From positions 30,778 to 94,777 of the IMG/VR virus record IMGVR_UViG_3300021963_000067: a stretch of 64,000 nt of DNA; one strand, 5' to 3'. This document shows positions 1-64,000 of the stretch, in pieces. Numbering within the stretch: position 1 is the stretch's first letter; every line of letters begins with the position of its first letter. The stretch comes from a virus. The notes below the pieces were generated by a model. It had not been told where the DNA came from, made no database searches, and saw only the letters and a list, made by a program, of their open reading frames with translations. The position numbers and the translations under genes were made by a program.

Positions 1-143
1 AACCAGTAGCGGAAGTTGTGCTTCATTTGAGCCCGGGTGGTCCACTCATCCCATTCTTCTGCCGTGCCTGCGCCTAGCTTTTTAGTGCCACGAAGCCAGT
101 CTGCAAATGGAGAGCATGACCAATAATTTGAGTGGTGTGCCAT
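1..143 (-). CDS. Hypothetical protein, partial (MAHHSNYWSCSPFADWLRGTKK..., runs off window edge)
   Basis: ATG at 143, open to position 1; consensus promoter directly upstream. Confidence 0.7.
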   Translation of the reverse strand, partial: MAHHSNYWSCSPFADWLRGTKKLGAGTAEEWDEWTTRAQMKHNFRYW

Positions 144-173
144 AGTAGTATATTTTCTCTGTTGAACACTTTA

Positions 174-202
174 ATTATACTATCTTTCTAGAAACATGTC
201 AA
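174..202 (-). promoter_or_regulatory. Sigma70-type promoter
   Basis: TTGACA-17 nt-TATAAT on minus strand. Confidence 0.85.
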
Positions 203-219
203 GATGATTCTCTTTTGAC

Positions 220-603
220 TCAAAACTTTTTTTGGTAGCCTGCCAAATTGAGCATGATCGAATACTGTTCGTAAGCCTTTTGGACAGCAACATTAGTATG
301 TCTAAAGTTGGCTTCTTCGCGTTCTTTGTCCATTAGTGTTTGAAACATATCAATCTCTCCGGGTCTATGTTGCTGCCATTTGAAAAATCGCTGTTCCATT
401 TCTACCAATGCACGTAGGCGGCCCTCGGGTATTTCTAGAGTGTAGACTTTTTCCGTTTCGTATTCTACAACATCGTTTCGAATAAGATCAGCACGACTGG
501 GATCTGTGAAAAATTTAGGGGGATGATATCTTGCTCTACGCTTAGAATCGTTTAGTACACGAACTTCGTAGTTGTTGCAAAATTGATCTAATTCTTTAGA
601 CAT
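220..603 (-). CDS. Hypothetical protein
   Basis: 127-aa ORF overlapping the thyX stop. Confidence 0.75.
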   Translation of the reverse strand: MSKELDQFCNNYEVRVLNDSKRRARYHPPKFFTDPSRADLIRNDVVEYETEKVYTLEIPEGRLRALVEMEQRFFKWQQHRPGEIDMFQTLMDKEREEANFRHTNVAVQKAYEQYSIMLNLAGYQKKF

Positions 604-1267
604 TTTGCAATAGACTTTCTGCTAGAGGAAACACTGTTGCAATTACTTTAGCACAAGCAACTGCAACTTCTTGATGTTCTTTTTGTGTGCCATTTGCAGA
701 ACGTAGTTCAATAAAATGAATCCACGAGCGTAATGTACCGTTCATATATAGGCGACTTTCAATTAGGCCTTCAGGCAGCACCGCACGGGCCTGTTCTTTG
801 GCAATGCCATTTTTGATGGCCCATTCGTATTCTCGTTGTGCGGCATAGATAACTCGTTGTTGAGCACGGAACCATTCATTTTGTAGGTGTTGATCATCGA
901 CTTCGATACTGTTCTGTCTGTTCTTTGGATCTTGCAGACGGGCTTCTCTTGTGATAAAGTTAAGGTCTTTAGTAGGGTCCGCATATCGTTGACTAAATTC
1001 CTGAAAGCTAAAGCTTCTATGTCGCAAGATTTGTCGGGCAATATCTCTTGTTGTGGTAATTTCGATACAGGCAGAGACCATTTCGAGTGGGCTCCAGTGT
1101 TGATGTTTAACCAAGTATCGAATGAGTTTATCTGACGTCTCTGTGTTGAGTTGGTTGCTAGGGTTAGACACACGGGCGCAATACGCAATGAGTTCCTGCG
1201 CATCGTCGATGCCCAAATTTCTAAATTCGTCTGTGGGTTGACTATATGATAAAAGTTTAACATTCAT
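596..1267 (-). CDS. thyX: FAD-dependent thymidylate synthase
   Basis: ThyX motif RHRSFSFQEFSQRY; HWSPLE, EQARAVLP, LRS...Q.E. Confidence 0.97.
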   Translation of the reverse strand: MNVKLLSYSQPTDEFRNLGIDDAQELIAYCARVSNPSNQLNTETSDKLIRYLVKHQHWSPLEMVSACIEITTTRDIARQILRHRSFSFQEFSQRYADPTKDLNFITREARLQDPKNRQNSIEVDDQHLQNEWFRAQQRVIYAAQREYEWAIKNGIAKEQARAVLPEGLIESRLYMNGTLRSWIHFIELRSANGTQKEHQEVAVACAKVIATVFPLAESLLQNV

Positions 1268-1279
1268 GTTTATTTGCTA

Positions 1280-1828
1280 CTAGGTTAATATATCGAAGTT
1301 GACAACACAGCGTGGTCCCTTTTTAGGAACACCCCCACCGTGATATATTTCTCCATCAAACACAACCACTCGGCCACGTTTGGGAGAAACTGATTTAACA
1401 ATATTATTGTTGTTGTCAAAGAACACAGTATCTCCATCTGCATCGTTAACATAATACAATACTACTGTATGCTTAAAGGGAAAGTCTTGATGTGCCGCAT
1501 AATGTTTTAATTTTGTTTCGTAAGGCAGTATAAGATAAATTCTAGCTACCATTATTTCTTTTAAAACTAAACCAAGATCCTGACAGACTACTTGCGGGAT
1601 TAGTGCAAAGTTATCTAGGTGATTAGATCGATGCGCACTAGATTTTAATACATGAACAAAGGAAAGAGGATTAACACCATCTTCGTTTGCAGTACTTTCA
1701 TACTTACATCGAAGGTCTATAGTAGGATGCATTACTTCATCCTCTATCATTGTTCTTCCTAAAATACTTAATTCAAAATAATCTTGAAGATGTTTAGGAA
1801 TTAAGTCATCATAAATTTTGATATTCAC
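1280..1828 (-). CDS. 2OG-Fe(II) oxygenase family protein
   Basis: HQD...LYYVNDADGDT...PKRGRVVVFDG..YH......R. Confidence 0.85.
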   Translation of the reverse strand: MNIKIYDDLIPKHLQDYFELSILGRTMIEDEVMHPTIDLRCKYESTANEDGVNPLSFVHVLKSSAHRSNHLDNFALIPQVVCQDLGLVLKEIMVARIYLILPYETKLKHYAAHQDFPFKHTVVLYYVNDADGDTVFFDNNNNIVKSVSPKRGRVVVFDGEIYHGGGVPKKGPRCVVNFDILT

Positions 1829-2355
1829 TTAGATTCTTCTTCAATAGGCTCATCAAAACATAAACTTTCCATAGTCTTGTAATGGTCGTAGGCCTTTTTA
1901 AGTGCTTCAAACTTTTCAAGTTTTGCAGGATCAGGAACTAGGATCGATAATCGCTGTTCCATCTTCTTCATAAATTCTTTTAGACTTGCATTACCAATTT
2001 TAATATCGCCACCTTCGGCTATATCGACACCGTCGGCATTGATATTAACTTTGGCGGTATTATTAAGTGTGTACGGTCCGGAATTAATAGTATATGAAGT
2101 ACCACCAGTTCCTGTAGTCCAAGAGGGGTTAATAGTGTGGCAATTAGAATTTGGATTGTATCCAGCTGTTGCACCAATACCACTGTAGTTAATAGATGGC
2201 AAGGTTATTGTACTAATACCCGAATATTGATCTGATCCAGTGCTAGTGAACGTAATAGTATCTAAAGTATCAATCATGGTGCTGGCTTGAGCAGCACCAT
2301 GATCACTTAGATCAATTTCAATATCATCAAACGTGATACTGTCCTTGTCGTTCAT
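1825..2355 (-). CDS. Hypothetical protein (Thr/Ser/Gly-rich N-terminus, helical C-terminus)
   Basis: Likely start MNDKDS directly after the upstream stop. Confidence 0.7.
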   Translation of the reverse strand: MNDKDSITFDDIEIDLSDHGAAQASTMIDTLDTITFTSTGSDQYSGISTITLPSINYSGIGATAGYNPNSNCHTINPSWTTGTGGTSYTINSGPYTLNNTAKVNINADGVDIAEGGDIKIGNASLKEFMKKMEQRLSILVPDPAKLEKFEALKKAYDHYKTMESLCFDEPIEEESK

Positions 2356-2356
2356 A

Positions 2357-2548
2357 TTAGGCCTTGGCTTCTTTGCGGGCGTTCTTTTCTGCTGTAATTT
2401 CATTGCGACGAGCTTTTACACCTTTAGCAACTTCTTGTAGAGCTTTGCGAGCACGAGTACCTGCTGCACCATTGCCTGCGGTGAACTTTGCGTCCTCGGC
2501 TAAGAATGCTTCGAAGTCTGCTTTGAGTTGTTCTACTGTTGTTGACAT
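2357..2548 (-). CDS. Histone H1-like (Hc1 family) DNA-binding protein
   Basis: GNGAAGTRARKALQE motif, basic C-terminus, AAGGAA RBS. Confidence 0.8.
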   Translation of the reverse strand: MSTTVEQLKADFEAFLAEDAKFTAGNGAAGTRARKALQEVAKGVKARRNEITAEKNARKEAKA

Positions 2549-2611
2549 AATGTTTTCCTTATAGTTATGTTCTAATACTTATAAGCCACCTTGCTTGCAG
2601 GGGCTTAAAAC

Positions 2612-2722
2612 TGGTATGGTCGGTAGGTTTCGAACCTACAAAGACTCTGTCTACGACTTTGCCCCGTCCCCTTTCTAGCCTATGGGGCTAGCGGGAGGTC
2701 TGCCAATTCCACTCACGACCAC
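2612..2722 (-). ncRNA. Aberrant Leu-like tRNA with anticodon loop replaced by a ~25-nt structured insert
   Basis: Acceptor GTGGTCG/CGACCAT+ACCA, D-loop GGAATTGGCAGA, perfect T-arm GTAGG-TTCGAAA-CCTAC, long variable region, no 7-nt anticodon loop. Confidence 0.75.
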
Positions 2723-2728
2723 TTATAC

Positions 2729-2757
2729 AGTATATAGTTTATTTTTAGAAAGGTCAA
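2729..2757 (-). promoter_or_regulatory. Sigma70-type promoter for the tRNA-like RNA
   Basis: TTGACC-17-TATACT ending 6 nt before the RNA 5' end. Confidence 0.75.
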
Positions 2758-2780
2758 TGCCAATTTATAAATAAGTGATC

Positions 2781-3572
2781 ATGAAACTGCCATTAGGTAA
2801 AATCCAAAATCTACAAACTCAGTTAGAGAATCATCCTCTTCTAAACGACAACGTTATCAAAGACATAGACGGTCTTCGACTGTTTATGGAACATCACGTG
2901 TTTGCAGTTTGGGATTTTATGAGTTTAATTAAAGGACTGCAACATCATGTGTGCCCTAGCACCACATGCTGGACTCCAGGACACCATATACGTAGTGGAT
3001 CGGCAAGATTGGTTAATGAAATTGTGTTAGCCGAGGAAACAGATATTGATCTCGATGGAGTAAGTTCTATAAGCCATCACGATCTCTACTGTCAGGCAAT
3101 GTTAGAAATTGGTGCTGATGCTAATTTAATAGAAGAATGGGTTGAATCAGTAGAAGTAAATGGATTTCATGGAGCTAAAGAATACTGTTCAGTGCCTACT
3201 GCAAGTCTTGAATTTATGGAAAAAACTTTTGAATTTATTGACTCCGGTGAACCACATGTTATTGCAGCCGCATTTTGTTTTGGAAGAGAAACTGTTATTC
3301 CAAAGATGTTTGCCAGTCTATTAACAAAATTAAAATTAAGTAATTTTGATTGCCCTAAGTTTTTTTATTATCTATCTCGGCACATCGAAATCGACAGCGA
3401 AAAACATGGACCAGCAAGTATAGCCCTTGTTGAGGATTTGTGCAATCATGATCCGGTACATATTCATGAAGCAGAGCAAGCGGCTCTGATAGCTCTTAAA
3501 GCAAGAATTAAACTTTGGGACGATCTACACAAACTAATTCAGGAACAATCGCATTTATATACTCATGACTGA
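2781..3572 (+). CDS. DUF3050 / heme-oxygenase-like diiron protein
   Basis: FMEHHVFAVWDFMSL, LVNEIVLAEETD, SHHDLY, FGRETVIP, RHIEIDSEKHG. Confidence 0.85.
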   Translation: MKLPLGKIQNLQTQLENHPLLNDNVIKDIDGLRLFMEHHVFAVWDFMSLIKGLQHHVCPSTTCWTPGHHIRSGSARLVNEIVLAEETDIDLDGVSSISHHDLYCQAMLEIGADANLIEEWVESVEVNGFHGAKEYCSVPTASLEFMEKTFEFIDSGEPHVIAAAFCFGRETVIPKMFASLLTKLKLSNFDCPKFFYYLSRHIEIDSEKHGPASIALVEDLCNHDPVHIHEAEQAALIALKARIKLWDDLHKLIQEQSHLYTHD

Positions 3573-5035
3573 GGATCACCTATTAGTTCATAATAGTATT
3601 TGCGTAAGAAATTATTCCTCATTTGGCCCAATGCATTCCAATCGATGTCCACAACTTTATATTTTTGATATTCCTCTATATCTAAACCAAAGCTACCTAC
3701 TGACATCAATGACCAAACATTAAGTTTTTGATACTCTTTAGCCTCATTGACTAATTGCAAGCGCCATTCTCTGGCGGTAATTGCATCGCAATATTCAGTT
3801 CTCCACACATACCTACCTTCTTTCATTTCCCAGGTGAAGCCGTACTTTTCTGCATCTCGGTCAAATTCGCTACGATGCTCGTCGTGAGCATCTTTATAAA
3901 CTGTAAGATTTTGCCACACCCACGACGGTATTTTATTTTCCATTAGCCATTTGTTTGTATTTTGACAATCTTCAAACGTTTCGGGCGGTATCCCACAGAT
4001 AAATGCCGAAGTGATTGTAATTTTCTCTTTCCATTTATCGTGATACAATTCTACTAGATAATCTTTTGAACTTCTACCAATCCACGATTTACCAATTAAT
4101 TTAGCAGCGTCTGAATTAAAACTTTCTATTCCAAGAAAAGCTCCCTTAAGACCGTTTTCTAATAACATATCAACTGACTCAGGATATGCAGCCAGTAAAT
4201 CTATTCGTAAATATGTTGCGTAATTAATTTTAAAAGGCAATGTTTTGACCATATCGGTGAACGCCCGAAGTCTATCTTGATCAGCATTGAAGGTATCATC
4301 TAGCATATAGTAGTTGGTAACACCCCAATTTTCGTAATTGCTGATAATTTCTTGTTTAACACATTCCATGTTTCGATTGAAATCTCGTTTACTTTTTCCT
4401 ATATACGGATATCGACAAAATTTACATTTAAAAATACAACCCCTCCCTAATTCAAGGGGCAACGTCTCTGTTGGTTGTATGTAATCATTTTTACTCCACT
4501 GATGATCACATGCTTCTATATCAAAAACTTTACCATCAGGCACTGCAAAACTTTCTCTAACAGTTCGATTGCCTTCAATGATTTCGAATTGAGGATGTGA
4601 AGTATTTTTGGACAAATGATCTAACAATGATAAGACATGCTGTTCTGTATGTCCCAAAAAAACATAATCAAACAAAGTTTTGTTTCTATGCAGTCTGCTA
4701 AAATGAGGAGCTGCCGGACTTCCTACAATTCGTTTAATTTGAGGGTATCTTTTTTTAATTGTAAAAAATACACTTTCTATTTTTTTAATTATTTCACCAT
4801 TTGCTGGATCTTTAAGATCCATCATAACGCCTAATCCAATTATTTTAGTTTTTGGAGTAATATGCGATTCTAATATTTTAATAATTTGGTGTTCAGTAAA
4901 AAAGTGAATGAAGTCGACAACCTGTATATCATACCCGTGCTTTCGTAAATACCAAGCAACTTGATAACTACCCAGAGGTCTAAAAATATTTGTTTTATTA
5001 ACAGATACGCAGCAAGTTAGAAATATAGCATCCAC
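3563..5035 (-). CDS. Radical SAM protein with B12-binding-like N-terminal domain
   Basis: RGCIFKCKFC motif, DDTFN, GIESF, FICGIP.ET. Confidence 0.9.
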   Translation of the reverse strand: MDAIFLTCCVSVNKTNIFRPLGSYQVAWYLRKHGYDIQVVDFIHFFTEHQIIKILESHITPKTKIIGLGVMMDLKDPANGEIIKKIESVFFTIKKRYPQIKRIVGSPAAPHFSRLHRNKTLFDYVFLGHTEQHVLSLLDHLSKNTSHPQFEIIEGNRTVRESFAVPDGKVFDIEACDHQWSKNDYIQPTETLPLELGRGCIFKCKFCRYPYIGKSKRDFNRNMECVKQEIISNYENWGVTNYYMLDDTFNADQDRLRAFTDMVKTLPFKINYATYLRIDLLAAYPESVDMLLENGLKGAFLGIESFNSDAAKLIGKSWIGRSSKDYLVELYHDKWKEKITITSAFICGIPPETFEDCQNTNKWLMENKIPSWVWQNLTVYKDAHDEHRSEFDRDAEKYGFTWEMKEGRYVWRTEYCDAITAREWRLQLVNEAKEYQKLNVWSLMSVGSFGLDIEEYQKYKVVDIDWNALGQMRNNFLRKYYYELIGDPQS

Positions 5036-5077
5036 AGTAATATTTATGAATACTTTTGTTGCTATAAATATTCTATC

Positions 5078-5551
5078 ATGTTCATTATCACTTTATTCGA
5101 ATACATATTCTATTTCGGCCTCTGGACGTTTATTCTATACTGGATACATCGTGTAGGACACCAAGTAAAATTTTTATCAAGTCTTCATCGACAGCATCAT
5201 AAGTTTGTTAGAGAAAATACAATCACTTGGCATTGGTCAAATATATTTTTATTCAACGATAACTGGCCTAGTACATTCGACTTCTGGGTCACAGAAGTAA
5301 TCCCTACTGCAATATTTGTAATAATAACACAACAGTGGTGGTTGGGAATTGGATTTTATCTGTATGCAGCCTTTGTTCAAGAATGGCTAGAACACAATGA
5401 TAATTTTAATTTTTACCCTATTTACACCTCGGGAAAGTGGCACCTACTGCATCACACACAGTATCCATGTAATTACGGAATTGGTACACCGTTTTGGGAT
5501 TGGGTATTTAACACTAATAAAATATTAGATAACGCTAGACATTCGATTTAA
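5078..5551 (+). CDS. Fatty acid hydroxylase / sterol desaturase family membrane protein
   Basis: His boxes HRVGH, HRQHH, HLLHH; NYG...FWDWVF.T. Confidence 0.85.
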   Translation: MFIITLFEYIFYFGLWTFILYWIHRVGHQVKFLSSLHRQHHKFVRENTITWHWSNIFLFNDNWPSTFDFWVTEVIPTAIFVIITQQWWLGIGFYLYAAFVQEWLEHNDNFNFYPIYTSGKWHLLHHTQYPCNYGIGTPFWDWVFNTNKILDNARHSI

Positions 5552-5899
5552 TCTATCTCGAACATTTAGGTAGTCATCAACTGGATATATTTCAATAGTT
5601 CTAGTCCATCCTTTTTCTGCAAAAAAATTCCTTGCTCCGATGCTTATAGGATGATTACTAAACTCATTAAGATCGTTAGCAGTCTTAAAAAGAATATAGC
5701 TTTCCAGTACACATCCATCATTCCTTAAGATTAAAAATCTATCGAGAGCTTTTCCCTGGCGGATAAAATCTCCAGCTAACGCTCTAACTCCTGTACCTTT
5801 TTTACCGGCCAACTGCTCTTCCATATCTTTATAATAAAATTCATCTACGGTTTTTGCGTTTCTATCTTTATGTGTAAGAGTTACTTTTTGCATTATCAT
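5525..5899 (-). CDS. Hypothetical protein
   Basis: ORF coupled to the sulfotransferase by ATGA overlap. Confidence 0.7.
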   Translation of the reverse strand: MIMQKVTLTHKDRNAKTVDEFYYKDMEEQLAGKKGTGVRALAGDFIRQGKALDRFLILRNDGCVLESYILFKTANDLNEFSNHPISIGARNFFAEKGWTRTIEIYPVDDYLNVRDRLNRMSSVI

Positions 5900-6642
5900 A
5901 ATTCTAATTCCTTTAATACGTATTCGGGCAAAGCCGAGTAATGATATTTTGAACAGTGTACTTCTTCTAGAATAAATGTTTTCAATTCGTCAAAATTTGT
6001 AATATATTTCTCGATCGAATCTTCTGTATAATTTACAGAAAAAGATATTTCTTTTTTAAAATAGTCATTAATTTTTTTAAAACTTATATCTTTACCGATC
6101 ATGTCTTCAAGATAAATTTTTTCAATTAAACTAGCATGATGGTGTCCTACATTTTCGCTCCACCAATAATCTCTACAAAGATTTTGAAAAATTACAAAAA
6201 TTCTTCGGCGTTCTCTATTTGATCCATCGTAATAAAACGGCTCAAATCTTTTTGAAGACCCTTGAAAATTTTTGTTATCGATAGCTATCAACATGCTTGT
6301 TAACACTTTCCAGATATTTCTTCTCAACATTAAAAAAATAGATAACTCATTCTCGTTAATAATAGATGATATATCAGTGTGCCACGATAAAAAAGTTTTA
6401 AATCCAAAATATTCGTGCCCATTTTTTTCTTTAAAACTAATCATTTTTTGAGTTATAGCATTATGATCAAACATGTTTGATTTAAATATGTTTGATGTTT
6501 GAGAAATAATCGAAGGATTGAACGGTTCTGAATTTGTAAATTCTGGAATCCAGATATTAGAATAACTATTCAATGTATTACAAAAAAATGTAGTCCCACT
6601 TCTCGGTGTACCTAAAATTATAAAATTTGTTGAGTGTGCCAT
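5896..6642 (-). CDS. Sulfotransferase (Stf0-like)
   Basis: PAPS-binding loop GTPRSGTTF, EPFNP, FGFK, LRRN...S. Confidence 0.8.
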   Translation of the reverse strand: MAHSTNFIILGTPRSGTTFFCNTLNSYSNIWIPEFTNSEPFNPSIISQTSNIFKSNMFDHNAITQKMISFKEKNGHEYFGFKTFLSWHTDISSIINENELSIFLMLRRNIWKVLTSMLIAIDNKNFQGSSKRFEPFYYDGSNRERRRIFVIFQNLCRDYWWSENVGHHHASLIEKIYLEDMIGKDISFKKINDYFKKEISFSVNYTEDSIEKYITNFDELKTFILEEVHCSKYHYSALPEYVLKELEL

Positions 6643-6684
6643 AACTCTATTTATAGTGGGTTTTAATCTGCTAAATATTTTGTT

Positions 6685-7917
6685 ATGAAAATTTTAGTGA
6701 TAGGAAATCGATCAGTGAGCCATCACATGGCGCTACGAATGTCTAAAGAACCCGGAGTCTCAAAAGTTTATCACTACGGAGCCCCTACAAGTTTTCAAAA
6801 AGAAAAATACGTTCCTATTTTAAAAAATAGTGATACATCGGCACTACATTATGCATCCTTGTTAGATTTAGATTTGATTGTACCCTGTAATCCAATCTAT
6901 CAAATGCAAGACGAATATCAATCAACATTTTGTAAATTAAAAATCCCCACTTTGTTTCCGTCAAAACAAAACGGCGAACTAGAGTTTTCAAAAATAAAAT
7001 TTAAAACATTATTGCAAGAACTGGGGATTCCTACTCCTAGTTATCAAGTACTTTCATATGATATACTAATTGATTCTTTTTTTGATATTCCTAGACCATT
7101 TGTTTTTAAATTTGATCAAGATCATCGAGGAGGCTTACAAACAGTTATTGTAAATGATGACAACGTTGTAGACGAATATAGGGTATTAAAAGACTCCGGT
7201 AAACAACGTTTTTTGGAATTCATGTTAGGGGATTTTATAGATCAAAAATTTATAGTAGAAACTTTTATAGATATTGTTCGAGAGTATTCGTACCATGTCT
7301 TATGCAGTAAAGATAATCATGTTTATTTAGGTTCGGCTCGCGACTATAAAAAAAATAATGATGGGGACATTGGAATTAATACTGACGGTATGGGGTCTTA
7401 CGGGTCAGTGGCCGCAGACAAAATTATTGATGAGTATGTAATTAAAATTTTAAATTACCTTAAAAATAACAATAGTGCTTATGTGGGTATAATGTATCTT
7501 GGAGTTGCTCTAGATCATACAGGAATTCCGATGATATTAGAAATTAATACTCGGACAGGTGATACAGAATTTCATAATATACTTCCTCTTATTAACAACA
7601 ATGTATCAGAACTATTCTATAATGCTGCTGTAAATAAACCTTTAGAACCAATAGAGTTTTCTAAAGATAAATCTGTAGCAATTAGAATTGTTAAATCCGA
7701 TGCAGAAAATAAGAATGATTATTTTTTTACAAGATTTAAAAATATTCCGTCGGATATTTGCGCATATCAGAGCGGTATTTTAAATGATAAATTTCAAGGA
7801 GTATTGACCACTACGGCTGCAACTGTAGATCAAGCTAGTGATAGAATTTATTCTTATCTTAATAGTATCAATACATCAAATTTTATTTTTCGATCAGACA
7901 TTGGATATCTTAAATAA
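6685..7917 (+). CDS. PurD (GAR synthetase)-like ATP-grasp ligase, divergent
   Basis: MKILVIG, LEFSK, DYKK..DGD.GINTDGMGS, LEINTR.GD.E, FRSDIG. Confidence 0.8.
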   Translation: MKILVIGNRSVSHHMALRMSKEPGVSKVYHYGAPTSFQKEKYVPILKNSDTSALHYASLLDLDLIVPCNPIYQMQDEYQSTFCKLKIPTLFPSKQNGELEFSKIKFKTLLQELGIPTPSYQVLSYDILIDSFFDIPRPFVFKFDQDHRGGLQTVIVNDDNVVDEYRVLKDSGKQRFLEFMLGDFIDQKFIVETFIDIVREYSYHVLCSKDNHVYLGSARDYKKNNDGDIGINTDGMGSYGSVAADKIIDEYVIKILNYLKNNNSAYVGIMYLGVALDHTGIPMILEINTRTGDTEFHNILPLINNNVSELFYNAAVNKPLEPIEFSKDKSVAIRIVKSDAENKNDYFFTRFKNIPSDICAYQSGILNDKFQGVLTTTAATVDQASDRIYSYLNSINTSNFIFRSDIGYLK

Positions 7918-7933
7918 CTAAAAGGAAATAACC

Positions 7934-8728
7934 ATGACACAAAGAATTTTAATAATGGGTTTACCCGGATCAGGCAAAACTTATCTTGCACAACATATTG
8001 TAGATCATCTACAAGCAGAAAAAAAACGGGTAGGATGGCTCAATGCCGACGATGTACGTAAAAAATATAACGACTGGGATTTTAGCCATGAAGGGCGTAT
8101 TCGTCAAAGTTTACGTATGCGTGAACTAGCAGACAGCATGCCAGATGTTGATTATGTTATATGTGATTTTGTTGCACCATTAGTTGAAATGCGTAATAAT
8201 TTTAAAGCAGACTGGACTATATGGGTTGACACTATTCGTGAAGGTCGGTATGCAGACACTAATGCTATGTTCATTGAACCCGAAGTATATGATTTTCGTA
8301 TCACTGAACAACAAGCAGAAAAATGGGGCGAGTTTGTTGCCGCACATATTATAGATAATCGTAGACGTCCTGTATTTGATTGGAAAAAAGAAACTGTACA
8401 AATGCTTGGACGTTGGCAACCATGGCATGACGGACATCGTGCATTGTTTGAAAGATTGTTGGCCAAGACTGGGCAGGTAATTATTCAGGTGCGTGATGTA
8501 CAGGGCTGGCAAGGAAGTAATCCGTTTGAAGTTGCTAAAGTTAAGAGTTTTATTAAACATGATTTAGATCCGTTATATCAAGGACAATATGAAATACAAG
8601 TGGTTCCTAACATTGTTCATATTGGTTGGGGCCGTGGGGTAGGATACACAAGTGGCGAAGAAACATTTGATGAAAAAGTAACTGATATCAGTGCTACAAA
8701 AATTCGTAAAGAATTAGGCTTAAAGTGA
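7934..8728 (+). CDS. Adenylylsulfate kinase-like domain fused to cytidylyltransferase-like (HxGH) domain
   Basis: GLPGSGKT, NAD.VR, DFS..GR..Q; C-terminal GRWQPWHDGH and ISATKIR. Confidence 0.85.
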   Translation: MTQRILIMGLPGSGKTYLAQHIVDHLQAEKKRVGWLNADDVRKKYNDWDFSHEGRIRQSLRMRELADSMPDVDYVICDFVAPLVEMRNNFKADWTIWVDTIREGRYADTNAMFIEPEVYDFRITEQQAEKWGEFVAAHIIDNRRRPVFDWKKETVQMLGRWQPWHDGHRALFERLLAKTGQVIIQVRDVQGWQGSNPFEVAKVKSFIKHDLDPLYQGQYEIQVVPNIVHIGWGRGVGYTSGEETFDEKVTDISATKIRKELGLK

Positions 8729-8802
8729 ACAAATATCACGTTAGATTCAACACCAAGCATAACGGTAGTTCGTTAGTTTGGAGAATCTTTGACAAAGATT
8801 AA
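8725..8802 (+). pseudogene. Probable 3'-truncated gene remnant (VNKYHVRFNTKHNGSSLVWRIFDKD*)
   Basis: GTGA-coupled to the upstream gene, ends after 25 codons overlapping the convergent SDR stop. Confidence 0.45.
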
Positions 8803-9563
8803 ATGGTAACTAACTCGCCACCGTCGAGATAGATACAAGATCCGTTTATATAACTTGACCTATCAGAAGCTAAAAACAAAACACTATCTGCTACTTCTTT
8901 AGGTTCTAAAATTCGACCTATAGGAAATCTTGCTTTGGCTTTTTCTAATTCTTCCTCTATTGTTGTATTGTTCATTTTACTATGAACTTCTAATTGACGT
9001 GTTAACATATCTGTATTAGTGGCGACAGGATTTACGCAATTAATTCGAATGCCTTTACCGACATAAACGTTGGCCATTCCCATACTGGAAAGAATTAAAG
9101 CTGCATTAGCAGCGCCGCCTGTTAAGTGCGAAGCTACAGCTACCTTGCCACCGTAGCCAATAACATTTACAATAGATCCGGACTTCATTACTTCAAGGGC
9201 TGCATACATTGAATTAATATAGGTAAAAAATTTTGATTGCATTGCATCAAGATAGTTATGAGAGTCAACTTCTAGTGGAGCCACTTTTTTAGCAGCACCT
9301 GCACAATTTACTAATACATCAATAGGACCATTATTTTCTACTGCGTTCTGTACCATTATCGATGCTTGATCTCGATCTTTGAGATCAACTTGAATAATAT
9401 GAACATTTCCTAACAATTTTTTAGCATTGGAAAGATGTTCAATATTTCTCGAAGCAATAGTAACTTTTGCACCTTCTTCTAAAAAAGATTCAGCGCAGGC
9501 AAATCCAATACCTTGACTTCCGCCTGTAATTAAAACGTGTTTATTTTTGAGGTGTAAGTCCAT
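8799..9563 (-). CDS. Short-chain dehydrogenase/reductase
   Basis: TGGSQGIG, NCAG, IRINCVNP, FLASD..SYING...DGG. Confidence 0.92.
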   Translation of the reverse strand: MDLHLKNKHVLITGGSQGIGFACAESFLEEGAKVTIASRNIEHLSNAKKLLGNVHIIQVDLKDRDQASIMVQNAVENNGPIDVLVNCAGAAKKVAPLEVDSHNYLDAMQSKFFTYINSMYAALEVMKSGSIVNVIGYGGKVAVASHLTGGAANAALILSSMGMANVYVGKGIRINCVNPVATNTDMLTRQLEVHSKMNNTTIEEELEKAKARFPIGRILEPKEVADSVLFLASDRSSYINGSCIYLDGGELVTI

Positions 9564-10168
9564 GTTATATGTTCCGGTGGAGTATCTCTACTAATTTGAA
9601 TTGCAAGCCTGGGTCCTTTTACATTTTCAACTGAATGTAAAATATTTGCATGTAGGCATCCCCACTTGCGTAGGGGCAATCTAACTCGATCAATTTCTTC
9701 TACACGATCATAACTATCAATGGTGGCGTGTGGGTCAAAATTTGATCTTAGATCTGGACGCACAATGTCTCGTCCTTTTTCTCTGTACCAAACAGTTTCG
9801 ACATTATCACCACCTAAGTCTAAAAGGTATTGCACGGTAAAGTTTCTACTGGCATCAACGTGAGGAGCCAACGCAGGTCCAACATTATCAAATATGGATA
9901 TTCCGCACCCCTTGGGTTCTTGTTGAAAGTATTCCCGTACCCAGTCTTCAAATTCTGTGCTGATCGCATATCTATGTGTGCCTGCGGTAGTAAATGTAGA
10001 TCCATCTTTGGCTGTAATGGTTCTATATTGATAGTCGCTGTATCCAGGCAATTGTTTAAGGGCGTTAACTCTATTTTGTTCTGCACGATCCTCCAAGGCA
10101 GTATAGGCAGCATCTATAATCGATTGCGGGGGATCAGGAAGGTCAAGATAACCGTAGGTAAACATCAC
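9530..10168 (-). CDS. Putative 2OG-Fe(II)/cupin oxygenase (paralog of 31913-32551)
   Basis: PHVD...LHSVEN...R. Confidence 0.6.
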   Translation of the reverse strand: MMFTYGYLDLPDPPQSIIDAAYTALEDRAEQNRVNALKQLPGYSDYQYRTITAKDGSTFTTAGTHRYAISTEFEDWVREYFQQEPKGCGISIFDNVGPALAPHVDASRNFTVQYLLDLGGDNVETVWYREKGRDIVRPDLRSNFDPHATIDSYDRVEEIDRVRLPLRKWGCLHANILHSVENVKGPRLAIQISRDTPPEHITWTYTSKINTF

Positions 10169-11118
10169 TGTTGCGCCTTATAGAATTTCTCAACAACAGG
10201 ATTCCAGATTTTAATTTGACGATCAACATAACGATCACCTTGCTCTGGAGTACCATCGTAGGCCTGTACTGCTCTTGTCTTAAATTGTTCCCGAACTTCT
10301 GGATCCTTAAGAGCATCTCTATATACTTTGTTTAGATAGCTGATAATGTGTCTTGGTGTTCCCGCCGGAGCATAAACTCCGTGAAAGTTAGAAGCGATAA
10401 AATCTGGAACTATGTCTTTGAACAATGGAGTTGTTGGATATTGTTCTAATCTTTGCTCAGTGCTAAATGCAATCGGTTTAACCTTGCCAGCTTGAACCAT
10501 AGACAATGCATCGCTAGAACTTGATCCGATAAAGGCAAGTTGTCCAGAACTTAGATCCATCAAGACTTGTGGAGTACTTTTATATGGAACCGCAGTGGCT
10601 TCAGTTTGTGCATGGGACAATATCTTTGATATAAAAAGATTACACATATTATAAGCACACCCGTATGAAAATTTATTTGGATTTTTCTTAACGTCGGCAA
10701 GTAAATCGGATAACGTGTTGTATTTGCTATCTGCCGCTACGTATATTCCTTGAGGAGTAATAACAGTCAATGACACTGTAGCAAAATTTTCTCTTGGAAT
10801 CCATCCAGTTGGTTTCATCAATGGGTTCATAACCACAGGAGCATTATCTGTTCCTAACAGCGTTAATCCGTCCGGTTTAGCTTCTGCTACTTCTCTTGCT
10901 CCTATAGTGGCAAATGCACCCGGCTTGTTGCTAACCACAATGTTTAATCCTGTATTGGCTCTAACTCTAGCTGCCAACATTCTACTAAATGTATCTGCTC
11001 CGCCTCCCGCACCGTAGGGAACAACCACTGTTATAGTTTGTCCTTTAAGTTCAGCAGGCATTTCTGCAAATGTAATACTACTAAAAAATAGCAAAAATAA
11101 AACAGTTAATTTTTTCAT
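10165..11118 (-). CDS. Tripartite tricarboxylate transporter substrate-binding protein (Bug/TctC)
   Basis: Signal peptide; VVPYGAGGGAD, NKPGA, VPYKS, YAPAGTP. Confidence 0.92.
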   Translation of the reverse strand: MKKLTVLFLLFFSSITFAEMPAELKGQTITVVVPYGAGGGADTFSRMLAARVRANTGLNIVVSNKPGAFATIGAREVAEAKPDGLTLLGTDNAPVVMNPLMKPTGWIPRENFATVSLTVITPQGIYVAADSKYNTLSDLLADVKKNPNKFSYGCAYNMCNLFISKILSHAQTEATAVPYKSTPQVLMDLSSGQLAFIGSSSSDALSMVQAGKVKPIAFSTEQRLEQYPTTPLFKDIVPDFIASNFHGVYAPAGTPRHIISYLNKVYRDALKDPEVREQFKTRAVQAYDGTPEQGDRYVDRQIKIWNPVVEKFYKAQQ

Positions 11119-11125
11119 AATGATC

Positions 11126-11716
11126 TCATTTAAATTTAAAAGGTAAATCCATAGTTCCGATTTGAATACTGGTTCTAGGACCAGTTACATCAGTTATAGC
11201 ATGAATGATGCTGGTGTTAATAACAAACCACTGGTTCATTGGCCACTTGACTGCATCAAATTCTACAAGTTCGTCCATGTTATTGAACACACGATGTTCT
11301 AACGGCCATTCTGTTGCATGACCTGGTAGCTTGTAAAATCTAGTCCTACTATCTTCACCGCCACGTTCAATCATGTACCAAATTGCCCAGCGTCGGCTGT
11401 TGTCAATATGCGCACCATGTAGGGGACTTTTTCCTTCGCTTCTGCGAACCGTAGCATTAACAAAATCTTCAACGATGTTGTCCTTGACCCATTGGTCAAA
11501 GTCTTCTCCGATTTCGTACCCCACTTGATAACGGCTAGAATATTCTTCGCCTTCCAAAACTACAGTTCGATCTACATGTACTTGGGCACCACCAGGATAG
11601 TATCCTGTGGTAATATTTTTGTGTTTCTCTTTGCCTTCATTGGCAATTGTAATTGCTCGATCTATAAAGTGCTGAGGGGGATGTGGTAATCCCTCGATTG
11701 GCATCCAGGTAAACAT
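11126..11716 (-). CDS. Putative 2OG-Fe(II)/cupin oxygenase (third paralog)
   Basis: Start MFTWMP with AAAGGAA RBS; AHID...IHAI.....R. Confidence 0.6.
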   Translation of the reverse strand: MFTWMPIEGLPHPPQHFIDRAITIANEGKEKHKNITTGYYPGGAQVHVDRTVVLEGEEYSSRYQVGYEIGEDFDQWVKDNIVEDFVNATVRRSEGKSPLHGAHIDNSRRWAIWYMIERGGEDSRTRFYKLPGHATEWPLEHRVFNNMDELVEFDAVKWPMNQWFVINTSIIHAITDVTGPRTSIQIGTMDLPFKFK

Positions 11717-11779
11717 TGCTATTCCTTTTATTGGCCTGTTATTTATTAGGCTCTGCTGCTGGCGATAAATATTTTCCTT

Positions 11780-13426
11780 ATGCATATCCCCCCACAAATT
11801 ATAATTCTTTCGGACCCTTATCAATTGGATACAGTGAGGTACATGGGTCCATACGTTGTTAAAAATCATCTCAAGCAGGCCGGATTTGACGTTGTTGTAA
11901 TTGATTACTTCACTCGTTTTGAAAATGATCAAGAGTTTTTTGATTATTTGGAAAATTTTGTTAGCGATAGACTACAGGCCATAATGGTTAGTACAACATT
12001 TACCTATTCAAGTCCTACTGACTTTGCATGGGCTCGATCCGAAATGAGCAAACATATAACTACTGAAACTGCTGAAACCAAACAAGGTTGGTGGGATTAT
12101 GTAAAAGCCAGTTCCCTATATCTGTGGAAGGGTAATAACGAGGATATGAATTCTTGGTTTTCGGGTGTAAGGAATATTTTATCCAAAAAGAATTCTCAAG
12201 CTAAAATTGTCTTAGGAGGAGAAAGACTAAATTGGATTTATAAATTTGATCCAAGGGCTCTCCCAGATGACTATGCTCTAAAACAAGTAGATCTCTGCAT
12301 CCTAGGCAGAGTTGATTTATTCATAGGTGATCTTATGAAACGATTTACAACAGGATCCCTAGGACAATATGCTCTTAACATTCACAAAAAGAATGATATA
12401 GATTATTACATTCCGCCTCCGCATTTACAGTATAGTCATCACAAGGATGATATTCCGGACAGCACATTTGGTATAGAAGATGCTGTGCTTCCAGGAGAAT
12501 GGTTGCCATTTGAAAATGCTAGAGGTTGTGCATTTAATTGCAAGTATTGTAATTATGATAAAGGGCATAGTCAAAAAAAATCCATGGAACAAACTCGTGC
12601 AGAATTTATGCGTAATTATGAATTGCATGGCACAACAGGCTACAGCTTTACCTGCGAATGTTTCAACGATGACTATCAATATGTCCGAGACTTTCATGCA
12701 ATGGTTAAGACTTTGCCTTTTGTTTTAGAATGGAACGGTTATGCCCGATTTGATCTTAGCCACAAGTATGATGATCTTGCAGAACTTACTGTAGACAGTG
12801 GTGGCCGCAGTTTGATTATAGGCATAGAAACTCTAAATTGGGAAGTAGGAAAGAAAATGGGTCGCGGCCTAAAGCCAGAGAGAGTATTAGAACTTGCTGA
12901 CCAGTATAAACGTGCAGGAGAAAAATACGGAGGTATACATCTCAAGGGCTGTTTCATTATAGGCCTTCCAGGCGAGACTATTGAAAGTCAAACTGCCACA
13001 AACAAATTTATCAGTGAACAAACGTATTTTAATGCTGTTCTAGGCAATGTATTAGAAGTCATGCCCTACGAAGATGACCTATCGGGCGTTTTTGATTTTG
13101 CTGGTATAAATGTCAATCCAAAAAAATATGGATTTGAAGAACTATCATTTGATCCTTATTACTGGAAACATCATACCATGGACGTCTATCAAGCTATAGA
13201 CATGAATTATCAATTTAACGAAGCCAACAAGCTCAACCCGTATACATACAAGTACAACAACGGCAAACGAAATGTCAATCTATTCTTTTATTCTGCCATG
13301 CGAAGTCTAGGATACAACCATGCAGAATCAATGAATAAGTTTAACAACGTTCCCGAAGTCTACGATCAATGCCGTGATAAGATAAAACGTTATCACGATT
13401 TACTTTTAAAAATATGGTGTGAATAA
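11780..13426 (+). CDS. Radical SAM protein with B12-binding-like N-terminal domain
   Basis: RGCAFNCKYC, GIETL, FIIGLPGET. Confidence 0.9.
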   Translation: MHIPPQIIILSDPYQLDTVRYMGPYVVKNHLKQAGFDVVVIDYFTRFENDQEFFDYLENFVSDRLQAIMVSTTFTYSSPTDFAWARSEMSKHITTETAETKQGWWDYVKASSLYLWKGNNEDMNSWFSGVRNILSKKNSQAKIVLGGERLNWIYKFDPRALPDDYALKQVDLCILGRVDLFIGDLMKRFTTGSLGQYALNIHKKNDIDYYIPPPHLQYSHHKDDIPDSTFGIEDAVLPGEWLPFENARGCAFNCKYCNYDKGHSQKKSMEQTRAEFMRNYELHGTTGYSFTCECFNDDYQYVRDFHAMVKTLPFVLEWNGYARFDLSHKYDDLAELTVDSGGRSLIIGIETLNWEVGKKMGRGLKPERVLELADQYKRAGEKYGGIHLKGCFIIGLPGETIESQTATNKFISEQTYFNAVLGNVLEVMPYEDDLSGVFDFAGINVNPKKYGFEELSFDPYYWKHHTMDVYQAIDMNYQFNEANKLNPYTYKYNNGKRNVNLFFYSAMRSLGYNHAESMNKFNNVPEVYDQCRDKIKRYHDLLLKIWCE

Positions 13427-13983
13427 TGAAAGTGGCTATAACAGGACATACATACGGAATCGGCAAAGCACTCGAAACAAAGTTTTTTATCGAAGGGTGG
13501 CAAGTTGTTGGGTTTAGCAGATCCAATGGTTATGACATTTCTAAGCCCGAAGATAGAGCAAGAATTATAGAACAATCACAGGATTGTGATTTTTTCATTA
13601 ACAATGCCTATTCAACATATGCACAATGCGAATTATTGTTTGAGCTATGGCAAGCATGGCAAGGAAAACAAAAAAGAATCATCAACATGTCCAGCAGTAT
13701 TGTGGGACGTTGGCAAAATGATTTTAGAGATATCAAATATCGAAATGCTAAAGTAGCTCTAGAAGACGCCTGTGATTTTTTATCCAACAAATCAGAGTGG
13801 CCAAATGTCATGGTAGTGCGCCCCTGTTTAACTGATACTCCTACATCTAAACCAAATACAAAACCCAATAAAGTTGACCCTAATGACTTTGCTGATTATT
13901 TTTACAACAGTATTGATAAAGATTTACTATTCCGAGTGCAGTCTTTTGGGCTAGCTGTAAAAGGCCATAGAGGCTTTATCTAA
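13426..13983 (+). CDS. Short SDR family oxidoreductase
   Basis: TGHTYGIG, INNA, YRNAK. Confidence 0.85.
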   Translation: MKVAITGHTYGIGKALETKFFIEGWQVVGFSRSNGYDISKPEDRARIIEQSQDCDFFINNAYSTYAQCELLFELWQAWQGKQKRIINMSSSIVGRWQNDFRDIKYRNAKVALEDACDFLSNKSEWPNVMVVRPCLTDTPTSKPNTKPNKVDPNDFADYFYNSIDKDLLFRVQSFGLAVKGHRGFI

Positions 13984-14690
13984 TGTTAGATGGTATCAAA
14001 CAATACCTATATCTAGTAGTTGATCGAGAAACAAATCTTGTATTGACTAGATGTCAAAATGCTTCTACGGCCAATGCGGTTAGTAGGGGATTTTTAAATT
14101 CGACTATAATGGTTATTAATCGACCTGACTTTTTTAACAATGATAAAATGCAGAAGTATCGTGATAATAATCAAATAACATTTAAACTGACCACAAATGA
14201 CTTTTCTGGTATTTCATCCCTAGAAGCTAATGTTGGCGAAAAAGTAGCCAACAGTAATTATAATTTTAATTTTATAGAACAGACTGTAGTAGAGCAATCG
14301 TGGACCGATAAACGAAAATTAGCTAATGCCCGTTCTAAGATTTTTTCTATAATTGAAGCTAAAATTGAACGATACTTAGCAAGATACACTTTGTTTGTGG
14401 GCGACAGTATTTTATATCAATACCTAGCTCAGGAATTTAGCAAATGTGATGTTAAGAATAATTGTTATTCAGAATCTATCTTAGAATATTCAAATATAAT
14501 GTCGATGTTGCCATCTGAAGCATTTAATGATTTAAAAATGAAATATGATTCTTTTTGTTTAACTAGTGTCAGATACGCAGCTATATGGGAAAAAACTGTT
14601 ATAGCAATTAATGCAATGAAAACATATTCGGATATAAATTATTTTTATGCAGATCTTGAGGCCGAATTAGCAGGGATGAATCGACAATGA
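13983..14690 (+). CDS. Hypothetical protein
   Basis: 235-aa ORF coupled on both sides. Confidence 0.75.
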   Translation: MLDGIKQYLYLVVDRETNLVLTRCQNASTANAVSRGFLNSTIMVINRPDFFNNDKMQKYRDNNQITFKLTTNDFSGISSLEANVGEKVANSNYNFNFIEQTVVEQSWTDKRKLANARSKIFSIIEAKIERYLARYTLFVGDSILYQYLAQEFSKCDVKNNCYSESILEYSNIMSMLPSEAFNDLKMKYDSFCLTSVRYAAIWEKTVIAINAMKTYSDINYFYADLEAELAGMNRQ

Positions 14691-15778
14691 ATTCTATCAA
14701 GGTTACAATCGATTATATTAAATCTTTAAACTATTTTAACAACGGCGCTACTAGCGATGATATTAAAATATTTTCTGATATTAAGAATGTTGTATCATCG
14801 TCTTGGATTATTGACAGAACTGACTGTGCTAAGACCCCATTCCGCAGTCATTTGATGCATGAATATAAAATAACTAATAACTCTTTTTTTAATAATAATT
14901 TAACATTAGATGATATCTGTATTGATACAGCTCGAACATTTAAAGATTTATCAAACAAAATATATATATTGTGGAGTGGTGGGTTAGATTCAACTGTTCT
15001 CATAATCAGTATGCTCAAAGCTGGGATTGAAAAAGAAAAGATAACGATAGCCTGTAATCCAGATGGATTAAAAGAGAATTATAATTTTTATCGAAAATTT
15101 ATTTTACCCAATTTTGAAGTTATCGCTTCAGAAAAACTAATGCAACAAGCCAGTATTACAGGAATTAAAGATGGAGTAATACTTAATGGTGATCCTGCTG
15201 ATGCACTGTACGGAATAGACTTATCGTTTAGTCTAGTTGAAAAGTATGGGATTGATTTTTTAAAGCAACCCTGTTCTAGAGAAGCGTTGACTAATTATTT
15301 TGTTTCTAAAAATATGGACATTCGATCAGCTAATTGTTGGTACGATTTCTTCATGCTGTCAACTGATCAGTCTCCAAGAGAAATTAAAACCATGGATGAT
15401 TTCTCTTGGTGGATAACATTTAATCATCGTTGGCAATCGGCCAATGAAAAACTTAAACTTAGAATTTTAGATGATTCCAATTACAAAACATTTTTTGGAA
15501 ATGAACAATTTCAAAATTGGGCTTGTTATCGAAATAACAGTTCTATAGAAACTTTAAAAGATTTTAAATTAGAATTGAAAAAAATTATCTACGAGTACAC
15601 CGGAGATCGAGATTATTTTGATAACAAAATAAAATTACATTCAAATAGTCATGCATTTGGACTAAATTCATATTCTGCGATCTTAAGCAGTAATCAAAAA
15701 TTAATGTCCTCAGAATTTAATATATACGACTTTTATAATAAAAATAATTTTATGACAGATTGGTTATCCATCAATTAG
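14687..15778 (+). CDS. PP-loop (N-type) ATP pyrophosphatase, asparagine-synthetase-like
   Basis: LWSGGLDST, LNGDPADAL. Confidence 0.75.
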   Translation: MNSIKVTIDYIKSLNYFNNGATSDDIKIFSDIKNVVSSSWIIDRTDCAKTPFRSHLMHEYKITNNSFFNNNLTLDDICIDTARTFKDLSNKIYILWSGGLDSTVLIISMLKAGIEKEKITIACNPDGLKENYNFYRKFILPNFEVIASEKLMQQASITGIKDGVILNGDPADALYGIDLSFSLVEKYGIDFLKQPCSREALTNYFVSKNMDIRSANCWYDFFMLSTDQSPREIKTMDDFSWWITFNHRWQSANEKLKLRILDDSNYKTFFGNEQFQNWACYRNNSSIETLKDFKLELKKIIYEYTGDRDYFDNKIKLHSNSHAFGLNSYSAILSSNQKLMSSEFNIYDFYNKNNFMTDWLSIN

Positions 15779-16089
15779 GTTTCAGTAAACTCGCTAGATT
15801 TACCTATTCCTTTTAACGTTAAAAATTCATCACGTTGCTTGAAAAAAGCTACGATAATCGGATTGCCGCACCACTCGTTAAAATCTTCTTGAGAGTTAAA
15901 AACTGTAATAGTAGTTCCTGTAAATATATCGGGCGAATAATGACCATCAGTGGATAAAATTTTACCTTGTTGAATAAAAGTTTCTCGCAATTGTCTGACT
16001 TCGTCTGCAATAGGAAATCGCATGTCCTGCTCTGGCGGAAATGGTTTATTTTCTGGATAGGTATAGGTCATTTTTACAATATATGGCAT
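15775..16089 (-). CDS. Hypothetical small protein
   Basis: GAGGAG RBS and TAAATA upstream. Confidence 0.8.
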   Translation of the reverse strand: MPYIVKMTYTYPENKPFPPEQDMRFPIADEVRQLRETFIQQGKILSTDGHYSPDIFTGTTITVFNSQEDFNEWCGNPIIVAFFKQRDEFLTLKGIGKSSEFTET

Positions 16090-16114
16090 TTGTTGATCTC
16101 CTCAATATTAGTAT

Positions 16115-16984
16115 TTATCTTGGGAGAGACATCAAATTAACCAACTGATTGTATTCAACTAGAGTTTTCCCAGAATATATATTTTCTAGGTCTTTTACTG
16201 CCTGAACATTTTCATGTTTAAATAAATCAGTTTCTTCAATATATTCCCACCCTGTATATTTTTCTCTATTGGGCATTGGGAATTTTCTTCCGTAGACAAA
16301 TTTTCTACTGGTCATAGAACCCTTTTTTCCAATTATCCTATTATTTCCTAAATCTTGTATAGTCGGATCAAGCATAAATGCCAATAAAGTTTCTGAACTC
16401 CAAGACAAGAAACAACTGGTTCCCTGTATATATTGTTCTTTATATAAATTAGCCCATGAGCACCAACATTCTTTTTCAACAAAATACCAAGTGTCGTTAA
16501 TTGGAGAAATATAGGGTTCGTCTTGTCCCAGCAATATTTCACCGTCTAAAGATAGTGCTGCCTTCATGGTAGTCAAATATTGATATATTCCCGTTCGTGC
16601 TTTACGGGCAATTTCTAAAATTTCACCACCCTCAATAAATTTTTTAATATCAATGTTTACGACTAAGGGTTTTAGATTTTTCTTGTTGCAGTATTTGTAA
16701 GCCCATTTTAAATCATGCGGATTATAGTCGGGAATTAAATTAACAATTACCGGAGTAATGTCCATACCTTGCGATAAAAAAACCTCCATAACTAATTCAC
16801 TGTCTATTCCACCACTGTACATGCAGTAGAGTTTTCCAGATTTTGTATCGTATATTTCTTTAGCGTTTAAGATTAATTCGTCGCAATAGCTGCCTACTGA
16901 TCTAGATGTCGGGTCAATCGACAATTGAAATGACTCGCCACTGCCCGAAGTTCTGTAAAAGTTATTTTTACGTTGTTCTATCAT
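16115..16984 (-). CDS. PP-loop ATP pyrophosphatase family protein
   Basis: MYSGGIDSE; C-terminal REKYTGWE. Confidence 0.7.
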   Translation of the reverse strand: MIEQRKNNFYRTSGSGESFQLSIDPTSRSVGSYCDELILNAKEIYDTKSGKLYCMYSGGIDSELVMEVFLSQGMDITPVIVNLIPDYNPHDLKWAYKYCNKKNLKPLVVNIDIKKFIEGGEILEIARKARTGIYQYLTTMKAALSLDGEILLGQDEPYISPINDTWYFVEKECWCSWANLYKEQYIQGTSCFLSWSSETLLAFMLDPTIQDLGNNRIIGKKGSMTSRKFVYGRKFPMPNREKYTGWEYIEETDLFKHENVQAVKDLENIYSGKTLVEYNQLVNLMSLPR

Positions 16985-17820
16985 ATGGTGTTTTCTTTAA
17001 TCCATCGGCCAAAATGTACACAATGCTCCTCGAGCCGGTCTACAGAATTCATCAATGGTCTAAATGCCCCTTTTTGTTTTTCAACTATTTCTACATCTTC
17101 TTTAAAAACATCTTCTAGTGTGATAAATTCGTTTATTTTTTCCTGTGATACAGCTGGATCAAAATAAAACTGAGTAGTCCAATCAAATCCAAATTCGTTA
17201 TCTGATTGTCTCGGCGCTACTGTATTAATTCCCAAACACCCCGGACTCCATTCTATGAATGTCCACGGATAAACAATTAACCACCATCCATCTTTGTGTG
17301 TTTGTACTACCCAATCTTCACCTTGATTCATTTGTATATCACTTAGGTCTACCATAGTAGACAATCTAGGATGAACCCCACCGTGCCTAATATGCAATAG
17401 ATCTGTTTGTATTTCCATCATCCACAGCGCACTCCCTAAACTAGACCCTGTGCAGGTATGACTGTATTTGAGATTTTTTTCATTTGCAAGATCATCTACC
17501 CATTTGTGATCGGGCTCAACAAAATTCTTAAAGACTAGTCCCGATACTCCCACTGTCGCAGTACCACATTTTAATTTTTTATTATTGTTAATCGGCACAC
17601 CGGATTCGGTCCATTTAAATCCATGAAACTTGCAAGTGATATTATTGGTATGTGTTCCTGGATCTGCTAGGGGATACATCCGGTGTGGGCAGAATCTATT
17701 CAACAGATTCACCGAATTCTCTGCCTTGTTTAAAATATATTCAGATACTACAAAGTTATTATTATCTAGTGCAGAAATGTGTGAAAGTACTTTAGGTGAA
17801 TTTTTAAACATTGATGTCAT
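16981..17820 (-). CDS. Rieske non-heme iron oxygenase, compact alpha-subunit-like
   Basis: CPH...CKFHG Rieske ligands; DLLH....VH and EDV mononuclear iron site. Confidence 0.85.
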   Translation of the reverse strand: MTSMFKNSPKVLSHISALDNNNFVVSEYILNKAENSVNLLNRFCPHRMYPLADPGTHTNNITCKFHGFKWTESGVPINNNKKLKCGTATVGVSGLVFKNFVEPDHKWVDDLANEKNLKYSHTCTGSSLGSALWMMEIQTDLLHIRHGGVHPRLSTMVDLSDIQMNQGEDWVVQTHKDGWWLIVYPWTFIEWSPGCLGINTVAPRQSDNEFGFDWTTQFYFDPAVSQEKINEFITLEDVFKEDVEIVEKQKGAFRPLMNSVDRLEEHCVHFGRWIKENTI

Positions 17821-18620
17821 TGGTTATCGTTTTTAATTAATTTTATTAACCAGTAGGTAGGATCTATTTCCCACCACCTGCGCCCATAATTAGGATTACG
17901 GCCATCACCGTGATGATTGTTATGCCATGCTTCGCCTAGGATAACGGGAAACAACCAGGGACAATTTACACTATCATCTTTAGTGTTATAATTTCTATAG
18001 CCTGCCCAAGGCATATGAGTGATGCTGGTCTGTATTAGAAAACTATGTAGAGTAATAAATGCTGGTAATGCCAATAGATAGATCCATAGGTCTATGCTGA
18101 TTAGTGCGACCAGTAAATTAGTAATCCATAATATTTTTATGTAATGCTTGTGTGCAAATACCATGTCCGGGTCTTGTAATAGGTCTACTACAGATCGAAT
18201 ACTCATAGTGTCTTTCTTAAACATCCACAGGATGTAGCTGTGCCAAAACCCATCTCGAGGACTGTGTGCATCTCCTTCCCGATCAGCATACCTATGATGA
18301 TAACCTCTATGAATACCTATCCAGAATAAAGGACTACCTTGTCCTGCTAGTATTCCGAACCAAAGTAAAATCCTCTTGGTCAATGAGTTAACACTAAACC
18401 CCTTATGTGAGAACAATCTATGATAGCCTGCAGACACACCCAGCATCTTAATGCACACATAACCTATAAGAGTTGCAATCCACCACCATGCAGGTGAAGA
18501 GCCGGCAATGATGCTGTATATTGCATACACTCCTATAAACTGCATAGGGATTATTGACCCCCATAGATTGGTAAAATGGAATGTATTTTTTACAAGTTGT
18601 TTTATTGGTGTTTTTTCCAT
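17817..18620 (-). CDS. Delta-9-type fatty acid desaturase
   Basis: HRLFSH, HRGYHH, DAHSP, GEAWHNNHH. Confidence 0.92.
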   Translation of the reverse strand: MEKTPIKQLVKNTFHFTNLWGSIIPMQFIGVYAIYSIIAGSSPAWWWIATLIGYVCIKMLGVSAGYHRLFSHKGFSVNSLTKRILLWFGILAGQGSPLFWIGIHRGYHHRYADREGDAHSPRDGFWHSYILWMFKKDTMSIRSVVDLLQDPDMVFAHKHYIKILWITNLLVALISIDLWIYLLALPAFITLHSFLIQTSITHMPWAGYRNYNTKDDSVNCPWLFPVILGEAWHNNHHGDGRNPNYGRRWWEIDPTYWLIKLIKNDNQ

Positions 18621-19150
18621 TGGGATAAAATCGATTCTTTTCCGTTATATATTATTTTTTGCCAACAAGTATCATCGCACTCATTAGGACATGTTAGATA
18701 CTTATAATTATCTGTTTTAAATTCTAGATTAAACCTATCAAGAAAATTGTTAATGCACCATTGTTCCCAATTATCTGTTTGTCTGCTGATAAAATACAAT
18801 TGATAATCCGCATTATTTTTTAACCAATCTATTTGACTCTGGGCACTGCTTCCAAAGCTATTGCTCATGACTCTAGGATAGGCAATTTTATTGCTGTGTT
18901 TCCATAGCCTGTTTAGTATTCTATAAGCACCACTAGGCCAACACTCCCTACTAGAAATACTAGAACACATTTCTGGTTCGCCTAGATCATTAAAACAGAT
19001 AGTTAAGGCAACAGCACTATTAAAGTTTTCTTTGCTGTAATTTTTCCAAAGACGATGACTACGATCTTGATATTGTTGCTCTCTAAGATTGTCAAACAAT
19101 TGATCTAATGCAACATCAGTTCCGGGCACCCAGGTAGTGGTCTTCATCAT
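18602..19150 (-). CDS. Hypothetical protein (possibly GNAT-like)
   Basis: First gene of a coupled 4-gene run; RILNRLW and FISR segments. Confidence 0.6.
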   Translation of the reverse strand: MMKTTTWVPGTDVALDQLFDNLREQQYQDRSHRLWKNYSKENFNSAVALTICFNDLGEPEMCSSISSRECWPSGAYRILNRLWKHSNKIAYPRVMSNSFGSSAQSQIDWLKNNADYQLYFISRQTDNWEQWCINNFLDRFNLEFKTDNYKYLTCPNECDDTCWQKIIYNGKESILSQWKKHQ

Positions 19151-19185
19151 ATATTTAACGGTAAAAATGTTTGAATAAATATTTC

Positions 19186-19893
19186 ATGAGAAGCCCGACC
19201 CAGATAGAATCAATCAAATTAAAGGTATCTGATCCCTATGCAATTGAGGATTTTTTATCTGTTGACGATGTTAACTATCTTGTTAAATTATTTGATTCTC
19301 AAGAAATTGAATCAAACAAAGTATATAAAAATACAGGTCCTATAACCTTAGATATCAAACCCTATTTAAAAGATCCGGTAGTAGCTAACGTTATAGATAA
19401 ACTGGTTAAAGAACTAGGACCGTTTGAAATAACGGCTGGATTTTTCTTTACAACAAATTATCCTCACATAATACACAATGACGACACATTTGAATTGCCA
19501 GACGGAGTGTATAAAGGCATAACCATTCCCCTAAAAGCCTATGGGGCAGATCGAGTACCTAAGCTATGCTTCTTTGATCAATTTTACTTTCATGGTCCCG
19601 CCAAATTTTTTTACGGTGAGGAAGACATTCCCACGTACTATAATAAGCAGGTCTATGATTATCGAGATGTAGATGGCATAACTGATGCCATGCTCATAGA
19701 TGAATCTACCAGAGTTTCGTATCTAACACATTTAAAGTCAGCCTGGCTCACAGGTCTAACATTATGGGGAACACTAGATTGGCGGCCTACTAGTGCTTTA
19801 ATTTTTGACAGCACAAGATTACATTGTGCCAGCGATTTTAGACAGCAAGGTATTACTCATAAATTGGGTATAAGTATTTTTACAAAAGTATAA
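19186..19893 (+). CDS. Putative 2OG-Fe(II) oxygenase
   Basis: IHND...IFDSTRLHCAS...K; start MRSPT after TAAATA. Confidence 0.65.
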   Translation: MRSPTQIESIKLKVSDPYAIEDFLSVDDVNYLVKLFDSQEIESNKVYKNTGPITLDIKPYLKDPVVANVIDKLVKELGPFEITAGFFFTTNYPHIIHNDDTFELPDGVYKGITIPLKAYGADRVPKLCFFDQFYFHGPAKFFYGEEDIPTYYNKQVYDYRDVDGITDAMLIDESTRVSYLTHLKSAWLTGLTLWGTLDWRPTSALIFDSTRLHCASDFRQQGITHKLGISIFTKV

Positions 19894-19894
19894 T

Positions 19895-20395
19895 ATGTTT
19901 CTTTGGAAATACATCGACATACCAAATGAAGAAATTGAATATATAAAAAAATTATATCTAAATAATCTTCCAAATAATAATCATTTTTTTCAACCGATAG
20001 ATATTGATATTTCTAATTTTCTAGGTTTAGAAATTCAACGATTTGTGCTTATACAAGTTGAAGCCAATGCAGTCGGAAGAATACATACTGACTGGCGTCC
20101 AAACAATTACGGAAATCAATTAGCACTCAATATACCATTAATAAATTGCGAAAACAGTACTACTTCTTTATGGTCTAGCAATTACGATCCCCCCACTCAA
20201 TATACAGCCAACGGCCAGCCCTATAATTTTTTCAATCCCGACAGATGTATTAAACTTTCAGAATTTAAATTGACAGCTCCTGTAATATTTAGAACTGACG
20301 TTCCCCATAGCGTAGATAACCCCACATCGGAGATTCGAAAAGCAATCAGTATTAGATTTAAAACAGATCCTTGGCATTTAGTAAATACACCATGA
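19895..20395 (+). CDS. Putative 2OG-Fe(II)/cupin oxygenase
   Basis: IHTD, ALNIP, PHSV.N....R.AISIRF. Confidence 0.65.
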   Translation: MFLWKYIDIPNEEIEYIKKLYLNNLPNNNHFFQPIDIDISNFLGLEIQRFVLIQVEANAVGRIHTDWRPNNYGNQLALNIPLINCENSTTSLWSSNYDPPTQYTANGQPYNFFNPDRCIKLSEFKLTAPVIFRTDVPHSVDNPTSEIRKAISIRFKTDPWHLVNTP

Positions 20396-21009
20396 ACAAC
20401 TATAGATATATAACAACTCCTAAAAATTCTATAAACGAACAAGAGTTCTTTACTGATACAGCTATTATAAAAGAACGATGCGCATGTGGGTCGGGGTTCT
20501 GGCCGGGAAAATGGCAACACCACTCAACTATTTTTACAGAAGAGTTTAAATTATGGCTATTACAATTTAATTGTAAAATTCTTAAAGCTGAGGCCTTTAG
20601 AGTATTTCCACATACTGCATTAGCATGGCATAATGATACCAACGACGATCCTAATGCAGATGATCTAACTCTTAATTTTACCGCTAAAATAAATTTTATG
20701 TGGGGAGATTTACAGAACTGCTTTATGGAATACGGCGAATTATCTAATTCCAAAACTACTGATCGAAAAATTTTTACAAATCAAAGAGGTCGAAGAGCCT
20801 ATGTCTACAATCCAGCCGCAATGAAAATTGTTGAAAGATTTTCTCTTGAGAATACGGTACTAATCAATCGCGGCCCAACTCATCGTGTTAGCAATGAATC
20901 TGATCAGGATTGGTTATGTTTAAGTTGTATTATTGTCGACAATGACACTGATAAACCGTTATTATATAGCAAGGCTATAGATTTATTCAAGTCATCTACT
21001 ATTCTTTAA
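20392..21009 (+). CDS. Putative 2OG-Fe(II)/cupin oxygenase
   Basis: WHND, KINF, THRV.N. Confidence 0.6.
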   Translation: MNNYRYITTPKNSINEQEFFTDTAIIKERCACGSGFWPGKWQHHSTIFTEEFKLWLLQFNCKILKAEAFRVFPHTALAWHNDTNDDPNADDLTLNFTAKINFMWGDLQNCFMEYGELSNSKTTDRKIFTNQRGRRAYVYNPAAMKIVERFSLENTVLINRGPTHRVSNESDQDWLCLSCIIVDNDTDKPLLYSKAIDLFKSSTIL

Positions 21010-21010
21010 C

Positions 21011-21526
21011 ATGATTAACAAAAAATATATTTTTAAACCTAATATGGAATTAGATATTCCCAGATTAAAAGAAATTGTTTTTAGAAATTTAAATATTGTT
21101 GAACCAGATCTAGCTACACATCAACGATATGTAGAGAAAGAACCTTATCTAATCGAACTAAAAGAACGTTATCCTTTCTTATCTAGATTATACAATATCT
21201 ATCCTTCGATGCCCGGAATGACTATTCCTATACATATTTGTCCAAATAGGGGTTGCGCATTAAATATACCTATTCAATACACAGAAGATTCTTATACAGT
21301 ATTCTATGAGCCCAAAGATAAGTTAGAAATGACCTATAATGTTCCTAGAATTTATCATATCATAGATTCCGAAATGTTAGAAGTATATAGATACACCTTA
21401 ACAGAACCAGTTATAATGAATACCAAGCTACCTCACGGAGTGTTTGGTGGACCAAAAATGACTAGAATAATTATGAGTTGGAGCATCCACGACGACTATG
21501 AAATTATGTTAAGTTGTATAACCTAA
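21011..21526 (+). CDS. Putative cupin oxygenase (HxC variant)
   Basis: IHIC, ALNIP, PHGV......R; similar to 19895-20395. Confidence 0.6.
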   Translation: MINKKYIFKPNMELDIPRLKEIVFRNLNIVEPDLATHQRYVEKEPYLIELKERYPFLSRLYNIYPSMPGMTIPIHICPNRGCALNIPIQYTEDSYTVFYEPKDKLEMTYNVPRIYHIIDSEMLEVYRYTLTEPVIMNTKLPHGVFGGPKMTRIIMSWSIHDDYEIMLSCIT

Positions 21527-22075
21527 TTGACTAAAGGCCCATGCTCGCTCTGTACATTGCCAACACACATCACACCTCCCAATTTTTTGTTCTGTACAAC
21601 TATGAGTAATATGTATTAAGTCATCCTGTTTTTCTTTAAACATAATTTTTAAAATATCAGTTTTTAAAAGATTGACAAAGGGAAAAATTATTCTAGCATC
21701 TTTTGATTCTTTATCTCGCTTTGGAGCACCGGGTAAATCATTCAACTCTAGCGGATTTTGATTAATCCCATTAAACAGATAATCAACAGAATAATTGTTA
21801 AAAATATCAATCACTGCTGTGGTACTTTGAAGTCTATGATGTGCTGTGGGATCTCCTACATAAATTGTATACGGTATAGACGTATTGAATTTTTTATTAA
21901 AATGATCAATTATTTTATTCACATACAAAGACGACCCGTCAGTTTTATCTATAGTGAATGGTTGTAGTTTTACACTCGGTTGTTGATTTATAATTAGATA
22001 TAATAATACTGCGCTATCGAGACCCCCGGAGAGCATGATTCCGTACGACTTATCTGGATTTAAGTTAAGTTCCAT
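21509..22075 (-). CDS. QueC-like PP-loop ATPase
   Basis: LSGGLDSA, PF..L.K..I, THSC......CDVCWQCTER. Confidence 0.8.
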   Translation of the reverse strand: MELNLNPDKSYGIMLSGGLDSAVLLYLIINQQPSVKLQPFTIDKTDGSSLYVNKIIDHFNKKFNTSIPYTIYVGDPTAHHRLQSTTAVIDIFNNYSVDYLFNGINQNPLELNDLPGAPKRDKESKDARIIFPFVNLLKTDILKIMFKEKQDDLIHITHSCTEQKIGRCDVCWQCTERAWAFSQLGYTT

Positions 22076-22129
22076 AATTTATTATTTGTAAAAATATTTA
22101 TCTGCCAAAATTATTGTGTAAATATAATC

Positions 22130-22633
22130 ATGTTAGTTTATCCTTTAGAAAATATCAATAACTTCGATGTTCTTGCAAATGAAGTACAAACTTTGATTGA
22201 GGAAGTAGGGTTGAACAACAACCAAATAATTTGTCAACAACTTACACCTAATAGTGTAGACTGGACTACCGGGATAGGACGTATAGCTGAATTAGATCAT
22301 AAAGATGAACATCTTTATAAATTTGTTAATGAAAATCTTAAAGGGTCAAAATTAGAAGAGTTAATTTTAAAATATGATGCTTTTCGAACTAGGGTAATGA
22401 TCATGCCTCCCAAGCAGTGTTATAGTGTGCATTCAGATCCAACTCCAAGAATACACATACCGATAATTACTAATAGCCAATCATGGATGGTATGGCCCTA
22501 TTTAAAGGTATGCGAACAAATGCGACCTGGAAAAGTATATTGGGCAGATACTACTAAACATCACAGTTTTTTCAATGGCGGCGATACTGCTCGTATACAT
22601 ATTGTCATGGGTATAGAGAATAGCGATGTCTAA
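22130..22633 (+). CDS. Aspartyl/asparaginyl beta-hydroxylase-like oxygenase
   Basis: HSD..PRIHIPIITN, DTTKHHSFFNGG..RIHIV. Confidence 0.8.
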   Translation: MLVYPLENINNFDVLANEVQTLIEEVGLNNNQIICQQLTPNSVDWTTGIGRIAELDHKDEHLYKFVNENLKGSKLEELILKYDAFRTRVMIMPPKQCYSVHSDPTPRIHIPIITNSQSWMVWPYLKVCEQMRPGKVYWADTTKHHSFFNGGDTARIHIVMGIENSDV

Positions 22634-23330
22634 TGTTATAGTCCCCCCAGGTATAAGTGGACAGTCGGCTATGTATGATTCGGCTAATACTGATCTCGTA
22701 AATTTGTCTAATGAATTAGTTTTGTCAAATTTAGGAAATGTTGTTCCTCTCAATATTAAAATTAATTGTGAACAATTTATGAATGAGATTAAGCCCTTTG
22801 ATCAGGACTGGGTTGACTATTTGCCAAGAACCGATAGACCGAATAATAGGCAGGCACTAGCTCTGACAAACTTGCCAGGAACTGATCATAAAACAAATAT
22901 CAGTCTTGCACAGGCATCTTATGCAGCCAAAAGAAAATTAAGTGAATTAGATTTTAGTCAACCTACCGACGTCTACAAGAACTGCACTAGTCTTAGTGGT
23001 TTTTTAGATCAGTGGAATCCTCTTGGTAGAACATTTTTAGTTAAATCGAATATAGGCGGATACTTTGTACCTCACAGAGATCACCCAAGCATGCCTAGAG
23101 ATGTTTTTAGATTAATCGTATTTTTAAACAATTGTAATCCTTTAGATTATGATTGGTTAATGGACGATAAAAAACTACAAATAGAAATAGGTAGAGTATA
23201 TTACATTAATACTCGACTAGCTCATAGAACTATTTCTTGGGTAGACAACAGCATTCATCTTATTCTCAATGTGCCGTTTAACACAGAAAACATAAGCAAG
23301 GTAGTAGGTAAACTTTACCACACTCACTGA
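22626..23330 (+). CDS. Aspartyl/asparaginyl beta-hydroxylase-like oxygenase
   Basis: GGYFVPHRD, INTRLAH, SIHLILN. Confidence 0.7.
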   Translation: MSNVIVPPGISGQSAMYDSANTDLVNLSNELVLSNLGNVVPLNIKINCEQFMNEIKPFDQDWVDYLPRTDRPNNRQALALTNLPGTDHKTNISLAQASYAAKRKLSELDFSQPTDVYKNCTSLSGFLDQWNPLGRTFLVKSNIGGYFVPHRDHPSMPRDVFRLIVFLNNCNPLDYDWLMDDKKLQIEIGRVYYINTRLAHRTISWVDNSIHLILNVPFNTENISKVVGKLYHTH

Positions 23331-23352
23331 TCAAAATAACAGTTTAATCTAG

Positions 23353-24933
23353 TTAGTTAAGATCAACCCAAGCAGCCCCAGTATATCCTTGAAACTTGGT
23401 ACCAGTAGTATTAAACACCATCATGCCCGCAGTGGGTGCTGTAATAGCTGCATCTCTTGCAGTATCATTTGCATAGACTGCTAATTTAACAGCACCATTA
23501 AATGTTGTCTGCCTATTCGAACCAATCGAAACAGCAACACCAGTAGCTGTAGTTCCTGTTAAGAAATCTATCTTTGTAGGAACAACGCCTGCAGATACTG
23601 CACCATCGACTACAGCAGCAATAGCTGCTCTAACTTGAAAGTTGGCACCGTCGTAGGCTGAAAAAGCAATGTCCACAATGTCATCACCGTTATTTACAAC
23701 TAGTGGGATTGCGGTAGTTCCTCTAGATCTAGAGAATTGAAAATTCCTTGCATCGGCAGTGCTGTGCGCTTGTCTACCATTAAAAAATGGTGTTGAGGCA
23801 TATGTGTTATTAACTAAGTTTAGTCTTCCATCTTGAACATCATTGCCAATGGTAATTAAGTTTGCAGTAGCAGATCCGTCATCTAATCCAGAAACAAGAG
23901 TCAATACATCAACAGGATTAGAAATTATCGAAGTGTCAATTGATGTGACTTCTAACGTATTCGTATTTGCAAAATATCGCAATGCAGTATCAACACCAAT
24001 GTAGCTAGGTGCAGATGTATTGCCAACAAACGTAATATATGCAGGAGTAGCGTCATCTCGTATGCTAGGACGTAATTCGGTGATATCGGCTGATACATAG
24101 ACCACTCCTCCCGGAGCAGATCTAACCTGACATCCTTGATCGCCACGGATTTCTAAGGTGCCACCGTTGGCTATTGTAGTACTAGTAGAATCTTCGGTTG
24201 CTACAATGAAGCCAAAGGCTGTGCCGTTTAGAGTAGATCCTGCTGGTAAACTGACTGGGTTAACAACTGACAAACTAGCAGCACTAATTGATTTTGTACG
24301 TGCATTAATAATAAGAGTACTATCATCGCCCACAATATTAATATTGTAGTTCATTCCGGCTTCAACACCAGCACCCGATCCTGTTCCAATAGCAACACCG
24401 TTAATTGTAGATCCTGCTGGCAAATTAACAGCTGATCCTGTAGCTGTAATAGTAGCAGAGCCAAGCTCAATGCTAGAACCACTTAGGTATAGATCTCTAA
24501 ATCTATTTGATACACTGCCTAAATCATATGCTTCATTGGCATTTGGAACAACATTGCCTTTAACTGTTCCGTCCAAATTAACTGCACCTGTTAGTGCATT
24601 CAATAATAGTGTAGAATCAGACGCATAAACTGATCCTTTGAATCCTGGAGCTTCTATAGTACCATCGTAAACGGATAAGTCTATTTGTGAATTTATTCTA
24701 CCTGTTGTATCGTTGTAGGTAAATGCAATGTTATTGTGCGTACCGCTGACTAGCATTGTAGAAGCAATGTCTTGGACGTCTTCTGTGACTAGTGTTCCTG
24801 CGGGTAAACCGCCGGCTGTGGTTCCGTTTCCGATATATAACGAATTTGTTGATGTATCCCAAATAAGCTCACCCACAACTGGGGTATAACTCATTCGATC
24901 TGCGGTTGGACCACGTCTGATTTGTAAGGCCAT
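23353..24933 (-). CDS. Tail-fibre / virion structural protein (Mtd-N-like N-terminus)
   Basis: MALQIRRG...GELIWDT...LYIGNG; YDLGS...RFRDLYLS; C-terminal GMMVFNTT..KFQGY.G..W. Confidence 0.8.
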   Translation of the reverse strand: MALQIRRGPTADRMSYTPVVGELIWDTSTNSLYIGNGTTAGGLPAGTLVTEDVQDIASTMLVSGTHNNIAFTYNDTTGRINSQIDLSVYDGTIEAPGFKGSVYASDSTLLLNALTGAVNLDGTVKGNVVPNANEAYDLGSVSNRFRDLYLSGSSIELGSATITATGSAVNLPAGSTINGVAIGTGSGAGVEAGMNYNINIVGDDSTLIINARTKSISAASLSVVNPVSLPAGSTLNGTAFGFIVATEDSTSTTIANGGTLEIRGDQGCQVRSAPGGVVYVSADITELRPSIRDDATPAYITFVGNTSAPSYIGVDTALRYFANTNTLEVTSIDTSIISNPVDVLTLVSGLDDGSATANLITIGNDVQDGRLNLVNNTYASTPFFNGRQAHSTADARNFQFSRSRGTTAIPLVVNNGDDIVDIAFSAYDGANFQVRAAIAAVVDGAVSAGVVPTKIDFLTGTTATGVAVSIGSNRQTTFNGAVKLAVYANDTARDAAITAPTAGMMVFNTTGTKFQGYTGAAWVDLN

Positions 24934-24995
24934 ATTAATAACTCCGAGGCAATGTTAGTCTAGTATTTATGCTTTTGTCTATAGATCCTAGAGCC

Positions 24996-25026
24996 AAAAA
25001 AATAGGGCTCCGAAGAGCCCTATTTT
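24996..25026 (-). terminator. Rho-independent terminator
   Basis: AAAATAGGGCTC-TTCG-GAGCCCTATTTTTTT. Confidence 0.9.
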
Positions 25027-25037
25027 ATGCTACGTTA

Positions 25038-25640
25038 TTACATGGTAGGCCCGTTTCCGTTCCTAAACCCCACTGCACCGCCTTCTGCTTCAATACGCTT
25101 TAACACATCTTCAAACAATATGGGCGCAAAGTCTGGTGTTTGTTCTACGCATACACAATGATATCTAGGATCGATTTCATCGCCGTATAAAACATCACCG
25201 GTTTTAGCATCAACTCCACGGGCCTTACGCACTCGATTTGAGTGTAAATGTCCATGAATGTTAACTCCAAAGCGTCCTAAACTATCGCTATGTACAGGAA
25301 TGTGACTTAAGATCATTCCGTTCATAACATGATAAGCACGTAATTCACGAAAGTGAGCACGATAGTCCTCGTCCTTAAAGATATCGTGGTTACCACGGAT
25401 CAACACCTTGTCCCCGTTTAATCTGCGCATAATCGCCAACGCTTTACGGTTAATAACAACATCACCTAAATGGTAGACTTTGTCAGTGGGTTTAACTCGT
25501 TCGTTCCACGCTTTAACCATTGCTTCGTCCATTTCGTCTGGATCTGTCCACGGCCTTAATTTTTCACCGTCATTACGAGTAAACTTACATACGCCCGTGT
25601 GACCAAAGTGAGTATCGCTTACTAAAAATACACTAGGCAT
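25038..25640 (-). CDS. Calcineurin-like metallophosphoesterase
   Basis: SDTHFGH, LGD, GNHD, HGHLH. Confidence 0.92.
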   Translation of the reverse strand: MPSVFLVSDTHFGHTGVCKFTRNDGEKLRPWTDPDEMDEAMVKAWNERVKPTDKVYHLGDVVINRKALAIMRRLNGDKVLIRGNHDIFKDEDYRAHFRELRAYHVMNGMILSHIPVHSDSLGRFGVNIHGHLHSNRVRKARGVDAKTGDVLYGDEIDPRYHCVCVEQTPDFAPILFEDVLKRIEAEGGAVGFRNGNGPTM

Positions 25641-25651
25641 ACTATTCTCCT

Positions 25652-26119
25652 TTATTCAATAGATTTAAATGTTCGCCAATCATCAATGTTTGGCTTTTCG
25701 TTTTCATCGTATGTCCAACCCAATGCTTTCATCATGCGATGCTTGACTAGTAGGTTAGGACTACGGAATCTTTCTGTATCCTGAAATCCCATCATCACAC
25801 CTACTTCACATACTGCACCCGATCTGCAAATTCCAGCAAAACAGTGAACAACCACATTCATACGATTGTCCAAGGCATGTTGCAGTAAACGAACTAACTC
25901 TGCGGCCTGCTCATGACTGCACTTCATAGCTTCTTCAAGAACATGGTCCTTTTCTTCTACATCCAAAAACTCAAAGTCATGACGCTCTTTGAATTGGTGC
26001 TTGGCGTCCGGCCGCCAACTTGCTGGATCAACAATGCTGATCAGCATACTGTTAGGGCCGGCATCGTGATGAAATCCTGTTGGAATATCACTTGCAGCTA
26101 CGTTTTCAATCCACGGCAT
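25652..26119 (-). CDS. Protein-tyrosine/dual-specificity phosphatase-like protein
   Basis: HCFAGICRS (HCx5R). Confidence 0.85.
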   Translation of the reverse strand: MPWIENVAASDIPTGFHHDAGPNSMLISIVDPASWRPDAKHQFKERHDFEFLDVEEKDHVLEEAMKCSHEQAAELVRLLQHALDNRMNVVVHCFAGICRSGAVCEVGVMMGFQDTERFRSPNLLVKHRMMKALGWTYDENEKPNIDDWRTFKSIE

Positions 26120-26346
26120 TATACACGCTCCTTTTTCATTCGGCCAATTCTACTGGCTTTGTTCCAATCGTAGATAACGCCATCTGGACATTTGCCATCG
26201 ATCACCGAGTCAACTCCAAACTTACCTACAATTTCAAATTCGCCGCCTTGTATGGAAACGAACACATTCAATTCTTTGGCGAATGCCATAGCCAAATCTA
26301 AGTTGGCAAATTCTGTTTCTTTATTTTTGTCTATTACTTTATACAT
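26119..26346 (-). CDS. Hypothetical protein, probably leaderless
   Basis: ATG (MYKVID) 6 nt after the -10 box. Confidence 0.75.
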   Translation of the reverse strand: MYKVIDKNKETEFANLDLAMAFAKELNVFVSIQGGEFEIVGKFGVDSVIDGKCPDGVIYDWNKASRIGRMKKERV

Positions 26347-26352
26347 GCTGTT

Positions 26353-26408
26353 ATTATACAACCTTTAGCCCAATTTGTCAAGCATGATCTGTTGTAATTT
26401 TACAACAG
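26353..26408 (-). promoter_or_regulatory. Sigma70 promoter plus upstream palindromic site
   Basis: TTGACA-17-TATAAT (26353-26381); CTGTTGTAA-TT-TTACAACAG (26389-26408). Confidence 0.8.
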
Positions 26409-26423
26409 TTAAAATTTAATTTA

Positions 26424-27653
26424 TCAATAGTATTCGACAACTATTCCGGAAACAAAGTTTCGATATTTTTCTTCTACATCGTCCGGTGTACTGCCTGTGA
26501 AAATAGCCCAACCGTTATTAAAAACTGAGAGATCATTTCTTACCATTTGTATCTTTCCTTTTGGAAGACTTACTACATCTGCAAGGTTGTTTTCTTTAAT
26601 TTCTATATGTTGAATTTCTTTCTTTTCAAAGGGCAATTGTCTGAATAAAACAGATTTATTAATTGATAGAGTATAGTCAATTCCATGCAACAACTTGTTA
26701 ATTAATTTATATCCGTAATCTTTTTCCCCGGCATGCCACATTAGTGTATGAGATACAGATAACCTTGGAGAAAAATCAATAAAGTGTATCTTATTATTTT
26801 TGTCCACTATTATGTCAAGCATAAATGGACTGTTATCAAATTTTATTTTGTCAAAGAATTTTTTTAGATACTGTGTTGTTTTATCTTGTAATAATCTACT
26901 GGAATATTTTGAAGGATATTTCAATCCAGTTTCCGCCGCATAAGGATAAGATGTTGATTCGATATCGAAAATAAAATCAAAATATATTTGCTCTTTATAA
27001 ACATGCCCAATAAAAGAAACAACATCGCCCTCGACATATGTCTGAATCATATACTCATGCATACCTGAGCAGTATTGTAATTTTTTATAATTGACTCCAT
27101 GCGTTTCCTGATACTTATGGAGTTGTTCTTCGGTATCAGCAAAAAAATCTATTAGCGATTGCTGATCCTCAATAATTTGTATTCCTACACTAGCGGTGCC
27201 AACGCTAGGCTTTACTATGCAAGGATATTTTATGTTTTTAGGAGGAGTAGATAATGTCTCGCAAGATTCTAAAGTATCATATAACACAGGAAACGGTATT
27301 TGTAGTTCATGCCATAAGTTATAATAACCTATTTTACTATTAATTAATTTTGCAGTATCTGGAGAAATTCCGTGTAAGTTAAATTTTTTATTAAGTTCAG
27401 CAACAACTAATATTGACCGGTCGCCAAATGCTGGAAAAATACAAGCATAATTATTTTTTTCAAATAAGTGTTCTACAGTTTTTGCAATGCTATTAGTAAT
27501 GTGTCGATTGGGATATAAACTTGTAAGTTTATTTAATATTTCAAATTGCATAGCACTTTCCGGAAGTATTACATCAACTTCAACTCCGTGTTGCAACAAA
27601 TTATCTAAAATAATTAAATTATTGTAATTAACCAATAAAAATAAAAGTTTCAA
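26424..27653 (-). CDS. ATP-grasp ligase (amino-acid ligase-like)
   Basis: YPCIVKPSVGTASVGI, YMIQTYVEG, FIDFSPRL. Confidence 0.85.
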   Translation of the reverse strand: MKLLFLLVNYNNLIILDNLLQHGVEVDVILPESAMQFEILNKLTSLYPNRHITNSIAKTVEHLFEKNNYACIFPAFGDRSILVVAELNKKFNLHGISPDTAKLINSKIGYYNLWHELQIPFPVLYDTLESCETLSTPPKNIKYPCIVKPSVGTASVGIQIIEDQQSLIDFFADTEEQLHKYQETHGVNYKKLQYCSGMHEYMIQTYVEGDVVSFIGHVYKEQIYFDFIFDIESTSYPYAAETGLKYPSKYSSRLLQDKTTQYLKKFFDKIKFDNSPFMLDIIVDKNNKIHFIDFSPRLSVSHTLMWHAGEKDYGYKLINKLLHGIDYTLSINKSVLFRQLPFEKKEIQHIEIKENNLADVVSLPKGKIQMVRNDLSVFNNGWAIFTGSTPDDVEEKYRNFVSGIVVEYY

Positions 27654-27689
27654 GAAAGCACCATTAGTAAAACATAATTTAATATTTCA

Positions 27690-28580
27690 TCAATTTGATA
27701 GAGCGATGACTGCATTTTTAATTAATTGTTCTACAGGTTTACGACCAAATTCATTTAACTCGTTAAATTCTCGTATAAAGTCCGCTTGTACAGATCGATC
27801 ACTCATATATTCTTTTAAAAATTGTGACCAAAATTTTTCTGCTGCCGGATCGGTATTTTTTGGAAGAATGAATGTAAATGCGTCAACGTCTTGCCAGCCT
27901 GGAAGAATACTATTTACAGTAGGTACATCGGGATATTCTTGTAGACGCTGATTACTGCCAACAGCAATTAATTTAATTTTTCCCGAGTCAATCATTGCCT
28001 TAGAAATTAATAATGGTGGGGCTCCAAATTGAACGTGTCCTCCAGCTATATCTTGTACTAACGGTGCACCGCCTTTATACGGTACCCAGACAAAATCAGG
28101 TTTTTTCTTAGACAGTTCTATAAACTTTTCTAACAACATTCTTTGTCCGGGTGCACCGAAACCCACTGTTACAGTACCTTTGTACAAGTCTTGAATAGAA
28201 TTGATCCCGCTATTTTTATGAGTAATATAGGCCGAAACACTATTTCTAACAGCAGTTACAGTATCTAATTCTGCAGTTGGATTTTTTATTCGTTGTGTTG
28301 CAATTGTCCCAACAGTGCCAAATGATATATGATACCCGTCTTTAGGCATACCGGCAATTTCATTCATACCAATAAGCCCTTCAGCACCTGGCCTATATAA
28401 TGGTGTAAAATTTAAACCTTTCTTGGTTGCATATTTTTCAAAGTGTCTAAATGTTTGATCTACACCTCCACCTGGAGCAAACGGTATAACAACTGTTATA
28501 GGTTTAGATGTAGGGTCGAATGCATATGCATTTGTAATTGTTAAAATTAACAGTGATACAAAATATTTTAAAATTCTCAT
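27690..28580 (-). CDS. Bug/TctC substrate-binding protein
   Basis: Signal peptide; IPFAPGGGVD, RPGAEG, VPYKGG, YPDVPT. Confidence 0.92.
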   Translation of the reverse strand: MRILKYFVSLLILTITNAYAFDPTSKPITVVIPFAPGGGVDQTFRHFEKYATKKGLNFTPLYRPGAEGLIGMNEIAGMPKDGYHISFGTVGTIATQRIKNPTAELDTVTAVRNSVSAYITHKNSGINSIQDLYKGTVTVGFGAPGQRMLLEKFIELSKKKPDFVWVPYKGGAPLVQDIAGGHVQFGAPPLLISKAMIDSGKIKLIAVGSNQRLQEYPDVPTVNSILPGWQDVDAFTFILPKNTDPAAEKFWSQFLKEYMSDRSVQADFIREFNELNEFGRKPVEQLIKNAVIALSN

Positions 28581-28648
28581 TTCGAGATTGCCTCTTTGTT
28601 TAATAGGGTATTTATTTTTGCTAATTGATATCTTTAATGAAGCTGGTA

Positions 28649-29806
28649 TTAGAGATCACCTAGATAGTAAGGAGGAGACATGATCCATTTATAGGCATTC
28701 GGTTGACCGTTTGGATCTAAGAACAAAAAATCTTTATCAATATTGTCTAATTGATTTTGATAATAGTACTGCCAGCGATCTACTAGAGAGCTAAATTCGG
28801 AATTGTCATAAAACCAAAAATCTTTGTCCTTTCTAAATCCGCCAGGCTTTGCAGCTTGGAATCGATTAAAGTTCCAATACGGATAGCAAACATCTTTGAT
28901 AATTTCACTGCAAATTCCATAGTGCTGACTGGTGTTGATAAACTGTATTTTGTCAGGATTAGACTTAAACCATAAAAATAGTTGGTGGGCCATTTCGTAG
29001 GCAAGCAACGGCATGTCCGGAGTCCAATAAAAATACTCTACATTATTTGAATCGCTGTTTACCGGAACAGCATTTTGTATAAGATCATCTCGAAAATAAA
29101 AAAATACCTGATTACCTTCAGAATTTTTTCTAAGATAGGGTTTATCAGTACCCCAAATTGCGGCCACACGTTTTCCTTGATCTAACAAATTAATTTCTGT
29201 ATCTGAGTAAGACTGCATTCTTAAAAAATTTACAGCACTATGCATGTGATTCTGTGTAGTAAACAAATCATCGTTATACAAATTTGAGTTTGCACGTTCT
29301 AACCAATCAGCAGTTATGATTTTTATTTCAGGATGATGAGTTCTTAAATATTCTAAATCTGGCTTAATAACATAATCCCATTCACTGACAAAATTGTTTG
29401 CTCCTGTATCTGTAGAATTAGGTTTATAAATTCCGTTATCTAAAATTTTATAAGGCCACCTAACAAATACATAATCTAATTTAATATTGTTTTGCAAAAA
29501 AGTATGTAAAATGTTGTGGCTATCAGATCCACCACTGTAATATAAAATTAATTCATCGTAATTGTCTCTAAGTTGTTGCGCTCGTTCTTTATATAATGTT
29601 TTTAATGGAATTTTCCCTAATAAATCTTTATTAAAGTTTTTAAAGGTGTCATGATACCACAGGTACCAAACTACACACAGCAATCCTTGTTTACGTAGTC
29701 GAGTGGCTTCTAATAGAGCTTGAACTTTATTTTTATGGGATGAAATTATTTTGTTTGTATCGGAATGGCAAACACAATACATTCCTTGATGATCTGATCT
29801 AGTCAT
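28649..29806 (-). CDS. PP-loop ATP pyrophosphatase family protein
   Basis: LYKERAQQLRDNYD.LIL.YSGGSDSHN, G.DKP, EYFYWTP. Confidence 0.75.
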   Translation of the reverse strand: MTRSDHQGMYCVCHSDTNKIISSHKNKVQALLEATRLRKQGLLCVVWYLWYHDTFKNFNKDLLGKIPLKTLYKERAQQLRDNYDELILYYSGGSDSHNILHTFLQNNIKLDYVFVRWPYKILDNGIYKPNSTDTGANNFVSEWDYVIKPDLEYLRTHHPEIKIITADWLERANSNLYNDDLFTTQNHMHSAVNFLRMQSYSDTEINLLDQGKRVAAIWGTDKPYLRKNSEGNQVFFYFRDDLIQNAVPVNSDSNNVEYFYWTPDMPLLAYEMAHQLFLWFKSNPDKIQFINTSQHYGICSEIIKDVCYPYWNFNRFQAAKPGGFRKDKDFWFYDNSEFSSLVDRWQYYYQNQLDNIDKDFLFLDPNGQPNAYKWIMSPPYYLGDL

Positions 29807-29834
29807 AAAACTATTTATAGTTCATAAATACCCT

Positions 29835-30764
29835 ATGACATATAATACTGAAAATATTTGGAACAAGCTGTTAAATTTAAAAAATCTTCCGTTTGGAAGT
29901 GCATTAAGTATCTATGATCCAACTCTTGAGACGGAGGTATCTGATATTATTTCTAAAGTATCTGCTCAGAGATGTCTAACTGATATTAACGTACAAGAAA
30001 AATTTCTTAACAGATATTATAACTGGATACAGGAAACTCAACTCAATACTTTCAACGGATTGGAGAATTTTAAAGTTCGAGCATTTTCCAATGGAACTAC
30101 TGAATCGTTTGATAAATTCTATCTTAAAAATAAACAACGTCGAATAAGATATTTTCGAGGTGAATATCTATATCACTTGGCATCGGCTAGTAGTTATTTC
30201 GATCAATCGGCATATCTTGATGACGAACCGCTATCTAAGAATGATGTTGTCATATTCAGTTTGCCATTTGCAGATACTGGAAATGAACATCCGGAAATGA
30301 AAAAAGTATTAACTATTTGCGAAAAGTTAGATATTCCGGTCATGATCGATTGTTGTTATTTTGGAGTATGCAAAAATATTCATTTTGATTTTTCTTACAA
30401 ATGCATATATGGAATAACTTTTAGTTTGAGTAAAATTTTCTCAGTACAACACTTAAGAATTGGTATGAGACTTACTAGAGAAGACGACGATGATCCGTTA
30501 TTGGTCTACAATAGAAATAGATATACTAATCGATTAGGAGCGGCTGTTGGATTTGAGTTGCTCGAACGATATGGTCCGGATTATAATCAACACACATACA
30601 GTTCTACTCAGCAGGAATTTTGTGAACAATTATCAGTGCATGCCAGCAATTGTGTGTTTTTTGCTAATAGTTCGGATAAATTTTTAGAATATAGCAGAGG
30701 AACAGCAAACAATAGATTATGTTTTTCTAGGTACCTTAAATTTGGGGAACTGCCACAGGTTTAA
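29835..30764 (+). CDS. PLP-dependent transferase (fold type I)
   Basis: GTTESFD, IDCCY, FSLSKIF (Schiff-base Lys), RIG.R. Confidence 0.75.
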   Translation: MTYNTENIWNKLLNLKNLPFGSALSIYDPTLETEVSDIISKVSAQRCLTDINVQEKFLNRYYNWIQETQLNTFNGLENFKVRAFSNGTTESFDKFYLKNKQRRIRYFRGEYLYHLASASSYFDQSAYLDDEPLSKNDVVIFSLPFADTGNEHPEMKKVLTICEKLDIPVMIDCCYFGVCKNIHFDFSYKCIYGITFSLSKIFSVQHLRIGMRLTREDDDDPLLVYNRNRYTNRLGAAVGFELLERYGPDYNQHTYSSTQQEFCEQLSVHASNCVFFANSSDKFLEYSRGTANNRLCFSRYLKFGELPQV

Positions 30765-31923
30765 CGTAATGCCATTTAGTTTTACAAGTATTAAACAATC
30801 CTCTAACTTTTCCAGGAAGTTGATATCCGTTAGATTCTGTTATAATAAATTTTTCATTTATCTGAGAAAGAAATTCTGAATTAACATTTATAAAAGTATT
30901 TCTTTCTAATTCAAATTCTGGATGATTAAAAATCCAAGATTGTTTATCTGCTCGATCTGCTTGCATCGGTTTATCTGATTGAAAATTTCCGTTCCATGTA
31001 GTATATATTACTGATTTAGTAATATTACTTTGAATAGATATCAGAACGTTTTTTTCTTGTGGCGTTAAGTTGACGGAATCATTGTTAAAAAAGAACTGTT
31101 TTATTTCAGGATGTTGGTCTACATAACTGCACAACACGTGAGCCTGCTCTAACGGAATATTCGGCATTTTTGGAGTCCAATAAAAATATTCGATAGAATT
31201 TCTATTATAATCCATTGCATTTCCTACTCCAACTGCTGTGTCTAAAAAACAACATAACCAGTTTCCGTTTATAGAAGCAACAATAGGTTTATCTATTCCG
31301 TAAATACATGCAACACGTTTGCCTTTATCCAACAATAACATTTCATTTTTTGATGAGGAAAGAGTGAATCCTATCTCTACATCATTCCATACATTAGCTT
31401 TTCTAAAATTATCCTCAACATAAATTTTAGAAGTGAAATTTTCAGACCAGTCTACGATTTCTATTTTAATTTCTGGACGAGTTTGATTTAACCAATCGAG
31501 AACTGGTTTTATAGCATAGTCCCATTCGCTGAGATAGTTAAAGGCACTAGTGTCTATGGTGTTGGGAGTATATAGTTTTTTATCAACAGTCAACATGGGC
31601 CACTTAACACATACTTCATCTAGTTTGATATTGTTATCTATAAATGTTCTTAATATATTATAACTGTCAGAACCTCCTGAAAAATACAATATTAAATAAT
31701 CATATTCATCTCTTAACTGTTGAGCTCGTTGTTTATATAAATCATTTAAATTTTGCTTGCCCAACAACGCTTTGTTATATTGTTCAAATACATTGTCATA
31801 GAAATGAAATGATATATCAGCATTAAGCTGTGTTGCACTTGTTAAAGCATCAAACTTATTATAAAATTTGGTTCCTAATACTTTCCAAAATACATGATCA
31901 TTAAATTCAAAATTATTCAACAT
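30736..31923 (-). CDS. PP-loop ATP pyrophosphatase, paralog of 28649-29806
   Basis: LYKQRAQQLRDEYDYLILYFSGGSDSYN, GIDKP, EYFYWTP. Confidence 0.75.
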   Translation of the reverse strand: MLNNFEFNDHVFWKVLGTKFYNKFDALTSATQLNADISFHFYDNVFEQYNKALLGKQNLNDLYKQRAQQLRDEYDYLILYFSGGSDSYNILRTFIDNNIKLDEVCVKWPMLTVDKKLYTPNTIDTSAFNYLSEWDYAIKPVLDWLNQTRPEIKIEIVDWSENFTSKIYVEDNFRKANVWNDVEIGFTLSSSKNEMLLLDKGKRVACIYGIDKPIVASINGNWLCCFLDTAVGVGNAMDYNRNSIEYFYWTPKMPNIPLEQAHVLCSYVDQHPEIKQFFFNNDSVNLTPQEKNVLISIQSNITKSVIYTTWNGNFQSDKPMQADRADKQSWIFNHPEFELERNTFINVNSEFLSQINEKFIITESNGYQLPGKVRGLFNTCKTKWHYVKPVAVPQI

Positions 31924-32551
31924 ACTTGGATTCTAATACGTTAATATGATCGGGAAAGGTATTTCTGCTTATTTGAATAGAAATCCTTGGGGAGATTATA
32001 TTCTCAACGCTATGTAATATATTGGTATTTAGACAGATCCAGCGATGCTCAGGAACACGCACTCTGGCAACTTCTTGCAGTGTTGAATAATCAGTTATTG
32101 CATCAGTTAGGTTAAAATTATTTTTAAGTTCTAGTCTTTCTAACGGTTTGTTTTTTTCTTGCCACCAAACGGTATCTGCATCAGTGCCGCCAGCCTCTAA
32201 AAGATAATGAATAGAAAAGTTTCGATTTGCATCAACGTGTGGTGCAACAACATAGTCGACAGATGCTTCAAATATATTAATTCCGCATCCGATAGGATCT
32301 TGTTTAAAGTGAAGCTTTACCCATTCTTCAAACTCTTCACTAATCCAATATCGATAACTACCTGCATTTTTTAGTTGCTTTCCTTCGTCTGTAATAACCG
32401 TTCGATTACTATATTCATTGTATCCAGGTTGTTCTAATAATTTTGGATTCACTCTGCTTTCTCGTTGACGAGAGACTAATGCGGTGTTAGCTGCATTGAT
32501 AACAGAGGCCGGTAGCTGTGGAAGATCTAAGAAGGAATAGATAAAAGTCAT
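31913..32551 (-). CDS. Putative cupin oxygenase, paralog of 9530-10168
   Basis: PHVDANRNF, LHSVENI..PR. Confidence 0.6.
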   Translation of the reverse strand: MTFIYSFLDLPQLPASVINAANTALVSRQRESRVNPKLLEQPGYNEYSNRTVITDEGKQLKNAGSYRYWISEEFEEWVKLHFKQDPIGCGINIFEASVDYVVAPHVDANRNFSIHYLLEAGGTDADTVWWQEKNKPLERLELKNNFNLTDAITDYSTLQEVARVRVPEHRWICLNTNILHSVENIISPRISIQISRNTFPDHINVLESKYVE

Positions 32552-32598
32552 GTGTAAATCCTATGATTCATATTTATTCGATATTTTTACATCAACAA

Positions 32599-33420
32599 CT
32601 ATTTTTTTAGATTTTGTTTTAAAAACATAGATACTGCATCACGAGCGTTTATGTCATCGTACGTATTGGCATGACCCGTACCACTAAGTTCAACGGTTGT
32701 TAGCGATCCATCAACTCTCCCGTTCGAACATCTCGATTTTGATTGTCCAAACCACGGATCGATACTGTATGAGATTGTAAGGCTCTTTACGCCTTGTTCA
32801 AATCCGATGCCTGTAAAACAAAAACCGCTTGACAAAACTATCCCACGGATGCCTTTTATTCGAGTTCGAGCAAGAGCCTCTGCTCCTTCACTGTGCCCCA
32901 TAAAAAATATGTTATCAACGTCCACCCATGACAATTTTTTAAGCTCAAGCATTGCATACGCAATCTCTTGTTCTCGATATGGAATTGCCATTGGGAACCT
33001 ATGAGACACTGTATTGGTTGTAGAGTTGCAATTAGAAACTCTTTTCGGCCTTGCAAAGCTATCAGGTAGTATCACAACAAATCCAAGATTGGCTAAATGT
33101 CGTCCCCACTGTTGATCATGATAAGACTGTATGCCTGCGCAACCATGTAGATATATAACTACAGGATATTTTTGGTCTAATTTTATATTTTTAATTCTTT
33201 TTGAAAAATTACTTTCCGGAATAAAAATCACAGCTTTATTCCAACTCTCTTCTATGCCAGGATCCATATAAATTATGCCCCTAGCTTGTTCAGCTTTGAG
33301 TTGTTGCCAATAGATTTCAGATTCTTCGATTGACTGTGATCCAGGTGGCTCTTCAAGAGCATATGAATTAACAGCAATAAACATCAAGAGCACAAGTGTT
33401 AACTTAGCGATGAGTTTCAT
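32599..33420 (-). CDS. Secreted alpha/beta hydrolase (dienelactone hydrolase-like)
   Basis: Signal peptide; YLHGCAG, GHSEG, DPW, GH. Confidence 0.8.
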   Translation of the reverse strand: MKLIAKLTLVLLMFIAVNSYALEEPPGSQSIEESEIYWQQLKAEQARGIIYMDPGIEESWNKAVIFIPESNFSKRIKNIKLDQKYPVVIYLHGCAGIQSYHDQQWGRHLANLGFVVILPDSFARPKRVSNCNSTTNTVSHRFPMAIPYREQEIAYAMLELKKLSWVDVDNIFFMGHSEGAEALARTRIKGIRGIVLSSGFCFTGIGFEQGVKSLTISYSIDPWFGQSKSRCSNGRVDGSLTTVELSGTGHANTYDDINARDAVSMFLKQNLKK

Positions 33421-33459
33421 AACTTTCTTATATAATATATAACAACTATTATTTTAACA

Positions 33460-34257
33460 TCATTTTAATAGTTTGTCAAGGAATTTTTTGTGTAATTTCT
33501 TTGCTAGTTCTATATGGGATTCTAATGGAGGGTGTCCAAATGTGCATTTTCTTGCAACACCGTTTACAATCAGTGGTTGTAAGTATTCTTTTGGCAAAAG
33601 CATATTATCAACACTATTTTTCCAAACTGTGTTGGCAAACGATCTAGTATGCGGGATGTTGAGTTTATCCAATTGCTCTGACATCATGTCGTTGGACATG
33701 GGCTGCATCATTAACTGTATCTTTGTGGTAAGACCGTTGAATAGCTCCAGAATTTTAAAATAGTGAAATACTATATAATCGTCGTTATACATGTCTAGGT
33801 AAAGTTTGCTACCCATATCGTTGGGAATATTCTTAGAAATCAGTGTAGTGATTTTCTCTTTTAATCGAAAATCTATCATGCGATTCATAGAAGTCAATCC
33901 AACTAATACTAGATCGCTATCTAAAATTCGTCCTTGATCATAGTCCATATAGATTTTAAGATACTGTTCATCTAAACCACTACCGTTCATGGCTCTATTT
34001 TCAAAAGGTACATTTAACAGTTTAGCTAATTGTGCTGCCCACGAACTGTTTCTATGCAAAGGATCATCCCACCTTATGTTAAAATCTTTTTTAAAATTAG
34101 CAGTATGTGCCAAAGACGCTGTTTTATTATTTAGGTAATCTTGTTTCCATTGATTGCATTCTTCGAACGACACACCCATAACAATATGGTCCATAATTTC
34201 GTCGCCGGCTGTATAACTGCAACCATAGGCGATAATGCGATTAAAATTTTTATTCAT
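33460..34257 (-). CDS. SGNH-hydrolase-like hypothetical protein
   Basis: AYGCSYTAG, N.A..GSG, GHP...H. Confidence 0.6.
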   Translation of the reverse strand: MNKNFNRIIAYGCSYTAGDEIMDHIVMGVSFEECNQWKQDYLNNKTASLAHTANFKKDFNIRWDDPLHRNSSWAAQLAKLLNVPFENRAMNGSGLDEQYLKIYMDYDQGRILDSDLVLVGLTSMNRMIDFRLKEKITTLISKNIPNDMGSKLYLDMYNDDYIVFHYFKILELFNGLTTKIQLMMQPMSNDMMSEQLDKLNIPHTRSFANTVWKNSVDNMLLPKEYLQPLIVNGVARKCTFGHPPLESHIELAKKLHKKFLDKLLK

Positions 34258-34270
34258 ACTATTACTTATC

Positions 34271-34345
34271 TGGTCCGGCCAGCAGGAATCGAACCCACAT
34301 TCTAGAGGTAGAAGCTCTATGTACTATCCATTGTACTATGGCCGG
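34271..34345 (-). tRNA. tRNA-Arg(TCT)
   Basis: Cloverleaf, loop CT-TCT-AC, CCA. Confidence 0.92.
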
Positions 34346-34350
34346 AAATC

Positions 34351-34424
34351 TGGAGCGGGATAGGAGAATCGAACCCCTAACTAAACCTTGGCAAGGTTTC
34401 GTTTGACCATTAAACTAATCCCGC
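34351..34424 (-). tRNA. tRNA-Gly(GCC)
   Basis: Cloverleaf, GCC, TCCA. Confidence 0.92.
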
Positions 34425-34425
34425 A

Positions 34426-35001
34426 TTATTGATATTCTATATCTACTGCTAGTATAAATCTGTACTGTTCACTTTGAACTATTCCGGGTCTGTGCCATTG
34501 GTCTCCGGGGTAAATTAACCAGCTGCCGTCTTTGGGCCTTACAAAAAACTTACCTTCAGCTTCGGGACCATTGGGAGCCATCTCTGTACCACAGTAGTCT
34601 CTATCCTGCACATCTTCTGGGATGTGTAGGTAAAATATACCGCTTAACATTTTTCCATTAGGCGACTGTGGATGCCAATGGTGGTGCCAAAGATTATCAC
34701 GATTTTCGGCACCCTGCAAATTAGTCATAAATGACCAGGCCATCATGTTAGATACTTTTACTTCACGCCCCAGGTACATAAACACACTAAACAGAAAACT
34801 CATACGATATTTTAACCAAACAGATTCTGGTCTAGCAAATATATTTTCTTTAGTCTGGTATTTTGGACTGTTAGTAAAATAATTACCATCAGCAATGATT
34901 GATTTAATAATGCCTATGGCTTCTTGATTGTCAGCTTGCGTAATTATAGAGCTGAAGTCAAATTTTCTAAAAGTATCGTTATGATCTATTACTGTATGCA
35001 T
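34426..35001 (-). CDS. 2OG-Fe(II) oxygenase-like protein
   Basis: WHHH, LSGIFYLHIP, WHRP...R; start MHTVID. Confidence 0.7.
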   Translation of the reverse strand: MHTVIDHNDTFRKFDFSSIITQADNQEAIGIIKSIIADGNYFTNSPKYQTKENIFARPESVWLKYRMSFLFSVFMYLGREVKVSNMMAWSFMTNLQGAENRDNLWHHHWHPQSPNGKMLSGIFYLHIPEDVQDRDYCGTEMAPNGPEAEGKFFVRPKDGSWLIYPGDQWHRPGIVQSEQYRFILAVDIEYQ

Positions 35002-35029
35002 AGTGAAATATTTAGTGCGTAAATACAGT

Positions 35030-35947
35030 ATGAAAATATTTGTGCAGTCAAATGATACCATCTCTCGAATACAAATTGATATTCTAAATATTCCTCCAAT
35101 AGTCCGGTGGTTTGATCAGTGCATGAAATTACAAGAAACTCATCCTATTACCGGTCAGCTTTTTTTCAACGACTCTGCCACATTGATATACAATCCTGTA
35201 GGCGATGAAGATGAACTCTATTCTGAATTATTGTCAACTGTTTTCAAACTGAAAATTTTACTACTAGAAAAACAAATAACTAAATTTGCCTTGCCCGAAT
35301 TACCCAAAGTGTTTAATCGTGATCAACACTGGTGTAATGACATACACAATCTGTTTGTTGCAGTAAGCGTTTTCCTAGAAAACAACGGAGTTGAATATTG
35401 GAAATTATCAAGCTCGTGGGACAGTAGAATGTTCGAAGCTGCGAAAAAAGTAAATGTGCTAATTCATAAATTAGAAAAATGGGCCTATCCAACTGCTAAC
35501 AGTCGGTATATTAAATCATACGGCCATAAATATCTACAGACAAGATTTGATCTTTCTTATCATGGCCTAGGCCTATGGTTTGAACTTAGTCAAGAAGAAC
35601 AAGAAATCTATCACAGCACATTAAAAAATAATGTGTTTTACGATGTAGTATTCTCAAATGAAATACTGGGCAAAACCTATTATAGAAGTTTCATTGATGA
35701 GGAGAGTGCTAATAGCCCTGCAATATCTGGTATAGATAAAACTTGGGGAAATCTAGATATTAAGCTAGATCACCAACGCGAAGCAATTTTTCGAGATCCT
35801 CAATTTCAAACTTGGACTGAATTAATTAAACAAGATGTTGACATAGCACCTTTAGAGTTTCCCGTAGGATCAATTAATCCTAATAGCGATTTAGATTATT
35901 TTGTAAAAAGAAAAACTACCGAAGTAGTTTTTCATTTTGTAGATTAG
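35030..35947 (+). CDS. Hypothetical protein
   Basis: Start MKIFVQ after TAAATA; opposite strand to the tRNA array. Confidence 0.75.
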   Translation: MKIFVQSNDTISRIQIDILNIPPIVRWFDQCMKLQETHPITGQLFFNDSATLIYNPVGDEDELYSELLSTVFKLKILLLEKQITKFALPELPKVFNRDQHWCNDIHNLFVAVSVFLENNGVEYWKLSSSWDSRMFEAAKKVNVLIHKLEKWAYPTANSRYIKSYGHKYLQTRFDLSYHGLGLWFELSQEEQEIYHSTLKNNVFYDVVFSNEILGKTYYRSFIDEESANSPAISGIDKTWGNLDIKLDHQREAIFRDPQFQTWTELIKQDVDIAPLEFPVGSINPNSDLDYFVKRKTTEVVFHFVD

Positions 35948-36021
35948 TGGAGCGGGGTAAGAGAATCGAACTCTCCGCTTTAGCTTGGAAGGCTAAGGTA
36001 TTACCACTATACGAACCCCGC
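35948..36021 (-). tRNA. tRNA-Gly(TCC)
   Basis: Cloverleaf, TCC, TCCA. Confidence 0.92.
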
Positions 36022-36038
36022 ATACTGTTATTTAACAA

Positions 36039-36245
36039 TCAAGTTTCATGATCCTCTGGAGTACTGGCTAAAGGACTAGTTGACGGTTTTTTCTTTGACC
36101 AGGATGAATAACTAGATCCTTCTTCTCTACTGCTAACATTCCTGCCAATCTTTTGAATGACTCCACCGCGGGCAAGGAACTCTAGGATAGCCGGATCAGT
36201 TTCTACTCTTTCTTCTTCTTTAACTTCTTTGATTTTTTTAAACAT
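36039..36245 (-). CDS. Small protein with SutA-like RNAP-binding motif
   Basis: EFLARGGVIQKIGRNV resembles the SutA core EFLxRGGKVQEI..NV. Confidence 0.55.
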   Translation of the reverse strand: MFKKIKEVKEEERVETDPAILEFLARGGVIQKIGRNVSSREEGSSYSSWSKKKPSTSPLASTPEDHET

Positions 36246-36264
36246 TATGGCCTTTTATAAAAAT

Positions 36265-36341
<77 letters not shown>

Positions 36342-36343
36342 AA

Positions 36344-36493
36344 TTAACTTGGTATTATATGAGGAACGTAAGGAACCGCTCTTGGACCGTGTCGTTGCTG
36401 TAATAGCATACGTGCTTCTTCTGCTGAATTGGCACCCACTCGATCTTTAAATTCTCGACCGTCTATTCTAATTGTTGCTTCATATAATTTCAT
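36344..36493 (-). CDS. Small hypothetical protein (MKLYEATIRIDGREFKDRVGANSAEEARMLLQQRHG...), not in ORF track
   Basis: 49-aa ORF filling the gap exactly. Confidence 0.7.
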   Translation of the reverse strand: MKLYEATIRIDGREFKDRVGANSAEEARMLLQQRHGPRAVPYVPHIIPS

Positions 36494-36496
36494 ATT

Positions 36497-37252
36497 TTAT
36501 TTAAATCCAAACGGACATTTAGATTCTGTTTTTTGATTGTAAAGAGCTTTATGTTGTCCGCCCCACATTGACTTCTTGGTGAAGTTGTTGGCCATGTTGT
36601 TATATTCTTGTTCCGAGACAACATGACTGCGCAATTCAACATCGTTCTCGGATAACGGAATAATCTGTATCAACGGGTCGCCAGCATTTACTGTCAGTGT
36701 TGTTCCTTTTTTAATGAACATGTTTACGTGAGTATTATACTGTGCCTTAAAATCAATTACAGCACTTAGTGCATGAAAATTTGCATGTTGTTCTGTATTG
36801 TGATAGGTACATTGATTCCATGCAAATTTAACACCAGTCTTTTCTTTTACCAACCACGGACTAGAAATCTTTACATGTTGAAACCCTTTATACAAATCTT
36901 CCCAATACATAAAAGGAGGGTGCGGATTAGCATCTAGGCTATTCATAGGATCATGCTTGTAAAACAAACCTTCTCTAGTCATTTCAATTTTAAAGTCTGT
37001 CCAACTAGGAAGAACAAATCCTGTAGTAAACAAGTTAACCATCCCTACACATCTTTTCGATGTGGGAATTGGAATAGTTTCTTTGCTCTTTGGATCCTGT
37101 AAAGACTTTACGTCTATCATAGGTGGTAGTTGTTTCCAACCTTTTGGTACAAACTTATGTGCATGATCGATATTAAACAAATCATGTATAACTTGATTGT
37201 CTATAAAACAATCTACAACTAACTTTTTTCTACGAAAGAAAAACATAATCAC
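36497..37252 (-). CDS. Hypothetical protein (possible dUTPase-like fold)
   Basis: KRC.G..N....GFVLP.W.D, K..SPW, AGDPLIQIIP. Confidence 0.6.
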   Translation of the reverse strand: MIMFFFRRKKLVVDCFIDNQVIHDLFNIDHAHKFVPKGWKQLPPMIDVKSLQDPKSKETIPIPTSKRCVGMVNLFTTGFVLPSWTDFKIEMTREGLFYKHDPMNSLDANPHPPFMYWEDLYKGFQHVKISSPWLVKEKTGVKFAWNQCTYHNTEQHANFHALSAVIDFKAQYNTHVNMFIKKGTTLTVNAGDPLIQIIPLSENDVELRSHVVSEQEYNNMANNFTKKSMWGGQHKALYNQKTESKCPFGFK

Positions 37253-37257
37253 CTCAT

Positions 37258-37331
37258 TGGTTGCGGGACCAGGAATCGAACCTGGGACTCGAGCTTATGA
37301 GACTCGTGTTTTACCGCTTCACTATCCCGCG
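37258..37331 (-). tRNA. tRNA-fMet(CAT), initiator-like
   Basis: C1:A72 mismatch, CAT anticodon; lacks the 3 G-C anticodon-stem pairs. Confidence 0.85.
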
Positions 37332-37337
37332 ATAACT

Positions 37338-37667
37338 TTATAGGTGCTCTCTGCGGCGCTTGAATCCACGGTAGCCCTTCTCTTCATGGCCGGTCCTTGC
37401 TTTGGTCAACATTGGCAAGTTTCTCGGTGTTCCATTGTAGCTACTACAGAAAGCATTTATAAAGTGTCTAGCCACTCACACCACATGAGCCCTAGACCGG
37501 GTGGTTACCCCGTCCACACGTTGTTTCTATTTAGACGACTAGTGTTCTCGCCTTTGTGATTTCTCAAGTCGTTCCTAAGTAGAACCTTGCGGTAGATCCA
37601 ATGCACCGTGCCTATTATGGATAAGACAATTAACCCCCATTTACTAACGGCTATGGGATGCCGGGTT
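37338..37667 (-). ncRNA. Unassigned structured RNA(s)
   Basis: 330 nt with no credible ORF, GC-richer; closing stem TGCTTTCTG/CAGAGAGCA and several further hairpins. Confidence 0.55.
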
Positions 37668-37668
37668 A

Positions 37669-38241
37669 TTAAATAAGACCTTCTGCTGTCAACGTAGCAA
37701 CAACATCGTCGCTCAGTGGCACTTCAGTCTTGATGTTCAACTCCAACACTTCGTCGTTGATCTTCTGTTTTTGCTTCTTGAGATTTTGAATCTCAGTTTT
37801 GGCTTGATCAATCTGCGCCTTGCTAACCACACTGGTACTCACTGTGTCATCACGACCGTACAGACTGGCTCGACTTTCTTCCTTGCGGTTGCGGATCTTG
37901 TCCAACTTGCCGTTGATCACTGCAAGATCACCCACAGGGCTCAGAGTCGACAATTCTGTCAACTGTGCAATACGTTTATCAATGAACGCAGCCTTGGCCA
38001 AAGACAGATCAATTCCACAATTAGAATTAGCTGTGCCCACAAGCCCACGGATGTTGTACAATGCCAACAAGAGTTTTTGTCGACGACTGTCGTTAACGAT
38101 CAACTGATCGTTAGCCTTTTGCATTTCTGCTTGAGCATCTTGAAACTCGTTGATCTCAATGCTGGTTTCAACTTTAATGCCTTTGATGGCTTCGTTGATG
38201 CTGTTCTGGACAGCATTTGCTTTACGTAGGGAAATATTCAT
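37669..38241 (-). CDS. Coiled-coil hypothetical protein
   Basis: 190-aa helical ORF, AAAGGA RBS. Confidence 0.8.
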   Translation of the reverse strand: MNISLRKANAVQNSINEAIKGIKVETSIEINEFQDAQAEMQKANDQLIVNDSRRQKLLLALYNIRGLVGTANSNCGIDLSLAKAAFIDKRIAQLTELSTLSPVGDLAVINGKLDKIRNRKEESRASLYGRDDTVSTSVVSKAQIDQAKTEIQNLKKQKQKINDEVLELNIKTEVPLSDDVVATLTAEGLI

Positions 38242-38467
38242 CTCGTTGTCCTTTTTTCTTTGTCTTAACAGTTTTTAGAAAATCTAATCTAGTATACTTG
38301 CCTTGTTCAATTTCATTCAAGGCCGTTACAATAAATCCATGTTTACCGACTACTCGAGGCGCATGACCATTTTTCAACTCTCTCGCTCGTTGACTTGCGG
38401 CTAATACCATTTCGAATCTATCGCCATATGCTAACACTGCGTCTTCTGATGAAAGTTGATTGTTCAT
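38222..38467 (-). CDS. rpoZ: RNA polymerase omega subunit
   Basis: ED....GDRFEMVLAASQRAREL..G...V.......TALNEIEQGK. Confidence 0.88.
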   Translation of the reverse strand: MNNQLSSEDAVLAYGDRFEMVLAASQRARELKNGHAPRVVGKHGFIVTALNEIEQGKYTRLDFLKTVKTKKKGQRDEYFPT

Positions 38468-38489
38468 AATTTCCTTAGGTTAAAAATAA

Positions 38490-38743
38490 CGGGTCAGCGA
38501 AAGGTCAAGCAATAGACCGGACAATATACAATGAAGAGTTGTAGTCTTCTTTGACAATGTGCAAAATACAATACACAGAGGTCTATATATTTCCGATTAA
38601 CAAATGACAGTCGTTGGGGTCGGATCACATAAACACGTTCCAATTTCAAGTTGGATTGTAAGTTCGGAGTAAGCGTGAAGCTCATTCCTGTGTGTCTATC
38701 CTCATCTACCTTTCACTTTACCGGTTGTGTATTGCTACACAAC
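38490..38743 (-). ncRNA. Long structured leader / ncRNA upstream of rpoZ
   Basis: 5' GCAA hairpin, then long-range stems AGTGAAAGGT/ACCTTTCGCT and ATAGAC/GTCTAT. Confidence 0.6.
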
Positions 38744-38749
38744 AAAACT

Positions 38750-38778
38750 ATTATAGCACTCTTTGTGAGTGTTGTCAA
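38750..38778 (-). promoter_or_regulatory. Sigma70 promoter
   Basis: TTGACA-17-TATAAT. Confidence 0.88.
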
Positions 38779-38793
38779 TGCATTTTGGTAATA

Positions 38794-39540
38794 TTACTTT
38801 GAAAATACCATAATGTTATACAGCGAATTGTTGTTGATATATCGTGTCTCGTCGCCTAATAAGCAATCGAACAGTATGCCCGACTCATCTATATCCGCCA
38901 TAATGTACTTGCTTATTGCGCAAGCCATTCTAACATTTTTTGTTATGTTTTGAACGTAGTTCAATTTAAACCCTTGATCGGCATAAAGATTAATATTAAC
39001 AGGATCAGGACTAGCCTGTATTAGAAGTCCGCCTGGCTCTAACAACCGATAGGCTTCTTTAATATAATTTTCAAACGGATCATAATAGGCTGTTGCTTCT
39101 ACTGTTATAATTGCATCTACACTATTGTTTGCCAGTGGTACAGCCAATGCTGATCCTGTTAAAAATTCTACATCCTTAATAGCATTTTGGCAAAGACTTA
39201 TGTGATTGGGATTTAAATCAACACCTATTAGTTTATTAAACTTATAGTGTTCTTTGATAAATGCCAGTCCACCGCCTTTACCGCAACTTAAATCTAGTAA
39301 AGTTCCTTGATCAGCATGCCGATCAATACGTGCAACGTCAAGACATTTCTTGTAAAGTTGAGCTTGGTATCGCCAAGGTTGAAATTGTTCAGCAAGTTCA
39401 TTATCAGTAGAGACTGTTGGGAATCCGTGTTGATCCAATTCAACATATCCATCATTCATAAAACCGAATCCAGGAATAGACGAAAAGAATCGATTGTACT
39501 TTTCTACTGTATCTAGTTCAAACTGGTTGTAGTTATCCAT
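38794..39540 (-). CDS. Class I SAM-dependent methyltransferase
   Basis: FMNDGY, LDLSCGKGGG, GVDLN, RLLEPGG. Confidence 0.88.
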   Translation of the reverse strand: MDNYNQFELDTVEKYNRFFSSIPGFGFMNDGYVELDQHGFPTVSTDNELAEQFQPWRYQAQLYKKCLDVARIDRHADQGTLLDLSCGKGGGLAFIKEHYKFNKLIGVDLNPNHISLCQNAIKDVEFLTGSALAVPLANNSVDAIITVEATAYYDPFENYIKEAYRLLEPGGLLIQASPDPVNINLYADQGFKLNYVQNITKNVRMACAISKYIMADIDESGILFDCLLGDETRYINNNSLYNIMVFSK

Positions 39541-39543
39541 ACT

Positions 39544-40161
39544 TTAGATCTTTTTAGCTGCCAATTTAACATCCCAAGCAAGGATAGTTCTTGATCCTCG
39601 ACCTTTCCACGGATACACTGTATGAGGAATGTAGCTAGGGAAGATAATCATCTTCATAGGATTGGGGGTGAACCGCCATTGGTCAACAAAGATAAAATGT
39701 CCAGGATTGCGGATAACAGGAAGCCTGAACTCGATCACAGCATCTGATATATTGTCAGTTAAATCCAGCTCTGGAACATCGATATAGATGTTGCCGCTGA
39801 TATGTGCTTCATGACTATGCAGAGCTTGATAATCGCCTGCTGTCTGTCGGATAGTCCAAGCAGACACAAGTACTGGCTGAAAAGCAGCGAGATCATTTCT
39901 GCCACTTTGTTTTGCCTGCGCATCTAGATATTCTTGACATTGTGCCTCAACGTATCGTTTGATATGTCCAATATCTAGATTAAATTCATTTGGTAATAGC
40001 TGAATTTGCTGTCCTCCACGAATGCTAATAGCAGGATTGCCTGCATCATTAAGTTCTGACTTAGTGTGTGCAGTATCTACTATGTTTTTTAAATTAGTGA
40101 ATACATCTGCTGGTACATCAGCAACTGCCATTACCGTGGGATTAAAATATGCAAATTTCAT
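39544..40161 (-). CDS. Putative 2OG-Fe(II) oxygenase (TIGR02466-like)
   Basis: SAW......YQALHSH, SGNIY, FPSYIPHTVYP....R. Confidence 0.85.
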   Translation of the reverse strand: MKFAYFNPTVMAVADVPADVFTNLKNIVDTAHTKSELNDAGNPAISIRGGQQIQLLPNEFNLDIGHIKRYVEAQCQEYLDAQAKQSGRNDLAAFQPVLVSAWTIRQTAGDYQALHSHEAHISGNIYIDVPELDLTDNISDAVIEFRLPVIRNPGHFIFVDQWRFTPNPMKMIIFPSYIPHTVYPWKGRGSRTILAWDVKLAAKKI

Positions 40162-40175
40162 CTATTACCTATATA

Positions 40176-40249
40176 TGGTGCCCCTACACAGAATCGAACT
40201 GCAAATTACGGATTACAAAACCGTCGTTATACCATTTAACTATAAGGGC
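40176..40249 (-). tRNA. tRNA-Thr(TGT)
   Basis: Loop TT-TGT-AA, ACCA. Confidence 0.88.
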
Positions 40250-40259
40250 TTAAAAACTG

Positions 40260-40335
40260 TGGTGGAAGTGGTCGGGATCGAACCGACTACCTACTGCTTG
40301 CAAAGCAGCCGCTCTCCCAAATGAGCTACACCCCC
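40260..40335 (-). tRNA. tRNA-Ala(TGC)
   Basis: TGC, G3:U70, ACCA. Confidence 0.93.
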
Positions 40336-40341
40336 AACTTA

Positions 40342-40593
40342 TTACTTATTATCTAATTGCTGAGCCTGATACTTTTCTTGAGCTTCTTTTAACTGTTGCT
40401 CATTTAGCCCATGCCATCCAATACAATCACCTGTCGGCGAACGACCGCATCCGCATGTACCAATTTTACCTTCTAGATTTGCTCTAACCTGCATGTCCTT
40501 GTCCTTTTTAAAAATTGTGTCCCAGTTATTGTCAAAAGTTTTTAGAGGAACACTAAATGGTCTTGCTCTAGAACCCTTTCCACCGTCTGCCAT
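40342..40593 (-). CDS. Small protein with CDGSH-like Fe-S/Zn finger
   Basis: CGCGRSPTGDCIGWH; internal RBS and ATG at MQVRA. Confidence 0.65.
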   Translation of the reverse strand: MADGGKGSRARPFSVPLKTFDNNWDTIFKKDKDMQVRANLEGKIGTCGCGRSPTGDCIGWHGLNEQQLKEAQEKYQAQQLDNK

Positions 40594-40770
40594 TTAATTC
40601 CCCTGCGGACCTGATGGACGTTTTTCACGCTTAGGCTGTACAGCCGCACACAGTTCTGCATCGATCATTGCACGTTTCCATGCATTGCGATCTTCTACAT
40701 TTCGAAATCCTGTAGACGCTAACATCATTTTAGTTAGGCTACTCATTTTATAAGTCTTAGTGGGTTTCAT
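40594..40770 (-). CDS. Small hypothetical protein (MKPTKTYKMSSLTKMML...), not in ORF track
   Basis: 58 aa, AAGGT RBS, stop abuts the next start. Confidence 0.7.
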   Translation of the reverse strand: MKPTKTYKMSSLTKMMLASTGFRNVEDRNAWKRAMIDAELCAAVQPKREKRPSGPQGN

Positions 40771-40790
40771 ATTTTACCTTTTTAATTAAC

Positions 40791-40880
40791 TGGTGGAGAG
40801 CCAGGGAGTCGAACCCTGTGAGCGTATTACTACACTCTACAGATTAGCAATCTGCTGCATTACCATCCTGCCCGCTCTCC
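40791..40880 (-). tRNA. tRNA-Ser(GCT)
   Basis: Long variable arm, GCT, CCA. Confidence 0.92.
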
Positions 40881-40887
40881 TAACTTC

Positions 40888-40963
40888 TGGTGGGTCCTGA
40901 CAGTCTCGAACTGCCGACATTCTGCGTGTAAGGCAGACGCTCTACCAACTGAGCTAAGGACCC
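40888..40963 (-). tRNA. tRNA-Val(TAC)
   Basis: Cloverleaf, TAC, ACCA. Confidence 0.93.
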
Positions 40964-40975
40964 TTCCTTTTATTC

Positions 40976-41058
40976 TGGTGCCCCAAGAGAGACTCGAACT
41001 CTCACGCACTAGGCACTGGCTTCTAAGACCAGCGTGTCTACCATTCCACCATCGGGGC
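40976..41058 (-). tRNA. tRNA-Leu(TAG)
   Basis: Variable arm, TAG, ACCA. Confidence 0.93.
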
Positions 41059-41080
41059 AAATTTCTAACTAACAATATAC

Positions 41081-41109
41081 ATTATATAGTCTAACTACAG
41101 AGTTGTCAA
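41081..41109 (-). promoter_or_regulatory. Internal sigma70 promoter in the tRNA array
   Basis: TTGACA-17-TATAAT. Confidence 0.85.
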
Positions 41110-41138
41110 CAACTTTGTGAAAAATATATAAAATAATT

Positions 41139-41230
41139 TGGTACCAGCGGAGGGAATCGAACCCTCTCAAGAACGCTAATCTGGCGCTAAAAGTCTTATA
41201 AGGACTCTCTGACTACCAAGTCTCGCTGGC
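41139..41230 (-). tRNA. Non-canonical tRNA with TAT anticodon (nominally Ile, reads AUA)
   Basis: Acceptor GCCAGCG/CGCTGGT, mini D-arm GACT-TGGT-AGTC, extended anticodon stem, loop CT-TAT-AA, long V-arm. Confidence 0.75.
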
Positions 41231-41238
41231 ATTAATTT

Positions 41239-41322
41239 TGGTACGACTGGAGAGACTCGAACCCTCAATCCCGAAGGCGGCAGATTTTAAGTCTGCTGTG
41301 TATACCATTCCACCACAGTCGC
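41239..41322 (-). tRNA. tRNA-Leu(TAA)
   Basis: Variable arm, TAA, ACCA. Confidence 0.92.
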
Positions 41323-41326
41323 ATTT

Positions 41327-41402
41327 TGGTACCAACTTGAGGGATCGAACCTCATTCCACGGTGCTTCAAACCGTTGCTATGACCACATCAGCTAAGTTG
41401 GC
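41327..41402 (-). tRNA. tRNA-Phe(GAA)
   Basis: Loop TT-GAA-GC, ACCA. Confidence 0.9.
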
Positions 41403-41406
41403 AAAT

Positions 41407-41480
41407 TGGGGTGAAGGGGAGAATCGAACTCTCTCTTACTGTTTCACAGACAGCCGTGCAGCCATTACACTACCAACACC
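41407..41480 (-). tRNA. tRNA-His(GTG)
   Basis: G-1:C73, GTG; two U:U mismatches in acceptor. Confidence 0.85.
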
Positions 41481-41642
41481 ATTGACCTTTTCCAACACAT
41501 CCTTACGCATAAGGAACTGTCGTTGATTGTCAGGACGATGAACTAAAAGATATTCAACGCCATCTATATTATGAAGTTGACGAGAGTCTTCGCAGACTAC
41601 TCGTTCGTTGTTTAAACGATTTTTAAAAGTAATAGGTTTCAT
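41436..41642 (-). CDS. Small hypothetical protein (MKPITFKNR...) reading into tRNA-His
   Basis: AAGGAG RBS; stop lies inside tRNA-His. Confidence 0.7.
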   Translation of the reverse strand: MKPITFKNRLNNERVVCEDSRQLHNIDGVEYLLVHRPDNQRQFLMRKDVLEKVNGVGSVMAARLSVKQ

Positions 41643-41659
41643 TTTATATCTCCTTGTAA

Positions 41660-41734
41660 TGGCCGGTCCGGAGAGATTCGAACTCCCGACAGCTGGTTTC
41701 GAAGACCAGAACTCTTCCACTGAGCTACGGACCG
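41660..41734 (-). tRNA. tRNA-Arg(TCG)
   Basis: Loop CT-TCG-AA, GCCA. Confidence 0.92.
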
Positions 41735-41739
41735 ATGTA

Positions 41740-41813
41740 TGGCAGAGGGTGAAGGAATCGAACCTTCAATGACGGAATCAAAATCCGTAGTTATACCATT
41801 TAACTAACCCCCA
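41740..41813 (-). tRNA. tRNA-Gln(TTG)
   Basis: Loop TT-TTG-AT, GCCA. Confidence 0.9.
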
Positions 41814-41819
41814 ACAATT

Positions 41820-41894
41820 TGGTGGTAATGGAAAGAGTTGAACTTTCACTGGGCACCGTATGAAGGTGTTGCACTACCGTTATGCTACATTACC
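41820..41894 (-). tRNA. tRNA-Met(CAT), elongator-type (Ile2 not excluded)
   Basis: Paired G1-C72, loop TT-CAT-AC. Confidence 0.85.
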
Positions 41895-41986
41895 ATAAGT
41901 AAACACACTAGCCGCCGCAGATCCGCAACGCCGCAGGCTAGGCCCTAAGGAACTATGTCCGTTCTTTCACTAATGTGTTTGCTTAT
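41895..41986 (-). ncRNA. Stem-closed structured spacer RNA
   Basis: Inverted ends ATAAGTAAACAC/GTGTTTGCTTAT around a GC-rich core. Confidence 0.5.
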
Positions 41987-42060
41987 GGTAGGGGCACAGA
42001 GAATCGAACTCTGATTAATAGGTTAAAAGCCTACTACTTTAGCCGTTAAGTTATACCCCC
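41986..42060 (-). tRNA. tRNA-Lys(TTT)
   Basis: Loop CT-TTT-AA, ACCA. Confidence 0.9.
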
Positions 42061-42111
42061 GTCATCTTATCACTCTTGTCACTAGTCATGACAGATCTCC
42101 TTTAAAAAAAT

Positions 42112-42186
42112 TGGTAGCCTATCTTGGGAACGATCCAAGGACCACCGCCTTATCAAGACGGTGCTCTACCACTGAGCTAATAGGCT
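42112..42186 (-). tRNA. tRNA-Ile(GAT)
   Basis: Loop TT-GAT-AA, ACCA. Confidence 0.92.
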
Positions 42187-42195
42187 GTATTAGGC

Positions 42196-42303
42196 GGACG
42201 AATCATTATCACTGCCACGCCCAGGTCATTCGGCAGGGGTACGCCACTTGGCGGTTAGGAAAGGTAACCCGTGTGCATTTAACACTGCTCAAATGATTCG
42301 TCC
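42196..42303 (-). ncRNA. Stem-closed structured RNA
   Basis: Perfect 12-bp closing stem GGACGAATCATT/AATGATTCGTCC; internal CTGCC/GGCAG and CGCCA/TGGCG. Confidence 0.6.
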
Positions 42304-42308
42304 ATGGT

Positions 42309-42398
42309 TGGTGGAAGCGGTGAGATTCGAACTCACGGACCCTTTCGGATCGTCTGTTTTCAAGACAGGTGCAATAAACCGGACTCTGCCACACTTCC
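42309..42398 (-). tRNA. tRNA-Ser(TGA)
   Basis: Long variable arm, TGA, CCA. Confidence 0.93.
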
Positions 42399-42403
42399 GT
42401 AAT

Positions 42404-42483
42404 TGGTACCCCAGGCGGGAGTTGAACCCGCAGTAAATTTCTCCTTTTGAGAGAGACGACTTTGCCAATTTGTCCACTGGGGC
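42404..42483 (-). tRNA. tRNA-Leu(CAA)
   Basis: Loop CT-CAA-AA; short variable region. Confidence 0.88.
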
Positions 42484-42538
42484 GAAAAAGAAAAACTCCT
42501 GCGTAATGACTATGTCTTAGAAGCAGGAGCCGTGTTGT

Positions 42539-42616
42539 TGGAGTGGCGGGTCAGATTTGAACTGACGGTTTTACGGATTTGCAATCCGTTGCAATGGGCC
42601 TCTCTGCCACCGCCAC
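42539..42616 (-). tRNA. tRNA-Cys(GCA)
   Basis: GCA, U73, CCA. Confidence 0.9.
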
Positions 42617-42617
42617 A

Positions 42618-43271
42618 TTAAATTTTAGATATTTTAAAACCGTAGAGTTTGCTTTGTATAACCTCTGGCAAAAAATTCATGCTCATTGTAATTCTAGGAA
42701 CATCAACCGGAGGTTGATAATACCCGTGCATAATTTCGCTAGGCCATATTAACAAATCCCCTTGCTCTACCTGTGCAGAACGATAGGGATCAGTATACGG
42801 AGTGCTAACATCGGGCTCAATTTCTATCATTGCCTTACGCAAAGAAGCAGGAGTCCTAGGGTTATGAAAATCTAATCCCACGTGTTTACTAGGATCTACT
42901 TGCACATAGTAAGTCGCACTGATTAACGAGTTATTATGTACATGAGGATTTTGTCTACCGCCTAGATTAGAATTAACCCAGACATTAAGATCTACAAATT
43001 CTCTGTGGGAAATTCCCAAAAATTTTTCAGCATAATCGCTTACACAAGATCTCACCCAGGCCATAAACTCTGGAAGCTCTTGTGTAGGAAATTTACCGTC
43101 ATTGTAATAGTGAAGAAATCCGTCTTCTGTGTGCTCCTGATTGTCATCGGGGCACTTGTCAACTATGTCTAAAATCTGTTGACGTAAAAGTACATGATCA
43201 TCTCTCCTGTATTTGGCAACTGCCACAGGGAAAAGATCTAGATGTCCTGCAAAATTTTCATTCATACTCAT
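42618..43271 (-). CDS. Putative 2OG-Fe(II) oxygenase (TIGR02466-like)
   Basis: WVN.....Q.PHVHNNS.ISATYY, WPS...H......R.TMSMN. Confidence 0.85.
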   Translation of the reverse strand: MSMNENFAGHLDLFPVAVAKYRRDDHVLLRQQILDIVDKCPDDNQEHTEDGFLHYYNDGKFPTQELPEFMAWVRSCVSDYAEKFLGISHREFVDLNVWVNSNLGGRQNPHVHNNSLISATYYVQVDPSKHVGLDFHNPRTPASLRKAMIEIEPDVSTPYTDPYRSAQVEQGDLLIWPSEIMHGYYQPPVDVPRITMSMNFLPEVIQSKLYGFKISKI

Positions 43272-43286
43272 ACTTATTATTCTATT

Positions 43287-43361
43287 TGGTACACCGTAGG
43301 AGAATCGAACTCCTCTTGCCGGGATGAAAACCCGGAGTCCTGACCGATAGACGAACGGTGC
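43287..43361 (-). tRNA. tRNA-Glu(TTC)
   Basis: Loop TT-TTC-AT, CCA. Confidence 0.9.
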
Positions 43362-43367
43362 ATAAAT

Positions 43368-43441
43368 TGGCGTACCCCCAGAGACTCGAACTCCGACGAA
43401 CAGTTTTGGAGACTGCTATGCTGCCATTACATTAGGGATAC
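43368..43441 (-). tRNA. tRNA-Trp(CCA)
   Basis: Loop CT-CCA-AA, GCCA. Confidence 0.9.
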
Positions 43442-43447
43442 ATTGTT

Positions 43448-43523
43448 TGGCTGGCAAACCTGGGCTCGAACCAGGGACATTTCGGTTAACAGCCGAACGC
43501 TCTACCAACTGAGCTATATGCCA
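43448..43523 (-). tRNA. tRNA-Asn(GTT)
   Basis: Loop CT-GTT-AA, GCCA. Confidence 0.92.
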
Positions 43524-44023
43524 ATATTTCTTTTCGCTAGATTTTTCAATCTAACATTTCTACCTCTAAAGGTGGGCGTTTGACTATGACAGTTTGGACA
43601 CAAGATTTTTAAATTTTCAATCTTGTTGTTATCTCTAACACCATCAATATGCTCCAGTTCTAAGCTCAACGGTTTTCCGTTGTACTCATTCCCGCAACCA
43701 CACCCTTCACAGGTATAATCTCTTTCATGTAGCAATCGCTTACGTAATGCACCATGATGCATTTCTTCATACGGTCTGTTCCATGATGTTTTTAAATTAG
43801 CTTCTTGGACTTTTTTCTGATGGGCATCAAAATCATATTTTAACATTTTTTCTTTGTTAAAATCTTTTCTGCCTTGTTCATCAAATTGAGACCAGAAATC
43901 TAAAGATTTTGTTCTTTTCTTTTCTATAGCAGACTCGCTAAACACTCTACTGTTAGCACACGTTCTACTACAAAATTTTCCATTGAGCTCATGCTCTTTG
44001 CTACACTTAGGACATATTTTCAT
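43514..44023 (-). CDS. HNH endonuclease (free-standing homing-type)
   Basis: CPKC...FCSRTC; CEGC...LELEHIDG...NN...NL..LCPNCH. Confidence 0.9.
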   Translation of the reverse strand: MKICPKCSKEHELNGKFCSRTCANSRVFSESAIEKKRTKSLDFWSQFDEQGRKDFNKEKMLKYDFDAHQKKVQEANLKTSWNRPYEEMHHGALRKRLLHERDYTCEGCGCGNEYNGKPLSLELEHIDGVRDNNKIENLKILCPNCHSQTPTFRGRNVRLKNLAKRNIGI

Positions 44024-44078
44024 AATATCGAACCTCCGATACTATTTAGCAAGTATGTCCTTGGTTCAAGAATAAACT

Positions 44079-44153
44079 TGGCGACTCGACGGGGAATCGA
44101 ACCCCGATAATCGGATAGACAATCCGAAGTAATGACCTTTATACGATCGAGCC
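44079..44153 (-). tRNA. tRNA-Asp(GTC)
   Basis: Loop TT-GTC-TA (pyrimidine at 37), GCCA. Confidence 0.9.
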
Positions 44154-44162
44154 AAAAAATTG

Positions 44163-44357
44163 TTAAGCAACGCCACGAAGGGTGATACGACACCTTTCCT
44201 GGCCACCATATTGTGCTTCTGCAATACGAACAGCATCGCCTGATGTCTGAGCAGTAATTACAGTTTCAAATTGGCGAAGACTCTCAGTTTGGAAAGCACC
44301 ACTGGTACCTTCACCGGTATAAGAACCTACTTCAACATAAACACGATACGATTGCAT
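44163..44357 (-). CDS. Small hypothetical protein (MQSYRVYVEV...)
   Basis: AAAGGAA RBS, own promoter. Confidence 0.75.
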   Translation of the reverse strand: MQSYRVYVEVGSYTGEGTSGAFQTESLRQFETVITAQTSGDAVRIAEAQYGGQERCRITLRGVA

Positions 44358-44387
44358 TTGGTTTCCTTTTAAGTTCACAGTATTAAT

Positions 44388-44416
44388 AGTATAACACCAA
44401 TCTAGAAAAAAGTCAA
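44388..44416 (-). promoter_or_regulatory. Sigma70 promoter
   Basis: TTGACT-17-TATACT. Confidence 0.75.
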
Positions 44417-44425
44417 CCATTATTT

Positions 44426-44514
44426 TGGTGGAAGTGGTAGGATTCGAACCTACAATGTTTCTTATGTGGCGGATTTACAGTCCGTTGCCTTCAACCAATT
44501 CAGCGCACACTTCC
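44426..44514 (-). tRNA. tRNA-Tyr(GTA)
   Basis: Variable arm, loop CT-GTA-AA, ACCA. Confidence 0.92.
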
Positions 44515-44522
44515 AATTTGTT

Positions 44523-44735
44523 CACACTCTCCGCTATGCTTTTAGACACCGTTCAAAGGTGAATGGAGAGTGTGTATTAAAGCATACTCGGCTTGTGGCC
44601 TTATCCCCTAAACATTCTAGTTTCGGAATATGCTTTAATACGCTACCATTTTTCTCTCCACAAAAGGAGTTCCATCCGGTAGGCCGCCCGTTTGTCCATG
44701 TTTTAAGTGCAGACTGGGACCTCGTTTCCCTTAAC
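44523..44735 (-). ncRNA. Tandem stem-closed structured RNAs
   Basis: CACACTCTCC/GGAGAGTGTG (44523-44574), GTATTAAAGCATA/TATGCTTTAATAC (44574-44641), then a GC-rich segment. Confidence 0.5.
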
Positions 44736-44745
44736 ACTTTTGCTA

Positions 44746-44919
44746 TTAATTTACGCTAAACGTTGGTAATTTTGCCAACGATTCGCGATATATTCTAGCA
44801 CGTTCAAACTTATCTTGAATAAGTTTTTGAAGTTGTTCTTGAGTCATTTCCCCAAAAGCAGTTTCATAAGCCTGTTCAACAATTCGTTCGTTTAATTTTT
44901 CGTAATTTATATCTATCAT
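44746..44919 (-). CDS. Small hypothetical protein (MIDINYEKLNERIVEQAYE...), not in ORF track
   Basis: 57 aa, AAAGGAA RBS immediately after the terminator. Confidence 0.7.
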   Translation of the reverse strand: MIDINYEKLNERIVEQAYETAFGEMTQEQLQKLIQDKFERARIYRESLAKLPTFSVN

Positions 44920-44931
44920 TTTTCCTTTGCT

Positions 44932-44968
44932 AAAAACAAAAAACCCCAGGGTTTTAATCCTAGGGTCC
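44932..44968 (-). terminator. Intrinsic terminator / attenuator hairpin
   Basis: GGACCCTAGG-loop-CCTGGGGTTT followed by TTTGTTTTT. Confidence 0.85.
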
Positions 44969-44994
44969 TTGAAGTTTGCGGTGTATGTTTTACT

Positions 44995-45141
44995 TTACAC
45001 TACGGTCTCCCGGACCCTGCGAATCTCTGGTGTGCGATCATATGATAGACTTCCACACTCAATAGATAACCAATTGGAGGCTATAAAGCCTGCCTGTTTG
45101 GGCATCGTATTAAATTGTTGATGTCTAACGTTTGATTGCAT
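44995..45141 (-). CDS. Putative attenuator leader peptide (48 aa, all 20 amino acids)
   Basis: MQSNVRHQQFNTMPKQAGFIASNWLSIECGSLSYDRTPEIRRVRETVV*; contains AGGGTCC complementary to the terminator 5' arm. Confidence 0.7.
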   Translation of the reverse strand: MQSNVRHQQFNTMPKQAGFIASNWLSIECGSLSYDRTPEIRRVRETVV

Positions 45142-45190
45142 TTTGCTTTCTTTTTCCTTTTATAGGCAGCACCTTGCTGTCTATGTTTTA

Positions 45191-45304
45191 ATTATACAGT
45201 TATTTAGTCTCTGTGTCAACCCCTATTTGCATTTCTGGCAAAAAAGTTTTGACGCCTTCCTAATCAACTGTGTGTATTATATTGTCTTTTTATTTATGTG
45301 TCAA
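45191..45304 (-). promoter_or_regulatory. Two tandem consensus sigma70 promoters at the head of the tRNA array
   Basis: TTGACA-17-TATAAT at 45191-45219 and 45276-45304, each with TAAATA in the spacer. Confidence 0.88.
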
Positions 45305-45342
45305 CTAAAATATGGCCACATAATGTGGCTTTTTTACAACAT

Positions 45343-45597
45343 TTAATCAATCGGGGTCTCGCCACTGATTAAAATATGTTTGCCAATTTCAAAAAGACCA
45401 ACACTACCTGGCAGGTCCATTGCTGCCACATGTATTTGGCAAATGCCATCATTGTCAATGCTTGCGGCTACAAATTCTTTTATGCTACCATCTTCAACTT
45501 CTTTTTTAATAAACTCAAGAACTTCAAGCATGGCCTTCTTTTGTTCTTCTTCTTGAATCTGTTCTTTGCGTCTAGTATTAATGCTAACGACTTCCAT
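45343..45597 (-). CDS. Hypothetical protein
   Basis: 84-aa ORF in gene run. Confidence 0.75.
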   Translation of the reverse strand: MEVVSINTRRKEQIQEEEQKKAMLEVLEFIKKEVEDGSIKEFVAASIDNDGICQIHVAAMDLPGSVGLFEIGKHILISGETPID

Positions 45598-45606
45598 GTT
45601 TAACCT

Positions 45607-46164
45607 TTATAGTAAATGATCTGCAATGCCAAGATCGATAACTTCTTGTGGTGTTAGATAGACATCACTAGCGGGCAAGAGTTTTTTCTTGATCACACTA
45701 GGAGCAAGTCCAGTGGCTTCTTTCAATACCGCTACCATCATTTCATTGCTGATCTCATTGCCCTTCATAGATGCTTTGAGATCGTGATACTTGCCTTCTG
45801 AATTATCTGTAAATTGATGGCACATAAATGTAGCATTTTTTCCAGCGTATCTTTGACCGTGTGTTCCAGAAGCCGCAATTAAAAATGCCGCACTCATCGC
45901 CGATCCAATTGTAATAGTGCGAATAGGATGTTCGCTGGATTTCATAACATCAACTAGGGCAAGTGCAGAATACAAATCTCCACCAGTTGAGTTGATATAT
46001 AGAGTTAGAATTTTTTCACGGACATCAAAGTTTTCATAGATAATCCATTTAATACACTCGTTGACGTTTTCGTCAGTAATTTCACCTGATAGGAAATGAA
46101 CTGAATTTTCCAGTAATTTTAGGTCAACGCGATCGCTGGCATTGAACTCATCAATTTTTTTCAC
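45607..46164 (-). CDS. clpP: ClpP-like protease subunit
   Basis: LYINSTGG, AMSAA, MCHQ, DVYLTPQE...LGIAD; GTG start after AAGGAG. Confidence 0.85.
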   Translation of the reverse strand: MKKIDEFNASDRVDLKLLENSVHFLSGEITDENVNECIKWIIYENFDVREKILTLYINSTGGDLYSALALVDVMKSSEHPIRTITIGSAMSAAFLIAASGTHGQRYAGKNATFMCHQFTDNSEGKYHDLKASMKGNEISNEMMVAVLKEATGLAPSVIKKKLLPASDVYLTPQEVIDLGIADHLL

Positions 46165-46211
46165 GGCTGCTCCTTGGACATTATTACTTATCATCGTTAA
46201 TAATTATACTA

Positions 46212-46592
46212 TCAGTTAATAGTAAAAGCACCTACAGCCCAGCCAATAATAGCGATATATGTCAAATAATGGAGGGCTTGATCTAGTCCAAACCAAACCC
46301 AAAAAGATCGATCAGCAGGAGTTAGTCCTTTATTCAGCTGTTGCTTTGCCCAATCGATATGATAGTGTGCTGCCATATCGAATAATGCGGCAAAGACAGC
46401 CATTGATCCTAAAAAAGGTACCAGTATTAGCCATGTAAACATAGCATGAAACAGAGCATGGTCTACACCACCGCGAGCACCATATAGACCTTTCTGCTCA
46501 ATCATGTAGGAAAACTGCAATACAAAATCACATATAAAATGCTTGACGCCAAAGAGTGCCAAAAGCAGAAGAATCAGCTGAAATTCTGTCAT
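46212..46592 (-). CDS. DUF3307 membrane protein
   Basis: KHFICDFVLQ, HALFH, HYHIDWAK, GLDQALH. Confidence 0.85.
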   Translation of the reverse strand: MTEFQLILLLLALFGVKHFICDFVLQFSYMIEQKGLYGARGGVDHALFHAMFTWLILVPFLGSMAVFAALFDMAAHYHIDWAKQQLNKGLTPADRSFWVWFGLDQALHYLTYIAIIGWAVGAFTIN

Positions 46593-46774
46593 ACGTAATC
46601 TCGAAACATCTGCTTACGGCCATCTTCACCAATATGGAGATCAAATATATCCTTAACCGTGGTCATCATAGCACAGGCCAACATCAGTTGATCTTGCCTA
46701 TCGTCGCACATCATGATCTGTCGATCAATAGGTTCCATTAGTTCTATCATTCGTTTTTTTATAGGATCATTCAT
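46589..46774 (-). CDS. Hypothetical protein
   Basis: Coupled ORF. Confidence 0.7.
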   Translation of the reverse strand: MNDPIKKRMIELMEPIDRQIMMCDDRQDQLMLACAMMTTVKDIFDLHIGEDGRKQMFRDYV

Positions 46775-47231
46775 TTTGTTCCTTGGTTAATTCACACATT
46801 AACTGAAAATGATCGTAGGCTTTACGAACACTGTCGTGCTTCATCAGTTTGTCTGCTTCTGCTTGCATAGCCTTTACAGCTTCTTCGCAGGCTTCTCTAG
46901 CACTAGGCCACTCTAGCTGACGTGCTTCTTCACCAAACTCTTTGACTAGGTTTTCCCAGGCTTTTTTCTGACCGGGAGTAAGTGGTTTTGATTTTGTACG
47001 AAGATCGCTAGCCTTCCGGATAGCTTCACTAATCTTATCTTCGGCTACACGCCCTGCGGCAATCATCGGAGCATAATCTGGATTGATATTAAATCGTCGA
47101 CTGCTACCACCTGGGTAAACTTGCACTAGATGTGTGCCTTTTGGAAAACTATCACAGAACTCAGCAGAGTATGTGCTATGCGGAACATAGCGCCGACCCT
47201 TCTTAACGTAAAAGATAGTTTCGTTGCTCAT
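46767..47231 (-). CDS. Hypothetical protein
   Basis: Start MSNETIF. Confidence 0.75.
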   Translation of the reverse strand: MSNETIFYVKKGRRYVPHSTYSAEFCDSFPKGTHLVQVYPGGSSRRFNINPDYAPMIAAGRVAEDKISEAIRKASDLRTKSKPLTPGQKKAWENLVKEFGEEARQLEWPSAREACEEAVKAMQAEADKLMKHDSVRKAYDHFQLMCELTKEQNE

Positions 47232-47238
47232 TTTATAC

Positions 47239-47460
47239 TCATACAAAATCGTAGGTTTTTTCAAAGATAGGACCATCACAGATGTAAAGCTCGCCATCGA
47301 TGCCACGCATTAGGTAGTCTCCAGCTTTGCCTTGTTTGTAATTCCCTTCGAGCGTGTTAACTCGAAATTCTTCGCCAATCTTTTTAGCATGAACAATGAT
47401 AGGACGCTTCATACATTCCTGCATGCCTACTACAGCTTCAAATGTATCATATGTTTTCAT
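47239..47460 (-). CDS. Hypothetical protein (PGDYG-like)
   Basis: TLEG...GKAGDYLMRGIDGELY.C...IFEKTY. Confidence 0.7.
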   Translation of the reverse strand: MKTYDTFEAVVGMQECMKRPIIVHAKKIGEEFRVNTLEGNYKQGKAGDYLMRGIDGELYICDGPIFEKTYDFV

Positions 47461-47462
47461 AA

Positions 47463-47630
47463 TTAATGTACCGCCTCTTTTACGTCCACTTCACACTCAA
47501 CTACCCAATTGTTAAATTCTGTAAACTTGTTTACATTAACGCCAAGCCCCACAGCTTCATTTACAAAATGTTGTAAGAGTGCATTATACAATTCGTCGGG
47601 CATGGTATCTTTATCAAATCGAATCTTCAT
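47463..47630 (-). CDS. Hypothetical protein
   Basis: Start MKIRFD. Confidence 0.65.
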   Translation of the reverse strand: MKIRFDKDTMPDELYNALLQHFVNEAVGLGVNVNKFTEFNNWVVECEVDVKEAVH

Positions 47631-47898
47631 ATTTCTTCCAAGAGTTAGTGTCTGTGTTCCAATGTCTACGATCATACAAATTGAAGTGTATATTATAGCC
47701 TAGTAGGCCTAATGACAATTCGCATCCTGCATGATCTTGTCTAATAGTAAAGTTAAATTCAAACTCAACTATGCCGCCCGAAAGATACTGTTCTATCTCC
47801 CAGGCTTTGTTTTCAGTAAGCTGTCCGTTGATGTTGCCAAGATAATAAAATCTTGATCGTTTCCACGGATTGTCTATACTAAAATTTAAGTGTATCAT
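47614..47898 (-). CDS. Hypothetical protein
   Basis: Coupled ORF. Confidence 0.7.
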   Translation of the reverse strand: MIHLNFSIDNPWKRSRFYYLGNINGQLTENKAWEIEQYLSGGIVEFEFNFTIRQDHAGCELSLGLLGYNIHFNLYDRRHWNTDTNSWKKYEDSI

Positions 47899-48086
47899 TC
47901 TGGTAATGGTCTAAATCTAGAAAGAAAACTTTCTTGATAACAACTATATTCTCGATTTTCGTTTTCCGGCAAACGATCGTTGATATAATGAATCCAAGTA
48001 TGGCCTTCTACTTCTACAACCTGAATAACTCTAAAAATCTTACCGTTGCCCCCATCCCATTTACTGCCTTCTTTGATTATTGTCAT
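47895..48086 (-). CDS. Hypothetical protein
   Basis: Coupled ORF. Confidence 0.7.
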   Translation of the reverse strand: MTIIKEGSKWDGGNGKIFRVIQVVEVEGHTWIHYINDRLPENENREYSCYQESFLSRFRPLPE

Positions 48087-48089
48087 GTT

Positions 48090-48494
48090 TTATCCTTTCC
48101 AATTTTCTTTTACATCCTCTGGCACCTGTGCTGTCATATGTAGCATGAATCTGTAGGCTTCCCATGCTGTTTTGGCCGCATGATTATTGGCCATATTGGT
48201 AGGAAACATATCTGCCCAAATTGCGCCTTCGGGAATACGAAACGCACGAATGCTCTGTAAACGAGGTTGAAAGACCTTGCCTTCGTTGAACAATCGCATG
48301 CCTACTTCCATACATTTTTCTTCGTCTAGGCCTTCTAGGTAATCATGCCGATACATGTAATCTTGAATACAGAATTTGACATTTTCTTCATCGCGAAGTG
48401 CAGTACCTGAAATGATCCAAGCAACATCGTCGTAGGCTACTTCACCGTTAACAATGTCTCGAACACAACGTCCAAAACTGAATCCAATTTTCAT
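48090..48494 (-). CDS. Hypothetical protein
   Basis: Coupled ORF. Confidence 0.75.
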   Translation of the reverse strand: MKIGFSFGRCVRDIVNGEVAYDDVAWIISGTALRDEENVKFCIQDYMYRHDYLEGLDEEKCMEVGMRLFNEGKVFQPRLQSIRAFRIPEGAIWADMFPTNMANNHAAKTAWEAYRFMLHMTAQVPEDVKENWKG

Positions 48495-48718
48495 TTTACA
48501 CTCTTCTGTAATTCTTGCAAAATTTCAGTCATTGTTTTTAACTGTGCCTGAACTTGTTTTTTAACTTCTTCCGGGTTTTGAGTAGGCAAACACTCTGCAG
48601 AGTATTGCGCCGTTTTGGCTATCATGGCACGTTCTTTAAGGCAACTGACTTGATCATTAAACACTACCAATGGGGTGATCATTCCTAGATTAGTGATTAG
48701 TACCAATTGATAAAGCAT
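48491..48718 (-). CDS. Hypothetical protein
   Basis: AGGAG RBS after promoter. Confidence 0.7.
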   Translation of the reverse strand: MLYQLVLITNLGMITPLVVFNDQVSCLKERAMIAKTAQYSAECLPTQNPEEVKKQVQAQLKTMTEILQELQKSVK

Positions 48719-48747
48719 TTCAACTCCTAATAGTAGATGATATAGAT

Positions 48748-48776
48748 ATTATAGCATCAATCAGCAATTAAGTCAA
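48748..48776 (-). promoter_or_regulatory. Sigma70 promoter
   Basis: TTGACT-17-TATAAT. Confidence 0.8.
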
Positions 48777-49030
48777 GCCCATTTTAGAATAAACATCAAT
48801 TTATCTTGTTCATTGACAAAATGAAATATGTATTTGTTATGATAATTTGGTCCTGCCCAAAACATTGTCCACGTACCGTCAGTGCCATACACAGCTTCCC
48901 ATCTTTTACCAAAATTTTCTAAACACCATTCACTAGCATCTCTATGTGTTTTAGAATCGATTAAAATACTATGTTCTAGTTTTCTAAATTCTCTACGTCC
49001 GCGGCGTCGTTGTGATGAGTTCATTTCCAT
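48773..49030 (-). CDS. Small paralog-family protein
   Basis: EWCLENFG...FVNEQDKLMFILKW. Confidence 0.75.
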   Translation of the reverse strand: MEMNSSQRRRGRREFRKLEHSILIDSKTHRDASEWCLENFGKRWEAVYGTDGTWTMFWAGPNYHNKYIFHFVNEQDKLMFILKWA

Positions 49031-49284
49031 CTTAGAATAAAATTCACAGCATCACTAGAATCTTCAAATATGACTTCGCTACCTTTACGCTGGTAATGAT
49101 TTTTACAATTGGTTTCTAACCAATCTACTAACTCAACAGCATGTTCTCGTCTATCGAATCTTGGTAATAATACTCGTTTCCATCCAGCACCTACTAGCAT
49201 ACCCCAAAGTATTTCTTTATCAATTTCGCTTTGCATCTGTGTGCCGAGTTCGTCTAAAATTTCTTGTTCTAAGTTCATCGCCAT
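49021..49284 (-). CDS. Small paralog-family protein
   Basis: DWLETNC...FEDSSDAVNFILRW. Confidence 0.75.
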   Translation of the reverse strand: MAMNLEQEILDELGTQMQSEIDKEILWGMLVGAGWKRVLLPRFDRREHAVELVDWLETNCKNHYQRKGSEVIFEDSSDAVNFILRWK

Positions 49285-49661
49285 CTCATTATAAACATCA
49301 ATTGATCTGCTTCTTCACGAAACCAAAATTTTCTATTGTTCATATACCATCGCTTCAGCGGCTCCGGCGTTAGATTTTTAGTTTCATGCCAAATACTACT
49401 TGTATCACCGAATGTTTTGTGGCACCATAGTTCCATATCGGCCCAACTGCCTCCTACAGGCTCTACTGTATGGTACCGACTGCCGTAGACTGTGCCTTCA
49501 CTGAGTTTTAATTCTTCAACCGGGCGTTGGTGTATGTCGTTCCATAGACGCATATAAGCATTTATAACACTCTTGCCAGCCTGTCTGCCTGTAATCTGAG
49601 TCATACCTCGACCTTTAAATTTTGTCATATTATCTAGTAAATCTTGTTGCCAAGTTTGCAT
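49275..49661 (-). CDS. Small paralog-family protein
   Basis: LWCHKTFG...FREEADQLMFIMRW. Confidence 0.75.
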   Translation of the reverse strand: MQTWQQDLLDNMTKFKGRGMTQITGRQAGKSVINAYMRLWNDIHQRPVEELKLSEGTVYGSRYHTVEPVGGSWADMELWCHKTFGDTSSIWHETKNLTPEPLKRWYMNNRKFWFREEADQLMFIMRWR

Positions 49662-49921
49662 TAGGCCCACTTCATTGCAAACATAGTTGCATCCTGTTCG
49701 TTTTGAAAATACCAAGCACGACCGTTTGGGTGCGCAAGATCACGGAACTTGTTTTGACAATTCTCCAAACACCATGTAAGTTTTTCGGCAAAATCATCAT
49801 CTTGAAATACTATGGCATGATAGGTGCCTAATAATGCCATTAGCTTATCATCTACCTTGAGATGCTCTTCTGCTCGTTGAGCTCTTAGAATAGTGGTAGT
49901 TGGGTTAGGATCGTGAACCAT
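49661..49921 (-). CDS. Small paralog-family protein
   Basis: TWCLENC...FQNEQDATMFAMKW. Confidence 0.75.
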   Translation of the reverse strand: MVHDPNPTTTILRAQRAEEHLKVDDKLMALLGTYHAIVFQDDDFAEKLTWCLENCQNKFRDLAHPNGRAWYFQNEQDATMFAMKWA

Positions 49922-50273
49922 ATTTCAATAACCATTCCGTTAGTCTGGCACCTTGCAGTTTAGCAGTAATAGTATACCGATAACCGTAGCTAAATGTATC
50001 AGCCATCCTATGCCACACCGGAGTTTCAACGGCATGCTCCATTACCCATTTACCTTGTTCGGTCTCCTGCCAATTCCATAATGGCTCAGCGGCATATAGG
50101 TCCGGATCTTCTACATCGCCCATAGTGAACGTATGGACCACAACTTCTTTGGTTTCTTCCACGCTGTCTCCTACTAGCATATACTGATATATAGTCTTAG
50201 TAGGCTTGGGTCCAAGAAAAATGTATTCACGTCCCCATTGATCAGTTTCCCATTTGATCCGTATTTTAGACAT
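49905..50273 (-). CDS. Hypothetical protein (distant family member)
   Basis: MGDVEDPDLYAAEP; ends TEWLLKYG. Confidence 0.75.
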   Translation of the reverse strand: MSKIRIKWETDQWGREYIFLGPKPTKTIYQYMLVGDSVEETKEVVVHTFTMGDVEDPDLYAAEPLWNWQETEQGKWVMEHAVETPVWHRMADTFSYGYRYTITAKLQGARLTEWLLKYGSRS

Positions 50274-50517
50274 TACCCCTGCCTCCAAATTTCAGCATGA
50301 ACATCATAGCATCATAGTCATCTTCAAATTGAAAATATAAGGCATGATAATGTTCTTCACGCCAAAGCCCTCGACAGTTGTTTATACACCACGAAGCCAT
50401 TTCTTCAATTTGATTACGTGTAATGTTGTTAAAGTTTACTCTGTAGGGAAACACAGCCCTAGCTCTAGTGGCTAGTAGCTCATTTAGTGAGGCTACTTTA
50501 GTCTTGGCCATTACCAT
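50266..50517 (-). CDS. Small paralog-family protein
   Basis: SWCINNC...FEDDYDAMMFMLKF. Confidence 0.75.
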   Translation of the reverse strand: MVMAKTKVASLNELLATRARAVFPYRVNFNNITRNQIEEMASWCINNCRGLWREEHYHALYFQFEDDYDAMMFMLKFGGRGNV

Positions 50518-50809
50518 ATTTTAACAAGAACATTGTGCGTTTTTGATCATCGTAAAAATCTAATCGAACGGTATGATGTGATTTTTTGCCTTCGTACCAT
50601 CCTAGCTCTACCACTGGCCACCATTCGCCGCCCTCTGGAGGTCTAACATAGTCAGTATCCTTTACATATTCTCTATGATCACGAACTGTAAATCCTAAAA
50701 CCGTTTTCATCTTTGATCTTGAAAGATAAACACTAGGCTTTTCTCGTTGCTTAATACGCTCTAGAACCCCACTCCATTGACTGGGCGTCATTACAATTGG
50801 CTTACTCAT
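50498..50809 (-). CDS. Small paralog-family protein
   Basis: FYDDQKRTMFLLKY. Confidence 0.75.
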   Translation of the reverse strand: MSKPIVMTPSQWSGVLERIKQREKPSVYLSRSKMKTVLGFTVRDHREYVKDTDYVRPPEGGEWWPVVELGWYEGKKSHHTVRLDFYDDQKRTMFLLKYGNGQD

Positions 50810-51032
50810 TTAACCACTTTTGTATAATAGTGTTAGCTTCTTTTAGGTCTTTGGTATTCCAAAGCCTGTATTCCTCGCTTGCTCCGTGATCACCGCCATT
50901 GAGATAGATTTTACCAATTTCTGGAAAATAATTCAAGAACGCCTGCCCACGTCGATAGTCAGGATTGCGTATGAATTGCATAATCCAATACTGTTCAAAT
51001 TCCTTGTACTGTTCTTTTGAAATCACATCCAC
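50802..51032 (-). CDS. Hypothetical protein
   Basis: YRRGQAFLN motif; coupled. Confidence 0.7.
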   Translation of the reverse strand: MDVISKEQYKEFEQYWIMQFIRNPDYRRGQAFLNYFPEIGKIYLNGGDHGASEEYRLWNTKDLKEANTIIQKWLNE

Positions 51033-51322
51033 CTCAACTGAAATAGTGTTGCTTCTTTTTCGTCTTTGATATAGACTGTATACATCGGATCACCGCCGTT
51101 AAAACGATGTGTACAATCAGCTGTAGGGCACATCCTAGTCATCCATTCTTCAAACGTGTAATTATCTTGAGGATACACCCAACAGGTCCATCCACGCGGC
51201 AAGACAATTTCTCCAAATTGATTACCTGGATTGATTGGGTCAACACCATTATGAAATTCCCAATGATTAATTATAGTTTTTCTCACTTTAACCCATCCGC
51301 CTTTTACGGCTTGTAATGTCAT
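51023..51322 (-). CDS. Small paralog-family protein
   Basis: EWMTRMC...IKDEKEATLFQLRW. Confidence 0.75.
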   Translation of the reverse strand: MTLQAVKGGWVKVRKTIINHWEFHNGVDPINPGNQFGEIVLPRGWTCWVYPQDNYTFEEWMTRMCPTADCTHRFNGGDPMYTVYIKDEKEATLFQLRWM

Positions 51323-51639
51323 CGCCAGGTCCTATGCTTTTCAGCGACCCATTCATTACCATCATATTCTTCAATTTCCCATTCTACATCTGCAGGAATT
51401 TCTACAATTTTAAGTTCAGCGTATCTGCCGTTGGCGTCTGCTTTTAGATCTCGCACGATTTTCACAAGATAGGGATCATCTCGGGCAACCTCTTTATCAT
51501 GCCAATCGAGATCAGTAATACCTGCCATCTCTTTATAAAGAGTTTCGGCCTTTTCAGATAAACTAAATCCACCATAGCAGTTATTGATCACAATGTACTG
51601 AATACCTTTAAGAGTTTTAATTAGTTGTTCGTGTGTCAT
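51319..51639 (-). CDS. Hypothetical protein
   Basis: VINNCYGGFSLS, RDDP.LV, EYDGNEWVAE. Confidence 0.8.
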   Translation of the reverse strand: MTHEQLIKTLKGIQYIVINNCYGGFSLSEKAETLYKEMAGITDLDWHDKEVARDDPYLVKIVRDLKADANGRYAELKIVEIPADVEWEIEEYDGNEWVAEKHRTWR

Positions 51640-51914
51640 TTTCCGCTCTTGTATTTTAAACTAAACATTAGAACATCTTTTTCATCGTGAAAATAGAAGG
51701 CTGCAATTTCATCCCAGTGATAACTAGCATCGCTGACATCTGTGATGTCAAACCATACATAGCTTCGACAGTTAGCAAGGCACCACTTCTTAATTTTCCA
51801 GAAGGGTTCGCCTGCTGCCTTAGCATCGTTATCTGTAATAAGCACCTGATGACATTGTTGCAGAACATCATCAGGCGGCTTAAACTGCTTCCATTCGTCG
51901 CTGTAAGAGTACAT
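51636..51914 (-). CDS. Small paralog-family protein
   Basis: KWCLANC...FHDEKDVLMFSLKY. Confidence 0.75.
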   Translation of the reverse strand: MYSYSDEWKQFKPPDDVLQQCHQVLITDNDAKAAGEPFWKIKKWCLANCRSYVWFDITDVSDASYHWDEIAAFYFHDEKDVLMFSLKYKSGK

Positions 51915-52777
51915 TAGACTTCCAGCAAAATATTAGGATTCCAGCCAGTCTCTTCACTGTATCCTTCGTTTTCATAACCTCTAGGATTACATACAACTCG
52001 AGTACTACCAATGACATAGTCAAAAGGATGATGAGTATGTCCATGAGTCCACAATTTGATCTGTGGATGATCAAGAATAAAATCACTTAGGTCGCTATGA
52101 TAGCCACCGTTCATGATGTAGTCATGTGCATACTGCGGATGGCAACTCATATGGCTAGGAGTATGATGTCCTACTACCACAAACTTCTGCTCCTGTGGAT
52201 AGCCGTCCATTACCGTCCTAAAGTATTGCAGTGTTTTGCGATGACGATCTGCAATATCAGCAGGCTTGAGAGATCGATAGCCCGCTTGATCATGTCGAAT
52301 AATTCTAAAATCGTTCATCATGTCCGCAAGTGCATGAAGTGTAAATGGATCATGTTTGTTGCAGTCAGTCCAAAGTGTTGCACCCATGAACACAATGTCG
52401 TTAATCACTTTGACATCATTTTCTAAGAAATAGATGTTAGGATATTTGGCACATTCTTCACGCAGATGATCAATGCTGGCAAAAAACTTGCCGTTATAAA
52501 ATTCGTGATTGCCAGCAACGTAGATAACGTGTGGGAATTGAAAGCTACAACGTTTTAGGAAGTCGCGGAAACGCTGTGCATTTGCCTGTCTACGGCCTAG
52601 ACCTGTATGATTAGCAATGGCTGTTTGATCCGCTGTATTCGCAGGCTCCGGATGATCGTGAAGATCCTGTGCAACCATAATGTCGCCGGAGAGAATTAGT
52701 AGATCATATTCAGCATCGTTGGGAATCATAACGTCTGAGAACTCTAGGTGCAGATCTGAAACCAATTTAATTTTCAT
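51914..52777 (-). CDS. Calcineurin-like metallophosphoesterase
   Basis: SDLHLEF, GD, GNHEFY, HGHTH, CNPRGY. Confidence 0.92.
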   Translation of the reverse strand: MKIKLVSDLHLEFSDVMIPNDAEYDLLILSGDIMVAQDLHDHPEPANTADQTAIANHTGLGRRQANAQRFRDFLKRCSFQFPHVIYVAGNHEFYNGKFFASIDHLREECAKYPNIYFLENDVKVINDIVFMGATLWTDCNKHDPFTLHALADMMNDFRIIRHDQAGYRSLKPADIADRHRKTLQYFRTVMDGYPQEQKFVVVGHHTPSHMSCHPQYAHDYIMNGGYHSDLSDFILDHPQIKLWTHGHTHHPFDYVIGSTRVVCNPRGYENEGYSEETGWNPNILLEV

Positions 52778-52801
52778 GGTAATTTCCGGTAATGTACGTA
52801 T

Positions 52802-52830
52802 ATTATAGCACCAGTTTATTTAATTGTCAA
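52802..52830 (-). promoter_or_regulatory. Sigma70 promoter
   Basis: TTGACA-17-TATAAT. Confidence 0.85.
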
Positions 52831-52870
52831 ACGGTTAAATACTCATATTACATAACCCGGGAGCGAAACA

Positions 52871-53152
52871 ATGGGCGATATTTTCAAAATCATAGGCGAT
52901 TTAGGTATGCCTGTAGCCGCAGCACTAGCAGGCGGGTATTTTGTATACTTAACTATTAAACTATTATTACAAGGTGTACTAGGGTCGATTAACGGCATGA
53001 AGGGCATTATTATTGCTCTAGACAATCGTGTAAAAACCATGAATCACGATGTTATCCGTATTGACACAATTGTGTCCAATGCGCTAGGCCTACGTCCAGA
53101 TGCAGATCGTATTGCTCGTGCAGATGGTAAAAATGATGCAAGGCGTGATTAA
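52871..53152 (+). CDS. Small membrane protein (TM + coiled coil)
   Basis: LGMPVAAALAGGYFVY; ALDNRVKTMNHDVIRID. Confidence 0.8.
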   Translation: MGDIFKIIGDLGMPVAAALAGGYFVYLTIKLLLQGVLGSINGMKGIIIALDNRVKTMNHDVIRIDTIVSNALGLRPDADRIARADGKNDARRD

Positions 53153-53361
53153 TGGCCTATACTTTTACCATTAACATACTCTATCTATTTTGGCTAGTCT
53201 TAATTGTTGCGACCGTTTATATCTACATAAAAGATGACCTCGATGACCGGTTGACTCAAATACGACATGATGTCGAAATGCGGAAAGAATGGTTTAGAAT
53301 GTTGGCCGAACAAAAGAAGTCAAATCCAAAATGGCCATCAGAGTGGACAAGGAGAGATTAA
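53152..53361 (+). CDS. Small membrane protein
   Basis: N-terminal TM; coupled. Confidence 0.7.
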   Translation: MAYTFTINILYLFWLVLIVATVYIYIKDDLDDRLTQIRHDVEMRKEWFRMLAEQKKSNPKWPSEWTRRD

Positions 53362-53558
53362 TGTTACATTTTGACTATTCATGGGATTTAAGTCCGAATG
53401 GGATAATATTAGATAACGAACTTAATATAGATAGACTAGGATGGAAAGGCGGAGACTATTTTCAGTTAGTCAACATTGACGGAAGATGCTATCTTAAAAA
53501 AGTGGATCCGCTGGTAAAATTTTTAAAGGATGGTAAACGCAATGAACAAATGGACTAA
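53361..53558 (+). CDS. Hypothetical protein
   Basis: Start MLHFDY after AAGGAG. Confidence 0.7.
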   Translation: MLHFDYSWDLSPNGIILDNELNIDRLGWKGGDYFQLVNIDGRCYLKKVDPLVKFLKDGKRNEQMD

Positions 53559-53691
53559 ATGGTATGACAGTTTGCCTGAGCATACTAAACAGTATTTGAA
53601 AGGTCAACCACTCTGGCATGATAAGGATGTTGCATTCTTTTGTAGCATAGCAATGGCAGTAGGGGTTTTCTTCGGATATCTAGTGAGATAA
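53542..53691 (+). CDS. Small membrane protein (MNKWTKWYDSLPEHTK...), not in ORF track
   Basis: 49 aa with C-terminal TM, fills the gap. Confidence 0.65.
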   Translation: MNKWTKWYDSLPEHTKQYLKGQPLWHDKDVAFFCSIAMAVGVFFGYLVR

Positions 53692-53693
53692 TA

Positions 53694-53897
53694 ATGTATG
53701 TAGATGGATACATGTTGTTTGCAATTTATTTTATCGCTGTGTTGGCCTTGGCGGTCAGTGTCTATGCTCTTTGGAGTTTGGAAGAGATTAGAAAATTTTA
53801 TGAAACAAAATATAAGACAACAAACACAGCTACCAGATATTATAATGAAGGCTCTGCAATAAAAACAAAGTCTACAGCAAAGGGACATTGGGATTAA
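53694..53897 (+). CDS. Small membrane protein
   Basis: N-terminal TM. Confidence 0.65.
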   Translation: MYVDGYMLFAIYFIAVLALAVSVYALWSLEEIRKFYETKYKTTNTATRYYNEGSAIKTKSTAKGHWD

Positions 53898-53906
53898 GGA
53901 AAAATT

Positions 53907-54230
53907 ATGGACGTCGTAGAATTAGTAAACAAGTATGGATTTCCAATTGTCATGGCTGTTGGAATGGGCTTCATTATTAAGTATGTTTGGGAATGGGCCA
54001 CTAAAGAAGTTAAGCCAGTTATCGGAGAAGCAAACACTGTGTTGATTGCTCTCATTGACCGCATCCGCATGTTGGACAACGATTTGATTCGATTGAATCA
54101 AAAGGTCAATACTGTCTTGCACCTACGTGGTAAGACAATCGAGTTTGAACGAGTGGAAGCAGAAGCACAGATTAACATGCAAACCAAGAAGACCGAAGAC
54201 GAGAAATCAGCATCAGCCGGCGAAAGTTAA
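53907..54230 (+). CDS. Small membrane protein, related to 52871-53152
   Basis: YGFPIVMAVGMGF; ALIDRIRMLDNDLIRL. Confidence 0.8.
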   Translation: MDVVELVNKYGFPIVMAVGMGFIIKYVWEWATKEVKPVIGEANTVLIALIDRIRMLDNDLIRLNQKVNTVLHLRGKTIEFERVEAEAQINMQTKKTEDEKSASAGES

Positions 54231-54248
54231 TTAGTAGGAGGGGCGATT

Positions 54249-54407
54249 ATGGTAAATGCAGTTGCTTCGCTATTATTAGCGGGCATGTTATCAAATGAGC
54301 CTCGGTGTATCAAATGGACCTGGACCGGCGATGTCTACAATCGCAAAGTGGTATGTGTAGAATGGACAAAGCCACAGCCCAAAGATAAGGATCCTAAGAA
54401 AACATGA
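54249..54407 (+). CDS. Small secreted-type protein (MVNAVASLLLAG...CIKWTWTGD...CVEW), not in ORF track
   Basis: AGGAGG RBS, 52 aa, ATGA overlap with next gene. Confidence 0.7.
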   Translation: MVNAVASLLLAGMLSNEPRCIKWTWTGDVYNRKVVCVEWTKPQPKDKDPKKT

Positions 54408-54889
54408 TTGATCCTATTACACTTGGCATTGCTTTCACTGCCGCACAACAATCAGTGGGTTATATTAAAAAGGCCATCGCTCTAGGCAAAGACGTTAACA
54501 GCCTTTACGGACAATTTGCCAAGTTCTTTGAAAACAGCGATAAGATTCATAGTGCTAATGTGGCAGCACAAAACAGCAAAAAGATTCTCACTGATGGACA
54601 GATTAGAGCATTGTCAATACAGATTGCCATGCAGAGTAAAGCTCTACGTGATGCTGAAAAAGATCTAAAAGAAATGTTGATATATTCAGGCAACAAAGAT
54701 GTTTGGGATCAAATGATGGCCGAACGTGTACGCATGTACAAAGAACGGGCCAAGCTAGAAGCGGACATAAAAAATGCTAGGATTCAAGCACAGTCCGACA
54801 TGATAGATAGACTACTTATAGGTACAAGTTTCATGGCAATAGCTATTCCTACTGTGCTTTTCACTTTTGCTATGATAACAAGAAGTTAA
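54404..54889 (+). CDS. Hypothetical membrane-anchored coiled-coil protein
   Basis: MIDPITL start, C-terminal TM. Confidence 0.75.
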   Translation: MIDPITLGIAFTAAQQSVGYIKKAIALGKDVNSLYGQFAKFFENSDKIHSANVAAQNSKKILTDGQIRALSIQIAMQSKALRDAEKDLKEMLIYSGNKDVWDQMMAERVRMYKERAKLEADIKNARIQAQSDMIDRLLIGTSFMAIAIPTVLFTFAMITRS

Positions 54890-56944
54890 TTACTTTTCGT
54901 GAGCTACAAACTCACCGTTCCAGTTATCCGGTAATTTTTGTTCTTTCATAAACGCACAGCGTTCAATCCACATTTCGTAATACGTGTCCATTTGTCCGCC
55001 AAAGGTGCCTGTCATCTTAGCACAAATTGCCGCAGCCTCGTCAAACTTTTTCTGTTTGTACAAGTCGTGCATTACATCATGTGTTATCTTATCTCTAGTG
55101 TAATCTTCACCGCGAGTACGTAATGCTGTATAGATCAAATCTGCTACTGTCTTACCTTTTGGTTGTAAATTGTCCAATAGCAAGTAAAAGAAATCATCTT
55201 TAGTCCTGTTGTATGTTTCAGCGCCGATAATACATAACACACCGTATGCTTTACAACGTGCTTCTAAACGTGCGGCTGTTGAAACCATGTCGCCTAAAAT
55301 GTCATACCCGTGTCTTGCTGTACTACCCATTTCACCGATGTAGCCATCGCCGGTATTACAACCCCACCCCATTGCAGCTGGCGGTAAACCTTGTGCTTCT
55401 TTTTCTTTGGTAAAGGCAGCTACAGCATCTAACATCTTTAGACCCACTTCAACAATAGTGCGAGCATGATTAGGATCATCTAGTGGAGCACCGTGCATGT
55501 GCATACTTGCATCACCTACATACTTGATAACCATACCGTTGGCATCGATGATTGGAATAGTAATAGCATCCATATATCCGTTCATATACTGTGCCAATCC
55601 TTCTGGACCACCGTTGCCTGGCCTGTCAAAGTATTCGCCGATAGGAGTAAAGCCGCGTAAGTCTGAGAACATGACTGATACATCTTTCTTAACGCCTTTC
55701 TTGATTAAGTCTGGATTCTCCTGCAACAGTCTAACAACTTCGGGAGAGCAGTAGCCAGCAAACTGTTTCTTGATTGCCTGTTTCTGCAAGAACTCACTTA
55801 CAAACTTAACGCCATAAGCATGAAGCAGAACAAGAGTGAGGCCAACAGCAAGAGCAGTGATGTCAACGAGCCAAAGATTATTCGTATACAGATATTGAGA
55901 AACAGGATACAAAACACCAAGAGCGATAACGCCACTAGCAAGTCCAACATAAGTCCACCTCGTTAAGAAAAGTAAAGCTATGCCCAATGCTGCTAGGGCT
56001 ATGAGTTCAGCACCATCGGCCCAATCGGGTCTCTGGATAGTAATGCCGTTAACCATTGTGCCAATTACTGCGGCCTGCACGTCTTGTGGAAATACAGCGC
56101 CTTTGCTTGTAGGTAAAGGATTGGCAATGCCTGCTGCCGTTGGACCTACAATAACAATAGCGCCGTGAAAGTCTTTTGGCAGGTTCATTAGACTTGCTTG
56201 TTTATTCTCTTGACTCCAATCGATCCACACACGACCCAATGGATCTGTAGTAATAGGGCCAAACTTTGGAATACGCATTTTCTCAACACCGCCTTCGTTG
56301 AGTTTAACTTGGAAAGTAGAATCCCCAGCAGCCACACGTAGAGCTTCCATCGATATACTAGGATATAGTTTTCCGTCTACTGATACTACTAACGGCAATC
56401 TTCGATTAACACCGTCTACTTCAGGAAGTGTACTAACAATACCAATGCCTGCGGCAGCGTTTTCTAATGAAGGAATATTAGCAATTAATCCGGGATACTG
56501 TACGATTTGATCTAGATGTTCTGGCCCTAGTACCGCTGATCCAGGATTGCGAGGTTTATTTTTTGTTCGATCACTAGGAACTGATCCTAATACAACTGGA
56601 TATTGTTTTAGGGCATTTGCGAGAACAGCATCGCCACCAGTGCGATCAGACTCAGCCATGATAACATTGAGCACAACAAGGCCAGCGCCACGATCATAAA
56701 GATCTTTAATAATTTTTGCATACTCTGCCCTCGGTAAAGGCCATTGACCGTATTTGTCCAATGCTGCTTCATCTATGTTTACTGCATAGATGTTGTTAGC
56801 TGTAGGAGCTTTTTGTGTAATTAGTGTGTCAAAGTAGCGTAGTCTTACACTTTCTACAAAGACAGGATCAGCAATTCTTATACTTAAAATAAGTGCCAAT
56901 GTTAAAAGGGCAGTCCAAGGACTAGTTAGGATTTTTTTCAGCAT
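54890..56944 (-). CDS. CHASE2-domain class III adenylate/guanylate cyclase
   Basis: IDE..L..YGQWP..R (CHASE2), 3 TMs, FSDLRGFT, KYVGDA, GDMVSTAARLE. Confidence 0.93.
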   Translation of the reverse strand: MLKKILTSPWTALLTLALILSIRIADPVFVESVRLRYFDTLITQKAPTANNIYAVNIDEAALDKYGQWPLPRAEYAKIIKDLYDRGAGLVVLNVIMAESDRTGGDAVLANALKQYPVVLGSVPSDRTKNKPRNPGSAVLGPEHLDQIVQYPGLIANIPSLENAAAGIGIVSTLPEVDGVNRRLPLVVSVDGKLYPSISMEALRVAAGDSTFQVKLNEGGVEKMRIPKFGPITTDPLGRVWIDWSQENKQASLMNLPKDFHGAIVIVGPTAAGIANPLPTSKGAVFPQDVQAAVIGTMVNGITIQRPDWADGAELIALAALGIALLFLTRWTYVGLASGVIALGVLYPVSQYLYTNNLWLVDITALAVGLTLVLLHAYGVKFVSEFLQKQAIKKQFAGYCSPEVVRLLQENPDLIKKGVKKDVSVMFSDLRGFTPIGEYFDRPGNGGPEGLAQYMNGYMDAITIPIIDANGMVIKYVGDASMHMHGAPLDDPNHARTIVEVGLKMLDAVAAFTKEKEAQGLPPAAMGWGCNTGDGYIGEMGSTARHGYDILGDMVSTAARLEARCKAYGVLCIIGAETYNRTKDDFFYLLLDNLQPKGKTVADLIYTALRTRGEDYTRDKITHDVMHDLYKQKKFDEAAAICAKMTGTFGGQMDTYYEMWIERCAFMKEQKLPDNWNGEFVAHEK

Positions 56945-56961
56945 GAAATATTTATGCTGAT

Positions 56962-58356
56962 TTACTGTCCTTGATTTACTGTAATTTTAGCACATCCGCC
57001 TGCTGTAGTACAATTATGCGTAATTGAATAATAATTTTGAGTGCTGCCGCTTTGTGTTAGACTTAGATCAGTAGGTAGTCCGCTTAGATTAACTTTGGCC
57101 ATATGACCAGCACTACCTTGCTGCGTAATATCAACGTTCTTGTTGCCTCCGCTGAGTACAACTTCGGCATAATGACTGCCACTGTCTTTCTGTGTTATTA
57201 TCAAACTATTGTTGTTTCCACTAACATCGGCAAACACTGCTTTAGCACCGGCTGTGCTAGTTTGTTGTAGTGTTGCAGTATTAAAATTACCCACTACTTT
57301 TAAATCGACATAGTTTACTTCAGTGGTAGCATTACCATGTTGTGTAACGTTGATATCATTACTTAGACCATTACCGTAATAGTTTACATAATTGTTTCTA
57401 GTGCCTGTTTGTTGTACTGCAATTGTATTTTGATTGCCAATCTGTTCAATGAAAACTTTTGAGTCTGCGGTAGTTCTATTAATAAATGAAACTACTTGTG
57501 CGTGTTTTACGGCATCGGCATTAAATGGAGTTGCGCTACCCCCGCAACATAAAGGAGGAGGTCCAGTAGGAGTAGTAGAAGTAGTAGGTGCAGTTGATCC
57601 TGCGTTAGGTGCAATTGGACCAAACGACTGTCCGTTAAGCTCAGTTGTTCCTTGTATTTCATCTATAAACAACAAGGGGCTCAACGCAGTATCACCTAGA
57701 TTGAAAGTGGCAAATCCTAGCACGTATGTTCCAGTTTCAGAAACAGTAAACGTTGCCAATTGCCAACCTGTTGATCCATATGAACCTGTAGCATAGTTGC
57801 CTGTTCCTGGATTAGTGAATCCTAATAGCGCATATCGCTGTTGACTGTTGTTTAGTGTTGGTACAATACTGGCATTAGTAGAATGTGTTAGAGTCATCAT
57901 ACTACCATCGTTGTATGGTGTGTAGTCTGTTGACAAATAGTTCCATGCGAACGAATAAGTGGTGCCTGCTTGCAAAGTTATTGTTCTTTTGATCCAAGAT
58001 GCTGTTGTTGGGGTTGGATCGCCACTGCCGCCGTTTTGGCTTTGATAAGTCAAATAATTTCTAATGGCGGTGTTTTCTGATGACGTTAATCCTAGGCTAG
58101 TTGTAGCGGCGTCGAATTGTGTAGCACCCCCTGGATATAGTTGTCCCATGTAAGTTCCGTAAGGTTTGATCGTCCATGTTTTACCACCACCATAGGTAAT
58201 ATTTTGTATACCTGTGCTAATACTTACATCACCACTAGAAGATGTCCATCCTGATAAATTGCCTGTTTCAAATCCTGTTCCTTGTGCAGATAAATCTTGA
58301 CTAAGTGCAATACTGGTCGTAAAAGCGAAAAATAAAAACTGTAGTAGTCGTTTCAT
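56962..58356 (-). CDS. Secreted protein with beta-sandwich N-domain and C-terminal curlin-like repeats
   Basis: Signal peptide; GFETGNLSGW; IEQIGNQN, TQHGN, TQQGS repeats. Confidence 0.75.
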   Translation of the reverse strand: MKRLLQFLFFAFTTSIALSQDLSAQGTGFETGNLSGWTSSSGDVSISTGIQNITYGGGKTWTIKPYGTYMGQLYPGGATQFDAATTSLGLTSSENTAIRNYLTYQSQNGGSGDPTPTTASWIKRTITLQAGTTYSFAWNYLSTDYTPYNDGSMMTLTHSTNASIVPTLNNSQQRYALLGFTNPGTGNYATGSYGSTGWQLATFTVSETGTYVLGFATFNLGDTALSPLLFIDEIQGTTELNGQSFGPIAPNAGSTAPTTSTTPTGPPPLCCGGSATPFNADAVKHAQVVSFINRTTADSKVFIEQIGNQNTIAVQQTGTRNNYVNYYGNGLSNDINVTQHGNATTEVNYVDLKVVGNFNTATLQQTSTAGAKAVFADVSGNNNSLIITQKDSGSHYAEVVLSGGNKNVDITQQGSAGHMAKVNLSGLPTDLSLTQSGSTQNYYSITHNCTTAGGCAKITVNQGQ

Positions 58357-59447
58357 GGTCTTCTTAACACCCCTGTCTTTTGCACGATGTTTACTACATT
58401 ACCACCCGGATCGCCACTACCTACTATGGTAAACGCATATTGATCGTTGTGGCTAATCGCAACAAATGTATTTGAATCGTAGCCTGTAGTTTTAACTTCC
58501 GCATAGTGATCTATGTTGCTACGATAGGCTGTACCTTTACCCTTACTTTGAATATCAGCATTATCATTTTTCTCCCAGGCTACGCAAACACTAGTACTCG
58601 AATTGCATCCTTTCTTACCATCGGAAAATGTATCAGGTAGTAATGTTGCTGCTGGTTGTTCTTTGGCTTTTTCAATTCTCTGTGCCATTTGGCGTTGCGC
58701 ATCAGCTTCCATTTCTTCCATTTCTTGATCACGTTTTGATTTACCCGCTTCTTTGATAGCGTTGACAATTTCAAGAGGTTTAACAATAATAAGATTATTG
58801 CCAATTTTACTCTCAACGGTATTAACAATAACTGGAGGAGTTGGTATTATCGAACTACTCATTACATAGGTTGCTTCGAATGCCTTATCTAGAATTACGG
58901 TACCTGCATCATTGCTGACAATAATCTTGCCTACCTTACAACGATTTTCTTCAAGCTCGTAGGTCTTTACATCTTTCTCATCTTTACAACTAGGAACTAG
59001 CATAACAAGACTTTGTCCCGCTTCATCTACAGTCATGGTGAAATCAGTACCACGTACAGCCACTGTGGCCGTAGGAGTTTTGATGTTTACCTGTTGCGGA
59101 TTATTTTTAGCAATTTGTCCGCTAGCATATCGGACAGTGCCCATCCCCACTTTGAGCGCAAGTTTGCCTGCATCTGACTTCTTAGGATCGAATACAAAAT
59201 CGTCAATAAGCAATCTGCTGTTTTCTGTAATCTTAACTTTAGTATCATCTTTAAAAGTTATATTACTTGAACATGCGCCGGTAACATAGGTATCCATGCT
59301 TTCAATATCGGCACCCTTGGCCCCGGACATTTTCTTTTTGTTGCGCTCAACTTCACAGGCAGTGCCTTTGGTTTCTGAGACCGTGCCAATGCCAGCCCAA
59401 GAAGGGCTGGCAACTGTTAGCAGTAGGGCTAACAATAAGACACGCAT
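58353..59447 (-). CDS. FecR-domain periplasmic protein
   Basis: ITFKDDT.V.ITENS.L.IDDFVFDP, IKTPTATVAVRGTDF. Confidence 0.88.
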   Translation of the reverse strand: MRVLLLALLLTVASPSWAGIGTVSETKGTACEVERNKKKMSGAKGADIESMDTYVTGACSSNITFKDDTKVKITENSRLLIDDFVFDPKKSDAGKLALKVGMGTVRYASGQIAKNNPQQVNIKTPTATVAVRGTDFTMTVDEAGQSLVMLVPSCKDEKDVKTYELEENRCKVGKIIVSNDAGTVILDKAFEATYVMSSSIIPTPPVIVNTVESKIGNNLIIVKPLEIVNAIKEAGKSKRDQEMEEMEADAQRQMAQRIEKAKEQPAATLLPDTFSDGKKGCNSSTSVCVAWEKNDNADIQSKGKGTAYRSNIDHYAEVKTTGYDSNTFVAISHNDQYAFTIVGSGDPGGNVVNIVQKTGVLRRP

Positions 59448-59449
59448 AA

Positions 59450-60265
59450 TTATCTCGCAATCGCTGTAGCAGGTGATACAATAGTTGAACTACTTGTACG
59501 AACTGTGATAGTGTTGTTGCTACCTTGTGTTTGGATATTAACTGTAGTATCGTTAGTACCCTGTTGCTGTGTAGTAATGCTGTTGTAATCGCCTGATGTA
59601 TTCATAGCAAGAACGTGGCCGTTAGCACCGGCTGCATCTGTTTGTTGGATATTGAATACGTTAGCATTACCTAAAACAGTATTGGTTACAGTTCCTCGGC
59701 TACTTAGCAAACTGCTAGTAACTTGGTTATTGTCGCCATCTAATGATGTAGTAGTATTGATATTGCTACCGACCAAATCTTGAATGATCATATTATTGTT
59801 TCCAATAATTTGTTCGGTGATAACATTAAGATTATTGGTTGCATTGTTAGCATTACCAACAGTCAATCTAGTTTGGTTATTGTTTCCTAACATATTAGTA
59901 GTATATTGGTTATTTGTACCTCTAATATTATATTGACTACTATTAGCATTACCAGTTTGAGTAATATTCACAGTGTTTGTACTACCAGTGATAGTACCGT
60001 AGTTTGTAGCACTGGGTGCATCCGGCGTAAGTGTGGTAATACCAGTGCCGGCAACTGCTGTTGCTACGGTAGTTGTAACGCCACCAACGTTGTTGGTTCC
60101 ACCAACCTGTTCGATAGTAATAGTATTGCTACTACCGACCTGCTCGATATAGACCTTATTAGGTCCAGTAGCGGCTTGTGCCCAAATTGTACTAGAGCCA
60201 ACAACCATTGCTACTGCGAGTAATTTTCTCGACAACTCGCCAACGCCTGTCTTTCTATATTTCAT
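59450..60265 (-). CDS. Curlin-like repeat protein
   Basis: IEQVGSSN, IEQVGGTN, TQTGNAN, QQQGTND; Asn/Gln/Thr-rich. Confidence 0.8.
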   Translation of the reverse strand: MKYRKTGVGELSRKLLAVAMVVGSSTIWAQAATGPNKVYIEQVGSSNTITIEQVGGTNNVGGVTTTVATAVAGTGITTLTPDAPSATNYGTITGSTNTVNITQTGNANSSQYNIRGTNNQYTTNMLGNNNQTRLTVGNANNATNNLNVITEQIIGNNNMIIQDLVGSNINTTTSLDGDNNQVTSSLLSSRGTVTNTVLGNANVFNIQQTDAAGANGHVLAMNTSGDYNSITTQQQGTNDTTVNIQTQGSNNTITVRTSSSTIVSPATAIAR

Positions 60266-60409
60266 TTTTCTTTAATGTCGGTTTATTATTCGCCGACAAG
60301 TTCCTTGGTCTTTGACCTGTAATTATACTGTTTCTCGTATCTACTCCTCTCTGTAGATGTATTTCATATAAATTTATTTAATTGCTACTGTCTATAAATT
60401 AAATGCCGC

Positions 60410-60457
60410 TGTTAAAATTTCAACATGTAAATTTTTCAACATGTAAAAATATCAACA
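60410..60457. repeat. Three tandem 16-bp TGT-N10-ACA units
   Basis: TGTTAAAATTTCAACA, TGTAAATTTTTCAACA, TGTAAAAATATCAACA. Confidence 0.75.
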
Positions 60458-60458
60458 C

Positions 60459-61730
60459 TTATGGTTTAATTGGACTTAACTTGTCAACAAGAACAAATCC
60501 TTTCTTACCATCTCGAGTCTGTACTTTAACCCAATTATTATCAACTTCAATTATCTTTACTTCTGTACCCTTCAAAAATAACCATTGCTTTGTGCTATCT
60601 TCGGTGGCCTTAACTCTAACATAAAACGGCTCTTTAAAAAATTTCACATCGCCTATTTTATATTCTTCTGTTGGCTTTGCTGGGTTTTCTGCTGTTGGCG
60701 CTGCTGCTGGCGCTGGCGGAACAACTGCTGTAGTAGGCTTGACATCATTTTTAGGTTCCTCCTTCTTTACTTCTTGTTTGACTTCTGGTGCGGGCTCAGG
60801 AGCTTTGCTTGCTCTAGGGCTTTCTGTGTTGCTGGGCTGTAATGGTGCGGGTGCAACTTCTGGGGCTCTTTGGGCCGGGGCTTGTGATTGAACCAACTCA
60901 TTTCTTTCCTCCTTGAAACTCCAGTGTCCTTTGCGGGCGCCTTCATTAATGGTTTGAATTACCGCAGCCTGCACAGCTACATCGATGGCACGGTTGATAC
61001 TTTCATTGATACTTCCACCGACTTCACCTTCTAGTGCATTTGCTCCAGCACCGAACTGTGTACCGTCATCAACAAATCTCAATAATGTCATCTTGTCCAT
61101 GTAGCTTAGGACTGTTTTAGTTATTGTAACTGTGGTCAAGATTTCGCCTGTACTTACAGAAACTGTACGCAAGGTAATGGTTACAGTATCACTTTGATAT
61201 TGTGTGCTTGCACCGATGCCAAAAATTCTTATACCACTACCACCAGTTAGTGTATTGCTATCATAGCCAACAATACCGCCTTCCATGATAATACCAGCGA
61301 ACATCATTGGGGGCAACATTTTGGCATCGCGGCCTTGATACTGCTCACGCATCTGACGAATCATCTGACGTTCTTTAATTAGGTTTTCTAGGCCTACACG
61401 TTCTAGCACTGTGAACCAACGAGCTTCGCCTACATCTTGTAGGGCTTTGATCAAATAGTTTTCAGCACCCTGTGTAACTGCTGAACTTAGTGAAGCAATT
61501 AGGGGTTGGCTTTTTCGCTGTCCAGTTAAATCACGGAAACCGTAAACAGCAACAGGTAAAGGGCCGCCTTGCGGTGGACGTAGTTTATTCTGATCCTTTT
61601 TTAGGAACTTGCTGGCTTCGACTTTAGGCTCGTCAAATTGATTGCCTGTTATTTTTTCTCTTAGTGCTGAACTACTAGCACAGCCAGATAAGACCGCTAT
61701 TACTGCTAGGGATATTATTGTCTGTTTCAT
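60459..61730 (-). CDS. csgG: Curli secretion channel CsgG with Pro-rich linker and C-terminal SH3-like domain
   Basis: Lipobox LSGC; VAVYGFRDLTGQRK, SSAVTQGA, WFTVLERVGLENLIKERQMIR, EGGIVGYDSN. Confidence 0.92.
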   Translation of the reverse strand: MKQTIISLAVIAVLSGCASSSALREKITGNQFDEPKVEASKFLKKDQNKLRPPQGGPLPVAVYGFRDLTGQRKSQPLIASLSSAVTQGAENYLIKALQDVGEARWFTVLERVGLENLIKERQMIRQMREQYQGRDAKMLPPMMFAGIIMEGGIVGYDSNTLTGGSGIRIFGIGASTQYQSDTVTITLRTVSVSTGEILTTVTITKTVLSYMDKMTLLRFVDDGTQFGAGANALEGEVGGSINESINRAIDVAVQAAVIQTINEGARKGHWSFKEERNELVQSQAPAQRAPEVAPAPLQPSNTESPRASKAPEPAPEVKQEVKKEEPKNDVKPTTAVVPPAPAAAPTAENPAKPTEEYKIGDVKFFKEPFYVRVKATEDSTKQWLFLKGTEVKIIEVDNNWVKVQTRDGKKGFVLVDKLSPIKP

Positions 61731-61732
61731 AA

Positions 61733-62215
61733 TTATCCGCCAAATCCAAACGTACCACTTGGTACAATCATTTCTGTATACTGTCTCGGGTCAAGTACGT
61801 TTTCAATTCTAACAACAATATTAGTACCAACTACTTTCCAAGTTATATTATTTCCAGCAACTTCCATTTGGCCACAATTTCCAGCACTATTCACGGTGCA
61901 TACAGGAACACCGTTAACGCCAAATAAACTATCTGTAATCTGCTTGGCTAACTGTGAATAGATACGGCTTTCTAAGTTTGCTTGAAACTTAGCTTGAGGA
62001 GTGTTTAATGCATCGCTCTCTGCTTTTGCTTTTAAGGCGTCTGCCGCAGCCTTGTTTTTGTCTTTAGCTTGTGTTTCTAATTGATAAAGTGTTAAGACGT
62101 GTGAACTGTAGCCGATACCTGAAAAGGACGGACTACTAAAACTATGTTGTAATTCTGCACCACTGGCAGTCAACGCTATTGTTGCCAATAAGGTGGCTGT
62201 TATATACTTAACCAT
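61733..62215 (-). CDS. csgF: Curli assembly protein CsgF-like
   Basis: Signal peptide, ELQHSFSSPSFSG, F..NLESRIYSQL; adjacent to csgG. Confidence 0.8.
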   Translation of the reverse strand: MVKYITATLLATIALTASGAELQHSFSSPSFSGIGYSSHVLTLYQLETQAKDKNKAAADALKAKAESDALNTPQAKFQANLESRIYSQLAKQITDSLFGVNGVPVCTVNSAGNCGQMEVAGNNITWKVVGTNIVVRIENVLDPRQYTEMIVPSGTFGFGG

Positions 62216-62282
62216 CGATTCGCTCCCGGTTATACATGTTATATGTATTTAGAGAGAATTTGCTCTAGATTAAAACAACAGT

Positions 62283-63716
62283 TTACGTAGTGGGAAGGCT
62301 GAAACTAAACTTACCTTTACTTCCAGTACCACTATAGCCGTTAGATTCTATTTTGGCTTTTTCTTTGAAGTTAGGCGGATAGACAATATTGACAGATTTT
62401 AAAACTGCATCTTGACCTTTAGCAGAAACTATGCTTTTAGCCTGTACCATGGCAGAACTATTAAGGAAACTACGAATAGCTTCACCAAAATCTATCTTGG
62501 TATCTGAATTAATGTGTCTTGCTACTAGATGCGCAGTTTGAGCCAAACACAAAAAGCTAATATAGCTTCCAGATTTGTATCCACCTAGTTTAAACAATCT
62601 CATTAATGCAGGCGGAACCTTGGACAAATCATTAGGCAACGGATTTTTAACTACAGCATTAGGACTAGCAGGATCGCCCATAAGTTGATACTTAGGATCT
62701 CTAGGTTGTTGTATTACTTCTCGAAGAGCGTTGGCTTCGTCAGCATTTATCAGTTTGTATTTTTCAGCTAATATAATAGGCTGATCCAAACCAGATTCGA
62801 CTTTACAAATGTCTAGAATGTTAACAGCTTCTGGATACATTTTGATGTATTTCTGACCGGTTGTGTTCTGAGATGCTTCTTCTTTGGCCTTCCATATATT
62901 TGTAATAGTGGCCTTAGCGCCTTGTTTACCTTTTGAGCTTACGCCTAAGGATATACCATTCTTAATAATATAACTGTCAACCAACGGATTATTTTGGTCT
63001 ACTGGAAAACTAATACTTGCTCCAGACAGATCGCCGCCTTTAAAAACGTCTGCGATAGCCTGTGTAAGTTGGCCTGTTATCTGTTGATGTCCTGCTATCA
63101 TAGCTACAGGAGCAAGTGTTTCGCAGAAGTCATCTTGTAATGCACTAACTATCGCCCCGCCGCCGAGAAATTGAATTGGCTCACCCGTAGATGCTTGATT
63201 AAGAGATTGTGTTAGCATAGTGCCTTGTGGATGAGTGCTCACCGCTTTCACAATAGATGGAACAGTTCTAGCTCTCCCGTCAGCAATCTTAAGCTGTCCA
63301 GGCTTTAGAGCTGTTTCTGTTTTAATAGTAGAGCTTTTCTTTTTGTCTTTTCCGCCTGCACTAAGTCCCAATACTGCTGTTACTTCACCGTCTGTAATGG
63401 TATTATTTGGATTTTTTGATCGATAAAATTTACCAATGATAAGTTCTTTGCCGTCGTCTGTAGCGAATACTGCAAAGGCAAAACTTTTAGATCCTGTTGG
63501 AGAATTTATCCAAGCAATCTTATTTTTATCCCCCCCAGCCGCATCTAAAACACCTTGTTCTAAACTTTGTTGGTCTGGGTATTTGTCTGCATCAACAGGA
63601 AACTGCCAGTTCCAACTTTGGAACTTAAACTCATTTCCATCGGAATCTACGTAAGTTTCGCCGGGACGTGCCGCACGAAGACCGCTAGCTTCTAAAATTA
63701 GTTCAAAAAATCTCAT
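62283..63716 (-). CDS. Hypothetical protein
   Basis: 477-aa ORF after TAAATA; NPLVDSY...VSSKG may be a PD-(D/E)xK-like motif. Confidence 0.7.
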   Translation of the reverse strand: MRFFELILEASGLRAARPGETYVDSDGNEFKFQSWNWQFPVDADKYPDQQSLEQGVLDAAGGDKNKIAWINSPTGSKSFAFAVFATDDGKELIIGKFYRSKNPNNTITDGEVTAVLGLSAGGKDKKKSSTIKTETALKPGQLKIADGRARTVPSIVKAVSTHPQGTMLTQSLNQASTGEPIQFLGGGAIVSALQDDFCETLAPVAMIAGHQQITGQLTQAIADVFKGGDLSGASISFPVDQNNPLVDSYIIKNGISLGVSSKGKQGAKATITNIWKAKEEASQNTTGQKYIKMYPEAVNILDICKVESGLDQPIILAEKYKLINADEANALREVIQQPRDPKYQLMGDPASPNAVVKNPLPNDLSKVPPALMRLFKLGGYKSGSYISFLCLAQTAHLVARHINSDTKIDFGEAIRSFLNSSAMVQAKSIVSAKGQDAVLKSVNIVYPPNFKEKAKIESNGYSGTGSKGKFSFSLPTT

Positions 63717-63724
63717 ACTAATAT

Positions 63725-64000
63725 TTAGCTGATTTCAGGAAACAGGCATTCTTGGATAAAAATCCTAACATCCTCTTCGCTTAGACCCAAACTAACCATT
63801 ACTTTAGGTGTGTGCGGATTTTGTTTCTGATTTTGTGCATAGTAATTCTGATTATATGTAGTATCTTCCGCGGTATTATTAGTTTCACCTACTGTGCTTA
63901 GATAGTGTTCTACACCGTTTCTAGCCATAGCAACAATTTGTTCTAGTTCTTGCTCATCGCTGACATTGGCTGCGGCCACCATACTCTTACTGAAAATACG
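63725..64000 (-). CDS. Ferredoxin-dependent bilin reductase (PcyA/PcyX-like), C-terminal part
   Basis: IFSKSMVAAAN, QNYY.QNQKQNPHT.KVM.SLG, FI.E.LFP. Confidence 0.8.
   Translation of the reverse strand, partial: RIFSKSMVAAANVSDEQELEQIVAMARNGVEHYLSTVGETNNTAEDTTYNQNYYAQNQKQNPHTPKVMVSLGLSEEDVRIFIQECLFPEIS

Follow-up and report, generated by a model that had tools for sequence, protein, structure and literature searches.

The window analyzed here, 64,000 nucleotides long, is part of a 94.8-kb IMG/VR virus record from an uncultured freshwater giant phage. On its minus strand, ahead of a long run of tRNA genes, lies a compact leader whose elements follow one another in the order P1, P2, 5' stem-loop, purine-rich spacer, leader ORF, terminator, 57-amino-acid ORF, noncoding stretch, and tRNA array. 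An earlier note on this DNA had proposed that the leader is an attenuator at the head of the array, and every element it described was found on the minus strand where it had placed it, including the two consensus promoters, both of which match the sigma-70 consensus at 12 of 12 positions. No second copy of the leader occurs in the same virus record. The features discussed below are the following.

45276..45304, minus: promoter P1, TTGACA-17-TATAAT, 12/12 match to the sigma-70 consensus
45191..45219, minus: promoter P2, TTGACA-17-TATAAT, 12/12 match to the sigma-70 consensus
45162..45184, minus: 5' stem-loop, ATAGACAGC (45184-45176) with GCTGCCTAT (45170-45162), starting at about the P2 transcription start
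44995..45141, minus: leader ORF, 48 codons plus UAA, with 20 amino acids, 38 distinct codons, and 25 decoding classes
45007..45018, minus: predicted antiterminator, 5' strands AGGGUCC (45018-45012), a bulged G, and GGAG (45010-45007)
44978..45003, minus: predicted antiterminator, inner hairpin GU.GUGUA / UACAC.GC, whose 5' arm and loop hold the stop codon
44962..44974, minus: predicted antiterminator, 3' strands CUUC (44974-44971), AA, and GGACCCU (44968-44962)
44932..44970, minus: predicted intrinsic terminator, 12-pair stem 44970-44939, loop AUUAAAAC, U run to 44932
44515..44919, minus: cargo before the first tRNA, a 57-amino-acid ORF (44919-44746) and about 230 nt of noncoding sequence
41139..44514, minus: 17 tRNA genes (Tyr to Ile-UAU) between the candidate attenuator and the next 12/12 promoter
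44416-44388, minus: internal promoter, 10/12
41109-41081, minus: internal promoter, 12/12
38778-38750, minus: internal promoter, 12/12

The leader, its relatives, and the tRNA array

Relatives of the leader were numerous in environmental collections. A scan with a profile of the leader peptide returned 92 IMG/VR stretches, 281 metagenome stretches, and one 6.2-kb contig, and a 21-nt pattern from the ORF body was found in 55 viral contigs. With the ClpP-like neighbor as the query we obtained 20 loci, ten of which (L002-L011, nine distinct sequences) carry the leader at 75 to 88% nucleotide identity; the distant ClpP-like loci (L012-L021) have no tRNA array nearby and were uninformative. This neighbor is a serine protease gene upstream of the leader (45607-46194, minus; PHROG 94, head maturation protease, E = 7e-27); its synteny with the leader extends to ten relatives (L002-L011) but not to more distant ones, and it reaches at most 37% identity to cultured phages. 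Some leader-bearing contigs are 345 to 383 kb long and thus come from very large phages. No relative of the leader was found outside this phage clade in the collections searched. A candidate in a Sediminibacterium chromosome (L158) was set aside as a 14-residue chance match inside a long ORF. The 6.2-kb contig (L157, JBBAKF010000113.1), which encodes a complete leader with all 20 amino acids, had been binned in a Polynucleobacter metagenome-assembled genome; it is probably a phage fragment, and the binning is a weak hint at Polynucleobacter as a host.

Both hexamers of P1 are largely conserved among relatives, and P2, with a predicted transcription start at about 45184, is conserved in all eight of the relatives aligned upstream. 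In two relatives, insertions of 2.3 kb (L010, 6825-9162) and 1.2 kb (L004, 6857-8036) occupy the interval between an 84-amino-acid ORF and P1, with the leader otherwise conserved. In four freshwater RNA libraries, assembled contigs of relatives span the leader together with parts of the sequence downstream, and several continue past the terminator into unlike sequence; transcript ends and levels are not readable from such contigs.

Between the terminator and tRNA-Tyr we detected no promoter-like site on the same strand, and from this the cargo at 44515..44919 is predicted to depend on read-through. The cargo differs among relatives. In the window its noncoding part (44515-44745, minus) separates the 57-amino-acid ORF, to which no PHROG family could be assigned, from tRNA-Tyr. 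This noncoding part has no match in Rfam and is covered by contigs from freshwater RNA libraries, and in two relatives (L011 and L002) its homologue directly follows the terminator, without the 57-amino-acid ORF.

The array itself consists of 27 same-strand tRNA genes (44514-34271, minus), which between them serve all 20 amino acids. All loci whose sequence continues for more than about 500 nt downstream have a tRNA array on the same strand, beginning 200 to 970 nt past the terminator, with up to 32 tRNAs within 6 kb among the relatives. Relatives differ in which tRNA comes first and in gene order, so the association of leader and array is conserved but the array has been reshuffled. Between tRNA-Asp and tRNA-Asn is an ORF for an HNH endonuclease (43514-44023, minus; PHROG 10822, E = 3e-27), and homing-type insertions may explain the differing array order among relatives.

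Three internal promoters reported in the earlier note, at 44388, 41081, and 38750, are all present. The distal tRNAs have promoters of their own (41109-41081 and 38778-38750), and so a switch in the leader would boost the array and not be its sole gate, as that note had cautioned. From the two internal 12/12 matches, these distal tRNAs look constitutively driven. The promoter at 41109-41081 ends 23 nt before tRNA-Leu(UAG) and is accompanied by neither a leader nor a terminator. Just ahead of it lies a 92-nt tRNA with an atypical cloverleaf (41139-41230, minus), which ARAGORN calls Ile(UAU) and whose best Rfam match is tRNA-Sec at 33 bits, below threshold; as tRNA-Ile(UAU) it would decode an AUA codon of the leader that is conserved in 45 of 61 variants.

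RNA structures around the stop codon

The 5' hairpin described earlier is present in the window with eight of its nine pairs and one A.C mismatch. Relatives have either perfect pairing or wholly different paired sequences at this position, several stem sequences occurring among them, and in the helix drawn by RNAalifold (columns 34-39/46-51) two pairs were changed on both sides in 12 of 36 sequences. The stem-loop covaries strongly, and a reasonable guess is that it stabilizes the 5' end.

At the other end of the leader, GGACCCT (44968-44962) in the 5' arm of the terminator starts 26 nt after the stop codon of the ORF, the spacing that had been reported, and the terminator stem, in which columns 284-295 pair with columns 306-317, hardly varies among 36 sequences. 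Codons 42 to 44 of the ORF do contain the AGGGTCC (45018-45012) that had been recognized as complementary to this arm. The 7-bp pairing of AGGGUCC with GGACCCU on which the earlier note built its antiterminator thus stands, but the structure extends further than the note had drawn it. It is a three-tier stem of about 57 nt, with AGGGUCC/GGACCCU as the outer tier, GGAG (or GAGG) paired with CUUC (or CUCC) in the middle, and an inner hairpin that holds the stop codon. When the RNA of each distinct variant was folded up to the terminator 5' arm, the three-tier stem was part of the minimum-energy fold in 72 of 72 variants, at -20 to -32 kcal/mol.

GGACCCU belongs both to the antiterminator 3' strand and to the terminator 5' arm. 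Once the terminator 3' arm was added, the minimum-energy structure alternated between antiterminator and terminator from variant to variant, which implies that the two states are nearly equal in energy and mutually exclusive. The exclusion that had been claimed from the window is thereby borne out by the shared strand, by the alternation of folds, and by covariation. In alignment A2, 91.9% of the cells in the antiterminator were paired, compared to 28 to 47% with partners displaced by one to three columns. The score for covariation was 0.216, compared to at most 0.063 for displaced partners, and none of 500 shuffles reached it. Seven pairs of the antiterminator in this alignment were changed on both sides. 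The inner hairpin, with five of its seven pairs changed on both sides, formed in every variant folded. The pair flanking the outer helix was A-U in 26 sequences, G-C in 6, and G-U in 4 but never A-C, and in one variant (L058) the helix itself is GGGUUC with GAACCC. GGGUCC is otherwise near-invariant, yet it is read in two frames, as (A)GG GUC C (RV) or as GGG UCC (GS), which argues for a constraint at the level of the RNA, not of the peptide.

The fold of the whole leader is more stable than that of shuffled sequences (z = -5.4), and its untranslated minimum-energy form contains the antiterminator and not the terminator. A trp-type attenuator in the strict sense would have a 1:2 anti-antiterminator hairpin. 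The only candidate for one, GCCC/GGGU (4 bp), is without compensatory changes and is disrupted in four sequences, and we rejected that assignment. Since no 1:2 anti-antiterminator was found, the untranslated leader is predicted to read through.

Such a stable predicted structure, together with conserved synonymous sites and long invariant stretches in the ORF body (for instance, the 21 nt common to 55 contigs), would also suit a switch made of RNA only, comparable to a riboswitch or a T-box, which senses a ligand, a protein, or tRNA directly and in which the open frame is a by-product. The helices predicted in the ORF body, however, are without compensatory changes. In addition, an Rfam cmscan of 33000-47000 with E up to 1 returned only tRNAs and subthreshold chance matches, none of them within 44930-45300, so that neither the Rfam leader families nor T-boxes nor riboswitches matched the leader. 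The behavior of the frame bears on this alternative as well.

The leader ORF and its amino acid content

The 48-codon ORF with all 20 amino acids and 38 distinct codons that had been read from the window was confirmed at 45141-44995. Its frame is open in 104 distinct variants, with an invariant ATG. Indels in the ORF body are of 3 or 6 nt, and near GGGUCC paired indels of +2 and +1 shift the local frame and then regain the same UAA stop. The distance from GGGUCC to the stop is 14 or 15 nt in 49 of 61 variants, and the stop lies mostly 23 to 27 nt before GGACCC. A ribosome at this stop would have melted the inner and middle helices and would abut the outer 5' strand, leaving the terminator 5' arm free. 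In the alignments, then, the position of the stop is the geometry expected of a leader-peptide attenuator. An open frame kept in this way, with indels that preserve or restore it, is difficult to reconcile with the RNA-only switch, and the retention of all 20 amino acids by relocation, described below, would be meaningless for an untranslated RNA. We therefore hold that alternative to be highly improbable.

The start of the ORF is less canonical. The Shine-Dalgarno-like motif is weak or atypical, an AAGGA 13 nt from the ATG in the window and only a GAG at about -10 in relatives. The earlier note had entered this long spacing as a caveat; the spacing is as it said, but it carries little weight because most of the phage's genes lack such a motif: 49 of the 66 ORFs of at least 120 codons in the window have no Shine-Dalgarno-like 4-mer within 22 nt of the first ATG, a rough count based on naive starts. 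As a rough indication, this phage may rely little on Shine-Dalgarno pairing.

Although open, the frame does not evolve like that of a protein gene. Variability in the leader is equal at the three codon positions (0.157, 0.156, and 0.165). Across the same eight genomes, the leader shows 62% amino acid identity and 84% codon identity at conserved residues, compared to 75% and 56%, respectively, for the ClpP-like neighbor. Lower amino acid identity combined with higher codon identity than in this gene implies a peptide that is comparatively free and codons, or RNA, that are constrained. The strong nucleotide conservation of the ORF body could reflect a further RNA function.

These patterns weigh on a second alternative, namely, that the ORF encodes a functional small protein with strong promoters and a terminator of its own, the stem at the stop codon being only a 3' stabilizer and the tRNA genes being nearby by accident. 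A core, FNTMPKQ.G..A..W..IN..SLSYDRTPE, is conserved in all variants, and a terminated leader RNA or a leader peptide may itself be functional, as described for Sinorhizobium rnTrpL and peTrpL. A small protein under selection does not, however, account for amino acid identity below, and synonymous identity above, that of a neighboring real gene, nor for the lack of an excess of third-position changes, and the residues that occur only once shift position instead of being fixed. The peptide fell into no PHROG family and, by tblastn, matched no cultured phage; leader DNA likewise had no match among cultured phages, and with 7 kb of surrounding sequence only tRNA genes matched. The covariation of the terminator arm with a segment of the ORF and the reading of GGGUCC in two frames would also be left unexplained, and we regard a small protein as a very unlikely explanation.

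What the peptide conserves is its composition. All 20 amino acids are present in 99 of the 104 distinct peptides (46 to 53 amino acids); the variants newly found in the genome and metagenome scans, which are independent collections, were complete in 41 of 43 cases. The five incomplete variants have lost V once, K once, and C three times. By chance, all 20 amino acids would be expected in 2.5% of 48-amino-acid windows drawn from the phage's own ORFs, or in 3.9% under an independent-residue model. Because relatives share ancestry, we also used a tree-aware null, in which each alignment column evolved independently along the tree with its observed number of changes (1,000 runs). Under this null a mean of 26 of 61 peptides were complete (standard deviation, 7; maximum, 48), compared to the 58 of 61 observed; a plain column shuffle gave 29 ± 3 of 61.

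The residues that occur only once indicate how completeness is kept. Cys is single-copy in 53 of 61 peptides and is found in at least seven sequence contexts. Where SLSYDR has become SL(S)LDR and its Tyr is lost, the residue turns up anew within ASYW or EIYTR; the closely related L143 and L144 differ in where their His lies; and Phe, Lys, and internal Met also relocate among variants. In these alignments, single copies of Cys, Tyr, His, Phe, and Lys are relocated and not lost. Pairs of near neighbors, with six or fewer differences, gave four relocations versus three Cys losses, which are too few to add weight.

Completeness extends to decoding. The leader in the window uses 25 of the 25 decoding classes of the phage tRNA set, as do only 0.08% of 47-codon windows in the phage's genes, and 44 of 61 homologues are complete in this respect. 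Content of leader and array match in that both cover all 20 amino acids, but lapses in decoding classes are not mirrored by the arrays: where a leader lacks a class and its array is long (L072, L036, L032, and L047), the array still has that tRNA, most other arrays being truncated. The comparative data thus point to selection that keeps all 20 amino acids in the ORF and usually all 25 decoding classes.

Not every codon would be equally informative. The earlier note had supposed that a stall at any codon gives a signal; this would hold for codons upstream of GGGUCC but not for those at or after it, where the stalled ribosome would itself cover the antiterminator strand. Among the first 61 variants, two have their only Cys at or after GGGUCC. 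If the leading edge of the ribosome is set at 14 nt, the part of the ORF upstream of GGGUCC is complete for the 20 amino acids in only 11 of 61 leaders; the number is low since the conserved Glu of TPE lies just beyond the limit. A reach of about 8 nt, which is an estimate, would bring this Glu into the sensing zone, whose boundary is uncertain.

A candidate sensor of decoding capacity

Taken together, the evidence favors, with a probability of roughly 0.7, a ribosome-mediated transcription attenuator that reports the overall decoding capacity of the cell, or its supply of aminoacyl-tRNA. The core of the earlier reading is in this sense supported by comparative evidence, namely, exclusion with covariation, a kept frame and stop, and selection on composition. 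Across the regions before tRNA arrays in relatives, a comparison that the earlier note had suggested, ORF position and completeness of composition were conserved, and the antiterminator showed compensatory changes. We infer that the leader ORF is translated, that the switch alters termination, and that poor translation leads to more read-through.

In the mechanism we propose, the two consensus promoters would start a leader RNA of about 250 nt. AGGGUCC-G-GGAG would pair with CUUC-AA-GGACCCU around the stop-codon hairpin and use up the terminator 5' arm, so that the default state is the antiterminator, with read-through into the variable cargo and then the tRNA array. A ribosome that is not delayed would read the 48 codons, reach the stop in time, and melt and cover the 5' half of the antiterminator; with this half covered, the terminator would form and transcription would stop. 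Any delay upstream would leave the antiterminator intact and permit read-through. Every amino acid is encoded in the ORF, and hence, whichever charged tRNA ran short, the ribosome would be slowed, and the cargo and the 17 proximal tRNA genes would be transcribed more. The net result would be a feedback loop that senses supply.

The same switch might instead report general ribosome activity or the timing of infection (host shut-off, ribosome-targeting toxins, or a scarcity of ribosomes early in infection), in which case completeness of the peptide would matter little. Any failure of translation would give read-through from an RNA whose untranslated minimum-energy fold holds the antiterminator, and a weak ribosome-binding site would sensitize the switch to ribosome availability. 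There is, moreover, a tRNA array in Anabaena that is induced by any ribosome-targeting antibiotic (PMC8421152). This alternative nevertheless leaves the selection for 20 amino acids, and usually for 25 decoding classes, without explanation, and we consider it unlikely. A sensor of aminoacyl-tRNA supply is the reading that we carry into the comparison with known systems.

Several of these systems share parts of the proposed logic. In the leaders of amino acid operons (trpL, hisL, pheL, leuL, and the multivalent thrL and ilvL), one to three amino acids occur in runs, and the genes controlled encode biosynthetic enzymes. Like these leaders, the phage leader has an ORF close to the promoter, a terminator, and an antiterminator that cannot coexist with it and whose 5' strand would be occupied by a ribosome at the end of the ORF; in both, a stalled ribosome would lead to read-through. 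In the operon leaders, however, a 1:2 pause or anti-antiterminator hairpin gives termination without translation, whereas the phage leader has no supported 1:2 hairpin and no match to an Rfam leader family. Leaders of the ermK, vmlR, and bmrCD type likewise combine a short ORF with a terminator and an antiterminator, so that slowed translation leads to read-through, but their signal is a drug-bound ribosome at a particular peptide motif, not the supply of each aminoacyl-tRNA.

The nearest published case is the whiB7/wblC upstream ORF (uORF) attenuator of Actinobacteria, of which the phage leader is an analogue and not a member. The amino acids of that uORF decide which starvations are sensed, and whiB7 is activated by inhibition of tRNAs, synthetases, or biosynthetic genes for 18 of the 20 amino acids (PMC10274678). 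The content of the uORF varies by species and is enriched in alanine; every amino acid except Cys is present in Mycobacterium smegmatis, and several are absent in Mycobacterium tuberculosis. It is also reported for whiB7 that a uORF stripped of its only codon for an amino acid no longer responds to starvation for that amino acid, other responses being kept (PMC10274678). Both systems have a fairly long uORF of mixed composition followed by a terminator and antiterminator, with a stall leading to read-through. The whiB7 leader, however, controls a transcription factor in a bacterial chromosome, whereas the phage leader precedes tRNA genes; the two are unrelated in sequence, no WhiB-family regulator lies downstream of the phage leader, and in the phage it is completeness itself that is conserved (99 of 104 variants).

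A tRNA gene array that responds to impaired translation is known from the trn operon of Anabaena PCC 7120, in which about two dozen accessory tRNA genes are switched on when translation is impaired, under the control of the protein repressor TrcR at the promoter (PMC8421152, PMC10272220). The likeness is an array switched by translational stress; the difference is the use of a repressor in place of a leader, and the terms "leader peptide," "attenuat-," and "terminator" are absent from both reports. A full-text literature search found no published account of a leader-peptide attenuator before phage tRNA genes.

Phage tRNA arrays are usually viewed as aids to codon usage or as spares against anticodon nucleases; how they are regulated has, to our knowledge, been little discussed. 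We raise, as a tentative possibility, that the switch serves as an alarm against host immunity of the kind that targets tRNA (PrrC, RloC, VapC, PARIS, or the retron-Ec78 type) or against a response that depletes tRNA. Removal of any single host tRNA would then cause a stall in the all-codon leader, and the phage's complete tRNA set would flood the cell. If this is true, the leader would be an inducible, target-agnostic counterdefense contained in an RNA of about 250 nt.

The cassette, at about 250 nt with sigma-70 consensus promoters, might also serve as a compact reporter of a shortage of any aminoacyl-tRNA. As proposed here, the leader would extend trp operon logic to the full set of 20 amino acids, under what appears to be an unusual constraint, in which selection acts on the completeness of a peptide's composition and not on its sequence. 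Our findings suggest that giant freshwater phages of one large clade gauge decoding capacity directly and tune the transcription of their tRNA genes to it.
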